In this document: piece after piece, positions 1-64,000 of the stretch
Numbering within the stretch: the stretch's first letter is position 1
How the letters are laid out: each line of letters starts with the position of its first letter
IMG/VR virus record: IMGVR_UViG_3300031760_000017
Length of the DNA stretch: 64,000 bases
From: a virus
Reading direction: 5' to 3' (one strand)
Position numbers and translations under genes: made by a program
The notes under the pieces: generated by a model
Database searches by the model: none
Seen by the model: only the letters and a program-made list of their open reading frames with translations
What the model was told of the DNA's origin: nothing

Positions 1-8912: not shown

Positions 8913-10181
8913 TTACTCACCTAAGATTGTGCCATCGACATACTCAAGACGTTTTACAACAAAATCACGTATCTGCAAAATGTTGTTGTCCGTCTTTCCG
9001 GGGATCGTAATAAAAGCCCCGTCTGCTGTTGTCTCTGCATAATCCTCGGCATAAAGATATGGCGGAATCTGGCTTATGAACTTGTCGAACTCTCCGAGAA
9101 TATTTCCGGCAGAAAGTACGGTTTCTCTAAGTTCCTGATACCTTGCTATTACATCGCTCTGGAAAAGATTCCAAATACGATAATGCAGGTAGTTGTCCTC
9201 TTGAAACTGCGTATATCCGTTATAATTCTCTTGGAAGATTGTGTTATAAGGACGCCATGTTACTTCTTCCTGTCGCACAAGTCCGGTCATTCCCCACGTA
9301 GAATCCAAATCGTACAAACCTGTGTACCACTGTTCTGCATCATACGTAAAAAATGTCTGATTCTTTGCGATCAGGTCAATGGCACATATAGCCCTTACGA
9401 ATATATGCATATCAATGAGCGATTGCAGGTCAATCTTTGAATCTATCCCGGCTATAAACTGCGCATCTGTTGAATTACATATAAACGCCAGTACGGAAGT
9501 CCAACTATCGGCAATGACTGTTGGCATTTCATCGTGAAGTTCATCAGACCATTTTCCATTCATTGTCGGCTGTCTGAAAAACATCGTGTTATCATCAGCA
9601 AGCCCATCTGTCTGAATAATGCAGTTTGTTTCCTCGTCAGAATCCACACCGTACATACCGTCTTTCGGTAAATTCCATGTATAAAGACCATAGTATACAC
9701 CGTTGTGGTAGACCTTGACCGGGAATCCATCAATCGCAAGATTGCTCTTTCTCAGCGTAGCAGGTAGGGATGCAAAATTACTCCTTGACCTGACTGCCTG
9801 TGACCAAAGACGGGCATTAACAATATTTCTTGCATGGCTGTGGTCTATCCAGTTTGCTTTAAGGACAAACTTATTTCTAGGTTTATCCCAATCTCTGAAA
9901 AGACGTTTGCTCTTTGATTTTCTTGCGCTGTCTGTAAAAAGATTTATCGTGTAATTTTTCTTTGGATAGTAGGCAGATGAATCTCCTTGTACTTTAGCTG
10001 TAGCGTAATCCGTGAATGATTCCGTTGCGCTCTTGTATGTTATCTTAATGTTGCTCTTGCCTTCTGTCTTTGTCGCATACAGTTCACCCTCGATGGACAC
10101 AACTGGAATATCACCGTCATTGGGTTCATATCCGCCTACGTTTACAATATTTCCATGATAATCATAAATATAAGCCATCAT
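8913..10181 (-). CDS. Tail-associated or receptor-binding protein, possibly CotH-like. Standard code and GC-rich
   Basis: Intact 422-aa ORF with no TAG. GC is about 45%, against about 28% in the flanks. SD-like AGGGGTGA upstream. Confidence 0.5.
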   Translation of the reverse strand: MMAYIYDYHGNIVNVGGYEPNDGDIPVVSIEGELYATKTEGKSNIKITYKSATESFTDYATAKVQGDSSAYYPKKNYTINLFTDSARKSKSKRLFRDWDKPRNKFVLKANWIDHSHARNIVNARLWSQAVRSRSNFASLPATLRKSNLAIDGFPVKVYHNGVYYGLYTWNLPKDGMYGVDSDEETNCIIQTDGLADDNTMFFRQPTMNGKWSDELHDEMPTVIADSWTSVLAFICNSTDAQFIAGIDSKIDLQSLIDMHIFVRAICAIDLIAKNQTFFTYDAEQWYTGLYDLDSTWGMTGLVRQEEVTWRPYNTIFQENYNGYTQFQEDNYLHYRIWNLFQSDVIARYQELRETVLSAGNILGEFDKFISQIPPYLYAEDYAETTADGAFITIPGKTDNNILQIRDFVVKRLEYVDGTILGE

Positions 10182-10189
10182 ATCACCCC

Positions 10190-11014
10190 TTAAACAGTAA
10201 TATTCGTTCCGACAAGTTCATTGATTTCCTGATTGGATAATGCAACTTTATAGATTTTATAGAAATCTATTGTGCCTGACCACGGTTTAACTGTGCCACT
10301 TTCAACTATGCCAATCTTATAATTACCTACAGCGTCAGCGGTACTCGTTATAATGTCCTCTAAAGAGTAAACAAGGTCATCATCAACATAACTATGTATC
10401 AATAAGTGCTTTGAAAAGTTTCTTACTACGATAATTATATCGTGCGCAACATCCATACTAAAAGGTGTAGAGTTACCTCCAAGGTTTTTAAATGTTGTCC
10501 GTGTCATAATTTGTTCATTAGATACGGTTGTTGCAATTCTCAAGCCTGTAACGACACTTCCATTTAATCTGGATTTTGCGCTTGCGTCCAGTAGGAATGA
10601 AGCCTCAGTGGTAGGCTCCCACGTCCCCTTTATCAGGATCGTAAAATCCTCGTTATCCATATCATTTCTTGCAGGTACTCCGGTATCGACTGTAAATGCA
10701 CTCATATCTGTTCCATACGGCAACTCATAAATAACCCGGCTGTCTACACTCATGCTGAACAATGCATCTTTCAGGGCTTTGCCGTACTTCTCACCGTCCT
10801 CGGTATCCCAATATACATGCTCAAAACAGTCTATAAGGGCTGTCTTTACATTATCCGGCATAATGCTATATGCGGGAATTACAAGACCGTCTGAGCCGAT
10901 AGCAAGCACCCTCCCGGCATTTATAGCTCCCTGCTGTTTGTCAACTTTCTGACCATTTGAAATAGCTTCAATAAGTGCGTCAACCTTTGCACCTTCCCAA
11001 ATATTAACTGCCAT
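10190..11014 (-). CDS. Tail protein with a LamG/concanavalin-like domain. Standard code and GC-rich
   Basis: 274 aa. The C-terminal FYKIYKVALSNQEINEL is typical of the last LamG strand. GGAGGTG SD. ATGA overlap with the upstream gene. Confidence 0.5.
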   Translation of the reverse strand: MAVNIWEGAKVDALIEAISNGQKVDKQQGAINAGRVLAIGSDGLVIPAYSIMPDNVKTALIDCFEHVYWDTEDGEKYGKALKDALFSMSVDSRVIYELPYGTDMSAFTVDTGVPARNDMDNEDFTILIKGTWEPTTEASFLLDASAKSRLNGSVVTGLRIATTVSNEQIMTRTTFKNLGGNSTPFSMDVAHDIIIVVRNFSKHLLIHSYVDDDLVYSLEDIITSTADAVGNYKIGIVESGTVKPWSGTIDFYKIYKVALSNQEINELVGTNITV

Positions 11015-12087
11015 TATACACCTCCGTTATATGTAACCGTTGTTTCGAGTGTTGTAAGATTGGTTACGATTGTCAGTGATTCTCCTGTGTTCAGCGTTCG
11101 GACTTCTGTTATTGTTCCAGTACCATAAGTAAAAGCGTCCGTTCTTATAGCTACCGAATTACGACTGTGAGTAACCTGAGAAACCTTCCCATCGGTGAAC
11201 GTATATGCCTGAGTTGTATCAGGAACATCATCACTAAGAAGCATTAACTTATGTGTTAAATCCCCGGTAGTGCTGACCCATGCATTCCATGTAGAAGTAA
11301 ATGCACTATATGTTCTAACCCATACTTCTATGCTTGTTCTTCCCGACTTGTAAGTATAGGTCAACCGCTGAAACGTCCTACCTACATTGTTTCCAAAAAC
11401 TTCATGCCAAACTTCCAAAATTCCATGCTCACTATCGGCAGTAGGTTTGTGAAGATATGAATTATCAGTGTGAAGCATATACACACCGGGAGTCAATACG
11501 GTATTCAAGTCCGTTCCGTCAGCAAGCCTTTGAGGTTCTGTTAATGCACCTAAATCAGCCTTTATTTCCGTAAACTCATCTCCAACAGCTTTCGCATCAG
11601 CTGCAGTTCCAGTTATAGAAAGCGTATCATCTACTTCAATTTGTTTAGCATCAATAGCAGCATTTACTTCGGCTTTCGTATAAGTATTTGATGCGTTTGC
11701 TTTCTTATTTAACTCTGTTTTAACTGCCAACGCATCTGCAGCGGCACCTTCAATAGTTAAAGTTTTATCAACAATAACCGCACTTCCTACAGGATTTACA
11801 TTATCATCTAACCAATCAGTAGTATCCGCACTAATTTGTTTTCTTAAAAAATCATTTAATCTTGAATTAAATTCATTAGTGCTAATTTTATCTCCATCCA
11901 ATTCATCAATCTGATGTTGGAGATTTCCTTTTCCAGAAGAAGAAATATCGACACTTCCTAAAGCATCTAATAAAGTATGATTATTTTCATCCCACTAAAC
12001 ATTTTGGACATTCACACTAATAGGAATTTCTCCAGTATAAGTGCCATTCTTTTGCTTTATTTTTATAGCCTTTATTTTATCAGCCAT
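11014..12087 (-). CDS. Chimeric tail fibre. The AT-rich, TAG-containing N-terminus of about 62 aa is fused to a GC-rich, TAG-free C-terminal domain of about 295 aa
   Basis: The track ORF 11014..11901 extends upstream through one in-frame TAG to the ATG at 12085-12087, which has an AAAGGAGG SD. The C-terminal part carries tail-fibre repeats such as TIEGAAADALAVKTEL and ITGTAADAKAVGDE. Confidence 0.6.
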
Positions 12088-12106
12088 AAAACTTCTTCCT
12101 CCTTTC

Positions 12107-12424
12107 TTAAACATAATTTTCTAATTTATTAAAAATTTTATTAGTCACATATATAATTTCATCTCTATAAGTTGAAATTAAATCCGCAACTAACTCCTAT
12201 TGTTCAATAGTAAGATTTACATTATAAGAAAACATTGCAGCATGTGTAATTTCATGACATAAAACTTTCCTTAATAGTTTACCAGTTAGCGTCTCATTTA
12301 TGTATATAGTTCTAGTCAAATTATCACATGCACCTATTGAAAAATCTCCAGACTTTCTTCTTAAAAGAGGAAAGTCTGGAGATACAAAAGCAAGTTTCCA
12401 ATATGTGTTATTTATTAAAAACAT
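12107..12424 (-). CDS. ImmA/IrrE-family (COG2856-like) zinc metallopeptidase with an HEITH motif. One in-frame TAG
   Basis: The HExxH motif (HEITH) is present. The ORF extends through a TAG to TAA 12107-12109. It lies directly upstream of the tail-fibre gene. Confidence 0.45.
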
Positions 12425-12449
12425 TAAGAAATTTTGTTTGCTAGCGTTG

Positions 12450-12611
12450 TCATTTTTTGACGTAAGGTTTATTACCCATATAATTATTATATGGGGTGTT
12501 GCTCAATAACATGTTATTGCTCCCATAAGGAAATTGTACTTGCGGTTGCCCCATCATTCCGCTCATAAGCTGAGGCTGTTGCAAATAGTTAGAATTATTG
12601 TAATTTGCCAT
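12450..12611 (-). CDS. Small Q/N-rich protein, 53 aa
   Basis: ATG with GGAGGAAAG SD. Ends in TGA. Confidence 0.4.
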   Translation of the reverse strand: MANYNNSNYLQQPQLMSGMMGQPQVQFPYGSNNMLLSNTPYNNYMGNKPYVKK

Positions 12612-12757
12612 TACTTTCCTCCAATCGAGATCTCTTTTTACTTTTTGAATTATTTAACAGTTACTAAATTTTCGCGAAAAAAGAAAGAGTTTTTTCTTTC
12701 CACATATATATAAAAATTTCTACTATTAAATTAATTACATTTGACCAAAAAATTGAG

Positions 12758-12786
12758 TTGACAAAAATAAAAATTTTTTGTATAAT
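12758..12786 (+). promoter_or_regulatory. Sigma70-like promoter: TTGACA, 17 bp, TATAAT
   Basis: Exact consensus hexamers with 17-bp spacing, upstream of the resolvase gene. Confidence 0.6.
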
Positions 12787-12810
12787 ACAGATAAGAAAGA
12801 GGTGTAATTT

Positions 12811-13299
12811 ATGAAAATATTATCATTAGATTTATCAACAAAATCTTCTGGTTGGTGTGTAGGAGAAGATGGAGTTATAAAATCTCACGGATGCATTACC
12901 GCATCATCAAAAGATGTGATTCAAAGAATTATAAAGATGCGGAGTTAGTTATCTGCAATTATATAGAAAAATAAAATAGATAAAATTGTTATGGAATAGG
13001 TACGACCTGACTTTAATTCACATACGAGTAAGGTATTAATGTGGCTTCAAGCAGCAATTGCAATTGCCGCACACTAGATTAATCCGAAGATTTAGTTTTA
13101 GTTCATCGGACCTAGTGAATGGCGTGCCGCATTAAAATTTAAGCAAGGTCGCGGAGTAAAAAGAGATAATTTAAAATCACAAGATATACAATATGTTAAA
13201 GATAAATATAGCACAGATGTAAATGATGACTAGGCAGACGCAATATGTCTTTTTGACGCTTATTCAGAAAAATTTGATAATGAAATAAATTGGGAATAA
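12811..13299 (+). CDS. RuvC-like Holliday junction resolvase, 162 aa, TAG-recoded
   Basis: The N-terminus MKILSLDLSTKSSGWCVGEDG is typical of phage RuvC-like resolvases. Five or more in-frame TAGs. Ends in TAA. Confidence 0.6.
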
Positions 13300-13603
13300 A
13301 AAAGACTAATCTTATTCAAGATTAGTCTTTTTTATTTTATTATTCTTCTTCTTTTTTATCCTATTCTTTTAAATCATCTAAAGGAATCTTATTAACCTTT
13401 CTAGATTTCATAGATTGAACAGTATAATCATTCTAAATCTTCTGTTTTTTTACTATTTTCCAAATCTATTGAAATAAAAAGAATTTAATTAAAAAAGGAA
13501 GCTATGATTTATTAAACTCCTAAATAATTTTCTATTGAAAATTATAACACATTAAATTATAATCATTTTCATTCATTTTTAATACCTCTTATCTATAATT
13601 ATA

Positions 13604-16600
13604 TCAATCTATATAACCAACCCATCCTCTATACGGACTACCATATGAATGTCCATCATACCATCTTCCAAGAGCATAACCCCATTCAAAATAAAGAATC
13701 CGAGGAGAACTTGAATCATTTGGATCTGCATGCTCGATCCATATATCTGTAACAATCTGTCCCCAAGAAACTTTTTGATTATCATAAGTAAAATAATCAG
13801 CTTCTAATTCTTCAGTTGAAAGATAATCTGATCTAATTTGTGAAGCAGTCAAATAATCTGATCTAATTTGTGAAGCAGTTAGATAATTTGCATTAAGAGT
13901 TTGAGTAGAAACATAATTTGCTTTAACTTGATTAAATTCTGCTTTATCAGCATATAATGTATCACATTTTATAATCATCTTATCAGTCAAACTTCCAGAA
14001 TAATAACTGTTGGTCATATCACTAGCCATAACAGTATTAGGATCTAACCAAGAGTCACCTGAGCCTCCTATAGTAAAACCATATCCATTTAAGGACTGTC
14101 CACTCATAACCTATCCATAAATTTTCCCAAAATAAGCATCTCCATTTGCGCTAATAGACCAAGAAGGACCAGATATACTACCCTCATAATCAAGAGAAAG
14201 ATTACCAGCTTTTAAATCATAAGTATTAATATTCCATCCGCCTATCTGTCCGGAGCTTGCATTTATCTCGCCTGATAAATTTACATTAGATGCTGTTAGA
14301 TTACCATTATTATCAACAGAAAATCTAGAACCAAGAGCAATTTCATCAGTTCCAATATAAACGCTTCTATTATTTCCTTTTGTTCCAAAAGAAATTGAAC
14401 TTAAATTAGCTGTAAAATCTCCTTTAATAGTCCAATGATTTCCAGATAAATACCCCATTTCTAAAGTCGCAGGTTTTATTGTTCCATTATCTGAATATCT
14501 ATTAGTAAATCTAAAAGAATTTCCTAAAGATAAGCCAAGAGGAGATAAATGAAAACCATCAGCTGTATTAGTTAATTCTGTTTTATTTCCACTATAAATA
14601 CGACTACGATCAGCTTCTAAAGTAATTTTTTGACTATTTAAAGAATTACTTTCAGTACCAATTAATTTAGTACCATTTATAGTCCAACCGCCAATTTGAC
14701 CAGATGTTGCGGTAATTTTCCCACTTAAATCTGTATTAGTAGCAACTAAATTTCCATTAGAATCTACTTTAAAACGTCCTGAACCATATCTTATTTCAGG
14801 TTTTGTTAAATCAATTAATAAACCTTGACCTTTTTCATTACTAGATGTATAATTAGATGGTAAGCCATTTTCATTATAATTTTTCCAAAAATTACCACTA
14901 TATAATAAAGCATGACTAGTACTTGGATCTATTACAATTTGCCCATTGTTAGCTTTTCCAAATAACGCAGAACCATTTTCACTATTTAAAAAGAAAGTTC
15001 TATCACCTTTATTATATCCTAATAATCCAATGTCAGGAGCAGTCTTATCTGGATTTTTAACTTCACCCATTAAAACTCCAGTAAAACTATTATCATTTTC
15101 TTTTTTACCTGCGCCCATTTGCGGAGCTAAGATATAACCACCCTTATCATCTAATTGAATACTGTTGCCATCCCAAGCGTTAATATGAGCTAATCCATAT
15201 TTATTTAATAAGAAATGAATAGGAATATGAATTCTAGCAATAACCTAATTATTATTAACACTTTTAACAGTACATACTAAAGCATTATTAACACACTAGC
15301 CGCTATACCTTGAAGCTGGTCGACATATGCATTGATTCTTTTGTAAATTTTTAGTATAATAACTCTAAGTTAATAACTCTAAATCATGAGAATCGTTATT
15401 ATAAGGAAACTAATCATACTAACCTACTTCAATCTAATGTGTCTGTATTATATTTATAACATCACCATTAACTGAATAACTAAAATTAACTGCATGACTT
15501 CCAGAAACTAATGATATATCTTCCCATTTATTATTTATTTTTTCTTTAATAATAAATTCAAAAGGTTTAGAATTGTCATATTGAGGAGATAAACCATCAG
15601 AACTATACATGACATATCTAAATCCAGTATAATCTTTTAATTCAATTCTATAATTATCATTTTTAACCCATGCAGTTGCAATAGGCAATGTACTATAATA
15701 TGAGTGCTGATTATAAGTTATTGTGCATTTTAGAATATCTGCTAATGTTTGCGTAAAAGTAGTGTCTATTGGATGTGCTGTTGTATTCACATATGAAATA
15801 AGTCCAGTATTAGCATTTACAATATTAAAAGAACTTTCATCAGTAAAATTTGTTTTATAAAAATTCTTTAACATGTTCCAAGTTACAGAACTAGGACTAG
15901 TTACACCATCTTTTGGATTTGCGGCAGTTGAAGTTCCTTCCCAAATCAAATCTCCACTTTGCCATAGCTGAGCTTTAAATAAGGTTTTTCCAACATTAAA
16001 TCCTGCAGTTTGCTACTATCCAGTTCCGCTTGCCGCAAAATTAATAATATAAGAATTAGAATCTCCTATTGCTGTTAAAGTAGGGTAAATAGGTAATATT
16101 TTTGCTGTACTATTTGGAACAATTTTCACAATATATTGGGTCCCATTTGTACCAGGTTCTCCCTATTTTACAAAAGTAAAGTTAGTTTTTGCAACTAAAT
16201 TAATCTACTTATAAGTTACAAATAATTCAATCTGATTATTTAATTTTTTTACATCATATTTTTGTGCAATATCATAAACTAAAGTATCTAAATTTGAATA
16301 ATATCTATAACCTTCCTATTCAACTGCCCATGTTTTATTGTTTTTGTCAACTAATAAAGTATTTTCAATAGGAATTTTCCAAGTAACTTGTCTTTTCTTT
16401 ATATCATCAGTAATATCATTCCCTAAATTATCATATACCTTAAAAGTTAAAGCTAAAATCTATTGCGGATCATCTAAACTTTTACTATTAGGCGCAATAC
16501 CATTCTAATTATATTTATATGATGCAGAGCCATTTTCAATAATTAGTGAATATATATTTTCCGCCTATAAAGAATTACTTAAAGTAATTGAAGCTGTTCC

Positions 16601-18295
16601 TATATAATTATGATTTAAATCTTCTACCGTACATTTAAATATAGCAAATCCATCTATTGCATTAACTTGTAAATCATAAATTTTATTTTTACTTACTCTT
16701 TGTGTATATTTAAAATTAGAAAGAGTAGTTTCATAATTATTTAGTTCTTGTTGTGCTTCATTTTTAAATCTAGTTCCAGCTTGAATACTATTTTTTAATG
16801 ACTGCAAAGCATTATAAGTAGTTGTATAGTTATTATTTAATTCAGTCGTTGTTTCTAAAGCTTCTAATCCACAGTTATTATTTTGCCAAGCCCAATAGTA
16901 ATTATAATTTTGTATATTTTCAACTCCATTTACTTTACAAGTTAATGTTGGATGTCCAATATCATAATAAAATTGAGTGCCACTATCTGACTATATTATA
17001 ATATCTGCCGCATTAGCTTGTAAATTTTGAATTGTGATTTCCTTAGAAATAACTGTATTATCATATAAAACCGCAACTTTTAATTTATTTTCTCTTGCAG
17101 TTGCATCTTCTCGATAAACTATATAAGTACTATCTCCAGGCACCCATTCTATTTGAGGAGCTTGAGTTGCAGTTCCAGGTGAAATAATATTTTTTTCATT
17201 TACACATTTCCAACCGCGTCCTAAATGTTGATTATAATACTAACTATTTGCAAAAATACCAACATTTTCTTTTCCCCAATAGAAAGATAAATTTTGAGAA
17301 TCTGATACTAATTTTCCTTTTATTCTTACCTGTGCGGTAACTATTAATTCTTCTTTTGGAGAAGGATTTGTAGCTTGTTTAAAGAAAATACCTTTTGGAG
17401 TATAAAATGAAATAGATATTCCATTATTTTCTTCATCGCTTTTTCTTATAGCACCTAAAATTTCAACAGAAGAAATAAAGATATTTACTCCATTATCTGT
17501 TGATCTTAAAGGATAATGCTAAGGTGTCCCGGATGCTGAATTAGGAAAATCCTAGCAAAAGATTTCAATAGAATCAATTCTAACAAAGTTTTCTCCATCT
17601 ATTTCAAAAATCTAATATTGTCTAGTATTATGTTCAAATCTATAAGGATTACCTGTCATATTATCTTCATCAAGCGTATAGCTTTTAATTATCTATTTAG
17701 AATTTCCATTAGATTCTAAATTAGAATTATCATTAAATACTAAATTAAAAGTTATACCATAATGACCTTGATATTGTTCCTATAATGGAATAGTATTTCT
17801 TATAGTCATTCCTGCAATTAAAGAAGATGCTTTTTTAATATATTGATTTAAAGCATCATTATCTAATTTTAGCGGTGATGAGCTAACTCCATATTTATAA
17901 ATAACATAACTATATTTCTTATATTTTGTAGCTAAATAATAAATGCCGCTTGTTGTAACGCAATTCTTACCTAATATATCATATGCCTACTATCCAACCG
18001 CTTCAGAAACATAGTTAATTCCAAGTTTCTAAGTTGTACCAAGAATAGTTTTATCTTTGCTCATATCATTTCCTGGAACTAAAATATAAACATATGCACC
18101 TTTAGAATAAGTAATATCTGCCGAACCCGCATACGCAAAAAAAGTTGTATCTTGATAACGACATTTATATTTTCCTATTGTCGCATCTTCACAAGAAATA
18201 ATTTGAGCTTGAATAGTTTTATCATATCCAGCTTTTTTTATTGAATTATTAGTTAATAATTCAATCGCGTCTAAAATTTTCTAATTAACGCCCAT
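13604..18295 (-). CDS. Giant tail-fibre or tail-associated protein, about 1,560 aa, TAG-recoded with about 40 in-frame TAGs
   Basis: The minus-strand ORFs 13604.., 14111.., 15434.. and 16565.. all share one frame and are separated only by TAG. The ATG at 18293-18295 has a GGAGATAAAAG SD. No TAA or TGA was found in the frame. Confidence 0.6.
13821..13940 (-). repeat. Tandem 30-nt coding repeat, about 4 copies, encoding an xYLTASQIRSD repeat
   Basis: Direct repeats of ataatctgatctaatttgtgaagcag. Confidence 0.7.
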
Positions 18296-18383
18296 CTTTT
18301 ATCTCCTTATATCTCTTGTCTTTTATATTATAACATAAATTTTTTATTTCTTCAAACCAGTTTAAAGAATATTATGTTAAATT

Positions 18384-18548
18384 TCATATTTTTCTTGTTT
18401 TTAGAACTCCATCATAATTATATCTAGTTATCTAAAAAAAATCTTGTTTTGAAATTTTTTCTTCTTTAACTAAATTTATCATATCTATGAGTTCATAAGC
18501 TCCACAATTCCATTTTTCTTGAATTTTAATTAAATTAAATTCTTTCAT
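18384..18548 (-). CDS. Small hypothetical protein, 54 aa, one TAG
   Basis: ATG with AAAGGAGA SD. Ends in TGA. Confidence 0.4.
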
Positions 18549-18575
18549 TTATTTCTCCTTTTAAACAATAAAATA

Positions 18576-18604
18576 AGGAAATAGTATTAAAATACTATTT
18601 CCTT
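18576..18604. terminator. Hairpin terminator downstream of the tape-measure gene
   Basis: AAGGAAATAGTATT-AAAA-TACTATTTCCTT. Confidence 0.6.
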
Positions 18605-18611
18605 ATTATTT

Positions 18612-21600
18612 TTATTTTCTTCTCATAGCACGTTGAGCCGCTAAATTAACTAAATCATTTAAAGCTTCTTCAATCTATTGTTTACTATTTACAGCAGGGA
18701 AAGATGCTGAAATCTGAACTTTTTGATCAATAACATCACTAAGAGTTGAAGCTGAATTTAAAGAAAATCTATCAGTAGAGATTTTCCCAATTTTATTTAA
18801 TAAAGATGTTCCTATATTTTTTGTAATAGATCTTAAAATAGAAACACTATTTAAAATATTTCTAGTATCTTCTGAATTTAAAACTAATTCTTTTTCATCC
18901 AATATTGCTAAACGACCTTGTTTTGAATTCCAACTTCCTGTATATCCACCTGTATCATATCTTTTTATTTTTCTATTATAAAGTCCAACAGGATCATTTA
19001 TATTCATATGAAGAACGTCATGATTATCTAAATGTCTAAGATCTCCAACTCTATTGCTATTATAATCATAGACTCCATTATCAGCTCCTCTTCCCCATCT
19101 ATAATGATTTTCTGAGCCATTAGGATAATATGTTTCAGATTCAGGCTCTTCATAAGAAACAGTATCTTGCATTCTGTTTAAAGCATCTTGATAGCGGTCA
19201 GCAGCAGACTACATTCTACTAGCATTAGCTTCTGCATTACTTGCTAAAGCATCTAAAGCCGCTTGAGCTTCATTACTATAATCCCAATCAGCATCCGCCA
19301 TTCGAATCCTCATATCTTCATAAGTCTGCGCAGTTGCCTAAGCTGATGCGGCAGCCTATTGCTAAGCTTGAACGAAATCATATAATTGAGTAACTGCATT
19401 TGCCGCAGCTGTATAAACAGAATCATAATCATAAACAAGAGCTTGAGCAGCATCTCTTAAATCTTGAATAGCAGATAATTCATCAGCCATTCTATTGATT
19501 AAATCATCATTAACTTCAATTAATCCAGTAAATTCATCTATTAAATTATCTACTCCATTTTGAACATCATTTAAATCTATACCAGCAGTATTAGCTAAAC
19601 TATCAAGTTCTTGCTAATAATTAAAAGTAGCCTCATGAATCTCTTCAAAAGCTTCTTGACAAGATGGTATAAAACCGCCCTATCCCGCAACTTTATCAGA
19701 CATCTATTGAATACCGCTATTCCATGCTGGAACTAAATCGCCCATTAGAATACCTTTTTCATCATCTGTCATCTTTTGATAATTTGCAACATCTATGTTA
19801 TAAATTGCGGCAATCTCATTAAAAGCAGATTCAGTTAGATTTTTTCTAATATCAGAATTTTGTTGAGCTTTATTATTAATATATTCTCCATATTGCTCTT
19901 TTAATAAAGCTAGCTATCTAACTCTTTCTTCTTCTGTTAAAGAAGTATCAGTAACTATATCTTTATATTTCTATTGGAAATCTCTCCAAGCAGAAAGCAT
20001 TTCCTATAAATTATTTTGATAACGCTATTTATCAAAATTATATAATTCATTTTGAGCACTAATTAATCCTTGTTCAGCATCAAAAATACCATTTTGATCA
20101 GCAACATATTGATAAGAATAGTTACCTTGTGAATCACGTTTTAATCTTAAAGAAGTTTTACTTGCTCTTATATCTTCTAAAGCAATTCGTGCTTGTTCAA
20201 TTTGAAGCATCTTCTACGCTCTATCTACATCATATTGAGTAATCTTCTATTTATTCTTTAAATTATCTAATTGCTCATCCATAACTTTCTTTAAAGCTTG
20301 TTGATGTTTCAATTGATTTGGATTATTTAATGATTTTTGGAACTTATTTTGTAAATCCTGAAGAGCAAAAGCAGCATTAATTGTATCTAAGTATTCATCC
20401 GCATTTTTATTCATTAAATCCCATTCATCACTTAAATAATCAGTACCTTTTCCGTCTGTAATTTTCTTATCTAGCTAATCAAAAATTTTATCAATAGCAT
20501 TACTGTATTTTTCACTGATTGTTTTTGCGGAAGTTTCTATTAAAGAATTGATTTCCTTAATAGCGTTTTTATAATTTTCTTCAAATTGTTTTGCCGCATT
20601 AGTATCTCCCGCTAATAAAGCTTGCTACCATTCTTGTTTCCAAAAAGCAATCTATTTTCTTAAAGCATCTATTTGATTATTTTGATTTTTTTCTAATTCA
20701 GCATAATAATTTTCCATAGCTTCATAATTTTCATCACCATAAAGCAATTTTAATAAATCCATATCATGCTAAATTAAATCATTAATAAAATCATAATCAT
20801 CTTGTTGTTTCTCAAATTGTTTAGAAATATCATCAATAGTATCTAAATAAGCTTTATCAATATCCGCAATTAAATCTTCAATATCCTACATTTGTTTCAT
20901 TAATTCGGATAAATCACTTTTTAAATCCGCCATAGCTTGTGCTTTATTATTACCATAAATTGCGGAAGTTCCTTTTTTATCTATATCTTCTATTTCTTTA
21001 CGAGTATTTAATAATTGCTATGTTAATTTTTGAACAGTACCTATTGAACCATTTATATTAAAGAAAGAATCTAAATCCATAACATTTTTAGTAGCATCTT
21101 TAAAAATCTTATCGAAATCAGTATCTTTCATAAAATCAGTTTTATTAATTACATTTCTTACAAACTAATTCCAATCTTTTGCAGCTTCGCCCATCTATAA
21201 TCGAATTTCAAGCTACATTCTAAATTTTTTAATATTAATTTCAATCTACTTTTGGGCAATCTATTCAATCTAATCTACTATATCTTCCATGCTATTTCTT
21301 AAAGAATCATAATCTTTAATTTTAGCTTGAGTATTTTTTAAATCTTCTTGAGCAGATTGCACAGCTTTATCATAAGCTGAAATTTGTTTATCTAATCCTT
21401 CTTTATAAGTTTTATCAGTAGAAGCATTATAAGATTCAATTAAACTATTCTATTCATTTATTAATCTATTAACCGCATCTTGTTTAGCTTGTAATATAGA
21501 CATATAATCATTTATATTTCCATATTCATCAAAAGTAACTCCTAATGAATTTAGAATTTGCTGTTGATTAGCTAAATCTTGTCTTTGAAGCTATTGCTTT

Positions 21601-24600
21601 TCTTTTAATTTTCTTTTTTGAGCTTCTAATATTGCGGTTTGTTTATTTAAATTATCAAGTAATTGTTTACCATATAATTTATCTTGAATTTTTTGAGTTC
21701 GCTCTAAATCACGATTAATTTTCTTTATTTCAATGTCAATATCGTGATATAAATCTTTCTCTTGCTCTATTGGCTTTTTAGTATTTTTAGTAGAAGTATT
21801 AGTATTATCTTTTGCAGTTTTATCTGCTGCTTTTTGAGCTTTTTCAGCCTCAGCTTTTCTCCTTGCTTGACCCTTTGCTCCAGCGCCATTAGCAGATTTT
21901 TTATATTTAAAACCACCACCAGAAGTTTTATGTGCGGAAACAACTTTTAAAGCAAATGCAGTATGCTATTTAGTTTCCGTATCATCCGCAGGAACTGTTT
22001 TATAACGAATAGTAGGCACTCTATATGTTACCTAACTTCCATCTATGGGGTTTACACCAGTAACTTCTCTATTTGTAACTTCAGCTTCTGCGCCAGTGTA
22101 CTGAACTGTATCTTGCGCAGTTGTTTTTTGCTAGATGATTTCAGCATCTACACCCATAGAAGCTAAATAATCTGTTGCTTGTTTTGCTGTCATATTGGCA
22201 GCATTTACCATATTACTTAATTCTTTTAAGAATCCTTCATTATCCAATGAAGCTCCGATTTTTAAATCCTATAAATTTTTACCCTAATAATATAATTCCA
22301 TTATATCATCAAAGTCTTTCTTAAAAGCTTCTGTATCTAAATGAATTTGGGTAGCAATATCTTGTCCAGCTAATTGCATTAATTGATCATAAGCTTCTAC
22401 ATTACCATCAATTGCCGCCTTCATTAATTTTAAATTCTCAACATTTGTTAAGAAATTATTAGATAATGACTAACCATCTAAATCAAGTAAATCAGCATAA
22501 GCATCTCTTAATCCAGAAATTGCCTATGATTGTTCTTGCCAAGAGCCACTTTGTAAAGCTCCTAGCCAAGTATCATAATTATCAACAACATCTTGAATAG
22601 CATTATCAAATCTTAAAATTGATTCAGCAAGTTCTTCCGCACCTTCACGATCCTATTTTAAAACTTTTGATAATTCTTCACTTTGCTATGATAAACTTTG
22701 AATATCTTTAGTAAGATTTGCATAAGCTGTCTCATCAACATCCGAATCTGTTGGAAACATAGCATCATGTAACTGATGAGCAAGTTTTTCTTCTTCCTAT
22801 TTTAACTAAGCAGTCCTATCACTTAAATCTTTAGTTTGATCACCTACTTTAGCAACAGCATCATAAATCTACTTTACTATACCTGGAAACTCCTAAAGCC
22901 ATTCTTTTGATTTTTGTTGCTTTTCAATAATAGCTGTCCATTCATTTATAATAGGCTAAGTGGCTCCATCTGTATCTTTTAAATATTCAATTTGTTTCTT
23001 TAATAAATCAAAATCAGCATGATTATTTTGAAGAGCTCTATTATCTAATTCATCATAATCATACTGTTTCTAAGATAATAATTGAACTCTATTTAATTCA
23101 GATTCAATCTAGAATAAAGTATTTTTAAATCCTTCTAATTTTAAATTATTAATAAGTGTATAGAACTATTCTGCATCTTCAGTCATTTTATATGACCCAT
23201 TAGCCATCATAGTAAAGAAAGATTGAATCTAAGGAGCTAAATCTCCAAATTCAGTTTTTGAAACGCTCTTTCCACTTCTAACTTGATCTTCAAGAGACTG
23301 ATAAAAAGCATAATTCTCTGCAGCGTCTCCCTGCATAGCAGAAATTTCTTTTATATTAGAAAAATCTGCATGTGAGATATTATCAACAACATTACCTAAA
23401 GTATCCCAGTTAGAAAATATTGATGGAGAAAGTTCAAAAGCTTTAAATAATTCCTCTAAATGTTGTTCATCTAATTCAGATAAATTTTTAATTATTTTAT
23501 CCGGAATTATTCCTGATGCTTTTTCTTGAATTTTATCAATAATTTTACCAATTTCATTATATTGATTATAAAGTTGAGACTATTCAGTAAGAAGATATGA
23601 ATCAGCTAATTCTTTTGCAGTTGTATCTCCTACAAATTCACCCTGCTATTCTAAAGCTGCTTGTAATTTTTGTCTTTGTTGTAAAAATTCTCCAGCATTT
23701 GTTACATTAGAAAAATCAAGGACGCCATGAGCTTCTTTTGATAATCCTATAAAAGCTGCTTGATTTTCATTAACATCTTTCGAAGCGTTGTCAAAAGCTT
23801 CCATCTATTCTGCTGAATCTGCAACCCATTGTGTTAAATCTTTATACCATTGAGATTGTCTCTATTGTTCGCTTAAAGTTTTGCTTAAATCTTCAACAGC
23901 TTTTTTAACTCTAGGATACATTATTAACAAGGACTATAAATTATAATCAACTTTATATTCAATAGTTCCATTATCTTGTTGGCGAAAACCATTTTCACTT
24001 AATATCTCTTTAGCTTCATCGCTCATTCTATTGCTACCAAAAGATAAAGCATAATCAATTTGATTGTCTTCACCAAGTGAACCTTTTACACCACGTTTTC
24101 CTTGAAGTTCAAAAGAGCTCCATAGGTTTTGTTTTGCTGCTTCATACTATTCTTTACTGGAATTATATTTTTTCTAAGCTTCTTCAGCTTTTAATTCTTT
24201 TAAAGTTTGAATTAAATTATCATAATTATTACGTAATCTATCTGCCGCATCGCCTTCAAGACCATATTGATTAATTAAATCTTCTATTCCTGATTTTAAA
24301 TCAGATCTTGTAATCTAGCCTTCTTTATATTTTTGATTTAGCTCTTCAATAGATTTATATAATTCTTGATTTCTACTTAATTGTTCTTGAAGTGTATTTG
24401 CTTCCTAAATAACTGATTCATTATGTTCAATTTGTGCTTTTCTAGCCTATTTACTTTTATTTATTAAAAAACCGAGTGCTGTTACAGCAGCTAATGCAGC
24501 TGTAATAAAAGCTCCTAATGGAGTAATTGTAATAACACTATTAAGAAATTGAATTTGAAAACCTGCTTCTGTTGCAGCAGCACCTATAGCACCAAATGAA

Positions 24601-27263
24601 ACGGCCTTAGCTCCATTAGAAGTAATAACAGCTGCCGCTTCTGCTGTACTCTTTCTAAATTGATAATTTAAAAGATTAGTTGCTTTTCCAACAGCCCCAA
24701 TTCCTTTAATTAACATTGGTAATGAAAAAGATAAATTTGTAACAATTTGAAGTATTCTTTGTCCAGTAGATAAATCCTGATTTTTCCAAACACTTCCTAA
24801 ATGTTGAATTTGTTGAATAGAAGACCCAATTCGAGCAAGACCTGCAGCAGCTTTTGCATATTCCTCAATTCTAACAGCTCTGTCTTTATTTGACATCTCC
24901 CCATTAAAATCGTTTTGTTTTGCATTCATTTGACCGCGCAATTTCTACAATTCAGGAACAATTTTTGGATCATTATAAACCTATTTAAAAATTTTTTCTA
25001 TTTTTGTTTTAATTTCATTACCACTAGTTTCTGTTATTTCTGCTAATTTATCAAAAAAATCTTTAAATTTTTGAAAAGTTTCTTCATTTACACTTTTAGA
25101 AAATCTTTTAGGTAAATCTTCATATAATTGACCAATCTCTTCAATAGCTTTTTGAGTTTCTTTAGAAAACTATTGATTACTAGTCATTTCATCAAAAACT
25201 TCTTTAAGATCTTTTGCTCCTAATCGTAAAGTAGTAAAAAAACTTCTTATGCCATCTTGCCCTACTTTATCAAATATATTTAAAAACTTTTCAGTTGATT
25301 GAGAAACAGACTCAGTTGATTCTTGAAATTCATCATATTCTTGCTAACATTTTTCTAGCATATTTAATATTTCATCAATTTTTTCAGGCTTTCCAACAAT
25401 ATTTTCTAATTTTGTCGTACCTAACTCTTGTCCTGAAATTCTATCTATTAACTATTCTAAAGGTTGTTTTTGTTTAACTAAAGTTTGAATCTAATTTCCA
25501 ATATTAGTAATATCATTTAATAATTTTTGTGCTCCTTGAAATTCTTCTGGAGACATCATTCTTGATAGTTCTAATAAATGTTCTCTATCTTTTAATAAGC
25601 TTTTACTTACTTCATCTAATTCAGGAATTCCTTGCCAATCTTTTGTTGCTTGTAAGGCATTATCAAATTCTCTAGCATTACTATTTGCAATCTCAAGGTT
25701 AGTAATAGTTGTATTTATTCCTTTAGCAATTTGTTCACTAAAAACAGCAACCCCAATAGCTCCAAGAGATTGTAATAATGCCTTACCTCCGCCTAAGCCA
25801 TCAATAAAGTTTGCAACAAAAACTGCAACACCCGATAATGCATCAGTTATACTCTTTATAGAATCAACATCAATTAAACTATCATATACATCTTCAACGG
25901 AAGCTTTTAATTGCTTTAAATGCGCGGCAGTTGAATCCATATATATATCTTGTTGCTTTTGTAAGGTACCTGCTGCATTTTGCGCTGTATTTAATGCTTC
26001 ATTATATTCTTCAAAATTATCAAATAAAGCAAGTAAATTATTATATTGTCTTTGACCAGCCATTGTTTGAGCTAAATAAATTTGCTGTTCACGAGTTAAA
26101 TCATCCCAACGACCGCCAATTTCTTCCATAACTTCGCCCATATCACGAAGATTTCCATTCATGTCAAGAACATTAAAACCAAGTTGTGCCATTTGACTAG
26201 AATATCTACCAAGAGTAACTCCATCTTCATCAATTCCAGCTTTAATATCACTAATACGAGCATAAACAGTTCTTAAAGCTGTACCAACACTCTAAGGAGC
26301 TTGTCTTGTTGCAGAAATAATAGTTGATAACTGTGCAGCTAATTGCTATTCACTAACACCCATTGTGGCGGCCGTACTTGCAACTTTACCCATACCTTTA
26401 CTTAATTCTTCAAGATCTGATGCGGTTGTTGCAGCAACAGCAGCTAATCTATCAATATATATCTAAGCCTAATCCGCATTAACCTTATAACCATTCCAAA
26501 CGGCAGTTAACTGTTCAGAAACGTCTGCTGTTGATTGATTTGTAACATTTGCTGTTTTTAATGTAATTGCGGTTCTAGCCTAAATTTCTTTATCTGATAA
26601 ACCCTGTTGAGCATAAATTAAAGCAGCATTAGTGTAATCTACTGTTGTAGTGCCTAGTTGTTTGGCTGCATTATTGGCTTGCTCTGCAAATCTTCCCATT
26701 TCATCAGCAGTCTTACTAGTAACGATTCTAATATCATTTAATGAAGTATCTAATGATTTAACATATCCAACTGCTTGTTGAATAGTACTAGTGAAACCAC
26801 GAAATACAGTATTAGCTAAATTATATTTTGCAACATTAACAAAAGTCTAAGCAAATTTATCAAGCACTTGATGAGTTTGCTTTAATTCTGCATTAACACT
26901 TAATACATGAGACGATAAATTTCTAAAAGCATTCTCACCAACAGCACCGCTCTTAGAAAAACTTTGATAGACTTTTTCTATTGAAGTTCCAGATTCATTT
27001 AATGACTTATTAAAACTTTCAACATTTGTAGTATTTAATTTTGCATTAAAAGCAGCTCTTAATGCTTTCTATACATTTCCAGCCTATTTCTGAATTGCTA
27101 TTAAATCGGTTTTAGCTGTATCAAAATCAGAATTATTTATTTTCATCATATCTTTTATAGTTAAATTTTGAATCTCTTTTAAAGATTTTTTTAACTAATT
27201 TAAACTCTGTTTTTGAATGTCAAAACCAATAGAATAGATAATATCTCCACCCTTTTTTGCCAT
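18612..27263 (-). CDS. Tape-measure protein, TP901-like core. Giant at about 2,883 aa, TAG-recoded with about 90 in-frame TAGs
   Basis: Track ORFs 18675.., 20025.., 24447.. and 25491.. are all in one frame. The ATG at 27261-27263 has a GGAGATAAAAGG SD. The TAA stop is at 18612-18614. The core motif is LGFNVLDMNGNLRDMGEVMEEIGGRWDDLTREQQIYLAQTMAGQRQ. Confidence 0.7.
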
Positions 27264-27463
27264 CCTTTTATCTCCTTTTTATATATTTAAAATCATGTGA
27301 TAAAAAATCTTCTTCTATATATAATATAAAAAAATGACATTTTTGATTATCATAACTCGACCATATACTTTTTTCTTGATGAATTATAAAAATTTTGATA
27401 TAATTTTAATATGAAATGTAAGAAAGAATATTTAAAGTTTATAAATAATATAAGGAGGAAGAT

Positions 27464-28210
27464 ATGAGTACATATGTATTTTCAGATTTACACGCTCAAT
27501 ATAATCTTTGGAAGCAAATAAAAGATTATATTAAACCAGACGACATTGTATTTTGTCTTGGTGACTGTGTAGATAGAGGTCCAGTAGGACTTGAAATTTT
27601 ATATGAAGTAATGGAAACTCCTAATATTACTTTACTACGCGGAAATCACGAAGATTTTATTGCCACTATTGGCGAAAAGATTTTAAAATGTAAATCAGAA
27701 GAAGATGTATATTGGGAGTATCCAGATGAAATATATATATGGAAAGCTAATGGCGCTTCAAATACTATTGAAGCTTTTCAAAATTTAAGTAGAAAAGAAA
27801 AAGAAGAGTTAATAAATAAAATTAAAAAATTGCCCACTTGGGCAATATATGAAAACAAAGATAATAAATTTTATCTTTGCCATGCGGGAAGACAGCCGCA
27901 AACAACAGAACATTTAATTGAAGGACGTAGCGCAATTATTCCAATGAACAATTATATTTGGGATAGAAGTCATATTTCGGATATAGTGTGGCGAGGAGAA
28001 AAAAATGAATTTTGTATTCATGGGCATACTCCAGTATTAGCCATAGACCATTATATAAATAGATATGAATTTTTACCTAAAAAAACAGATGAAATATATA
28101 TTTATTGTAATGGTCATAAAATAGATATAGACTTAGGTTCTTTTATCACTCATCGCGTATGTCTATTTAATCTTGATACTTTTAAACCAATTTATTTTGA
28201 AGATAAATAA
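27464..28210 (+). CDS. PPP-family Ser/Thr protein phosphatase or metallophosphoesterase
   Basis: Motifs DLHAQ, GDCVDRG and GNHED. No TAG. Confidence 0.7.
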   Translation: MSTYVFSDLHAQYNLWKQIKDYIKPDDIVFCLGDCVDRGPVGLEILYEVMETPNITLLRGNHEDFIATIGEKILKCKSEEDVYWEYPDEIYIWKANGASNTIEAFQNLSRKEKEELINKIKKLPTWAIYENKDNKFYLCHAGRQPQTTEHLIEGRSAIIPMNNYIWDRSHISDIVWRGEKNEFCIHGHTPVLAIDHYINRYEFLPKKTDEIYIYCNGHKIDIDLGSFITHRVCLFNLDTFKPIYFEDK

Positions 28211-28276
28211 TTAAAATTATTTATATAAGCACATTGAAAACTAAATATTATATTTTATTAAAAAAGGAGAAAAAAG

Positions 28277-29851
28277 ATGATTTAGAAAATTGTAACTACT
28301 GTAATTCCAATTTTAGTACCTATTGTAATAATCGCTCTCTTATGCCTTGCAATTACCTTAATTGGTAAAGCTATGTATAAGAAATCTCCGCCAAATATGG
28401 CAATGGTTGTAACTGGACCTTTTGGAAATAAAACAATTATTGGTAAAGGTTGTTTTGTAATTCCTATTCTTGAAAGAGTAGACTTCCTTTCTCTTGAAAA
28501 TATGCAATCAGACTTTACATCTAAAGATGACATTCCTACAAAAGATGCCATCAATATTTTAGTAGATGCAGTTGCTAACTTTGCAATTTCAACTGATCCG
28601 AAGACTCTTCCAAAGGCTGCTGCAAAATTCTTAGGTAAGAAACCAAAGCAAATTGAGGAAATTGTAAGACCGGTTCTTGAAGGTAATATCCGAGAAATTA
28701 TTTCTCAAACAACTTTAAAAGAACTTATTCAAGGTGATAAAAAGAAACTTGCAGAAAGAATTATTGAAAATGTTACTCCCAATCTTCAAGATATGGGTCT
28801 TGAATTAACAACTTTTAATATTCAGAATTTCAAAGATAAAAATGGAGTAATTGATAACTTAGGTCTTCAAAACACAGTCCAAATTAGTAAAGATGCTGCT
28901 ATTTCTAAAGCAAAAGCTGAACAGGAAATTGCAGTTGCGGAAGCTAATGCGCGAAAAGCTGCTAATGAAGCTCAAATTGCTGCGGAAACTGAAATTGCAG
29001 AAAGAGAAAATAAGCTTACAATTAAAAGATCTGAATTAAAAAAGCAGGAAGATATTAAGAAAGCAGAAGCTGATGCTGCTTATGAAATTCAGCAACAGGA
29101 ACAGCAAAAAATAATCGAAATTGCAACTGCCGATGCAAAACTTGCAAGACAAGAAAAAGAAATTGATTTGCAAGAACGTGAAGTTAGTATTAGAGAGCGT
29201 AAACTTGAAGCTGAAGTTAAGAAAACGGCAGAAGCTAGAAAATACGCTGCTCAACAGGAATCTGATGCAAATCTTTATGCAACTCAAAAGAGTTCTGAAG
29301 CTGATTTATTTGAAAGACAAAAGAAAGCTGAAGCTGAACAGTATGAAGCAGAACGACGTGCGGAGGCTCAAAAAGCTAAAGCTGAGGCTGAAAAATTTGC
29401 AAAAATTCAGGAAGCAGAAGCTATTAAAGAAACTGGTACTGCGGAAGCTGAAGCTATTAAAGCTAAAGGTACCGCAGAAGCTGAGGCTATTAGAGCTAAG
29501 GCGACCGCTGAAGCTGAAGGTTTGTTAAAGAAAGCTGAAGCTATGGAAAGATATGGTGAAGCAGCTCGTGAACAGCAAAAACTTGACGCGTTAAAGATTT
29601 ACTTTGAACAGCTACCCGCAATTGCTGAAGCTATCGGTTCAGGCTATGCAAATGTTGAAAAGATGGTTATGTTCGGAGATGATTCTTCAAAATTAAGTGG
29701 TAATATCATTAATAATATTACTCAAGTTTCTGAGGGTCTTAATGAATCACTTGGTATTGATTTAAAATCTTTAATGTCTGCTTTTATCGGTGGAAAGATT
29801 GTTGATGCAAATCATACTGAAGTAACTGAAGTAACTAAAGAAGAAGAATAA
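28277..29851 (+). CDS. Flotillin (FloT/YuaG-like SPFH protein). Codon 3 is a TAG
   Basis: The strong SD AAAAAGGAG precedes the ATG at 28277. The reading is MI*K, then a TM helix, then the SPFH domain, then EA-rich flotillin repeats. It is in frame with track ORF 28373..29851, whose own Met has no SD. Confidence 0.7.
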
Positions 29852-29860
29852 TAATTTATG

Positions 29861-29913
29861 ACAAGGAGAATATAAAAATTCTCCTTGTTTTTTTTATAAA
29901 TTTTTATTATAAT
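29861..29913 (+). terminator. Composite terminator and promoter cassette
   Basis: Hairpin ACAAGGAGAAT...ATTCTCCTTGT and T-run. TTGTTT at 29885-29890 is exactly 17 bp from TATAAT at 29908-29913. Confidence 0.6.
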
Positions 29914-29945
29914 ATATTTATAAAAATGAAAAGGAAATAAAAAAT

Positions 29946-30371
29946 ATGTTATCAGATAAAGCAATGTTAGAACTATGTCGATTGTACTATGATGAAGAGA
30001 CTTTCGAACATGTAAAAAGAGTCGCTGAATATGCTAAGGATATTTATAAACTTTATGATTATTATAAAGCAGGTGAGGAAAGATCTATTTATCATTTAGC
30101 CTTAGCTCACGACTTATATGAAGATACCGATATTTCACAAAATACTTGGTTTGATAATAATTTTGAAGCCAATCTTCAATTATTAACGAAAGACGAAGAT
30201 ATATCATACAACGATTATATTGCTAAAATTCGCAAAGAAGCAGTGATACCTACTTATAAACCTGCTTATATTGTAAAATTAGCAGACATGAAAGATCATC
30301 TTTCTCAAACTGAAACTTTAACAGAAGAACTTAAAAATAAATATATTTCTGCTATGAAATATTTACTTTAA
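29946..30371 (+). CDS. HD-domain phosphohydrolase
   Basis: H...HD motif (FEHVKRV...LAHDLYED). Confidence 0.6.
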   Translation: MLSDKAMLELCRLYYDEETFEHVKRVAEYAKDIYKLYDYYKAGEERSIYHLALAHDLYEDTDISQNTWFDNNFEANLQLLTKDEDISYNDYIAKIRKEAVIPTYKPAYIVKLADMKDHLSQTETLTEELKNKYISAMKYLL

Positions 30372-30386
30372 AAAAGGAAAATAAAA

Positions 30387-30527
30387 ATGGGAATACTTGA
30401 TGTTATTCTAATTATAAATATTGTACTTAAACTTTTAAATTTAATTACCTGGAGCTGGTGGGCAGTCCTCTGGCCGCTTTGGGTAATTTTAATAATTGCT
30501 TGTCTTCTTATTTTTGGAGATGATTAA
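30387..30527 (+). CDS. Small hydrophobic peptide, 46 aa, paralog 1
   Basis: Single predicted TM helix. Shares the ...NWSW..LWPLW... motif with the next ORF. Confidence 0.4.
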   Translation: MGILDVILIINIVLKLLNLITWSWWAVLWPLWVILIIACLLIFGDD

Positions 30528-30553
30528 TATTATAAATAAAGGAGAAATAAAAA

Positions 30554-30700
30554 ATGCTTGAAACGATTTTAATTGTAAATATTATACTTAAATTTTTTAA
30601 CTTAATTAATTGGAGTTGGAGCGCAACTCTTTGGCCGCTATGGGCGGAATTAATAATTATAGCTATTTTTTGGCTCAGTGGAAATCTTGATAAAATTTAA
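30554..30700 (+). CDS. Small hydrophobic peptide, 48 aa, paralog 2
   Basis: Tandem duplicate of the previous peptide. GGAGAAATAA SD. Confidence 0.4.
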   Translation: MLETILIVNIILKFFNLINWSWSATLWPLWAELIIIAIFWLSGNLDKI

Positions 30701-30773
30701 AATTAATTGATTTTTTATAAAATTTTTAATATAATTATAATATAAGTTATTAAAGAAAAAAGAGGTAAAAAAT

Positions 30774-32741
30774 ATGGGAAGATATGATAATGAAAATTGG
30801 GACACTTCGTCTCAGATGAATAGACAGCGAGACTTGGTTCTTTCCACAAATGAATTTTGTTTCTTGCAGTCTAAAACAAATGGTGCAATTAAAACATATA
30901 CTGGTCCTATTACCATGACAATTTCCGCTCAGGAATCTCTTGTTGTCTTTAATTCTAAGACAAAGAAATTTGAGGAAACTCAGGACTTTGAAAAGGCTAA
31001 ACAGCTCTTTATTTCTGCTCCTGAAGGATGGTATGTAGTTCTAAAGAATCCTGCGGTAGACAATTCTCATCCGGAAGCCGCAAAAGCTGTCAATAGTCCT
31101 AATCTTGAAATTGGTCGCAAGATTAATATTGGTGGACCTGTTTCCTTCTCACTGTTTCCTGGACAGATGACAAGAGTTATCAGAGGACATAGACTTCGTT
31201 CTAACCAGTATCTTCTTGCTAGAGTTTATGATGCGGACGCTGCACGTAAAGGTATTACAACAGCAACTATTGTTGATACAGAAGGCAAGGAAGTTACAGC
31301 AAAACCCGAGGAATATTTCGTTGGTCAAATGATTGTTATTAAAGGAACTGAAGTTTCTTTCTACATCCCGCCAACAGGAATCGAAGTTATTCCTATCGGA
31401 AATAGTAATGAATATGTCCGTGATGCAGTTACTCTTGAAAGACTTGAATATGCAATTCTGAAAGATGAAGATGGCGAAAAAAGATATATTCATGGTCCTG
31501 CGGTGGTGTTCCCGAAACCAACTGAAACATTTGTTTCAGCTCCTAAGGGTGGACTTATTTTCCGTGCTCTTGAACTTTCACCAATTAGCGGAATTTATGT
31601 AAAAGTAATTGCCGCATACGATGAAACAAAGAATGGTAAGAAAGTTCATCATCCAATTGGAGAAGAGCTTTTTATCACAGGAAAAGACCAGATGATTTAT
31701 TATCCACGTCCGGAACATGCTATGATTCAGTATGATGGTAAGTATATGCACCATGCTATCGCAATTCCAGAAGGCGAAGGTCGTTATATTCTTAATAGAC
31801 TTAGTGGAGAAATTAAGACTATTCGCGGTCCTCAGATGTATCTACCAGACCCGCGTTATGAAGTAGTTGTTAAAAGAAAACTTACTCCTAAAGAATGCGA
31901 TTTGATGTATCCTGGTAATATGGAAGTTCTGAAATATAATGGGAACCTTACAGAAAAAGCTGTTGAAAAGATGGCTAGTAGAGGTCTTACAGGTTCTGCC
32001 GTAACAGATGCGCTTAATAATGTATATTCAACTTCTAATCAGGAAGCAACTCTTGCTATTTTTGAAGCCAATGCAAACATTTCTCGCGGCGTAAGTTATA
32101 CAAAACCGCGCACAATTACACTTGATACTAAGTACGAAGGTGTTGTTGGAATTAACGTTTGGGGCGGATATGCTATTAATGTAGTATCTAAAGCTGGTAA
32201 GAGAGATGTTGTAGTTGGTCCAACTACTCGACTTCTTGATTATGATGAAACTCTTGAAGCAGTTGAACTTTCAGGGGGTACTCCAAAGAGTTCTAAGCCA
32301 ACTGTAAGAACAGCATTTTTACAGATTGAAAATAATAGAGTTTCTGATATTATTAATGTACAGACTTCAGACTCTGTTGCTGTTGAAATTCATCTTAGCT
32401 ATTGTGTAAGTTTCTTAAAAGAATATAAAGATTCTTGGTTTGCTATTAATAATTATGTAAAATATCTGTGTGATAATATGCGTTCTCTTGTTAAGAGAGA
32501 AGTAAGAAAATATTCTATTAAAGATTTTTATGCAAAATCTACTGAAATTATTAGAAATATTGTTCTTGATACTGAAACAGAAAAAGAACTTTTTGGTAGA
32601 TTCTTTTCTGCAAACGGCATGCTTGTAAATGATGTTGACATTATCAGAGTTACTGTTGAAAGAAACTATGAGCGTCTTCTTGAAAATCATCAGGCTGAGC
32701 TTATTCAGAAGAGTATTGATTTAGCTGATGCAGAAACATAG
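30774..32741 (+). CDS. Major vault protein (MVP)-like protein: repeat domains plus an SPFH-like shoulder. It ends in TAG directly abutting the next in-frame ATG
   Basis: 655 aa. Repeat and shoulder-like regions. The stop codon TAG at 32739-32741 is immediately followed in frame by ORF 32742.. with no SD. Confidence 0.45.
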   Translation: MGRYDNENWDTSSQMNRQRDLVLSTNEFCFLQSKTNGAIKTYTGPITMTISAQESLVVFNSKTKKFEETQDFEKAKQLFISAPEGWYVVLKNPAVDNSHPEAAKAVNSPNLEIGRKINIGGPVSFSLFPGQMTRVIRGHRLRSNQYLLARVYDADAARKGITTATIVDTEGKEVTAKPEEYFVGQMIVIKGTEVSFYIPPTGIEVIPIGNSNEYVRDAVTLERLEYAILKDEDGEKRYIHGPAVVFPKPTETFVSAPKGGLIFRALELSPISGIYVKVIAAYDETKNGKKVHHPIGEELFITGKDQMIYYPRPEHAMIQYDGKYMHHAIAIPEGEGRYILNRLSGEIKTIRGPQMYLPDPRYEVVVKRKLTPKECDLMYPGNMEVLKYNGNLTEKAVEKMASRGLTGSAVTDALNNVYSTSNQEATLAIFEANANISRGVSYTKPRTITLDTKYEGVVGINVWGGYAINVVSKAGKRDVVVGPTTRLLDYDETLEAVELSGGTPKSSKPTVRTAFLQIENNRVSDIINVQTSDSVAVEIHLSYCVSFLKEYKDSWFAINNYVKYLCDNMRSLVKREVRKYSIKDFYAKSTEIIRNIVLDTETEKELFGRFFSANGMLVNDVDIIRVTVERNYERLLENHQAELIQKSIDLADAET

Positions 32742-33263
32742 ATGAAAGCTGTAAAAGACCTTGCAGAAATGAAGCGACAGAAAGCTGATATTGAAAATCA
32801 GGCTGAGCTTTATAGAATTCAGCGTCAGAAAGAGGAAGCTGAAGCTGAAATGCAGTATAAAGAAGCTATTCAGGTTAAAAAGCGTGAAGCTGAAGCTGCA
32901 GCAGCCCAGGCTAAGAAAGACCTTCAGGAAGTTCTTAATGCAATCCAGACCGCTGAAGTTGCAAGAGAAAAAGAGAAGCATGCGGCAGAAGTTGCTCATG
33001 CAAAGGAACTTGCGGAAATTGAGAAAGCTAAGCAGGAAGCTTATGCTGCAACCGTAAAAGAAATTATGAGTTCTATCTCTCCTGACCTTGTTGCCGCAAT
33101 CAGCGCTAGCTCGAAAGCAGACCTTCTTAAAGAAGGTATGAAGAATATGTCTCCTTATGCAATCGCTAATGGAGAATCTGTTGCAGATACTGTTAACAAG
33201 CTTATGAGAGGAACTTCTCTTGAAGATGTCCTTGATAAAGCTTCTCCAAAAATTAATTTCTAA
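32742..33263 (+). CDS. MVP cap-helix-like coiled-coil domain. Probably the C-terminal part of an 829-aa read-through fusion with 30774..32741
   Basis: EA-rich coiled coil followed by ...SPDLVAAISASSKADLLKEGMKNMSPYAIANGESVADTVNKLMRG. Compare human MVP ...[46 protein letters not shown]. Confidence 0.45.
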   Translation: MKAVKDLAEMKRQKADIENQAELYRIQRQKEEAEAEMQYKEAIQVKKREAEAAAAQAKKDLQEVLNAIQTAEVAREKEKHAAEVAHAKELAEIEKAKQEAYAATVKEIMSSISPDLVAAISASSKADLLKEGMKNMSPYAIANGESVADTVNKLMRGTSLEDVLDKASPKINF

Positions 33264-33276
33264 TTTTTGACTTTTC

Positions 33277-33335
33277 CTTACAAGGAAGGAATTAAAAATT
33301 CCTTCCTTGTTTTTTTATAAAAATTATTATATAAT
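33277..33335 (+). terminator. Composite terminator and promoter cassette
   Basis: Hairpin ACAAGGAAGGAAT...ATTCCTTCCTTGT. TTGTTT is exactly 17 bp from TATAAT. Confidence 0.6.
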
Positions 33336-33368
33336 ATTTATGTAATAAAAAAGGAGAAAATAAAAAAT

Positions 33369-33539
33369 ATGGAAATAAAAGTTCAAGTTCATTATCCTTG
33401 GGCGGATGAGCCAGATTGGTGCAAGGTTCAAATTCCTGAAAATATAAGTGAAAGTGAAATTGATAAAATTGCTTATGAATTTGTTTTAGATTTGTTATTT
33501 GACCAAGGAATTAGTTGGGATTATGAAATAATTAATTAA
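33369..33539 (+). CDS. Small hypothetical protein, 56 aa
   Basis: ATG preceded by an AAAAGGAGAAAA SD. Confidence 0.4.
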   Translation: MEIKVQVHYPWADEPDWCKVQIPENISESEIDKIAYEFVLDLLFDQGISWDYEIIN

Positions 33540-33549
33540 GGAGAAAAAA

Positions 33550-33762
33550 ATGAGAGACCCAAATAGACTTTATAAATTTTATGAAAATTTAAGAGATATA
33601 CATATGACTTATTTTCCAGATTGGAGATTTGGACAACTTATACTTAATTTCTCTGGATGGTATTACAATAAATATAAAAAAGATATTTTTTATATTGAAG
33701 ACGATACAATGATAGAAGTATTTACAGAATATCTTAATTATATAAGAAATAGTATTTTTTAA
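33550..33762 (+). CDS. Hypothetical protein, 70 aa
   Basis: ORF with GGAGAAAAAA SD. Confidence 0.4.
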   Translation: MRDPNRLYKFYENLRDIHMTYFPDWRFGQLILNFSGWYYNKYKKDIFYIEDDTMIEVFTEYLNYIRNSIF

Positions 33763-33778
33763 AAGGAGATGATAAATA

Positions 33779-35017
33779 ATGCTTAATAAAAACAATGAAA
33801 GAGAACTTGCTTATGTGGTTATTGTTGATGCAGTAACTCCAATTAAAGGTTATGATAGAGTAGAGCTTGCTCATGTGGGCGGATGGACCGTTGTAGTTGG
33901 AAAAGGCGAGTTCCATGCGGGCGACCCCGCAATTTATTTTGAAATTGATTCTCAGCTTCCTGAGGTAGAGCCATTTACTAATATGGAATTTCTTGCTAAG
34001 AAACATTATAAAATTAAAACACAGAAAATGTGTAAATCTATTTCTCAGGGGCTTCTAATGTCTGCCGCAAATTTTGGATGGAAAAAATCTGCTGAAAATG
34101 CAGGTGACTTTCCATACATCAAGGATAATGAAGGTATTTGTCATTTTACAAATGATGAGTCTCGTTTCCTTACAAAGCAGCTTAATGTAACATACGCCGT
34201 TCCAGAAGATAATGCCCGCAAAGCAAATTCTGTTGATAAATATAAGAAAATGGCACAGCGCAATGGTAAGCTTTTCTCTCATCAGCCGTTTAAATGGCTT
34301 ATGAAAAAAGAGTGGGGAAGAAAACTTCTTTTCACATTCTTTGGTAGCAAAAAGGATAAGACAGGCTGGCCCGCATGGGTAAAAAAGACAGATGAGGAAA
34401 GAATCGAAAATCTTCCATATCTGTTTGAAGATAAGTCTCCTTGGATTGCTACTGAGAAAATTGATGGGACTAGCACAACTTTCACCCTGAAACGCGGAAA
34501 AGGACTCTTTAAGAAAGATGAATTTTATATTTGTTCCCGTAACGTATGTTTCGATAGACCTAATAAAAATTGTTTCTATGAAACAAATGTTTATATTGAA
34601 ATGGCTGAAAAATATAATATTTATAATAAGATGAAGCATCTTCTTGAAACAAAATATAAAGATTGTGAATGGATTACAATTCAGGGTGAGACTTATGGAA
34701 CTGGAATTCAGAAACGTGATTACCATATGACAGAACATAATTTTATGGCTTTTAACCTGATTTCCTCTAAAAATGGAAGAGAAAATTCACTTATTATGAA
34801 AGATATTCTTGAGAAGGAAAATGGTATTCCTTGTGTTCCTATTGTAGCTGACTCTTATACACTTCCGGGCACTCTTGAAGAGCTTCGTGAGTTTGTAGAT
34901 AGTGATACTTCCGTTATTGACGGAGAAATTAGAGAAGGAATTGTATTCCGTTCCACTGACGGTTCTCGTTCTTTTAAATGTGTTTCTCCAACATATCTTA
35001 TGAAATATCATCAGTAA
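33779..35017 (+). CDS. ATP-dependent RNA ligase (Rnl-family nucleotidyltransferase)
   Basis: KxDG adenylation motif (EKIDGTS). 412 aa. Sits in a cassette with the kinase and phosphatase genes. Confidence 0.6.
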   Translation: MLNKNNERELAYVVIVDAVTPIKGYDRVELAHVGGWTVVVGKGEFHAGDPAIYFEIDSQLPEVEPFTNMEFLAKKHYKIKTQKMCKSISQGLLMSAANFGWKKSAENAGDFPYIKDNEGICHFTNDESRFLTKQLNVTYAVPEDNARKANSVDKYKKMAQRNGKLFSHQPFKWLMKKEWGRKLLFTFFGSKKDKTGWPAWVKKTDEERIENLPYLFEDKSPWIATEKIDGTSTTFTLKRGKGLFKKDEFYICSRNVCFDRPNKNCFYETNVYIEMAEKYNIYNKMKHLLETKYKDCEWITIQGETYGTGIQKRDYHMTEHNFMAFNLISSKNGRENSLIMKDILEKENGIPCVPIVADSYTLPGTLEELREFVDSDTSVIDGEIREGIVFRSTDGSRSFKCVSPTYLMKYHQ

Positions 35018-35074
35018 ATTTTAAAGGTGAGATAAAAAATCTCACCTTGTTTTTTTTATTATTTTTTGTTATAA
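35018..35074 (+). terminator. Composite terminator and promoter cassette
   Basis: Hairpin AAGGTGAGAT...ATCTCACCTT. TTGTTT is exactly 17 bp from TGTTATAAT. Confidence 0.6.
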
Positions 35075-35110
35075 TATATATAATGAAAAATAAAGAAAGG
35101 ATATAAAAAT

Positions 35111-35365
35111 ATGACGCTTAAAGAATGGCTTAAAAAAATTGATTTAGTAATAGACGTAAAAATTTGGGGAAAAGATGATGAGATACCTCTCTTTGAAGGC
35201 GCAGCTTTTGATATTCCTTGGACTATTATTGATTTTTCAATAGGCAGAATGGAGAATAGCACAGAAGAACCTATTTATATTTGCACTTATAAAAATAAAA
35301 ATAATGTGGTACTTTCAATAATTGTTATTAATGTGATAGAAAAAGAGGAGGATTTTCCATTTTGA
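35111..35365 (+). CDS. Hypothetical protein, 84 aa
   Basis: ORF with AAAGGATATAAAAAT ahead of the ATG. Confidence 0.4.
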   Translation: MTLKEWLKKIDLVIDVKIWGKDDEIPLFEGAAFDIPWTIIDFSIGRMENSTEEPIYICTYKNKNNVVLSIIVINVIEKEEDFPF

Positions 35366-35646
35366 CAACACAAATTTCAGAAATGTATTGTACTTGCTGT
35401 GGTAAAAAAGGAATATCTATTCCTAGAAAAAATAGTAAATTTAGAAAATCTGGACATTTAAAAAAATTATATTGTATTTATTGCGGAGCTGAAAAAAATC
35501 ATGTTGAAATTCGTCCTATCTATGATGACTATACTTACAAAGATTTCGAACTTGAAATGAAATATAATAATTTTGATTCAGAAGGAAATAGAAAAGAATC
35601 TTATCGAATTTTTAGAGGAAATTTAAAGAAAGCAGGTGTTATATAA
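35362..35646 (+). CDS. Zinc-ribbon protein
   Basis: CxxC...CxxC motif. Probable TTG start after AAAAGAGGAGGA. Confidence 0.4.
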   Translation: MTTQISEMYCTCCGKKGISIPRKNSKFRKSGHLKKLYCIYCGAEKNHVEIRPIYDDYTYKDFELEMKYNNFDSEGNRKESYRIFRGNLKKAGVI

Positions 35647-36146
35647 TGGGTGATTTATATATAATGTGTGGCGTTCCTGGCTCTGGCAAATCAACCTTTC
35701 TTAAAAATAGAGTAAAATCAAATAAAGGTGTTATTATTTCTCGTGATAAAATTAGATTTTCTCTTGTCAAACCAGATGAACCTTATTTTTCAAAAGAAAG
35801 AGAAGTTACAAAAACTCTTTGGGATAAAATTAATAAAGAGTTAGCATCTGGAAATACTGTTTTTGTAGACCAAACTTCTCTTACTAGAAAATCTAGAAAA
35901 TGGCTTCTTGACCATATTATTACAAACAATTGTAACCATATTAATTTAATCTGGATAGATGAAAATCTTAAAACATGTTTAGAAAGAAATGAACAAAGAA
36001 AAGGAACTCGTGGTTATGTTCCTAAAGAATCTATTGTTAATATGTATAATAACTTTGAAGAGCCTTCATTAAATGAAGGATTCTATCGAATCTTTAAATA
36101 CAATAGCACAAATGATGAGATAACTTATAAAGGAGTGATTTTATAA
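35646..36146 (+). CDS. Polynucleotide 5'-kinase (P-loop, Pnk-like)
   Basis: Walker A motif CGVPGSGKST. 166 aa. ATGA overlap with the neighbouring genes. Confidence 0.6.
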   Translation: MGDLYIMCGVPGSGKSTFLKNRVKSNKGVIISRDKIRFSLVKPDEPYFSKEREVTKTLWDKINKELASGNTVFVDQTSLTRKSRKWLLDHIITNNCNHINLIWIDENLKTCLERNEQRKGTRGYVPKESIVNMYNNFEEPSLNEGFYRIFKYNSTNDEITYKGVIL

Positions 36147-36667
36147 TGTCAAATATTTGGCTTATTTCAGATACTCATTTTAATCATAATAAAAATTTTA
36201 TTTGGAAGGCTCGCGGCTTTAATTCAGTAGAAGAAATGAATGAAACCATTATTAAAAATTGGAACGATGTGATTCAACCAGATGATGTTGTATATCATCT
36301 TGGTGATGTTATTATGGGCGAGCTTGATGCGGGCATTCCCCTTATAAAAAGACTTAATGGCAAAATTAAACTAGCAATTGGAAATCATGACACAACAATG
36401 CGCCTTGCCGCATTTAAAGAACTTTTTGATGAAATTAATTTTGGATATAGACTTAAAAAAGGTAAAAAAACCTTTCTACTTACTCATTATCCAACTCTAG
36501 TTGATAACTATGATGACCCAGTAAAAGTATATTCTATACATGGTCATACTCATTCATCAAATGCTTTTTGTGACCATCCTTTTATGTATAATGTCAACTG
36601 TGATGCACATAATTGTAAACCAATTCTTTTTGAAGAGGTAATTGAAGACATATACAGTCATAAATAA
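36146..36667 (+). CDS. Calcineurin-like metallophosphoesterase, the candidate 2',3'-phosphatase of the RNA repair cassette
   Basis: Motifs DTHFNH, GDV and GNHD. Confidence 0.6.
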   Translation: MSNIWLISDTHFNHNKNFIWKARGFNSVEEMNETIIKNWNDVIQPDDVVYHLGDVIMGELDAGIPLIKRLNGKIKLAIGNHDTTMRLAAFKELFDEINFGYRLKKGKKTFLLTHYPTLVDNYDDPVKVYSIHGHTHSSNAFCDHPFMYNVNCDAHNCKPILFEEVIEDIYSHK

Positions 36668-36705
36668 AGCTTGGACAAAATTAAATAAATTATTATTTCA
36701 ATTTT

Positions 36706-36747
36706 TAATATTCTTTAAGAGGAAACTCTTAAAGAATATTTTTTTTA
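36706..36747 (+). terminator. Rho-independent terminator immediately upstream of the holin
   Basis: AATATTCTTTAAGAGG-AAAC-TCTTAAAGAATATT followed by T8. Confidence 0.7.
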
Positions 36748-36763
36748 TGGAGGTTAAAATTAA

Positions 36764-37015
36764 ATGAACCTGAAGGTTAGATTTAGAAATCCAATATTTA
36801 TTGCACAACTTATTTTATCAATTTTAACTCCAATTTTATCTTATGCAGGATTAACGCTCCAAGATTTAACAACTTGGGCTTCTCTTGGTAATCTCTTAAT
36901 CGGAGCACTAAGTAATCCATATGTTCTTGGTTTAATTATTGTTTCACTATGGGGCGCCCTAAATGATCCTACAACAGCAGGTATTACAGATAGTAAGCTA
37001 GCAATGACATACTAG
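36764..37015 (+). CDS. Holin (phi LC3/LL-H-like). It ends in TAG. Read-through would add 6 aa (QKPRKDN) up to TAA 37031-37033
   Basis: 83 aa with two TM segments. MNLKVRFRNPIFIAQLILSIL resembles holins of the LL-H family. GGAGG SD. Confidence 0.6.
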   Translation: MNLKVRFRNPIFIAQLILSILTPILSYAGLTLQDLTTWASLGNLLIGALSNPYVLGLIIVSLWGALNDPTTAGITDSKLAMTY

Positions 37016-37045
37016 AAACCTAGAAAAGATAATTAATTAATAAAA

Positions 37046-37080
37046 GGACAGAGAAATAAAATTCTCTGTCTTTTTATTTT
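37046..37080 (+). terminator. Rho-independent terminator
   Basis: GGACAGAGAA-ATAAAA-TTCTCTGTC followed by a T-run. Confidence 0.7.
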
Positions 37081-37097
37081 TCTAAAGGAGAATAAAA

Positions 37098-39383
37098 ATG
37101 ACATAGAAAGAATTTATTTAGAAAGTAAAAAATCCATGTATAAATGCAACAAATATAATCGGCGGTTATCTTCCCAGCGTATTAATTGGACAAATGTGTT
37201 TATAGACTGGTTACGGAACTGGATATAATTGCGAATTATTAATGCAATGGAATAATTTGCTTGGAATGAAAACTTAGTTATTAAATGACACTTGGAAATC
37301 TAAATATTGGAATGGCAAATCCGCAACTAAAAGAACTCCAGAGTATTATGGTTACCATACAACTATTACAGATTCATTCAGGGTTTATGATAATATTTAG
37401 CAATGTGCATGTGACTATTTACAATTTATGCGCGATGCTAAATATTCTAAAAACGGAAACTATAAATATAGAGATGTTTTAACAATAAAAGATCCAACTC
37501 AACTGATTACTCAAGTATCTAAACGAGGATATGCAACAGATCCAGCTTATATTACATCTGTCATGAGTATTATTAAAAAATATAACTTAACTCAATATGA
37601 TTCAAATGGAGGGAATAAACCTATGACATTAAAATAGGCATTATCAAAACTTGGTGTTAATTTAATTAATAGAATTAGTCAGAATAGAAGCCAAGTTCCT
37701 GCTCATAATGCAAATTCACACCAATATTTTGCTGTTCACTACCTTGGTGTAAATGGTTAGAATCCAGACCTATATGGCGGCGGATATGGTGGACATTTTT
37801 ACGTAAGTAAAGATGGTAAATGCTATCAAGCCGCGGAAGTAACTGATAAACTTTGGCATGTAGGTGCTTCTTCAGGATTCTCTTATATTCATTCTTATGC
37901 AAGAAATAATAATACAATAGGAGTTGAATGCGGAACTTACACAGCTTCTGGAAGAAATAATGATAATGAGACATGGTATTTTACAGAAGCCACTCAAGTA
38001 ACTGCCGCAAAATTAGCAGCAGCTGTACTTACTGTTTATAATTTACCTATGGATCATTTATTAAGACATGGGGATATTACAACTAAAAATTGTCCATCTC
38101 CATTAAAAAGAGACCAGGGTAAAGGTAGCAACTGGACTTGGGATAAATTTAAATCAGAAGTTTCTAAATATATGGCTCAATTAGGAAATGAATCCGCTCC
38201 AACTGTTACTATTCTAAAATTAGGAAGTAATGGAAAATAGGTTAAAGAATTACAAGAAAAATTATTACTTTTAGGATTTGTAGATTGTGCTTATTACAAT
38301 AAAAATAGAAATTTCGCAGATGGTGATTTTGGATAGAATACTTTAAAATCATTAAAATATTTCCAACAAGCAAAAGGATTATAGGTTGATGGTATTTATG
38401 GACCAAAAACCGCAGAAGCATTAGATAAAGCCGTTAAAGAAGCAAAAGCTTCAAAATTTGATGTTACAGTAGATGAATTTTTAAATAATGCAAAAATTAT
38501 TGCAAAAGAAAATAAAGAAAAAGGCTTTAAATATGGTAATGCTTGTTGCTTACCTTCAGTTTATCCTTTTGAAAAAATAACATCTTGTGATAGATTTGTC
38601 GATCAAGTTTTATATAAGAGTGGATTAAAAACTGTTGGTAATCGCGGTTTTACTGATTTATAGGATTGTTTAATTAATCTTAAAGCTCAAAAAATTTATC
38701 GAGAATCTTAGTTACAAAAAGGTGATATTGTATATACAATTGGACATGTATTCATTCTTGGAAACAAAATTTCTAATACTACTTATTAGAGATACGATGC
38801 AGGTTCTGTTGAAAGAATCCAATTAACTGGACCTTATGCTAGCTATAAATCTCAGCCTTTTGTTGAAGAAATTGACCTTTTCACTTTTGCTTATAGATTA
38901 CCTTTTAAAACAAAAGAAGAAAAGAAAGAAAAGACTTCAACATTTTTAAAACTTGGTGATAATAGTGCATCAGTTAAACAAATGCAAGAAAAATTAATTA
39001 AACTTGGATATTTTGTAGGCACAGCTGGTGCGGATGGCGATTTTGGTCAAAACACATTAAAAGCATTAAAATATTTTCAATCTAATCATGGATTAACCGC
39101 AGATGGATATTATGGTCCACTTGCTAAACAAAAATTAGAAAGTATCTATAATAAAATTAAAAATTATGATACACCTACTAAACATGATAATTTAATTAAA
39201 GAGAAAATTTTTACAACAACAGACAATTTAAATTTACGTAAAGGTTCTTCAATAGCACATGAAATTATACTTTAGATTCCAAAAGGAGCAAAAGTAAAGT
39301 GGTATGGTTATTATACCGGATCTTGGTATTATGTAGTTTATAATGGAAATATTGGATATGCATCTTCTCATTATTTAAAATAA
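37098..39383 (+). CDS. Multidomain endolysin, about 761 aa, TAG-recoded with about 17 in-frame TAGs. It has a glucosaminidase-like N-terminus and an amidase_2/PGRP domain. Two PG_binding_1 repeats and a CHAP/NlpC-like region follow. A C-terminal SH3 domain completes it
   Basis: A single frame joins track ORFs 37428.., 38049.. and 38982... Motifs HGDITTKNCP (amidase_2) and ADGDFG.NTLK.LKYFQ (PG_binding_1, two copies). SH3-like C-terminus. Ends in TAA. Confidence 0.7.
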
Positions 39384-39397
39384 TAATAAAACCTTTT

Positions 39398-39437
39398 AAG
39401 AGGGAAATTGCTTTGCAATTTCCCTCTTTTATTTTTT
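39398..39437 (+). terminator. Rho-independent terminator
   Basis: AAGAGGGAAATTGC-TTT-GCAATTTCCCTCTT followed by a T-run. Confidence 0.8.
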
Positions 39438-39490
39438 GAAAAATAAAAATATTTATATTATAATAATATATATTCATATAGGAGGTTTGT

Positions 39491-39994
39491 ATGTTATATA
39501 TTTATATAGATGGGTCCTGCCGTGGCAATGGATCTAAAAATTCTAAAGGCGGTTTTGGAATAGTAATATTTGATGATAACCGTAATTTAATTGACGCTTA
39601 TCAAGAACAGTTTGATAATGTGACAAATAATCAAATGGAATTAAAGGCATTTCTAAAGACATTTGAATTATTAAATACAAAATATAAAAATCAACAAGCA
39701 ACTATTTATTCTGATTCTGCATATTGTGTTAATATCCTTTCTTCTTGGATTCATAAATGGAGTAAAAACAATTGGAAAAATAGTAAAAATGAAACAATTA
39801 AAAATTTAGATATTATTTCATCTTTATATGAATATTATAATATAAATTTTTTTATTAATCAAATTTATATAGTTAAAGTTGATGGTCATAAAGGTGATAT
39901 AGGTAATGAATTAGCTGATGCTCTTGCACAATTTAATAAAGAAAAATTTAGTAATATTATATTACAAAATCATATAAACATTAGTCTTTTGTAA
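39491..39994 (+). CDS. rnhA: Ribonuclease H (RNase HI-like)
   Basis: DGSC...E...D...HKGDIGNELADALA catalytic motifs. Confidence 0.7.
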   Translation: MLYIYIDGSCRGNGSKNSKGGFGIVIFDDNRNLIDAYQEQFDNVTNNQMELKAFLKTFELLNTKYKNQQATIYSDSAYCVNILSSWIHKWSKNNWKNSKNETIKNLDIISSLYEYYNINFFINQIYIVKVDGHKGDIGNELADALAQFNKEKFSNIILQNHINISLL

Positions 39995-40058
39995 AAAAGT
40001 TGTTAAATTTAAAAAAATATTATATAATATAATTATAAAATAAAAAGAGGCAAAATAT

Positions 40059-40826
40059 ATGAAATATATATTAAAAAATGGTTAGTAGATAGAGTCCATT
40101 GATATTGGAAAGGCTAATATCAAAATAGGGCAAAGAAATAATCGACTTACTATTTGTGATAGAGCGCCTAATACAAAATCAAAAAAAGCACGTATAATTT
40201 GTTTATGTGATTGTGGACAATACACAGTTATAAATCATCAAGATTTTAAAAATGGACAAGTTAAAAGTTGTGGATGCTATGCAAAAGAAATACATGCTGA
40301 AATAGGAAGAAAAACTGCTATAGATTTCACTCAATCATAGTACAATAATAATCCATTTTATGAATATATTGAACCTACAGATGTTAGATTTAATTGGAGT
40401 AAACAAGTAGTATGGAAGGTTAAATGTAGAAAATGTAATAAAGAATATTTAGCAATTCCTAAAGAATTAATTTCTATAAATAATAATAAGCGTATGAATC
40501 CTTGTAATTGTTGGAAAACTTATAGTATTGGAGTTCAACGTATTATTGCAATATTAGAAAAAAATAATATTTCTTATGAATTAGAAAAAAAATTTGATAC
40601 ATGTATTTCACCAAAAGGAAATTGTTTACCTTTTGATTTCTATCTTCCTGATTATAAGATTTTAATAGAATATGATGGACAACAACATTTTAATATAGCA
40701 TTTGGTCAAAATGAAAATAAATTGATTCAACAAAAAAAATATGATAAAATAAAAAATGAATGGTGTAAAAATAATAATATTCATTTAATTAGGATACCTT
40801 ATTATCAAAAAGAAATTACAATTTAG
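40059..40826 (+). CDS. Putative homing endonuclease-like protein, with a Zn-ribbon and a PD-(D/E)XK-like EYDG region. TAG-recoded with 3 TAGs
   Basis: Continuous frame from the ATG at 40059 through track ORF 40494... Consecutive TAG TAG at codons 9-10. Confidence 0.35.
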
Positions 40827-40848
40827 AATTTAATAGGAGAAAAAATTA

Positions 40849-42562
40849 ATGGGTAAATTATATACAGAAGACTCGATAGAAAGCTTATCTCCTCTCGAAT
40901 TTACACGACTTAGACCTGGTGTATATTGTGGAGACACTAATTACTCTACTCAATTATTAATTGAAATATTTTCAAATGCAGTAGATGAATACCGTAATGG
41001 ATTTGGAAATAGAATTGATGTAACTATTCTCCCTGACATGATTTCGGTTAGAGATTATGGGCAAGGATTTATTCCAAATTCATATCGGGACGATGGAAAA
41101 ACAATTCTTGAAGCGGCATTTAGTGTTTTAAATACATCTGGAAAATATCGAGATGATGGAACCTATGAAGGAACTTCTTTAGGTTCTTTTGGTATCGGTT
41201 CAAAAATTACGACTTTCCTTTCTCATTGGTTAAGAGTTAAAACTATGAGAGATTCAGAGTGGGAAGAAATATATTTTAAAGAGGGCGTATTTCAATACCG
41301 AACAAGCGGTGCTGGAGGAGTTACTGGAACTCTTGTTGAATGGCAACCTTCAGAAGAATTTTTTACTCATCCAGAAGTAGAAATTAAAAAGGTCGTAGAT
41401 TTATTTAAAACTATTACATGTCTTTGCCCTGGTCTAACAATTAATCTATATGACCATGGAAAACATACTGTTTTTGTTTCTGATAATGGAATTAATGATT
41501 TAATTGATGAAGCTGTAAAAGACACAGAGCTTATTAATAATCGTTTTTCAATGAACTTTTCAGAAGGCAAAAATAAATTTGATATGGTTCTTACTTATGC
41601 AGGCAATTATTCTTTAACAATGGTCCCATATGTAAACACTGGACTTACAGAATCTGGACCTCATATTACTCAAATCAAAACCGTTATCACAAGAGAATTT
41701 AATAAATTCTTTAAAGAAAAAAAATGGTTAAAAGATAAAGATTCTAACTTAACTGGTGATGATATTCAAGAGGGTATGTATGTAATATTTAATCTTACTG
41801 CTCCCAATGTTGGTTATGACGCTCAAGTCAAGAGTAGAATCACAAAGATTGACATGAGTCCTTTTACTTCTGCATTAAGTACAAATTTAAACATTTGGCT
41901 TAATAATAATGAAAAAGAAATAAAAATTATTTTTGAAAAAGCAACAGCCGCCCGTAAGGCAAGAGATGCCGCAAAGAAAGCAAGAGATAAAGCAAGAGAG
42001 CAAAATAAAAAGAAACAGAAAGCTCTTAAATTCGATAGTAAACTTGCAGATTGTAATTCAAAAGATAGAAGTAAATGTGAAATTTATATTACTGAGGGAG
42101 ATAGTGCATCTGGTAATTTAAAGCTTGCTCGTGATAATGAAACACAGGCGGTTATGCCAGTTAGAGGTAAAATTTTAAATACTCAAAAAGCTACTTTTGC
42201 ACAGATTCAAAAAAATGCAGAAATTATGACAATGTGTGATGCCTTCTTTGGACCTGGAGACTGGTCTATTGACCCTAAGACTCTTAAAGTAACTTATAGT
42301 CAAGTAAGATATGGCAAAATAATCATTATGTCAGATGCTGATTGTGATGGAGCGCATATTAAAAATCTTTTTTACACCTTTATATGGAATTTCTGTCCTG
42401 ATCTAGTTCAAAAAGGGTATGTTTATGCTGGGGTTCCCCCGCTTTATAAAATTACTCTTCCTGCAAATAAAGGATATAAATATTTAAAAAATGATGAAGC
42501 ATTAAATGAATTTAAAAGCAAGAATAAAGATAAAAAATATCAGATCGGACGCATGAAAGGGT
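40849..42562 (+). CDS. gyrB: DNA topoisomerase II / gyrase B-like subunit, exon 1
   Basis: GHKL ATPase, TOPRIM motifs (EGDSA, PVRGKILN, IMSDADCDGAHI). Exon 1 ends ...RMKG plus one nt (U). Confidence 0.7.
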
Positions 42563-43595
42563 ACGAGTTAGTCTGGCCCTTAGCTACTTTTCCGCGGATC
42601 GGCGGGGTTGCCTAAAATAGGCAGCTAACGAGGTAGTCTTCTATTTAAAATTTTGGACATTTTAGGATAATCTGAAATGTGAAATTTTTATAATATATAG
42701 AAGATAATCTCGTGGGAAAAAATTACGATATTATCTCCAAAAAAATTAAAGGAGATAAAATAATGATAGGAATTTATAAAATTACAAATTTACTAAATGG
42801 TCATAGTTATATTGGATTATCTACTCATATTGAAGATAGATGGGAATATCATAAAAATCCATATAACTGGAATAGAGAAAAGAATAAATCTTTATACAAA
42901 GCAATTTTAAAATATGGTATCGAAAATTTTTCTTTTGAAATACTTGAATAGTGCTTACCAGAACAGTTAAGTGAAAAAGAAAAATACTATATTGAAAAAT
43001 ATAATACATATCATGCTGGTTATAATATGACTGCCGGCGGTGAAGATAATCAAGGTGAAAGTCATCCAAGACACAAATTAACAAAAGAAGATGTGATAGA
43101 TATTAGAACTAGATATGACAATCTTGAAAGAAAAAAAGATGTGTATTAGTTATATAAAGATAGAATTGGAGAAAGTGGTTTTTCTAAAATTTGGAAGGGC
43201 AACACTTGGACTTCTATAATGATGGAAGTTTACACTCCTTAGAATAAAAAATATCATTTACATGATACGGCAAATAAAGGCTCTCAAAATGGAAGAGCTA
43301 GATTAACTGAATAGGATGTAAGAGCTATTCGATTAAGAAGAAAGAACGGCGAAAAATTATCTGATGTATATGCAAATTATAAACATCTTTTAACCAAAGG
43401 GTCTTTTACGAATATTTGGTCGTATCAAAATTGGAAAAATATCGTAGTTTAAACCTGTATCGACTATCCCCTTTGTCGGGGAGTACATCTCTTATTGATA
43501 CAGAGATGGAAACAGTAGCGCCCTATGACTACAGTAAATGCGTTAGTACGAGGGCAAGAAATAGTCAGTGCCATTGGTAACAATGGATTAACACG
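42563..43595 (+). mobile_element. Group I intron in the gyrB-like gene. It carries a GIY-YIG homing endonuclease ORF
   Basis: The 5' exon end AAGGGU pairs with the internal guide sequence GCCCUU (42576-42581). The pairing has a G.U wobble at the splice site. The intron ends in omega-G at 43595. Splicing restores KGLGEM...NPNNRIIKQITVEDVAAADKLFNDLMGN, a canonical GyrB C-terminus. The intron ends are GC-rich and structured. Confidence 0.65.
42712..43452 (+). CDS. GIY-YIG homing endonuclease inside the intron, TAG-recoded. The start is at 42712 or 42763
   Basis: GIYKITNLLNGHSYIGLS motif. The frame continues through 4 TAGs to TAA 43450-43452. Confidence 0.6.
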
Positions 43596-43786
43596 TAGGT
43601 GAAATGAGCATCGAAGAGACAGAAGAAACTTTAACTAATCCAAATAATAGAATCATTAAACAAATTACTGTTGAAGATGTTGCGGCGGCTGATAAACTTT
43701 TTAATGATTTAATGGGAAATACAGTTATTCCTAGAAAAAGGTATATTAAAGAGCATAGTGCGGAGGCTACTTACAATGCAGAATAA
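43596..43786 (+). CDS. gyrB: gyrB-like exon 2, the conserved C-terminal tail
   Basis: Overlaps track ORF 43604..43786. The reading VEDVAAADKLFNDLMGNTVIPRKRYIKEH matches the GyrB C-terminal consensus. Confidence 0.65.
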
Positions 43787-44003
43787 TGAATGTGAATGTT
43801 TATATGGAATATATGATTGGGAACTATTTTTAAATAGTAAAAAACAATTTTTAAATAAAAGGTTATGTATCGTTCATATTCCAAAAGATAATTTTCATAA
43901 AGATAAATATTGTCTTTATTACGTCTGTAAAGAGAATCCTTTTGAAGAGGGAGTTAAAGCATATATTAATTTTTGTCCGTATTGTGGAAGAAAACTTTTA
44001 TAA
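43758..44003 (+). CDS. Small Zn-ribbon protein
   Basis: CxC...CPYCG motifs. The start is uncertain. Confidence 0.3.
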   Translation: MRRLLTMQNNECECLYGIYDWELFLNSKKQFLNKRLCIVHIPKDNFHKDKYCLYYVCKENPFEEGVKAYINFCPYCGRKLL

Positions 44004-44020
44004 TAAGGAGACTACATATA

Positions 44021-44272
44021 ATGCAAAATAAAGAAAAAATTATACAAATTTTAACAAATGATTTAAATTATTGTTATTGTGATAATTGTAAATATGGTGA
44101 TTATGAAACATATGAAGATAGATTTTGTGAAGGATGTTATAGAAAATATTCAAATTGGGCATTATCATCAATAACAGCAAAGGAAATAGCTGATAAAATA
44201 ATTCAATTAGGTGAAATTTTTCCTATATCAAAAGAAGAACTAGAAGGGGCTATGAATAAAAATGCAAAATGA
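44021..44272 (+). CDS. Small Cys-rich hypothetical protein
   Basis: AAGGAG SD ahead of the ATG at 44021. Confidence 0.4.
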   Translation: MQNKEKIIQILTNDLNYCYCDNCKYGDYETYEDRFCEGCYRKYSNWALSSITAKEIADKIIQLGEIFPISKEELEGAMNKNAK

Positions 44273-46604
44273 TTTAACAAAAGAATTAGGAACAAATTTT
44301 ATAGAATATGCGGTTGCAGTGAATACTGACCGTGCCATACCTAATGCTAAAGATGGTCTTAAACCTGTTGCTAAACGTATCCTTTGGGGAGCTGAAGATA
44401 AAACTAAATGTGTATCTAGTAAACCACATATAAAAGCCGCAAAACTTGTGGGTGATATTATGGGTACATATCATCCACATGGTGATAGCTCTATTTATGG
44501 CGCTCTTGTACGTCTTTCTCAAAATTGGGTTATGCGTTATCCATTAATTGATTTTCATGGTAATAATGGTAATATTATTGGTGACGGTCCCGCACATATG
44601 CGCTATACTGAATGTCGACTAAGTAAATTAGCAGAAGATGGCTTACTTCAAGGAATAAAGAAAAATAATGTTGATTTTATTGACAACTACGATGAAACAA
44701 CAGAAGAGCCAGTATCTCTTCCAAGCATTTTTCCAAATCTTCTTTGTAATCCTAATAGCGGGATTGGTGTTGCTATGGCTTGCTCTTGGGCACCACACAA
44801 TTTTAGTGAAGTAGCTACGGCAATTAACCAATATTTATCTGGAGAAGAACCAATGTTACCTGGTCCAGATTTCCCAACAGGTGGAATTATTATTAACTCA
44901 AAAGATATTCCAAATATTATGAGAACTGGTCACGGTAGTGTTAAAGTTCGCGGAAGATATGAAATTGATAATCAAAAAATTATTTTTACTGAAATTCCAT
45001 ATGGCACTTCTGTAGAAGGTTTAGTAGCGGAAATTGGGAAAGCTTCAGATGAAAAAGAGATTGAAGGTATTGATAACATTCGTGATGAATCTAATAAGAA
45101 AGGAATTAGAATTGTTATTGAATGTGACAAAGGAATTAATCCTACAAGTATTGTAAAAAAATTATTTTCAAAAACAAATCTTCAAAGCTCTTTTAGTTAT
45201 AATCAAGTTGCTCTTATTGACAAAGTTCCAACAGAGTTAAATCTAAAAGATTGTATTAAGATTTATGTTGATCATAATATTGATTGTCTTATAAGAGAAA
45301 CTAAATTTGATTTAGATAAAGCAACTAATAGACTTGAAATTGTTAATGGTTTATTGCGGGCACTAGAAGATATTGACAATATCATAGCGCTGATTAAAGG
45401 TTCTGAAAATGCAACCGCCGCAAAAGAATCATTAATTAAAAAATATCAATTTACAGAAAATCAAGCTAAAGCAATTTTAGCTATGAGACTTTCTTCTCTT
45501 GCAAAACTTGAAAAAGTAGAACTTAATAAAGAAGCAGAAGATTTAGAAAATAAAATTTTTATGTTAAATCAAATTTTAGATAGTCGAGATAATCAAATTG
45601 ATATTTTAAAAGTTCGATTAAATGGATTAGTTAAAAAATATGGGGATGCCCGTCGTACAGAACTTACTAATATTGAAATAAAACCTGAAGAGAAAATCAT
45701 TGAGGAAGTTGTCCCAGAAGATTGTGTTGTAATTTTATCTCAATCTGGAAATATTAAAAGAATCGCTCAGAAGTCTTTTAAAGTTCAACGTAGAAATGGT
45801 AAAGGTGTAAAAACAAAAGATGATGTTATAATGTCTACCATCTCAACAAATACGATTGATAATTTACTTCTATTTACTAAAGAAGGTAAAATGTTTAAGA
45901 TTATTGTAGATGAAATACCAGTCGGTACTAATGCATCAAAAGGCGTACATGTTGGAAATTTAATTAACATGGGAATTAATGATGAAGTAATTGCAATTAC
46001 TTCTCTTGCTAGAAGTAATACTGCAAAATATGTTGTTTTCTTTACTAAGAAAGGTTTAATAAAAAAGACTTATTTAGAAGAATATACAAAAGTAAAACGT
46101 AGTACCGGAATTGCGGCAATTAAAATTAATGAGGGAGATTCTATTGCTAATGTAGAATTCATTAATGAGGAAGATATTCTTGTAATTACTAAGAATGGAA
46201 TGTCAATTCATTTTGAAAGCAAAAATATTAATCCTATAGGTAGAATCGCCGCAGGTGTTAAAACAATTAAGCTAGATGAAAATGATGAAGTTGTTGTAGG
46301 ACTACCAATTCATTCAGAGAAAGATATAATTGCTATCTTTTCAACAAAAGGATATGGTAAAAAGACTTCTATCAAAGAATTTAATTTACAAGGTAGAGGC
46401 GGCAAGGGTCTTGTAATTTATAGACCAAGCGCAATATATGGAGAGATTGCGGGAGCTGTAGTTGTGTCAGATAAAGACACGATTTTACTTACCGGTCAGC
46501 CAAATTCTATATGTATTGCCGCAACTGATTTGCCTTTGTTAACTAGAACAAGCTTTGGTAATATTATGATAAAATCAAACATTTCATCTATTGTAAAATT
46601 TTAA
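44262..46604 (+). CDS. gyrA: DNA topoisomerase II / gyrase A (ParC)-like subunit
   Basis: KDGLKPVAKRILW and HPHGD motifs. 780 aa with no TAG. Confidence 0.75.
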   Translation: MQNDLTKELGTNFIEYAVAVNTDRAIPNAKDGLKPVAKRILWGAEDKTKCVSSKPHIKAAKLVGDIMGTYHPHGDSSIYGALVRLSQNWVMRYPLIDFHGNNGNIIGDGPAHMRYTECRLSKLAEDGLLQGIKKNNVDFIDNYDETTEEPVSLPSIFPNLLCNPNSGIGVAMACSWAPHNFSEVATAINQYLSGEEPMLPGPDFPTGGIIINSKDIPNIMRTGHGSVKVRGRYEIDNQKIIFTEIPYGTSVEGLVAEIGKASDEKEIEGIDNIRDESNKKGIRIVIECDKGINPTSIVKKLFSKTNLQSSFSYNQVALIDKVPTELNLKDCIKIYVDHNIDCLIRETKFDLDKATNRLEIVNGLLRALEDIDNIIALIKGSENATAAKESLIKKYQFTENQAKAILAMRLSSLAKLEKVELNKEAEDLENKIFMLNQILDSRDNQIDILKVRLNGLVKKYGDARRTELTNIEIKPEEKIIEEVVPEDCVVILSQSGNIKRIAQKSFKVQRRNGKGVKTKDDVIMSTISTNTIDNLLLFTKEGKMFKIIVDEIPVGTNASKGVHVGNLINMGINDEVIAITSLARSNTAKYVVFFTKKGLIKKTYLEEYTKVKRSTGIAAIKINEGDSIANVEFINEEDILVITKNGMSIHFESKNINPIGRIAAGVKTIKLDENDEVVVGLPIHSEKDIIAIFSTKGYGKKTSIKEFNLQGRGGKGLVIYRPSAIYGEIAGAVVVSDKDTILLTGQPNSICIAATDLPLLTRTSFGNIMIKSNISSIVKF

Positions 46605-46655
46605 GTGAAGAATATTTATTCTTCACTTGTTTTTTATAAAAAATTATATTATAAT
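46603..46655 (+). terminator. Composite terminator and promoter cassette
   Basis: Hairpin AAGTGAAGAATA...ATTCTTCACTT. TTGTTT is exactly 17 bp from TATAAT. Confidence 0.6.
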
Positions 46656-46684
46656 ATTATTATAATATAAAAAGGATTAAAAAT

Positions 46685-48691
46685 ATGAAAAGCAAAATAG
46701 ATATTGGTATTTTAATTAAAAAACTTAATAAAGCTACTAAAGCCTATGATGCAGGGCATCCTATTATGACAGATAGAGAATGGGATGACCTTTATTTTGA
46801 GCTAGTCGAATGGGAAAGACAAACTGGTATTATTTTTGCAGATTCTCCAACCCAAAAAATTCATTTTGAAAAAGTTTCTGAATTAAAAAAAGTGAAACAT
46901 AATCATCTTATGCTTTCTCTTAATAAAACAAAAGATATTAAAGAAGTGTTAGATTTTGTAAAAAATAATCCTTGGATTGCTATGGCAAAAATGGATGGTT
47001 TAACATGTTCGCTTAGATACCTTCATGGAGAACTTGTTTCTGCAGAAACTCGCGGGGATGGTCTTATTGGTGAAGATGTCACCCATAATGCAAAGGTTAT
47101 TTCATCTATCCCTCAAAAAATTAATTACACTGATGAATTAATTGTTGATGGAGAAATCATTTGTACTTATGAAGATTTTAAACCATTTGAAAGAACTTAT
47201 AAAAATCCTAGAAATTTTGCAAGTGGAAGTATTAGATTATTAGATTCAAAAGAATGTCAAAAAAGACATCTTACTTTTGTTGCCTGGGATTCTTTTTGTG
47301 ATAATAAAATTTATGATGAGTATTTAAATATTCCTTATAATATTCAGATTACATTGTCTTTAAAATTACAAGTTCTTCAAGATTTAGGTTTTACAGTGGT
47401 TCCTCATTTGGTTGATGTAGAGGAATGGTCTGTTGAAGACGCTATATCAATAATTAGAGACAAATATCATACTATCTATCCTATTGATGGCGTTGTAATT
47501 AAATACAATGATATAGATGATTATAATGCGGCTGGCCGCACAGAACACCATTTTAAAGGCGGTTTAGCATATAAGTTTTATGATGAACTTTATGATACTC
47601 GTTTAAAATATATTCAGTGGACAATGGGAAGAACAGGCGTCCTTACTCCAGTGGCAGTTTTTGACCCCATTGATATTGATGGTTCAACAGTAGAAAGAGC
47701 GTCACTTCATAATGTTAGTGTTATGAGAGAGATTCTCGGTGATTGTGCTTATCGCGGTGAACCGTTAAAAATTGCTAAAATGAATCAAATTATTCCACAG
47801 GTCATAGAAGCTGGTCCAAAATATGATTATGGATATGTAATAAGTCATGGTGGAGTTTCCGCAAATGATGTTATTGAAAGATGTCCAATTTGTTATGGAG
47901 AGGTTGAATATAAAGAAAGTTCGGAAGGGGTCATAAATGCATACTGCACAAATCCAAAGTGTGAAGGAAAACTAGTTAATAGACTTGATCACTTTTGTGG
48001 GAAAAAAGGATTAGACATTAAAGGGATTTCAAAAGCAACTCTTGGAAAATTTATTGAATGGGGCTGGGTAGAAAACATAGAAGATTTATATTACATTTCC
48101 GAAAAATTTAGGTCGGACTTCTTACTTAAACCTGGCTTCGGAGTTAAATCAGTTATTAAAATTTTAAATGCAATAGAAGAAAGTAAACATACAACACTTG
48201 ATGCTTTTATTTCTGCTATTGGTATCCCTCTTATTGGACGAGCAGTTGCTAAAGATTTAACTAATTATTTTGAAACTTATGAAGATTTCCGTGATGCTGT
48301 AAAAGATAATTCATATCATTTCTATGATTTAGATAACTTTGGTATAGAAATGGAAAATAGTATTAAGAATTTTGATTACGCGGAAGCTGATAGACTTTCT
48401 AAAATTTTATATATTGAAGCCCCAGTTGTAAGCAACAATCAAATAAATAATAGTCTTTCAGGAAAAACTATAGTCATTACGGGAAAACTTACAAAATTTA
48501 AGAATAGAGCTGAATTGAAATCAGTTATTGAAAAACATGGCGGGAAAGTTACAGACTCAATTTCCGCAAAAACAGATATGTTAATAAACAACGATATAAA
48601 TAGCACATCATCTAAAAATAAAGCCGCAAAAGCACGCAATATACCAATTATAACAGAAACTGATTTTATACAGCTTTATATTGAAAATTAA
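46685..48691 (+). CDS. ligA: NAD-dependent DNA ligase
   Basis: KMDG adenylation motif, Zn-finger CPICYGEV...C, HhH and a C-terminal BRCT domain. 668 aa. Confidence 0.8.
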   Translation: MKSKIDIGILIKKLNKATKAYDAGHPIMTDREWDDLYFELVEWERQTGIIFADSPTQKIHFEKVSELKKVKHNHLMLSLNKTKDIKEVLDFVKNNPWIAMAKMDGLTCSLRYLHGELVSAETRGDGLIGEDVTHNAKVISSIPQKINYTDELIVDGEIICTYEDFKPFERTYKNPRNFASGSIRLLDSKECQKRHLTFVAWDSFCDNKIYDEYLNIPYNIQITLSLKLQVLQDLGFTVVPHLVDVEEWSVEDAISIIRDKYHTIYPIDGVVIKYNDIDDYNAAGRTEHHFKGGLAYKFYDELYDTRLKYIQWTMGRTGVLTPVAVFDPIDIDGSTVERASLHNVSVMREILGDCAYRGEPLKIAKMNQIIPQVIEAGPKYDYGYVISHGGVSANDVIERCPICYGEVEYKESSEGVINAYCTNPKCEGKLVNRLDHFCGKKGLDIKGISKATLGKFIEWGWVENIEDLYYISEKFRSDFLLKPGFGVKSVIKILNAIEESKHTTLDAFISAIGIPLIGRAVAKDLTNYFETYEDFRDAVKDNSYHFYDLDNFGIEMENSIKNFDYAEADRLSKILYIEAPVVSNNQINNSLSGKTIVITGKLTKFKNRAELKSVIEKHGGKVTDSISAKTDMLINNDINSTSSKNKAAKARNIPIITETDFIQLYIEN

Positions 48692-48791
48692 AAAAATTTT
48701 TAATATAATAAGAATAGATGATAAATGAAATAAAATTTATCTTTTATATAAATACATTATAATAAATACATAATTTAAAGGAGAAAAAAAT

Positions 48792-49079
48792 ATGTTAAAG
48801 GACAATAGTAAACTTGTTTTCAATTTTGTTAAGTAGCACGATGGAGAAGATTTTACAGCACAGGATATTGCTGATGCAACTGGTCTTGGAGTAAGACAGG
48901 TCAATGGTATTATTACATCAGCTTTCCAGCGTTATAAGGATAAAGATAAGAATGAAATTCCGCTAATGCAACGTGTTGTAGCTGAAATTGTAGATCCTGA
49001 GACAGGACTTCATAAACCGGTTAAATTCATTCAGCTTACTGATGAAGGTAGAGAATTCGATCCAGATGCAGAGGATTGA
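48792..49079 (+). CDS. Hypothetical protein, 95 aa, one TAG. GC-richer than its neighbours
   Basis: AAAGGAGAAAAAAAT SD. Ends in TGA. Confidence 0.4.
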
Positions 49080-49095
49080 TAATTAAGAAAATTGG

Positions 49096-49133
49096 GAGAG
49101 CTAGATATAAAAATATCTAGCTCTTTTATTTTA
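49096..49133 (+). terminator. Rho-independent terminator
   Basis: GAGAGCTAGATAT-AAAA-ATATCTAGCTCT followed by a T-run. Confidence 0.8.
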
Positions 49134-49146
49134 TCAGGAGATAAAA

Positions 49147-50091
49147 ATGGTTGTATTAACAATAATAGATATTATTATTTTTTGTGTTGCGATAGTATTA
49201 ATTCATAAAGCTGATTTAAAAAAAGTTAATATCGCTAAATAGCAATAGAAGAAACAACAGTTAATCAATTAGATTAAATAGTTATCTGATACATACAATG
49301 ATTATAATTTAAAAATACAAAACATCCTTCAAGAAACTCAAATTGTTAAAGCTAGAGCTGAAGAAACAACAGCTAATTATATTGCTAATCAAAAACAAAT
49401 AGCACTCGATTATATTAATAATCAATAGCAATTAGCAGAACAAAAAATTAAAGAAATAAATGCTAATACTTAGCAAGAAATTGCGGCAATTCATGAAGAT
49501 CTTCAAAATATTAGGTGTTCTGCCGCACAATAGAAAGAACAAATTCAAAACGAGCTTAATAAACTAAAAGCCTCTTTGAGTGCGGGCGTAGAAGCCCGCC
49601 TTCGCGAACAATAGAAAAAAGATAAAATTAATTTTTATAAACTTTCTATTAGTGATGCGGATTTAGCTGATGTTAAAATGCTAGAAAATTTAAAAGCATC
49701 TTTCCATAAACCTGTTGTTTTAAGTAAACTTATTTGGACTCAATATTTTCAAAAGCAAATGACTGAATTGTGTGATAGAGTACTTGGTAAAAAAACTGTT
49801 TGCGGCATTTATAAAATTACCAATTTATTAACAGAACAATGTTATATTGGTCAAAGTGTTAATATTAGTGATAGATGGAAACAACATTGTAAATGCGGCC
49901 TTGGTATAGAAGCATCAGCTACCAATATTTTATATAATTCAATGCAAAAAGATAAAGTTTGGAATTTTACTTTTGAATTATTATAGGAGTGCCCGCGTAA
50001 TTTACTAAATGAAAAGGAAGCTTTTTGGATTGATACTTATAGTAGTAATATATATGGATTAAATACTATGAAAGGAATTAATAAAAAATGA
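49147..50091 (+). CDS. TM plus Q-rich coiled-coil protein fused to, or followed by, a GIY-YIG nuclease domain. TAG-recoded with about 9 TAGs
   Basis: The frame is continuous from the ATG at 49147 through track ORF 49678... Motif GIYKITNLLTEQCYIGQS. The TAGs sit in Q-rich contexts (Q*Q, NNQ*QLAEQ, AAQ*KEQIQ). Confidence 0.45.
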
Positions 50092-50942
50092 AATTTTAGA
50101 ATACAGATGTCTGGGGATTTTAGCATGCAATCAGGGGTATGAGAAATCCTAAAAATAGCTGGAATAAAAGTGATAGTCTTTTTGAAATTGCTTATATCGA
50201 ACAAATGGAGGCTGATTGGGAAGTCGCTTCAAGTTATGTCGATGCAAATGAAAAATATGATTTTTAGAGTGAATATGATAAATATTATGAAGCACAAGAA
50301 AAATATGCGGATTGGCTTCTTAAAAATGGTGTTTTAAAAGATCAAAATGAATGTTTTAGTTATGCTTTTATTGGACCAAATGATATGAAACTGGCTCAAA
50401 CTCTTATTAAAGCTGGTCCTGAACACCGAAAATTTCTACGCCAAATCTTTGTATCTGTTGATATTACTGCACCACTTTATTGGTGGAAATAGATGGATCA
50501 ATATAAAATTGGGACAGTCACAGATAGCACATCAACTATGCATAAACTAACGAGTAAACCTATTACTCTTGAAAGTTTTGAAATTGATGATTTTAATCCA
50601 GAAATTGTATATTACGAAATTCTTGATGCTCAAAATGATATTGGTATGCTTGCGGATTTTATAATTGAACAACTTGAATTTCTTCGTCAAAAATATCTTG
50701 AAACAAAAGACAAAAGATATTGGAAAGAATTAGTACGATGGTTGCCTGAAAGCTGGTTACAAAAAAGAACATGGACTGCAAATTATGAAGTTCTTTATTC
50801 TATAGTTTTACAAAGAGGGCATCATAAATTAGAAACAGAATGGGATAAAGGTTTTATACATTGGTGCGCCTCATTGCCATATGCAAAGGATTTGATTTTT
50901 TATGGAGAAGAACGAGAAAAAATATATAATTTATATGCATAA
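50088..50942 (+). CDS. Hypothetical protein, 284 aa, 3 TAGs
   Basis: The frame is continuous with track ORF 50493... ATGA overlap with the upstream gene. Confidence 0.4.
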
Positions 50943-51528
50943 AAATAAAATTAATAATAAAATGTATATAGGACAAACTTGCCAAAATCCACCATCAAAA
51001 AGATGGAAACCTTGTAATTATAAAGGATCTTCAAGATTTTATAATGCTATTTTAAAATATGGTTGGATTAATTTTGAACATATTATTTTAAAAAAATGTT
51101 CTTCACTATAGGAAGCAAATTAGTAGGAAAGAAATTTTATTAGTCAATATCAAACTACAAATCCAGAATTTGGATATAATATTATGCCGGGTGGCTCTAA
51201 TAAAGAAATTCCTTTATAGGTTCGAGAAAAAATGTCTAAAAATCATAGAGATGTTAAGGGGAAAAATAATTATTTTTACGGAAAACATTTTAAAGGTAAA
51301 GAACATCCATTTTATGGACAACATCATTCGGATGAAACTAAACAAAAATTAAAAAAATCTTTATTAAATAAAAATGGAAAAGCAGTAAAATGCATTGAAG
51401 AAAATAAAAATTTTCCTTCCGCAAGAGAAGCTGCAAGATATTATAATATGAAAACTTCTAGTCACATTTCTGCATGTTGCAATGGCAAAAGACAAACTGC
51501 TAATAAATTTCATTGGGAATATATTTAA
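50902..51528 (+). CDS. GIY-YIG homing endonuclease with NUMOD-like C-terminal modules, TAG-recoded
   Basis: KMYIGQT...ILKYG GIY-YIG region. The frame joins track ORFs 50902.. and 51232.. through 4 TAGs. Confidence 0.5.
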
Positions 51529-51800
51529 TTTTTGATGATGATGAATTTATTTTTAATTGAAAAATAAAAAATAAAATGTTATAATATAATTATAAAATGA
51601 AAATTATATTATAAGGGAGACCAAAAATGAAGCTTGAAGGAAATAGAAAAGAAAAGTTTATACAAATGCTTGAAAAAGAAATCTTCAATGATGAGAGTGC
51701 TTTTATAGAAAACTATGAAGAAGATTGGTATGATTTAGTAATTTTTTTTGAAGATTTAAAAAATGGTCAAATTGTAATTGCATATTAAGAGGAATAAGAA

Positions 51801-52181
51801 ATGACTAAAAAAGAAAGATTTATTGAATTTGTTAATGAACTCATGGAAATGGTAGATATAAACGAATGGGATGAGGATGAAAAAAAAGATTGGAAAGATG
51901 CTTTTGATTTTTTTGAAGAACTTAAAAATAATAAAGTAAAAACCGCAAAAGAAATGACTGAAAACGGTACCAAACTTCTTTCTTGGATGCAAGAGAATAA
52001 AGAAAAAATGTCAAATGTCTTTACATCTAAGGAAGCTGCGGAAGGACTTTTCACAAGCGGCCGCTCTATTGCAGGAACCATGAGAAAGTTAGTAAATGAT
52101 GGTTATGTAAAGAAAACTGGTAAAGACCCTGTTCAGTATTCTTTAACTGAAGCTGGAGAAAATTATCAGTTTGACAATTAA
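51801..52181 (+). CDS. Hypothetical acidic protein
   Basis: Intact ORF with an SD. Confidence 0.4.
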   Translation: MTKKERFIEFVNELMEMVDINEWDEDEKKDWKDAFDFFEELKNNKVKTAKEMTENGTKLLSWMQENKEKMSNVFTSKEAAEGLFTSGRSIAGTMRKLVNDGYVKKTGKDPVQYSLTEAGENYQFDN

Positions 52182-52236
52182 AAAATTTTTTGTTATAATA
52201 TAAAAGTAAAGTTGATTTAATTTAAGGAGAAAATTA

Positions 52237-53238
52237 ATGAAAAAGAACGCAAGATTTATTAACACAGAACGAATTGAAGGATATGTTTATAGTACAGGTA
52301 GTAATTTTAATCAGCTTTCTGAAAGAACGACAGGAGAGAATTCTAAACATCCTGGAACAAAGTATATTGCAGGAGACCTCGATATTGCTGTAGATGAAGA
52401 GGGTCTAAATGTAATTACTATTCATTATACATATGCAACACCGACATATGGTAGTGGTCAAGTAAATAATACATATACAGCTCTTAAAAGAATTATTGAT
52501 AATCCAGATAGAACTTGGATTAATGGCGGTAAAGAAAATGCCTTTAAGGTTCAGTGTACTGGAGTTTCTATTGCAATCAATGATTTTATTGGAGCAGATG
52601 GAAAATTCGTTGCCGCAATTAGAAATGAAGGTGGATTTTGTTCTATCGTAAATGAACTTGGTCCAGAAGCAAATAGAAATACTTTCTCTGCTGATATGCT
52701 TATTACAAAAGTTACTCATATTGATGCAGATCCAGATAAGAATATTGAAAATGATTTCACAACAGTTAGTGGAGCAATCTTTGGATATGGAAAAACAATT
52801 CCTGTTCTTCTTCCTGCTTCATTTACAGTTCGTAGCGAAGGTGGTATGAAGTACTTTGAAAATCTTGATGCTACACCTTCAGACCCCATTTTTACAAAAG
52901 TTTGGGGACGTATTAATTGTATGACTATTAAGGTAAAGAAAACTGAAGAATCAGCTTTTGGTGGTGATTATGTTCAGGAGTCTGAGCGTAAAAGCCGTGA
53001 GTACCTTATTACAGGAACAGCAAAAGTACCATATGATTTTGGTGATGAGGAAGTTCTTACTGCTAATGATGTAAGTACAATGAATCAGAATCGTCAGATT
53101 ATGCTTGCAGAAGTTGAAAGCAGACATAAGGAGCGCCAGGCAGAAAAGGCTGCAAATGGAGTAAGCTTTGAAGCTACTACAAAAGCTCCTTCCGCAACAA
53201 AAGCGGCAGGCGTACCTGAGGGTGGATTTGTATTTTAA
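52237..53238 (+). CDS. Hypothetical protein, possibly an ssDNA-binding or annealing partner of the downstream ATPase
   Basis: 333 aa. AAGGAG SD. Function inferred only from position. Confidence 0.3.
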   Translation: MKKNARFINTERIEGYVYSTGSNFNQLSERTTGENSKHPGTKYIAGDLDIAVDEEGLNVITIHYTYATPTYGSGQVNNTYTALKRIIDNPDRTWINGGKENAFKVQCTGVSIAINDFIGADGKFVAAIRNEGGFCSIVNELGPEANRNTFSADMLITKVTHIDADPDKNIENDFTTVSGAIFGYGKTIPVLLPASFTVRSEGGMKYFENLDATPSDPIFTKVWGRINCMTIKVKKTEESAFGGDYVQESERKSREYLITGTAKVPYDFGDEEVLTANDVSTMNQNRQIMLAEVESRHKERQAEKAANGVSFEATTKAPSATKAAGVPEGGFVF

Positions 53239-53254
53239 TGAGAGGTAATAAATA

Positions 53255-64000: not shown

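What the first reader, a model, noticed from the sequence alone, without database searches (positions are those of the whole stretch)
36706..39437. Lysis cassette gated by recoding: a TAG-free holin but a 17-TAG endolysin, plus a TAG-terminated holin with a possible 6-aa read-through tail
The holin (36764..37015) is TAG-free but ends in TAG. Read-through to the next TAA would append QKPRKDN, a charged C-terminal tail of the kind that tunes holin timing. The 761-aa multidomain endolysin is among the most TAG-dense genes in the window, with 17 in-frame TAGs. It therefore cannot be made until amber suppression is active. This is the configuration proposed for recoding-based control of lysis timing. 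A strong terminator sits immediately upstream of the holin, which implies that transcription into the cassette is also regulated.
Basis: partly seen in the sequence, partly recalled or inferred. Interest (0 to 1): 0.75.

Follow-up and report, generated by a model that had tools for sequence, protein, structure and literature searches.

The report
Phage lysis genes written with TAG=glutamate
This is the cell-bursting gene pair (holin plus endolysin) of a large gut/rumen phage that reads the stop codon TAG as an amino acid; the surprise is that TAG here most likely means glutamate rather than the glutamine assumed for such phages, so that even the catalytic glutamate of the lysin is written as a "stop" codon.

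Summary
The cassette is real: a Phage_holin_1 holin (36764-37036) and a single 761-aa multidomain endolysin (37098-39383), each preceded by a strong terminator hairpin, inside a block of TAG-free nucleic-acid-metabolism genes. The lysin has 14 in-frame TAGs, not 17. The holin does not end at TAG: its TAG is codon 84 inside the family's native conserved tail (homologues are 88-92 aa), so it is a sense codon, not an optional read-through. Recoding-linked control of lysis genes is an already published hypothesis (Borges et al.) and remains inference here. The pattern does hold in 15 of 16 related loci, even where the lysin is of a different type. The new result is that TAG behaves as glutamate, not glutamine (code 15). 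Lysin TAG sites align to Glu in distant homologues (mean 0.43 Glu vs 0.06 Gln). Codon 36 is the GH73 catalytic Glu (111/111 homologues). A likelihood test over 695 TAG sites favours Glu, and RecJ shows the same. E-type relatives carry a CUA-tRNA class different from the tRNA-Gln-like one in Q-type relatives. The suppressor tRNA lies outside the window, about 3.6 kb upstream in the closest relative. No phage TAG-to-Glu report was found.

The parts
396..1395 (+). Last four tRNAs (Gln-TTG, Gly, Arg, Cys) of a larger phage tRNA array. The CUA (amber-reading) tRNA of that array lies outside the window, about 3.6 kb upstream of base 1 in the closest relative.
   Evidence: window tRNAs. L096 has 24 tRNAs, with tRNA(CTA) at L096:4904-4977; L096 position = window position + 8510. 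All six other related large-contig loci scanned (L129, L103, L104, L105, L098, L099) also have a CTA tRNA.
36671..36698 (+). Conserved 23-28 nt motif (TTGGACAAAATTAAATAAATTATTATTT; family consensus about GGACAAAATTAAATAATTATATT) a few to about 25 nt upstream of the pre-holin hairpin (8 nt in the window). Candidate phage-specific promoter or regulator site; function unknown.
   Evidence: conserved in about 17 diverged relatives while flanking intergenic DNA varies. (weight-matrix score 26.2; weaker intergenic matches at 3172(+) and 12748(-)).
36707..36748 (+). Terminator-like hairpin T1 (15-bp stem, 4-nt loop) plus a run of T. It ends 23 nt before the holin start codon, with no room for a promoter.
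   Evidence: dG -17.3 kcal/mol, z -5.2. Structure conserved with compensatory stem changes in L003, L004, L013, L053 and others.
36764..37036 (+). Holin, 90 codons plus TAA. Phage_holin_1 (phi LC3 type), two hydrophobic segments (about 10-30 and 45-66), hydrophilic C-terminal region.
   Evidence: PF04531, E 6.8e-24, profile matched 1-82/82 across the TAG. (holin PHROGs). (homologue lengths and tails). (hydropathy).
37013..37015 (+). The holin's only TAG (codon 84), at the start of the conserved basic tail (x-KPRKDN). It is a sense codon. If read as stop, an 83-aa tail-less holin results.
   Evidence: TAG-84 occurs in 5 distinct holin lineages. Q15 and Q33 are never TAG in 72 unique sequences. 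Other family members have D/E (37 of 84 loci), T, Q, N or K at this position.
37039..37081 (+). Terminator-like hairpin T2 plus T-run between holin and lysin. It ends about 17-27 nt before the lysin start, with no room for a promoter.
   Evidence: dG -20.2, z -7.6. A hairpin at the same place with a different sequence in L003 and L004.
37098..39383 (+). Endolysin, 761 codons plus TAA, with 14 in-frame TAG.
37104..37106 (+). First lysin TAG (codon 3). If TAG is read as stop, only a dipeptide is made. Glu in 84/111 distant homologues.
37164..37589 (+). GH73 N-acetylglucosaminidase domain (aa 23-164).
   Evidence: PF01832, E 1.1e-21. (FlgJ, Auto and other PDB matches).
37203..37205 (+). TAG at codon 36, which is the catalytic general-acid Glu of GH73 (motif L-x-TGYG against FlgJ AAL-E-TGWG).
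   Evidence: aligns to the Glu of FlgJ; PDB 3k3t carries Ala at this position. (Glu in 111/111 homologues). (GAA/GAG in L013/L014). (TAG at codon 36 also in the L049 lysin).
37722..38102 (+). Amidase_2 (N-acetylmuramoyl-L-alanine amidase) domain, aa 209-335.
   Evidence: PF01510, E 1.2e-12.
38211..38393 (+). First PG_binding_1 repeat (about aa 372-432).
38430..38933 (+). Unannotated middle domain (about aa 445-612). Predicted divergent NlpC/P60/CHAP-like cysteine peptidase fold, with an invariant Cys and Asp and a near-invariant His in the alignment.
   Evidence: no Pfam or PDB sequence hit. (conserved C53, H106, D123 of the domain alignment). (model pLDDT 94.2, pTM 0.91). (best folds MepS, Acd24020, CHAP of LysK/LysGH15, CwlO; weak, E about 1e-3, TM 0.40-0.47).
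38964..39125 (+). Second PG_binding_1 repeat (aa 623-676).
39222..39380 (+). SH3_3 cell-wall-binding domain (aa 709-761).
   Evidence: PF08239, E 4e-11.
39398..39437 (+). Terminator-like hairpin T3 (14-bp stem) plus T-run after the lysin.
   Evidence: dG -20.4, z -6.2.
39436..39464 (+). Best sigma-70-like promoter match of the region (TTGAAA-17-TATAAT, 11/12), directly after T3 and upstream of RNase H (39491-39994). It marks the restart of the TAG-free replication block.
   Evidence: An equivalent TTGACA...TATAAT follows the holin terminator in L004.

Best explanation
The region is the holin-endolysin lysis cassette of a roughly 140-kb stop-codon-recoded siphophage-like genome (2883-aa tape-measure-like gene, large tRNA array) that infects Gram-positive Bacillota, probably rumen or gut Clostridia. 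TAG is a sense codon, read by a phage-encoded tRNA with anticodon CUA. In this clade it most likely specifies glutamate, not the glutamine of 'code 15'.

The 761-aa lysin has a GH73 glucosaminidase, an Amidase_2, a probable NlpC/P60-like peptidase, two PG_binding_1 repeats and an SH3_3 domain. It needs 14 such decodings, the first at codon 3 and one at its GH73 catalytic Glu (codon 36). A cell that reads TAG as stop therefore makes no lysin at all. The two membrane helices of the holin are TAG-free. Its single TAG (codon 84) opens the family's conserved basic tail, so without suppression an 83-aa tail-less holin would be made.

Both genes are immediately preceded by strong intrinsic-terminator hairpins with no room for a promoter. 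Transcription must therefore read through terminators from upstream. A strong promoter restarts the TAG-free replication genes after the lysin.

Lysis proteins thus depend on two phage-controlled conditions: terminator read-through and the presence of charged tRNA(CUA).

Shown: ORF integrity, domains, TAG as a sense codon, Glu-like behaviour of TAG sites, a CUA tRNA in close relatives, hairpins and their conservation, and recurrence of the pattern in relatives.

Inferred: that the host reads TAG as stop, that suppressor activity rises during infection, that this is used as a timing or licensing device, and that the tRNA is charged by the host GluRS.
For: One protein.

Native holin tail.

TAG-free flanks against the TAG-bearing lysin: (Fisher p = 3.8e-7). 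The same layout is found in 15 of 16 related loci with at least 5 lysin architectures. The first TAG tends to be early (mean relative position 0.128 against 0.220 expected; nominal P 0.0014, not phylogeny-corrected).

TAG = Glu:
- Codon 36 is the GH73 catalytic Glu and is Glu in 111/111 homologues.
- Lysin TAG sites in 112 homologues under 60% identity have mean Glu 0.43 and Gln 0.06. True-Gln sites give 0.11/0.40 and true-Glu sites 0.30/0.05.
- Against the standard-code homologue L014, TAG sites go to E5/Q0 while true Gln sites go to Q12/E0.
- TAG occurs in 34 of 351 Glu-conserved columns against 8 of 193 Gln-conserved columns.
- Log-likelihood over 695 TAG occurrences is E +106 against Q -117.
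- RecJ TAG columns are 38% Glu against 1% for true-Gln columns.
- E-type and Q-type loci carry different CUA-tRNA classes.

CUA tRNA in the closest relative's array.

Hairpins. Their conservation with different sequence.

Gram-positive host range of the holin family.
Against: There are no expression or proteomic data, so temporal gating is untested.

The suppressor tRNA is not in the window. Its presence in this genome is inferred from a mosaic relative (98% identity in the neighbouring ORF but only 37-55% in two tail genes).

A cytoplasmic endolysin is normally harmless before the holin fires (established knowledge, not tested here), so blocking the lysin alone would not set lysis time. The holin body does not depend on the code.

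The lysin's TAG usage (34% of TAG+CAA+CAG) is like that of the tail genes and is not specially enriched.

Evidence for Gln rather than Glu:
- Among 93-97% identical lysins, TAG swaps with CAA/CAG at 6 sites (7 codon exchanges) and with GAA at 1.
- The two PG_binding repeats read GDFG-TAG-NT and GDFG-Q-NT.
- In pairs of 60% identity or more, Gln has the highest per-site propensity to face TAG (1.9% against 0.66% for Glu).
- The lysin-region locus L255 scored Q-type.
- Global similarity of the CUA tRNA to phage tRNA-Glu against tRNA-Gln does not discriminate.
These points could reflect transition bias (TAG to CAG is one transition; TAG to GAG needs a transversion) or mixed Glu/Gln decoding.
Confidence: 0.65

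Rival explanations
1. This is a code-15 (TAG = Gln) phage. The holin genuinely terminates at TAG, and occasional read-through appends an extra 6-7 aa charged tail that tunes timing. The lysin is held back by its TAGs until amber suppression starts.
For: The holin body is TAG-free and TAG is followed 7 codons later by TAA. The lysin is TAG-rich in a TAG-free neighbourhood. Close-range TAG to CAA/CAG swaps occur. The model matches the published hypothesis.
Against: The tail is the native family C-terminus: 119 of the 120 best homologues are 88 aa or longer, and only one 83-aa entry exists, itself a TAG case called with code 11. Codon 84 is CAA in a related TAG-recoded phage (L004). In a genome that decodes 14 TAGs in the next gene, TAG cannot be an efficient terminator. 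TAG sites match Glu, not Gln. The TAG count is wrong.
Confidence: 0.08
2. Passive tolerance. TAG codons have no regulatory role. They accumulate by AT-biased mutation in any gene that is expressed only when the suppressor tRNA is already abundant (late genes, homing endonucleases). Early genes must stay TAG-free. The lysin's TAGs then merely mark it as late, and timing is set entirely by transcription (terminators or antitermination) and by the holin.
For: The lysin's TAG share (0.34) equals that of the tail genes (0.28-0.43) and is not enriched. TAG positions turn over quickly: 12/14, 7/14 and 3/14 are retained at increasing divergence. Retention of holin TAG-84 is not significant on its own (p about 0.09). 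Strong terminators already offer a transcriptional control.
Against: The lysin sits inside an otherwise TAG-free block in the same orientation, and remains TAG-bearing after replacement by unrelated lysin types. The first TAG tends to be early in the ORF (weak). TAG sits at the catalytic Glu in at least two lineages. None of this is decisive, and the two views differ in cause and effect, which sequence alone cannot separate.
Confidence: 0.35
3. TAG is Gln as in code 15, and the window's lysin simply carries an inactivated (E36Q) glucosaminidase domain, tolerated because the amidase and peptidase-like domains do the work.
For: Close-range TAG to CAA/CAG exchanges. The GDFG-x-NT repeat. Gln propensity in near pairs. 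Multidomain lysins can carry silent domains (general knowledge). The related Phassvirus paper reports a Gln call by tRNAscan-SE for its Sup-tRNA.
Against: It would require simultaneous E-to-Q changes at several highly conserved Glu positions (codons 3, 36, 60, 221, 564), zero Gln at any of the lysin's TAG sites in the standard-code homologue L014, the same bias in tail genes and RecJ, and TAG-36 in more than one lineage. The CUA tRNA has a strong 1-72 pair and A73, unlike the tRNA-Gln-like suppressors of the Q-type relatives.
Confidence: 0.12
4. Ambiguous decoding. TAG is read as a mixture of Glu and Gln. This could arise if Glu-tRNA(CUA) made by a non-discriminating GluRS is partly amidated by GatCAB, or if two suppressor tRNAs are present. 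TAG would then settle at sites that tolerate either residue.
For: TAG occurs in both Glu-conserved and Gln-conserved columns far more often than true cross-substitution (107 TAG against 73 Gln in Glu-dominated columns; 29 TAG against 30 Glu in Gln-dominated columns). Signals are mixed within one genome (L096 E-type, L255 Q-type). phAss-1 has three Sup-CTA genes.
Against: Part of the two-sided signal comes from pooling E-type and Q-type genomes. Only one CUA tRNA is seen per E-type locus. A catalytic Glu written as TAG argues for mainly Glu.
Confidence: 0.12
5. The 'lysin' is a decayed pseudogene or several small genes, and the TAGs are real stops.
For: Under table 11 the region breaks into short ORFs.
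Against: There is no TAA or TGA in 761 codons (P = 2.6e-22). Domain models span the TAGs. Full-length orthologues exist with different TAG positions. The whole genome shows the same recoding (for example a 2883-codon ORF with 71 TAGs).
Confidence: 0.01

Closest known systems
Stop-codon-recoded gut phages and the recoding-regulates-lysis hypothesis (Borges et al., bioRxiv 10.1101/2021.08.26.457843)
   Same: In-frame TAG in structural and lysis genes and in homing endonucleases. Replication genes in standard code. A phage-encoded suppressor tRNA. The idea that lysis proteins cannot be made before the code change.
   Different: Those authors report only TAG-to-Gln and TGA-to-Trp, whereas here TAG sites behave as Glu. 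Here the lysis pair is an isolated TAG island inside an early-type block and is bracketed by terminators. The recombinase here is TAG-rich, whereas their integrases avoid TAG.
'Phassvirus' group (phAss-1, BK046881, BK025033; PMC10607447)
   Same: Siphophage-type genomes of about 133-136 kb from gut. Tape measure of about 3150 aa. Large tRNA sets with tRNA-Sup(CTA). TAG in about 28% of ORFs. 'Phage holin' is listed among ORFs with a suppressor TAG in two of three genomes. Clostridia hosts are proposed.
   Different: No close similarity was found between the window and any record in the phage collection searched, so membership is not shown. That paper assigns TAG = Gln.
Genetic code 15 (TAG = Gln), validated by metaproteomics in crAss-like phages (PMC9523058)
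   Same: TAG is reassigned from stop to a polar amino acid in a phage whose early genes avoid it.
   Different: The amino acid inferred here is Glu. The hosts are Gram-positive Bacillota rather than Bacteroidota. The suppressor tRNA lacks the weak 1-72 pair and G73 seen in the Q-type relatives.
Ciliate nuclear codes with UAG (or UAR) = Glu (e.g. PMC10553269, PMC11687900; peritrich code, own knowledge)
   Same: The same codon-to-amino-acid reassignment.
   Different: These are eukaryotic nuclear genomes with a permanent organism-wide code. Here it would be a virus-borne code used in a host that presumably reads TAG as stop.
Lambda late-gene control (pR'-tR'-S R Rz with Q antitermination) and dual-start holin/antiholin pairs (own knowledge; Wang, Smith and Young 2000, cited via PMC6145125)
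   Same: A terminator lies immediately upstream of the holin, so the lysis genes need read-through. The holin C-terminal basic domain is regarded as a clock-tuning element. Two holin isoforms from one gene is an established principle.
   Different: No antiterminator or qut-like site has been identified here. Two isoforms would arise at the C-terminus by stop versus sense decoding, not by alternative starts. There is no dual-start motif in this holin (a single Met at the N-terminus). This is resemblance only and was not tested.

Membership tests
Phage_holin_1 (PF04531, phi LC3-type holins) | Match to the family profile above the curated cut-off over its full length | tested here: met
   84.7 bits against a cut-off of 22, profile positions 1-82/82 matched to residues 1-87, that is, across the TAG.
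Phage_holin_1 (PF04531, phi LC3-type holins) | Small membrane protein with hydrophobic helices and a charged hydrophilic C-terminus, encoded next to an endolysin | tested here: met
   (two hydrophobic maxima, hydrophilic last 24 residues). (conserved basic tail in cultured Firmicute phages). The lysin starts 62 nt downstream.
Phage_holin_1 (PF04531, phi LC3-type holins) | Hole formation or lysis triggering | not testable with these tools
   Needs expression or complementation assays.
Canonical holin-endolysin cassette of Gram-positive phages | Peptidoglycan hydrolase with catalytic and cell-wall-binding domains | tested here: met
   (GH73, Amidase_2, PG_binding_1 x2, SH3_3). (probable NlpC/P60-like third domain).
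Canonical holin-endolysin cassette of Gram-positive phages | Endolysin without a secretion signal (holin-dependent export) | tested here: inconclusive
   No signal-peptide predictor was available. By inspection the N-terminus runs straight into the GH73 fold, since residues 19-36 align with the first helix of FlgJ-type enzymes.
Stop-codon-recoded phage with recoding-linked late/lysis genes (Borges et al. model) | In-frame TAG in genes whose homology continues across the TAG | tested here: met
Stop-codon-recoded phage with recoding-linked late/lysis genes (Borges et al. model) | Early and replication genes TAG-free; structural and lysis genes TAG-bearing | tested here: met
   Exceptions are RecJ, RuvC and a recombinase, which carry TAG.
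Stop-codon-recoded phage with recoding-linked late/lysis genes (Borges et al. model) | Phage-encoded suppressor tRNA (anticodon CUA) | tested here: inconclusive
   Absent from the 64-kb window. Present about 3.6 kb upstream of the window start in the closest relative and in all six other related large-contig loci scanned.
Stop-codon-recoded phage with recoding-linked late/lysis genes (Borges et al. model) | Decoding of TAG changes during infection and delays lysis proteins | not testable with these tools
   Needs time-resolved proteomics or ribosome profiling in a cultured host.
Genetic code 15 (TAG = glutamine) | TAG positions correspond to Gln in homologues that do not use TAG | tested here: not met
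   TAG sites match the Glu profile (for example lysin mean Glu 0.43 against Gln 0.06, and the catalytic Glu at codon 36). Caveat: close-range swaps with CAA/CAG.
Genetic code 15 (TAG = glutamine) | Suppressor tRNA with tRNA-Gln identity features (weak or unpaired 1-72, G73; own knowledge) | tested here: not met
   E-type loci have C1-G72 or G1-C72 and A/C73. The Q-type relatives do have U1.U72 or U1-A72 with G73. No isotype classifier was available, and global similarity was uninformative.
'Phassvirus' group | Nucleotide or protein similarity and synteny with phAss-1, BK046881 or BK025033 | tested here: inconclusive
   No close hit in the phage collection. It is not known whether those three records are in that collection. 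General features (size, giant tape measure, tRNA array, TAG recoding) agree.

The most novel reading that the evidence does not exclude
A clade of roughly 130-145-kb rumen and gut Bacillota phages uses a genetic code in which UAG means glutamate. The code is implemented by a distinctive phage tRNA(CUA), with a strong 1-72 pair and a long D-loop, presumably charged by the host GluRS and not amidated. Sister lineages of the same phage family use UAG = Gln with tRNA-Gln-like suppressors. In this code the endolysin's catalytic glutamate is itself written as UAG, so the code switch directly licenses lytic activity. The holin's single conserved UAG at the start of its basic tail could also yield a tail-less isoform while suppression is low.
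Probability: 0.6. Interest if true: 0.85.

Novelty: new variant of a known kind. Interest (0 to 1): 0.68.

Why it matters
Phage stop-codon recoding is currently described as TAG-to-Gln or TGA-to-Trp only, and gene callers translate TAG as Q (table 15). If TAG is Glu in this clade, three things follow.

First, a third kind of phage code exists, and within one phage family the same codon has been captured by two different amino acids. That makes how code changes arise directly testable, because sister E-type and Q-type genomes with distinct suppressor tRNAs are available.

Second, proteins of these phages that gene callers translated with table 15 would carry E-to-Q errors in public databases, including at catalytic residues. 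This matters for annotation, structure prediction and endolysin engineering. A table-15 version of this lysin would have a dead glucosaminidase domain.

Third, it offers a concrete mechanism for hosts that lack GlnRS, as many Bacillota do (own knowledge).

For lysis biology, the cassette shows lysis genes under two stacked phage-controlled conditions, terminator read-through and suppressor-dependent translation. It is a cleaner test bed for the recoding-controls-lysis hypothesis than the crAss examples, because the lysis pair is an isolated TAG island among TAG-free genes.

Tried and rejected
- Nucleotide search of the cassette against cultured and GenBank phages found only a chance 88-nt hit. 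GyrA and holin protein searches gave no close relative.
- The lysin found no relative in the bacterial genome collection.
- An Rfam scan of 34500-40500 gave only sub-threshold chance hits, so no known riboswitch or RNA element is present.
- The conserved motif TTGGACAAAA as a simple string is not over-represented in the window (9 matches against 11.7 expected). Weight-matrix matches at 3172 and 12748 are borderline against shuffles. Its hexamer spacing does not fit sigma-70 (by inspection), so I do not call it a promoter.
- The promoter-like match inside the holin tail (37004-37033) was judged chance: 49 sites found against 43 expected, and it is followed at once by a terminator.
- Special selection on holin TAG-84 is not established. 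Retention across three divergence levels has p about 0.09 against the lysin baseline. TAG-84 falls in two tree clusters, but the tree rests on only 83 residues. Only 2 or more independent gains can be counted.
- The test for an early first TAG is nominally significant but not corrected for relatedness.
- Global pairwise identity of the CUA tRNA to phage tRNA-Glu or tRNA-Gln does not discriminate; all classes score about 0.7.
- My initial conclusion that TAG = Gln was revised after the catalytic-residue and conserved-column tests.
- Sequence searches of the lysin's middle domain against Pfam and the PDB found nothing. Only the fold search gave a weak lead.

Full report
**1. What is there**

The window has 30% GC and is recoded throughout. 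With TAG as sense, long ORFs appear, for example 2883 codons with 71 TAGs and 1563 codons with 26.

The flagged region contains a 90-codon holin (36764-37036) and a 761-codon endolysin (37098-39383, TAA stop) on the + strand. The lysin has 14 in-frame TAGs, not 17. The chance of 761 codons without TAA or TGA in this composition is 2.6e-22.

Pfam models span the TAGs: Glucosaminidase (aa 23-164), Amidase_2 (209-335), PG_binding_1 twice, and SH3_3 (709-761). PHROGs call it an endolysin.

The unannotated residues around 445-612 match nothing by sequence. They fold with high confidence (pLDDT 94.2), and the best, though weak, structural matches are all NlpC/P60 or CHAP peptidoglycan peptidases. 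The domain alignment has an invariant Cys and Asp and a near-invariant His.

Orthologues at 67-97% identity are full-length with different TAG positions. A 48%-identical standard-code homologue (L014) has no TAG at all.

**2. The holin does not end at TAG**

The holin is Phage_holin_1 (84.7 bits against a cut-off of 22), and the profile aligns through residue 87, past the TAG.

Of the 120 best database homologues, 119 are 88 aa or longer (all but six of them 88-92 aa) and end ...AMTY-[D/E/Q/N]-KP[KR]K.... The only 83-aa entry is another TAG case called with table 11. Cultured standard-code phages of Bacillus, Enterococcus, Streptococcus, Listeria and Staphylococcus align through the tail. A related TAG-recoded 138-kb phage (L004) writes codon 84 as CAA.

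In six relatives that share TAG-84 (holin identity 77-99%), the six codons after it and the TAA are kept with synonymous or conservative changes. The DNA just beyond the TAA diverges with indels.

So TAG (37013-37015) is sense codon 84, and the tail is native, not an appended extension. Read as stop, it would give an 83-aa product lacking the basic tail.

Within 72 unique holin sequences the invariant Q15 is never TAG, and neither is Q33 in the 51 sequences that keep Gln there. TAG occurs only at codon 84 (5 distinct lineages) and at codon 43 (2 sequences). This placement is suggestive. However, retention of TAG-84 is not significant against the lysin's TAG turnover (12/14, 7/14 and 3/14 retained; p about 0.09).

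**3. Context**

PHROG annotation gives the following layout.
- A tRNA array ends at 1395.
- TAG-rich tail and tape-measure genes occupy 3833-27263.
- A + strand block runs from 27464 to 63115 and contains a NinI-like phosphatase, RNA ligase, polynucleotide kinase and phosphoesterase. Then come the holin and lysin, followed by RNase H, GyrB, GyrA, NAD-ligase, DnaB, primase and a Dda-like helicase.
- In that block only the lysin, four homing endonucleases, RecJ and one unknown gene carry several TAGs.

The nine flanking genes have 0 TAG and 64 CAA/CAG, against 14 and 27 in the lysin (Fisher p = 3.8e-7). By density the lysin ranks 7th of 41 genes, similar to the tail genes.

In 15 of 16 related loci the order is RNA ligase-PNK-phosphoesterase (TAG-free), then a holin (0-2 TAG), then a TAG-bearing lysin (2-14 TAG), then RNase H-GyrB (nearly TAG-free). 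This holds although the lysins belong to at least five architectures.

The first TAG tends to lie early (mean relative position 0.128 against 0.220 expected). The test is not corrected for relatedness.

**4. Transcription signals**

Three strong hairpins followed by T-runs bracket the genes:
- T1, 36707-36748 (dG -17.3, z -5.2);
- T2, 37039-37081 (dG -20.2, z -7.6);
- T3, 39398-39437 (dG -20.4, z -6.2).

T1 ends 23 nt before the holin ATG and T2 ends about 17-27 nt before the lysin ATG. Each gap is filled by a Shine-Dalgarno sequence, so there is no room for a promoter. The hairpins are conserved in position while the stems differ, with compensatory changes, in L003, L004, L013, L053 and others.

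A conserved motif of about 23 nt lies just upstream of T1 (8 nt in the window, up to about 25 nt in relatives) in nearly all relatives. Its function is unknown.

The best sigma-70-like site of the region (11/12) follows T3 and precedes RNase H.

My inference is that the lysis genes are reached only by terminator read-through, which resembles lambda late control. This was not tested.

**5. The suppressor tRNA**

None is in the window. The closest relative has 98% identity in ORF 1491-3014 and identical spacing of the last four tRNAs. It carries a 24-tRNA array with a CUA-anticodon tRNA that maps about 3.6 kb upstream of window base 1. All six other related large-contig loci scanned have one too.

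**6. What TAG encodes**

I first accepted Gln, because closely related lysins swap TAG with CAA/CAG at six sites and with GAA at one.

Codon 36 changed that view. It lies in GQMCL-TAG-TGYG, which aligns with the catalytic Glu of GH73 enzymes. FlgJ has AAL-E-TGWG, and PDB 3k3t carries Ala at that position.

Further tests followed.

(a) Forty-eight protein clusters were built from all fetched loci, with TAG masked. In columns where at least 90% of non-TAG residues agree, TAG occurs in 34 of 351 Glu columns (59 occurrences), 8 of 193 Gln columns (10 occurrences), and almost nowhere else.

(b) A Codetta-style log-likelihood over 695 TAG occurrences gives E +106 and Q -117. With one vote per column it gives E -12 and Q -120. 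For the window's 34 scorable sites it gives E +2.4 and Q -3.3.

(c) The loci split. Close relatives of the window are E-type (E minus Q of +20 to +81). More distant members of the family are Q-type (-8 to -28). So the test can recover Gln where it applies.

(d) The split matches the suppressor tRNAs exactly. E-type loci have CUA tRNAs with C1-G72 or G1-C72, A/C73 and a long D-loop. Q-type loci have U1.U72 or U1-A72 with G73.

(e) Against the standard-code homologue L014, the window lysin's TAG sites align to E5, K2, D2, A2, S, N, T and no Q. True Gln sites give Q 12/25 and E 0. True Glu sites give E 7/24 and Q 1.

(f) Against 112 database homologues under 60% identity, TAG sites average Glu 0.43 and Gln 0.06. 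Codon 36 is E in 111/111, codon 3 in 84/111, codon 60 in 90/112 and codon 221 in 87/112. True Glu sites average 0.30/0.05 and true Gln sites 0.11/0.40.

(g) RecJ, 20 kb away, behaves the same way. Its TAG columns are 38% Glu against 1% for true Gln columns. The many Q residues in those columns may be code-15 translations of TAG in recoded relatives; their DNA was not checked.

The contrary evidence is the close-range swaps, the GDFG-x-NT repeat, the near-pair propensity and the Q-type score of locus L255. It can be explained by transition bias, since TAG to CAG is one transition while TAG to GAG needs a transversion. It could also reflect some mixed decoding.

I put TAG = mainly Glu at about 0.75. 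The holin tail would then read E-KPRKDN. That fits the family, where position 84 is D or E in 37 of 84 loci.

**7. Literature**

Borges et al. proposed that recoded stops in lysis genes and homing endonucleases delay their translation, and they state that only TAG-to-Gln and TGA-to-Trp were observed. The Phassvirus paper describes similar TAG-recoded phages of about 135 kb, lists the holin among TAG-bearing ORFs, and assigns Gln. Three searches found no report of TAG = Glu in phages. UAG = Glu appears only for ciliate nuclear codes.

**8. Mechanism and verdict**

The anatomy is shown. The lysin and the complete holin can be made only when tRNA(CUA) is active, and both genes lie behind terminators.

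That this is used as a timer is inferred, and it competes with the passive view that TAG simply accumulates in late genes. Because a cytoplasmic lysin is normally harmless before the holin fires (established knowledge, not tested here) and the holin body is independent of the code, recoding cannot be the sole clock here.

The holin family occurs only in Bacillota genomes, mainly rumen and gut Clostridia and Bacilli. This fits a two-component lysis system.

The locus nevertheless yields strong evidence for a new variant: a phage code with TAG = glutamate, with a catalytic residue of the lysin written in it.

Noticed in passing
L096-L175 (tRNA arrays upstream of homologues of window ORF 1491-3014): Two classes of CUA-anticodon tRNAs track two kinds of TAG usage within one phage family. 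One class has a strong 1-72 pair, A/C73 and a long D-loop, and occurs in genomes whose TAG sites look like Glu. The other has U1.U72 or U1-A72 with G73, and occurs in genomes whose TAG sites look like Gln.
   Followed up: partly
window 38430-38933 (lysin aa about 445-612): A middle domain with no Pfam or PDB sequence match. The confident model (pLDDT 94) best resembles NlpC/P60/CHAP peptidoglycan peptidases, weakly. An invariant Cys and Asp and a near-invariant His suggest a third catalytic domain.
   Followed up: partly
window 36671-36698; also 3172-3199 (+) and 12721-12748 (-): A conserved motif (about GGACAAAATTAAATAATTATATT) lies upstream of the pre-holin hairpin in nearly all relatives. 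Weaker copies lie in two other intergenic regions facing structural operons, and the one at 12748 is also followed by a small hairpin plus T-run. It may be a phage-specific late promoter or regulator site.
   Followed up: partly
window 7690-8703 (-): A tyrosine recombinase/integrase homologue (phrog_1, E 3e-50) carries 10 in-frame TAGs (half of its TAG+CAA+CAG codons). This is the opposite of the TAG avoidance reported for integrases of recoded temperate phages.
   Followed up: no
window 40059-40856, 42763-43452, 49147-50091, 50902-51528: Four homing-endonuclease genes (HNH and GIY-YIG types) with 4-9 TAGs each are interspersed among TAG-free replication genes. The HNH gene overlaps the start of gyrB by 8 nt. 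The same pattern has been described for TGA-recoded Agate phages.
   Followed up: no
window 33779-36667 and 1491-3014: [quoted passage not shown] A 507-aa RNA-binding protein (phrog_850) lies directly after the tRNA array. All are TAG-free. A link to protecting the phage tRNAs is possible.
   Followed up: no
L010 7989-8675 (IMGVR_UViG_3300021256_000064): An extra 228-aa ORF between holin and lysin is a partial duplicate of the lysin's PG_binding_1 plus middle domain.
   Followed up: partly
L004-L008 10001-10893; L027 4222-4740: Some related 134-138-kb phages have no lysin after the holin (RNase H follows directly), or only an 81-aa remnant. In L027/L028 the holin ends ...GK-TAG-TAA, a TAG immediately backed up by TAA. 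Their lysin must be elsewhere.
   Followed up: no
L103 6561-6635; L104 8425-8702: ARAGORN calls a tRNA with anticodon TTA (a possible ochre-reading tRNA) in one relative's array and a tmRNA-like gene (tag ADNYTYQMAA) in another.
   Followed up: no
L131, L136, L142, L145, L167, L174 (CUA tRNAs): Several tRNA-Gln-like CUA tRNAs of Q-type relatives carry an extra insertion of about 17-20 nt after the anticodon stem. It may be an intron or a long variable arm.
   Followed up: no
window 3833-7672 against L096/L129: The closest relative is 95-98% identical in the lysis region and ORF 1491-3014 but only 37-55% identical in two TAG-rich tail or baseplate-like genes. This indicates module exchange, probably of host-range genes.
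   Followed up: no

What the first reader, a model, noticed from the sequence alone, without database searches (positions are those of the whole stretch)
37098..39383. Internal evidence that TAG is read as glutamine
The endolysin contains two paralogous PG_binding_1 repeats. In copy 1 the motif reads ADGDFG[TAG]NTLKSLKYFQ. The independently diverged copy 2 reads ADGDFG[CAA=Q]NTLKALKYFQ, so TAG occupies exactly the Gln position. Elsewhere TAG clusters inside Q-rich runs, for example NIAK*Q*KKQQ, NNQ*QLAEQ and AAQ*KEQIQ at 49147..50091, and YN*Q*EL in the tail gene. The TAG-to-Gln reassignment is the commonest known in phages, and a Gln tRNA sits in the array as a possible evolutionary source for a suppressor.
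Basis: partly seen in the sequence, partly recalled or inferred. Interest (0 to 1): 0.6.

Follow-up and report, generated by a model that had tools for sequence, protein, structure and literature searches.

The report
Phage reads TAG as glutamate
This phage does read the stop codon TAG as an amino acid, but comparison with relatives points to glutamate rather than the expected glutamine, a meaning for TAG that I could not find reported for any phage or bacterium.

Summary
The sequence observation holds. The lysin ORF 37098..39383 has 14 in-frame TAGs, and TAG 38334 sits where the second PG_binding_1 repeat has CAA.

- In 112 distant lysin homologues, TAG columns are mostly Glu. One is the GH73 catalytic Glu (E in 111/112). 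Gln is never the top residue.
- The integrase gives the same answer.
- "Q" in close database homologues is a code-15 translation of their own TAGs, so it is not evidence.
- With real codons from about 150 related phage loci, TAG fills 14.4% of cells in conserved-Glu columns and 0.3% in conserved-Gln columns (right arm: 2.1% vs 0.05%).
- The same test gives Gln in a sister clade, so it can tell the two apart.

The window's source contig carries a tRNA(CUA) 4.9 kb left of the window, next after tRNA-Glu. It has the tRNA-Glu features C1-G72, A73, U11-A24 and extra U20a/U20b. It lacks the tRNA-Gln features U1-A72 and G73.

Best reading: TAG means Glu (about 0.85). The suppressor is probably charged by host GluRS and not amidated by GatCAB. 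A minority of TAG-to-CAR exchanges at variable sites leaves some Gln insertion possible. Proteomics is needed.

The parts
37098..39383 (+). Endolysin gene, 761 codons with 14 in-frame TAG, ends TAA. Domains: GH73 glucosaminidase, Amidase_2, PG_binding_1 x2, unassigned middle domain, SH3_3.
37203..37205 (+). TAG at residue 36, in the GH73 motif L-X-T-G-Y-G. This is the catalytic general-acid Glu position.
   Evidence: E in 111/112 distant homologues. Aligns with E of ALETGWG in FlgJ 2ZYC/3VWO; chain 3K3T reads ALATGWG at that same aligned position, which I take (from memory) to be the catalytic-Glu mutant. TAG is kept in L001, L004 and L086.
37398..37400 (+). TAG at residue 101; aligns with Glu of FlgJ (YDSYEQAF).
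   Evidence: GAA in relative L004
37758..37760 (+). TAG at residue 221 in Amidase_2, a conserved acidic position.
   Evidence: E87/D20 in distant homologues. GAA in L086, whose lysin is 97% identical.
38202..38426 (+). PG_binding_1 repeat 1 (residues 369-443), with TAG at residues 381, 413 and 429.
38334..38336 (+). The site is variable.
   Evidence: CAG in L001, GCC in L004
38934..39140 (+). PG_binding_1 repeat 2 (residues 613-681), with CAA 39048..39050 at the position paralogous to TAG 38334.
396..1395 (+). Right-hand end of a 24-gene tRNA array: Gln(UUG) 396-468, Gly, Arg, Cys. The array continues left of the window and there includes tRNA-Glu(UUC) and the suppressor tRNA(CUA), at L093:3536-3609, about 4.9 kb before window base 1.
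3779..7672 (+). Two structural (tail-module) genes, 3779-5752 and 5756-7672, with 11 and 15 TAG. They are the main source of the conserved-column test.
7690..8703 (-). Tyrosine integrase with 10 TAG. TAG columns score as Glu.
12811..13299 (+). RuvC-like Holliday junction resolvase, 7 TAG.
13604..27263 (-). Tail protein (13604-18295, 26 TAG) and tape-measure protein (18612-27263, 71 TAG).
49147..51528 (+). Sites such as 49147-gene residue 280 and 50088-gene residues 4, 12 and 135 are GAA/GAG/TAG-only in more than 30 relatives.
58423..60204 (+). RecJ-like DHH exonuclease, 8 TAG. Residues 238, 294 and 322 alternate among TAG, GAA and GAG in relatives.

Best explanation
The window comes from an SPbeta-like phage of a low-GC Gram-positive host, with a genome of roughly 135-140 kb. 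In this phage TAG is a sense codon, and it most likely means glutamate.

Shown:
- About 200 in-frame TAGs sit in late, lysis, recombination and homing-endonuclease genes. Replication genes have none.
- No TAG-free gene ends in TAG.
- The phage's own contig encodes a tRNA with anticodon CUA.
- TAG occupies conserved Glu positions, including a catalytic Glu, and avoids conserved Gln positions.

Inferred mechanism:
- The suppressor keeps the body features that GluRS reads (U11-A24, an unpaired 13/22 pair, U35, A37), so the host's glutamyl-tRNA synthetase charges it with Glu.
- It has C1-G72 rather than U1-A72 and carries extra U20a/U20b bases in the D-loop. The amidotransferase GatCAB therefore does not convert Glu to Gln, and Glu is inserted at UAG.
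- Early genes avoid TAG, so they can be translated before the suppressor accumulates. Lysin, tail and mobile-element genes can be completed only afterwards.

A sister clade of the same phage family uses TAG as Gln. The amino-acid meaning appears to have switched within the family.
For: 1. Lysin against 112 homologues below 60-65% identity. E is the top residue at 7 of 14 TAG sites (pos 36 E111/112; pos 221 E87/D20; pos 60 E89/D15). Q is top at none. The column log-odds for TAG are E +18.5, next D -2.6. Controls come out right: CAA gives Q, GAA gives E, AAA gives K, and so on.

2. TAG 36 and TAG 101 align with Glu in solved FlgJ GH73 structures; at the position of TAG 36, chain 3K3T has Ala in place of that Glu.

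3. Integrase against 120 homologues. TAG scores E +13.4, D -0.9, and Q is not in the top four.

4. Real codons, 13 genomes of the window's clade. Of 44 conserved-E columns, 33 hold TAG (82/568 cells). Of 24 conserved-Q columns, 1 does (1/313). Fisher 1e-8 on columns.

5. Right arm, up to 69 loci. E columns 23/121 (110/5182 cells), Q columns 1/50 (1/1959 cells).

6. Window-only tally. Where at least 80% of relatives' sense codons agree, the residue is E at all 10 TAG sites. At the 60% level the counts are E 16 and Q 3.

7. Positive control. The same test gives Q (26/1080) over E (3/1715) in sister clade B.

8. Empirical substitution likelihood at 30-65% identity favours E over Q by 96-150 log units.

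9. Close relatives at 93-96% amino-acid identity. TAG exchanges with GAA 4-5 times per pair and with CAR 0-2 times. Lysin residue 221 is TAG in the window and GAA in the 97%-identical L086.

10. The suppressor tRNA(CUA) is in the window's own contig, next tRNA after tRNA-Glu(UUC), with Rfam tRNA score 62.8 bits. Its identity positions match phage tRNA-Glu and differ from phage tRNA-Gln. CUA tRNAs of other, more distant relatives (not tested for TAG meaning) are Gln-like.

11. GatCAB requires U1-A72 and rejects U20B (PMC2811023). GluRS body determinants are listed in PMC9976931.
Against: 1. TAG exchanges with CAG/CAA more often than real GAA codons do.
- Window against L001 lysin region: 5 CAR, 0 GAR.
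- Window against L086: 3 CAR, 1 GAA.
- 3 of 24 window TAG sites with a 60% majority are Q-majority.
- I attribute this to the TAG-CAG transition at Glu/Gln-tolerant sites, or to leftovers from an ancestral Gln assignment. It could also mean that some Gln is inserted.

2. GluRS reads the anticodon strongly (U34, U35, C36 in E. coli; modified U34 in B. subtilis). CUA keeps only U35, so charging by GluRS is not guaranteed.

3. The suppressor has a 5-nt variable loop, not the 4-nt loop typical of tRNA-Glu.

4. Whole-sequence similarity and isotype HMMs built from phage tRNAs do not place it with any isotype.

5. A composition regression (change in TAG count against change in E or Q count) was uninformative.

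6. Relatives are phylogenetically non-independent, so the cell-level p-values are inflated.

7. The host is unknown, and no protein-level data exist.
Confidence: 0.85

Rival explanations
1. Standard phage code 15. TAG is read as glutamine by a tRNA-Gln-derived suppressor.
For: - The paralogous repeat has CAA opposite TAG 38334.
- Exchanges with the closest lysin relatives are mostly TAG-CAG/CAA.
- A few sites are Q-majority in relatives.
- Code 15 is the only TAG meaning reported for phages.
- A sister clade of this same family does use Q.
Against: - Conserved-Gln columns almost never carry TAG (1/24 and 1/50), while conserved-Glu columns often do (33/44 and 23/121).
- The catalytic Glu of GH73 and other invariant acidic positions are TAG.
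- None of the lysin's strongly conserved Gln positions (32, 109, 244, 300, 386, 423) is TAG in the window, L001, L004 or L086.
- The suppressor lacks U1-A72 and G73, and its D-loop has the extra 20a/20b bases absent from most of the phages' tRNA-Gln.
Confidence: 0.06
2. Ambiguous decoding. The suppressor is first charged with Glu and only partly amidated, or is charged by two enzymes, so UAG yields a mixture of Glu and Gln.
For: There is a strong Glu signal together with a Gln signal above background. In the broader clade-A set, TAG fills 1.9% of cells in conserved-Q columns against 0.3-0.5% for other residues. TAG-CAR exchange is frequent at variable sites.
Against: TAG is essentially absent from strictly conserved Gln columns, so Gln cannot be a major product where Gln is required. 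The tRNA carries both known GatCAB antideterminants. The TAG-CAG transition bias alone can explain the excess.
Confidence: 0.08
3. TAG is not reassigned. The TAGs are real stops in pseudogenes or split genes, assembly errors, low-level read-through, or pyrrolysine codons (ARAGORN labels the tRNA 'Pyl').
For: ARAGORN's automatic label for any CUA anticodon is Pyl.
Against: - About 200 TAGs lie in frame in essential genes, with domains continuous across them.
- The same pattern occurs in dozens of independently assembled relatives.
- TAG sites are conserved or exchange with Glu codons.
- The tRNA scores as a full-length Rfam tRNA (model positions 1-71, 62.8 bits) with an ordinary ARAGORN cloverleaf, rather than the atypical tRNA-Pyl shape as I recall it.
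- No Pyl genes were seen in the window.
Confidence: 0.01

Closest known systems
Code-15 (TAG to Gln) amber-recoded phages: crAss-like, Lak, phAss-1/'Phassvirus' and others (Borges et al. preprint 10.1101/2021.08.26.457843; Peters et al. PMC9523058; PMC10607447)
   Same: - The phage infects a host presumed to use the standard code.
- It carries a phage-encoded tRNA(CUA) within a large tRNA array.
- In-frame TAG is concentrated in structural and lysis genes and absent from early replication genes.
- TAA and TGA remain stops.
- No phage aminoacyl-tRNA synthetase is evident.
   Different: Here TAG aligns with Glu, not Gln, and the suppressor has tRNA-Glu features rather than tRNA-Gln features. Borges et al. 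state that they observed only TAG to Gln and TGA to Trp in such phages.
Ciliate nuclear codes with UAG as Glu: peritrich code 30 (UAA and UAG to Glu) and Oligohymenophorea sp. PL0344 (UAA to Lys, UAG to Glu; 10.1101/2022.12.16.520718)
   Same: UAG has the same amino-acid meaning.
   Different: These are eukaryotic nuclear codes of whole organisms, with altered termination machinery. In peritrichs UAA is reassigned too. Here only UAG is reassigned, within a virus whose host presumably still terminates at UAG, and the reassignment is gene-class specific.
Sister clade of the same phage family (loci L016-L026, L040 from IMG/VR)
   Same: Homologous tRNA-array-linked DUF2828/DUF7788 gene at about 65% identity, large tRNA arrays, and in-frame TAG in many genes.
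   Different: In that clade TAG sits in conserved Gln columns (26/1080) and not in Glu columns (3/1715), and TAG-CAG is the dominant recent exchange. No CUA tRNA was found in that clade's fetched loci. The Gln-like CUA tRNAs (G73, weak 1-72 pair, short D-loop) come from other, more distant relatives whose TAG meaning I could not test.
Indirect Gln-tRNA pathway: non-discriminating GluRS plus GatCAB, which discriminates tRNA-Gln from tRNA-Glu (PMC2811023)
   Same: The two features GatCAB uses to reject tRNA-Glu are exactly where this suppressor differs from tRNA-Gln: the absence of U1-A72 and the presence of a supernumerary U20B.
   Different: These determinants have not been shown to act on a CUA-anticodon tRNA. 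The host and its enzymes are unknown.

Membership tests
Amber-recoded phage with suppressor tRNA (general kind) | Many in-frame TAGs in essential genes; coding density is restored when TAG is read as sense. | tested here: met
   Coverage rises from 0.63 to 0.90 and the longest open stretch from 782 to 2888 codons. The lysin domains are continuous across 14 TAGs.
Amber-recoded phage with suppressor tRNA (general kind) | Phage-encoded tRNA with anticodon CUA. | tested here: met
   There is none inside the window. One is present in the window's own contig at L093:3536-3609, which overlaps the window identically over 13,014 nt.
Amber-recoded phage with suppressor tRNA (general kind) | Recoded codon enriched in late and lysis genes and avoided in early genes. 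| tested here: met
   There are 0 TAGs in gyrB, gyrA, ligase, DnaB, helicase, RNA ligase and others. There are 14-71 in lysin, tail and tape-measure genes. All genes end in TAA or TGA.
Genetic code 15 (TAG = Gln) | TAG aligns with Gln in homologues that use the standard code. | tested here: not met
   Glu dominates and Gln is never the top residue in lysin or integrase. Conserved-Q columns hold TAG in 1/24 and 1/50 cases, against 33/44 and 23/121 for conserved-E columns.
Genetic code 15 (TAG = Gln) | Suppressor tRNA with tRNA-Gln identity: weak U1-A72 pair, G73, and a D-loop without the extra 20a/20b bases. | tested here: not met
   The suppressor has C1-G72, A73, U11-A24 and D-loop AGUGGCUUA. 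Of the phages' tRNA-Gln genes, 67/74 have G73 and 68/74 have a U-A or A-U first pair.
TAG = Glu reassignment | TAG occupies conserved Glu positions and exchanges with GAA/GAG among close relatives. | tested here: met
TAG = Glu reassignment | Glu is physically incorporated at UAG (peptide evidence), or the suppressor is charged with Glu. | not testable with these tools
   This needs LC-MS/MS or in-vitro aminoacylation.
Pyrrolysine decoding | Atypical tRNA-Pyl shape and pylS/pylBCD genes; TAG at Lys-like or specific sites. | tested here: not met
   The tRNA matches the full-length Rfam tRNA model (positions 1-71, 62.8 bits) and folds as an ordinary cloverleaf in ARAGORN. No Pyl genes were found among the window proteins scanned. 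TAG columns are Glu.

The most novel reading that the evidence does not exclude
This would be a previously unreported viral or prokaryotic genetic code, UAG = glutamate. It arose inside a family of SPbeta-like phages whose sister clade reads UAG as glutamine. The meaning of the same captured stop codon would have been switched by remodelling the suppressor's first base pair and D-loop, the two elements that decide whether Glu-tRNA is amidated by GatCAB. Public gene callers translate these phages with code 15. They therefore write Gln at about 2% of residues in late proteins, including catalytic glutamates.
Probability: 0.6. Interest if true: 0.9.

Novelty: new variant of a known kind. Interest (0 to 1): 0.8.

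Why it matters
Stop-codon recoding in phages is currently treated as having two meanings, TAG to Gln and TGA to Trp. Annotation tools hard-wire code 15 for any amber-recoded phage. If TAG is Glu here, several things follow.

- The range of natural codes in viruses is wider than assumed.
- The amino-acid meaning of a captured stop codon can change between sister clades. That makes the path of codon reassignment directly testable.
- It points to a simple molecular switch: evasion of GatCAB by a GluRS-charged suppressor.
- Database proteins for this large group carry systematic Glu-to-Gln errors at functionally important sites. The group has hundreds of contigs in IMG/VR, ENA and Logan. Clusters P0001-P0008, for example, show Q at the GH73 catalytic residue.
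- A natural Glu-inserting amber suppressor would also interest people working on genetic-code engineering.

Tried and rejected
- **INPHARED search.** Nucleotide searches with the lysin gene (blastn) and window 1-12000 (megablast) found no match.
- **Using database homologues at face value.** Rejected. Close homologues are full length only because they were translated with code 15. Their DNA has TAG where the protein shows Q.
- **Composition regression** of change in TAG count against change in E or Q count across orthologue pairs. Noisy and confounded by D-to-N drift, so uninformative.
All scores were about 0.65-0.72 and not diagnostic. There is no sign that the suppressor is a recent copy of the phage's own tRNA-Glu or tRNA-Gln.
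- **RecJ protein-level tabulation.** Ambiguous, because nearly all hits are recoded relatives. Resolved only with DNA.
- **Searches that returned nothing usable.**
  - The search for related loci with 10190-11011 found nothing.
  - The PDB search with the resolvase found nothing.
  - An exact-protein look-up with the wrong start codon (1464) failed. The correct start, 1491, found the source contig.
- **Pyrrolysine and pseudogene readings.** Rejected (see rival explanations).
Full report
**1. The observation**

The ORF 37098..39383 (+) is 761 codons long, ends in TAA and contains 14 in-frame TAGs. Pfam finds GH73 glucosaminidase, Amidase_2, two PG_binding_1 repeats and SH3_3 in one frame across those TAGs.

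The two repeats align at 54% identity. TAG 38334 lies opposite CAA 39048. So the description is correct.

**2. TAG is a sense codon**

- Reading TAG as sense raises the share of the window covered by open stretches of at least 100 codons from 0.63 to 0.90. The longest stretch rises from 782 to 2888 codons. Reading TGA as sense does nothing comparable.
- About 200 TAGs lie in structural, lysis, integrase, resolvase, RecJ and GIY-YIG genes.
- Replication genes (gyrB, gyrA, ligase, DnaB, Dda-like helicase, RNA ligase) have none.
- Every gene ends in TAA or TGA.
- Independently assembled relatives show the same pattern.

**3. A circularity trap**

The protein database returns full-length lysin homologues at 67-91% identity with "Q" at most of the window's TAG positions. 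Their DNA does not translate to those proteins under table 11, and it has TAG at those places. Those Qs are a code-15 convention of the gene caller, not evidence. Only residues other than Q in database proteins, or real codons in fetched DNA, can be used.

**4. Which amino acid**

(a) Lysin against 112 homologues below 60-65% identity:
- E is the commonest residue at 7 of 14 TAG sites. Q is commonest at none.
- Residue 36 is E in 111 of 112. Residue 221 is E87/D20. Residue 60 is E89/D15.
- A Codetta-like column score gives TAG = E (+18.5; next is D at -2.6). It recovers the right residue for the CAA, GAA, GAG, AAA, GAT, GAC, AAT, TAT, TCA, TTA and TGG controls; CAG, with only two columns, was undecided between E and Q.

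(b) Residue 36 lies in L-X-T-G-Y-G. It aligns with the Glu of ALETGWG in FlgJ structures 2ZYC and 3VWO. Chain 3K3T reads ALATGWG, with Ala at that very position; I take it (from memory) to be the catalytic-Glu mutant. Residue 101 also aligns with a FlgJ Glu.

(c) Integrase against 120 homologues: TAG scores E +13.4, D -0.9, and Q is not in the top four. Controls are right.

(d) Real codons, left arm. In three structural genes across 13 genomes of the window's clade:

| Columns where at least 80% of sense codons agree | Columns | Columns holding TAG | TAG cells |
|---|---|---|---|
| Glu | 44 | 33 | 82/568 (14.4%) |
| Gln | 24 | 1 | 1/313 (0.3%) |
| Every other residue | - | - | at most 0.6% |

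(Fisher 1e-8 on columns.)

(e) Real codons, right arm (48-62 kb), with up to 69 IMG/VR loci. Glu columns hold TAG in 23/121 cases (110/5182 cells). Gln columns do so in 1/50 (1/1959 cells). Several window TAG sites are GAA/GAG/TAG-only in more than 30 relatives:
- 49147-gene residue 280
- 50088-gene residues 4, 12 and 135
- RecJ residues 238 and 294

(f) Window TAGs alone. 62 of 198 have at least 4 informative relatives.
- Plurality residue: E 25, Q 8, K 8, D 5, N 4.
- Majority of at least 60%: E 16, Q 3.
- Majority of at least 80%: E 10 and nothing else.
- Control: GAA columns give E 209, CAA columns give Q 80.

(g) Empirical substitution likelihood at 30-65% identity favours E over Q by 96-150 log units.

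(h) Positive control. In a sister clade (L016-L026, L040) the same procedure gives Gln (26/1080) and not Glu (3/1715). There the recent exchanges are TAG-CAG. The method can therefore see Gln where it is the answer.

**5. The signal that points the other way**

Against the closest lysin relatives the exchanges are mostly TAG with CAG or CAA:

| Relative | Amino-acid identity | CAR exchanges | GAR exchanges |
|---|---|---|---|
| L001 | 94% | 5 | 0 |
| L086 | 97% | 3 | 1 |

The single GAA case is residue 221, the conserved acidic site. The CAR cases (135, 195, 199, 413, 424, 628) are all at sites that vary among E, Q, K, A and T in distant homologues.

In the right arm, relatives at 93-96% identity show TAG-GAA 4-5 times per pair and CAR 0-2 times. 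Other close pairs in the clade are E-dominated: L015/L030 has GAR 15 and CAA 1, and L008/L072 has GAR 5.

My reading is as follows. TAG to CAG is a transition, and most synonymous differences are transitions. TAG to GAG is a transversion. So at Glu/Gln-tolerant sites the Q route is mutationally favoured. Leftovers from an ancestral Gln assignment are an alternative. Some real Gln insertion cannot be excluded. It cannot be large, because strictly conserved Gln columns avoid TAG.

**6. The suppressor**

The window holds only the last four tRNAs of an array. An exact-protein look-up with the corrected start (1491) found the source contig, ENA ERZ27256908 k141_3321089, 84,156 bp. Locus L093 is identical to the window over 13,014 nt.

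The contig carries 24 tRNAs. One is a tRNA(CUA) at L093:3536-3609, 4.9 kb left of window base 1. It is the next tRNA after tRNA-Glu(UUC) and is a full-length Rfam tRNA at 62.8 bits.

Its sequence is CGCCCGAUAGUGGAGUGGCUUAACACAGCGGUCUCUAAAACCGCGGAUCCUGGGUUCGAAUCCCAGUCGGGUGA.

| tRNA set | First pair (1-72) | Position 73 | 11-24 pair | D-loop |
|---|---|---|---|---|
| This suppressor | C1-G72 (and G2.U71) | A73 | U11-A24 (G13/A22 unpaired) | AGUGGCUUA, with U20a and U20b |
| 11 CUA tRNAs of this clade | strong pair | A or C, never G | U11-A24 in 11/11 | two extra bases in 10/11 |
| Phages' own tRNA-Glu | - | A73 in 21/23 | U11-A24 in 14/23 | extra bases in 23/23 |
| Phages' own tRNA-Gln | weak U-A or A-U in 68/74 | G73 in 67/74 | C11-G24 in 51/74 | no extra base in 48/74 |
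| CUA tRNAs of other, more distant relatives (TAG meaning not tested) | U1.U72 or U1-A72 | G73 | - | shorter (none or one extra base) |

 In this clade the alignments and the tRNA anatomy agree on Glu. The Gln-like CUA tRNAs come from relatives whose TAG meaning I could not test, and the clade shown to use Gln (L016-L026, L040) had no CUA tRNA in its fetched loci.

**7. Mechanism**

Shown: a dedicated tRNA(CUA), the gene-class distribution of TAG, and Glu-like column statistics.

Inferred:
- The host's GluRS charges the suppressor. In most Bacillota this enzyme is non-discriminating and already tolerates C or G at position 36. This rests on established knowledge, not on a test here.
- GatCAB recognises U1-A72 and is blocked by a supernumerary U20B (PMC2811023). 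It therefore leaves Glu on the tRNA.
- The weak point is that GluRS normally depends on U34 and C36 (PMC9976931).
- No synthetase or release factor was seen among the window proteins scanned.
- The regulatory logic, late genes translatable only once the suppressor is present, follows Borges et al. and fits the TAG distribution. It is not tested.

**8. Comparison with what is known**

The system works like code-15 phages in every respect except the amino acid and the tRNA type. It therefore fails membership of code 15 on two defining features.

UAG = Glu is known in ciliates: peritrich code 30 (from memory) and the ciliate of 10.1101/2022.12.16.520718, whose title says UAA and UAG code for different amino acids. 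The only hits for my glutamate-reassignment phrases were ciliate or non-phage papers.

In the searchable literature phage TAG is reported only as Gln. Isotype predictions for phage suppressors list Gln, Trp, Ile and Tyr, not Glu. The library is incomplete, so a report could have been missed.

**9. Caveats**

- Relatives are not independent samples.
- Alignments of fast-evolving tail genes are imperfect.
- The host is unidentified. One RecJ homologue is labelled Candidatus Onthovivens. The SPbeta markers YorF, YorH and YonG appear in relatives' annotations.
- Nothing here measures the protein.

I put TAG = sense at 0.97 or above. I put Glu as the main meaning at about 0.85, and the GluRS/GatCAB mechanism at about 0.5.

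Noticed in passing
window 1491-3014, 8913-10181, 30774-33263, 33779-35017, 52237-53238 versus 18612-27263, 37098-39383, 58423-60204: There are two codon dialects. TAG-free genes encode Gln almost only with CAG (30774-33263: CAA 1/CAG 26; 1491-3014: 0/8; 33779-35017: 0/9) and use more GAG. TAG-rich genes use CAA and GAA (tape measure CAA 166/CAG 17; lysin 24/3; RecJ GAA 35/GAG 0). This may reflect host versus phage tRNA pools, or avoidance of codons one transition away from TAG.
   Followed up: partly
window 28277-29851 and 30774-33263: A Band_7 (stomatin-like) protein is followed by an 829-aa protein with major-vault-protein shoulder and Vault_3 domains. The pair is conserved in relatives. This is unusual cargo for a phage.
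   Followed up: no
window 1491-3014: A DUF2828/DUF7788 protein lies immediately downstream of the tRNA array in all 80 related loci fetched, at 50-98% identity and without TAG. It may have an RNA-related role.
   Followed up: no
window 8913-10181 (-): A CotH kinase-family protein, TAG-free, with relatively high GC.
   Followed up: no
L041:1115-1206, L047:6279-6368, L054:3072-3160, L055:4585-4675, L083:6908-6998: In more distant relatives the CUA suppressor tRNAs carry a 20-22-nt variable arm but have G73 and a weak first pair. They could be type-II-like suppressors with a different meaning, or tRNA-Gln-like genes with an insertion.
   Followed up: no
L013:6561-6635; L016:4411-4484, L017:902-975, L020:3526-3599, L024:4337-4410: There is a tRNA with anticodon UUA (it would read TAA) in a clade-A relative. 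There are also tRNAs that ARAGORN draws with a four-base anticodon 'taaa' in the Gln-using clade. These may be further recoding, or prediction artefacts.
   Followed up: no
L014:8425-8702; L071:7-349: Phage-encoded tmRNA genes sit within the tRNA arrays of relatives.
   Followed up: no
window about 63358 to the end; L089:14936-20035: In the window's own contig the DNA polymerase III alpha gene is split into 750-aa and 617-aa parts by a GIY-YIG gene. Relatives L090-L092 have it intact at about 1318 aa.
   Followed up: no
window 42712-43452, 49147-50091, 50902-51528 (also 40059-40856): Several homing-endonuclease-like genes (GIY-YIG; the 50902 homologue also matches NUMOD3 in L089) each carry TAGs. 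One lies between gyrB and gyrA. Presence and absence differ among close relatives.
   Followed up: partly
protein clusters P0001-P0008 (lysin), P0241-P0360 (RecJ-like): Public protein records for this phage group are code-15 translations. They show Q at the GH73 catalytic position, and many Qs fall in columns where the window has GAA. If TAG is Glu, these are systematic database errors.
   Followed up: partly

What the first reader, a model, noticed from the sequence alone, without database searches (positions are those of the whole stretch)
42563..43595. Group I intron with precise splice sites interrupting the gyrB-like topoisomerase gene, carrying a recoded GIY-YIG homing endonuclease
The gyrB-like ORF stops abruptly in a GC-rich segment. 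The last exon bases AAAGGGU can pair with the internal guide sequence GCCCUU 14 nt into the intron, with the diagnostic U.G wobble at the splice site. The intron ends with G at 43595. Joining 42562 to 43596 yields ...RMKG-LGEM-SIEETEETLTNPNNRIIKQITVEDVAAADKLFNDLMGNTVIPRKRYIKEH. This restores the universally conserved GyrB KGLGEM motif and C-terminal tail, with 634 aa in total. The intron ORF is a GIY-YIG endonuclease that itself uses TAG codons, so the intron is a long-term resident of a recoded genome.
Basis: partly seen in the sequence, partly recalled or inferred. Interest (0 to 1): 0.7.

Follow-up and report, generated by a model that had tools for sequence, protein, structure and literature searches.

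The report
Group I intron in phage gyrB-like gene

Summary
The observation and the interpretation both hold. Joining window 42562 to 43596 gives a 634-aa GyrB/ParE-like protein. Its Pfam DNA_gyraseB_C match runs unbroken across the junction. 68 of 80 related viral contigs carry the same gene uninterrupted at that codon. The 1033-nt insert is a T4 td-like (IA2-type) group I intron: P1 with U·G at the 5' splice site, P10, the P3/P7 pseudoknot, P4–P6, P7.1/P7.2, P8, P9 and a terminal G.

Twenty-two homologous introns, most at the same ...KG|LGE... site, support the structure by covariation: 95% of cells paired, 45 of 66 pairs with compensatory changes, 0 of 500 shuffles as good. Rfam RF00028 does not detect it, but it also scores T4 td below threshold. 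A model built only from RF00028-positive introns plus td ranks 43457–43587 first in the window (E about 0.002).

The ORF in the P6a loop is a full-length GIY-YIG homing endonuclease with four in-frame TAGs. The genome reads TAG as sense in many genes, but the topoisomerase exons contain none.

The kind is known, and a recoded intron endonuclease in an early phage gene has already been described (Borges et al.). This is a new member of a known kind, of modest interest.

The parts
40849..42562 (+). Exon 1 of the GyrB/ParE-like type IIA topoisomerase B-subunit gene (571 codons plus 1 nt). No in-frame TAG.
   Evidence: Pfam DNA_gyraseB and Toprim.
42563..43595 (+). Group I intron, 1033 nt, T4 td-like (IA2-type) architecture.
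42557..42581 (+). P1. Exon AAGGGU (42557-62) pairs with the internal guide GCCCUU (42576-81), with U42562·G42576 at the 5' splice site.
   Evidence: Exon and guide covary: L299 AAGGGGU/GGCCCCU, L238 AAAGGAU/GGUCCUU.
42572..42575 (+). P10 guide UCUG. It pairs with the first four bases of exon 2, UAGG (43596-99), and lies directly next to the P1 guide.
   Evidence: helix 2: 94.6% of cells paired, 2 of 4 pairs with compensatory changes.
42583..42588 (+). P3 5' strand GCUACU. It pairs with AGUAGC at 43514-43519. There is no P2.
   Evidence: helix 3: 97% paired, 5 of 6 pairs compensatory. RNAalifold finds the same helix unaided.
42592..42623 (+). Two covarying hairpins between P3 and J3/4, in the P3.1-like position: 42592-95/42602-05 and 42609-14/42618-23.
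   Evidence: helices 4 and 5. P3.1 is listed as an optional group I helix in PMC3873408.
42624..42712 (+). J3/4 (GCUA, then the shared A of P4). P4 is ACGAGG 42628-33 with UCUCGU 42707-12. The extended P5 is 42636-44 with 42696-704.
   Evidence: helix 6. By eye, close to T4 td CUAAACGGGG...GACAAUCCCGUG.
42713..42731 (+). P6 5' strand (GGG 42713-15) and P6a 5' strand (42719-31). They pair with 43454-56 and 43437-49.
   Evidence: helix 7 (L190 shows G-C to C-G); the P6a duplex is -17.6 kcal/mol against -4.8±2.0 for shuffles, and the strands differ yet still pair in all 21 ORF-containing homologues.
42730..42758 (+). Hairpin that sequesters the endonuclease ribosome-binding site: UUAUCUCC pairs with GGAGAUAA.
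   Evidence: -9.8 kcal/mol, z = -3.25. The stem covaries in homologues, for example L220 UUAUCUUAC/GUGAGGUAA and L268 UCCUCC/GGAGGA.
42763..43452 (+). GIY-YIG homing endonuclease ORF, 229 codons, in the P6a loop. In-frame TAGs at 42949-51, 43147-49, 43240-42 and 43312-14. The last five codons and the stop lie in the P6a 3' strand.
   Evidence: (phrog_7168, residues 1-228, E = 1.7e-37), and 66 (29% identity to I-TevI over 117 aa, E = 6e-11).
43437..43456 (+). P6a 3' strand (43437-49) and P6 3' strand (43454-56).
43462..43566 (+). 3' core. P7 GACUAU 43462-67 with AUAGUC 43561-66. P7.1 43468-71 with 43478-81. P7.2 43486-92 with 43502-08. P3' 43514-19. P8 43520-24 with 43551-55.
   Evidence: helices 8-12; the model built from validated introns aligns P7, P7.1 and P9 here.
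43571..43595 (+). P9 hairpin CCAUUG-GUAA-CAAUGG (43571-86), a 3' tail, and the terminal G at 43595.
   Evidence: helix 13: 100% paired, 5 of 6 pairs compensatory. Nearly all homologues in the alignment end in G before UAGG.
43596..43786 (+). Exon 2: 2 nt, 62 codons and the stop. It completes the KGLGEM motif and the GyrB C-terminal domain.

Best explanation
Window 42563-43595 is a mobile group I intron of the phage T4 td type. It has P7.1 and P7.2, no P2, and two extra hairpins after P3. It sits inside the Leu codon of the conserved KGLGEM motif of a phage GyrB/ParE-like topoisomerase gene.

Splicing (inferred from structure, not assayed): the guide GCCCUU pairs with the exon end AAGGGU, forming P1 with a U·G pair. 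An exogenous guanosine bound in P7 attacks after U42562. The freed exon, held by P1 and aligned to exon 2 by P10 (UCUG/UAGG), then attacks after the terminal G43595. This yields an mRNA for an uninterrupted 634-aa protein.

Mobility (inferred by homology): the P6a loop carries a 229-codon GIY-YIG homing endonuclease. By analogy with I-TevI, it would cut intron-less alleles of the gene in co-infecting phages and so copy the intron, along with flanking exon bases, into them.

Timing of endonuclease expression (inferred): two features should keep ribosomes out of the ribozyme early in infection. One is a hairpin that buries the Shine-Dalgarno sequence. The other is four in-frame TAG codons, the first at codon 63, which can only be read once TAG suppression is active. 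The exons themselves contain no TAG.
For: Exact junction:
- The spliced product gives a contiguous Pfam DNA_gyraseB_C match across codon 572.
- 68 of 80 relatives are uninterrupted there, including L001 at 95% identity.
- L024 is identical to the ligated exons over the 15 nt at the junction.

RNA structure:
- Twenty-two homologous introns were found. Most are at the same site, and two (L190, L259) lack the ORF.
- On the 23-sequence alignment, the drawn structure has 95.1% of cells paired, against 79.1% in shuffles (0 of 500 as high) and 39-47% when partners are slid.
- 45 of 66 pairs show compensatory changes. The covariation score is 0.468, against 0.07-0.09 for slid partners.
- RNAalifold recovers P1, P3, both extra hairpins, P4, P5, P7.1, P7.2 and P9 without guidance.
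- The P6a strands pair in every ORF-containing homologue, 3-7 SD better than shuffles.

Link to validated introns:
- The motif GACUAUCCC...GGGAGUA lies inside RF00028 hits of 54-89 bits in 7 of 20 loci scanned, and in T4 td.
- A covariance model built only from those introns plus td ranks 43457-43587 first of all positions on both strands: 22.8 bits, E about 0.0016, with the next hit at 12.8 bits.

Exon constraint:
- All of the roughly 16 intron-containing alleles read AA(A/G)GG(G/A)U|UAGG.
- The 67 intron-less alleles vary freely at synonymous sites, and only about 3 have GGGTTAGG.

Endonuclease and recoding:
- The ORF has a Pfam GIY-YIG hit and a PHROG homing-endonuclease match over residues 1-228, which runs through all four TAGs.
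- Its stops are TAG only.
- Elsewhere in the window, TAG is read through: a lysin with 14 TAGs matches five Pfam domains over its whole length, and a 2883-aa ORF has 71 TAGs.
- The GyrB-like, GyrA-like, ligase and DnaB genes have none.

RBS hairpin: z = -3.25, and the stem covaries in homologues.

Literature: I-TevI is controlled by an RBS hairpin, and its delayed translation is needed for td splicing (PMC2988022). Borges et al. proposed the same delay for a TGA-recoded intron endonuclease.
Against: - Rfam RF00028 gives no hit for the window at gathering or at E<=10. It also gives none for homologues L071 and L053 or for the ORF-less members L259 and L190 2958-3227.
- Primary-sequence searches with the td intron are not significant in the window: nhmmer finds nothing and blastn gives E about 1.1 at the right place.
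- The E-value of my own model is only about 1e-3 and is rough. That model misaligned P7.2.
- No splicing or cleavage assay and no transcript data are available.
- P7 is invariant in the family, so it contributes no covariation.
- The amino acid inserted at TAG is unresolved. E and Q are about equally indicated, and the window has no tRNA with anticodon CUA.
- The timing role of the TAG codons is inference only.
Confidence: 0.9

Rival explanations
1. The intron is a dead remnant that no longer splices. The gene would then be expressed as two polypeptides: 588 aa ending in 17 intron-encoded residues, plus a 60-aa peptide starting at ATG 43604. They would assemble after translation, as T4 gp39 and gp60 do.
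For: - An ATG at 43604, preceded by AGGTGA, opens a 60-aa ORF covering exon 2.
- T4 topoisomerase is naturally split by a mobile element (PMC2988022).
- Rfam does not recognise the intron.
Against: - The AGGTGAAATG sequence is simply the conserved G-E-M codons and is present in intron-less alleles too.
- All ribozyme helices are maintained by compensatory changes across 23 sequences, including the exon-intron pairings P1 and P10. A non-splicing remnant would not be expected to keep these.
- ORF-less and ORF-containing versions keep the same core.
Confidence: 0.04
2. The intron splices, but its endonuclease ORF is a decaying pseudogene. On this reading the four TAGs are real stops, not sense codons.
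For: - Read with the standard code, the ORF is broken into pieces of 79 and 40 aa.
- The window has no suppressor tRNA.
- Some family members do look degraded: L284, L289 and L304.
Against: - All four interruptions are TAG. There is no TGA or TAA and no frameshift over 229 codons.
- Homology to phrog_7168 runs through all of them, residues 1-228.
- The TAGs sit at E/Q columns of the family alignment.
- The same genome needs TAG read-through for a lysin, an integrase, a RecJ-like protein and ORFs of 1563 and 2883 aa.
- Relatives in TGA-recoded contigs carry TGA exactly at the Trp columns.
Confidence: 0.05
3. The insert is another kind of intervening element: an intein, a group II intron, or a free-standing endonuclease cassette that splits the gene.
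For: Inteins are known in bacterial GyrB, and free-standing endonucleases split T-even genes.
Against: - The insert is not in frame with the exons. A stop occurs 17 codons in.
- Its conserved parts are RNA helices with compensatory changes, not coding sequence.
- ORF-less copies of 270-280 nt exist at the same site.
- The topology is the P3/P7 pseudoknot of group I introns, not the six domains of group II.
Confidence: 0.01

Closest known systems
Phage T4 td intron with I-TevI (subgroup IA2)
   Same: - Same helix order, with P7.1 and P7.2 between P7 and P3'.
- P7 is identical (GACUAU/AUAGUC).
- Near-identical stretches: CGACUAUCCC..GGGAGUA, GAAAC, and (A/G)AUAGUC.
- J3/4-P4 is UAACGAGG here against UAAACGGGG in td.
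- A GIY-YIG endonuclease ORF sits in the P6a loop, and its 3' end forms part of the core.
- A hairpin sequesters the ribosome-binding site.
- The catalytic domain is 29% identical to I-TevI.
   Different: - The host gene is a topoisomerase, not thymidylate synthase.
- There is no P2. Instead there are two hairpins between P3 and J3/4.
- P5 and P8 are long.
- The C-terminal DNA-binding region differs from that of I-TevI.
- The ORF carries in-frame TAG codons.
- Nucleotide similarity to td is not significant on its own.
Recoded group I intron endonuclease in 'Agate' phages (Borges et al., bioRxiv 10.1101/2021.08.26.457843)
   Same: An intron endonuclease rich in the reassigned stop codon sits inside an early gene that avoids that codon. 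The authors proposed that the in-frame stops delay endonuclease production until late in infection.
   Different: - Their case uses TGA for Trp. This window uses TAG.
- The passage I read does not name the host gene, and 'topoisomerase' does not occur in that paper.
- Here the same intron family occurs in TAG-recoded, TGA-recoded (L071, L231) and apparently standard-code contigs (L238, L248, L152, L289).
Rfam RF00028 (Intron_gpI)
   Same: It models the same catalytic core. Related td-like introns that share the P7/P7.1 motif score 54-89 bits.
   Different: No member of this family that I tested reaches even E = 10, whether or not it carries the ORF. The T4 td control scores 40.3 bits against a threshold of 50.
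T4 gene 39/60 split by mobA and the gene 60 bypass element
   Same: Mobile DNA targets the phage type II topoisomerase large-subunit gene.
   Different: Those elements leave a split gene or a translational hop. Here an RNA-level intron restores a single reading frame.

Membership tests
Group I intron | P1 formed by the 5' exon end and an internal guide sequence, with a U·G pair at the 5' splice site. | tested here: met
   A57-U62 pair with G76-U81 (last two digits of window coordinates). U·G is present in 20 of 23 sequences, and exon and guide show compensatory changes.
Group I intron | Terminal G at the 3' end of the intron, and a P10 pairing next to the P1 guide. | tested here: met
   G43595 is the terminal G. 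UCUG (42572-75) pairs with UAGG (43596-99), with 94.6% of cells paired.
Group I intron | Conserved core: P3-P8 and P7 forming a pseudoknot, a P4-P5-P6 domain, and P9. | tested here: met
   All are present in the canonical order. Covariation supports P3, P4, P5, P6, P8 and P9. P7 is invariant, so it is uninformative.
Group I intron | Match to the curated family model RF00028 at its gathering score. | tested here: not met
   No hit at gathering or at E<=10. The test has low power: T4 td scores 40.3 against a threshold of 50, and ORF-less family members are also missed.
Group I intron | Similarity in sequence plus structure to independently validated group I introns. | tested here: met
   A model built from 8 RF00028-positive introns plus T4 td ranks 43457-43587 as the top hit in the window: 22.8 bits, E about 0.0016, next hit 12.8 bits. 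The significance is modest.
Group I intron | Guanosine-dependent self-splicing. | not testable with these tools
   This needs an in vitro splicing assay or cDNA.
Subgroup IA2 (phage td-like) | P7.1 and P7.2 helices between the P7 5' strand and P3'. | tested here: met
   P7.1 is 43468-71 with 43478-81. P7.2 is 43486-92 with 43502-08. Both covary (helices 9-11).
GIY-YIG homing endonuclease (I-TevI-like) | N-terminal GIY-YIG catalytic domain with the GIY and YIG motifs and conserved Arg, Glu and Asn residues. | tested here: met
   Pfam PF01541 scores 31.4 bits against a cut-off of 22.6. The alignment to I-TevI residues 4-114 has E = 6e-11 and shows GIY, Y(I/V)G, RW..H, E..(Y/F)(Y/W)I and GYN aligned.
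GIY-YIG homing endonuclease (I-TevI-like) | Site-specific cleavage of the intron-less allele. | not testable with these tools
   Candidate substrates are the intron-less alleles in L001 and L024.
Stop-codon-recoded phage (TAG read as sense) | In-frame TAGs in conserved genes whose homology continues through them. | tested here: met
   This holds for the lysin (14 TAG), integrase (10), RecJ-like protein (8) and the endonuclease (4). Coverage by ORFs of at least 100 aa rises from 15,245 to 22,946 aa when TAG is read as sense.
Stop-codon-recoded phage (TAG read as sense) | A phage-encoded suppressor tRNA (anticodon CUA) and a known amino-acid identity for TAG. | tested here: inconclusive
   There is no such tRNA among the four in the window, and the rest of the genome was not available. 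TAG columns and codon swaps point to E and Q about equally.

The most novel reading that the evidence does not exclude
One intron and endonuclease lineage, specialised on the KGLGE(M/L) codons of type IIA topoisomerase B subunits, has spread among uncultured gut and rumen phages that use three different genetic codes: TAG as sense, TGA as Trp, and the standard code. In each host its endonuclease has taken up that host's reassigned stop codon. These codons would then act as a translational timer. They keep ribosomes off the ribozyme core, so that the essential early gene can splice, and they restrict homing to late infection. They would also act as a code barrier to endonuclease expression after transfer to a phage with a different code.
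Probability: 0.4. Interest if true: 0.55.

Novelty: new member of a known kind. Interest (0 to 1): 0.35.

Why it matters
For annotation: without the splice, this essential topoisomerase gene would be called truncated or split, and the endonuclease would be called a pseudogene.

For method: the standard group I model (RF00028) is blind to a family found in more than 120 viral contigs by one 15-nt motif. Intron counts in phage metagenomes are therefore probably underestimates.

For biology: the locus gives a clean, testable pairing of two ideas. One is that delayed endonuclease translation protects splicing, as shown for I-TevI. The other is that stop-codon recoding times late gene expression. 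Here the same element exists in TAG-recoded, TGA-recoded and standard-code versions for comparison.

None of this overturns current understanding.

Tried and rejected
1. Rfam on the window, both at gathering and locally at E<=10. There was no Intron_gpI hit. I first blamed the 690-nt ORF, but the ORF-less relatives L259 and L190 2958-3227 are also missed, so the model simply does not cover this family.

2. Sequence-only comparison with the T4 td intron and with an 85-bit RF00028 intron. nhmmer found nothing. blastn placed td at 43458-43485 with only E about 1.1.

3. P3 assignment. I first considered GCUAAC (42625-30) pairing with GUUAGU inside P8. I dropped this because L071 lacks that segment, and covariation supports GCUACU (42583-88) with AGUAGC instead.

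4. P8 columns taken from the window were misaligned by MAFFT, because the window has one extra base. I switched to majority columns. P8 is therefore the weakest helix, at 80% paired.

5. Other matches to GACUA...AUAGUC in the window (62432-62504, 37413-37680, 14632-14684). These are coding sequence and chance matches.

6. Identity of the amino acid at TAG. Family columns favour E over Q. Codon swaps with close relatives are split: GAA 8, CAA 9, GAG 4, CAG 4. This is unresolved.

7. GenBank phages. No cultured phage shares the intron. There are only 37-61-nt matches to the P7-P7.2 region in unannotated parts of Lactococcus and Enterococcus phages. The nearest topoisomerase proteins are 30-35% identical.

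8. The genome contigs pattern scan. 84 of 93 hits were chance, and 9 are true family members.

9. The phAss-1 paper on TAG-recoded 136-kb gut phages does not mention introns or topoisomerase.

Full report
**The observation**

The gyrB-like ORF starting at 40849 runs into a GC-rich stretch and stops at 42615. Joining 42562 to 43596 restores ...IGRMKG|LGEMSIEETEE... and gives a 634-aa protein. Pfam finds DNA_gyraseB and Toprim. It also finds DNA_gyraseB_C over residues 562-623 (model positions 2-63 of 63), in one piece across the junction at codon 572. The exon end AAGGGU (42557-62) pairs with GCCCUU (42576-81), which begins 14 nt into the insert. U42562·G42576 lies at the splice site, and the insert ends in G43595.

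**Intron-less alleles**

A scan of viral contigs with the spliced protein returned 80 relatives at 63-100% identity.

- In 68 of them, tblastn gives a single uninterrupted match through the junction. L001, at 95% identity, reads ATGAAGGGTCTTGGTGAAATG.
- L071 has a 1020-nt insert between residues 571 and 572.
- L053 and L050 break at the same residue.
- Among 67 intron-less alleles, the K-G-L-G-E codons vary freely at synonymous positions. L024 reads AAAGGGTTAGGTGAA, identical to the ligated exons of the window.

The boundaries are therefore exact to the base.

**The RNA**

By eye the insert has the layout of the T4 td intron, whose sequence I fetched as a control. In order it contains:

- P1, with the P10 guide next to it.
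- P3 directly after P1, with no P2.
- Two small hairpins.
- J3/4-P4, reading UAACGAGG (td has UAAACGGGG).
- A long P5.
- P4', reading AAUCUCGUG (td has AAUCCCGUG).
- P6 and P6a, with the ORF in the P6a loop.
- J6/7.
- P7, GACUAU, identical to td.
- P7.1, P7.2, GAAAC, P3', P8, and P7' (AUAGUC).
- A P9 hairpin with a GUAA loop, then a tail ending in G.

Coordinates are listed under 'parts'.

**Homologues and covariation**

Blastn with the 5' and 3' parts of the window's intron found 22 loci that hold both halves. The halves are 815-1072 nt apart in most loci and about 125 nt apart in two ORF-less copies, L190 and L259. About 16 sit at the same ...KG|LGE(M/L/Q)... site of GyrB-like genes.

I aligned the 23 ORF-deleted cores and counted my structure on the alignment.

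| Measure | Drawn structure | Shuffles | Partners slid |
|---|---|---|---|
| Cells paired | 95.1% | 79.1% (0 of 500 as high) | 39-47% |
| Covariation score | 0.468 | 0.159 | 0.07-0.09 |

The structure has 66 pairs in 13 helices, and 45 of those pairs show compensatory changes.

- P3, both extra hairpins, P7.1, P7.2, P8 and P9 are rich in double changes.
- P4 and P6 each have a few.
- P7 never varies.
- P1 covaries between exon and intron. L299 has AAGGGGU/GGCCCCU and L238 has AAAGGAU/GGUCCUU. This is hard to explain unless the pairing is used.

RNAalifold, run with no input from me, recovers P1, P3, both extra hairpins, P4, P5, P7.1, P7.2 and P9. The P6a strands differ between homologues but pair in every one, 3-7 SD better than shuffles.

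**Family membership**

Rfam RF00028 does not find the intron. This holds for the window, for L071 and L053, and for the ORF-less members. The control shows that this test is weak: T4 td itself scores 40.3 bits against a threshold of 50, and only its 3' half is properly aligned.

The motif GACUAUCCC...GGGAGUA, shared by the window and td, lies inside RF00028 hits of 54-89 bits in 7 of 20 other loci and in L190. I built a covariance model from the 3' halves of eight such introns plus td, using no member of the window's family. I scanned the whole window with filters off. The top hit is 43457-43587 at 22.8 bits and E about 0.0016. The next hit is 12.8 bits. The significance is modest, but the hit is independent and in the right place. 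Sequence-only searches with td are not significant.

The two hairpins between P3 and J3/4 are unusual for td-like introns. A helix at that position (P3.1) is, however, a listed optional element of group I introns (PMC3873408).

**The endonuclease and the genetic code**

The ORF 42763-43452 reads MIGIYKITN...YIG.... It hits Pfam GIY-YIG and PHROG 7168 'homing endonuclease' over residues 1-228 with E = 1.7e-37. It aligns to I-TevI residues 4-114 at 29% identity, E = 6e-11.

It has four in-frame TAGs, at codons 63, 129, 160 and 184, and no other stops or frameshifts. Homology continues through all four.

The genome as a whole reads TAG as sense.

- Treating TAG as sense merges fragments into ORFs of 2883 aa (71 TAG) and 1563 aa (26 TAG).
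- It also produces a 761-aa lysin (14 TAG) that matches five Pfam domains end to end.
- An integrase has 10 TAGs and a RecJ-like protein has 8.
- The GyrB-like exons, the GyrA-like gene, the ligase and DnaB have none.

In the endonuclease family, TAGs in other members fall at E/Q columns. In two contigs whose ORF coverage improves under TGA-as-sense (L071, L231), TGA falls at Trp columns. Four contigs look standard-coded. The closest relative, L272, is 93% identical and shares all four TAG positions.

Which amino acid TAG encodes is not settled here. E and Q are about equally indicated, and the window has no tRNA with anticodon CUA. Published work reports Gln (PMC9523058 abstract).

**How it most likely works**

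Shown by sequence:

- The structural elements needed for the two transesterifications are present.
- The ligated exons are exact.
- The last five codons and the stop of the endonuclease ORF form the 3' strand of P6a.
- The Shine-Dalgarno sequence GGAG is paired in a hairpin (z = -3.25) that covaries in homologues.

Inferred:

- The intron self-splices as td does.
- The endonuclease cuts intron-less alleles and drives homing, with co-conversion of the flanking exon bases. This would explain why every intron-containing allele reads AAAGGGU|UAGG, while intron-less alleles rarely do.
- The RBS hairpin and the TAG codons keep ribosomes out of the core until late infection.

The last idea has precedent. 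Delayed I-TevI translation is required for efficient td splicing (PMC2988022). Borges et al. proposed exactly this role for in-frame TGA codons in a group I intron endonuclease of 'Agate' phages.

**Novelty and verdict**

Group I introns with GIY-YIG endonucleases in phage DNA-metabolism genes are textbook cases. The pairing of a recoded endonuclease with an unrecoded early host gene has been reported.

What is new here:

- The host gene and site, the KGLGEM codons of a type IIA topoisomerase B subunit. I found no report of this in the papers searched.
- The size of the family.
- Its presence under three genetic codes.
- Its invisibility to Rfam.

I rate it a new member of a known kind, with interest 0.35.

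Noticed in passing
L058 6453-6545, L062 6434-6526, L070 3133-3225, L075 6444-6542: Relatives of the same GyrB-like gene carry a second insert of about 1 kb. The first tblastn piece ends at residue 508 (L062, L070, L075) or 562 (L058). The insert holds the same family core (TGAACCTGTATCGACTATTCCC...). The gene therefore has at least two intron insertion sites.
   Followed up: partly
L190 2958-3227, 5651-5961, 6369-6595, 6665-6907: One 8-kb stretch of a viral contig holds four group I introns. Three are detected by RF00028 (48, 85 and 36 bits). The fourth is an ORF-less member of the window's family, which RF00028 misses.
   Followed up: partly
window 49147-50091: A second GIY-YIG protein: 314 codons with 9 in-frame TAGs, with the Pfam GIY-YIG domain at residues 219-301. 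It lies just upstream of, and overlaps, the ORF at 50088-50942. It may be a free-standing homing endonuclease.
   Followed up: partly
window 40059-40856: A 265-codon ORF with 4 in-frame TAGs that overlaps the start of the gyrB-like gene by 8 nt. It is Cys-rich and has no Pfam hit. From memory, its C-terminal part (LPFDFYLPDYKILIEYDGQQHF) resembles restriction-endonuclease-like domains. This was not tested.
   Followed up: partly
window, whole: TAG use is sharply two-class. Recoded genes: 71 TAGs in 18612-27263(-), 26 in 13604-18295(-), 14 in the lysin 37098-39383, 10 in the integrase 7690-8703(-), and 8 in the RecJ-like gene 58423-60204. TAG-free genes: the GyrB-like and GyrA-like (44262-46604) genes, the NAD-dependent ligase (46685-48691), DnaB (54897-56441) and the SF1 helicase (61047-62228).
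   Followed up: partly
window 42949, 43147, 43240, 43312, and the family alignment: In the endonuclease family, columns that hold TAG are occupied by Glu (130) more often than by Gln (44) in other members. Codon swaps with close relatives are split between GAA/GAG and CAA/CAG. The amino acid read at TAG in this phage group is therefore not settled by my data.
   Followed up: partly
window 43524-43551 (P8 extension): A subset of the family (window, L053, L220, L259, L272, L276, L283, L299, L300) has an extended P8 with a conserved 13-nt loop, AGU(A/U)AA(A/U)(A/G)CGU(U/A)A. Its CGUUA is complementary to UAACG of J3/4-P4. This could be a tertiary contact or an alternative pairing. It is unexplained.
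   Followed up: no
L330, L332, L333, L360, L363, L369, L383, L394, L401 (genome contigs): Nine true members of the intron family, all with the AAAGGGT| exon end, lie in contigs of metagenome-assembled genomes. The labels include Lachnospiraceae (155 kb), Bacilli (125 kb), Mollicutes (164 kb) and a ruminal Endomicrobiaceae MAG (140 kb), among others. These contig sizes match the related phage contigs, so they are probably phage genomes binned into bacterial MAGs.
   Followed up: no
window 396-1395: A cluster of four tRNA genes: Gln-UUG, Gly-UCC, Arg-UCU and Cys-GCA. None has the anticodon CUA.
   Followed up: no
Lactococcus phages LW81, AM1 and others (H43-H54); Enterococcus phages EF1 and EF5 (H41, H42): Matches of 37-61 nt (79-89% identity) to the P7-P7.1-P7.2 region fall in stretches with no annotated feature. 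These may be unannotated group I introns in cultured phages.
   Followed up: no
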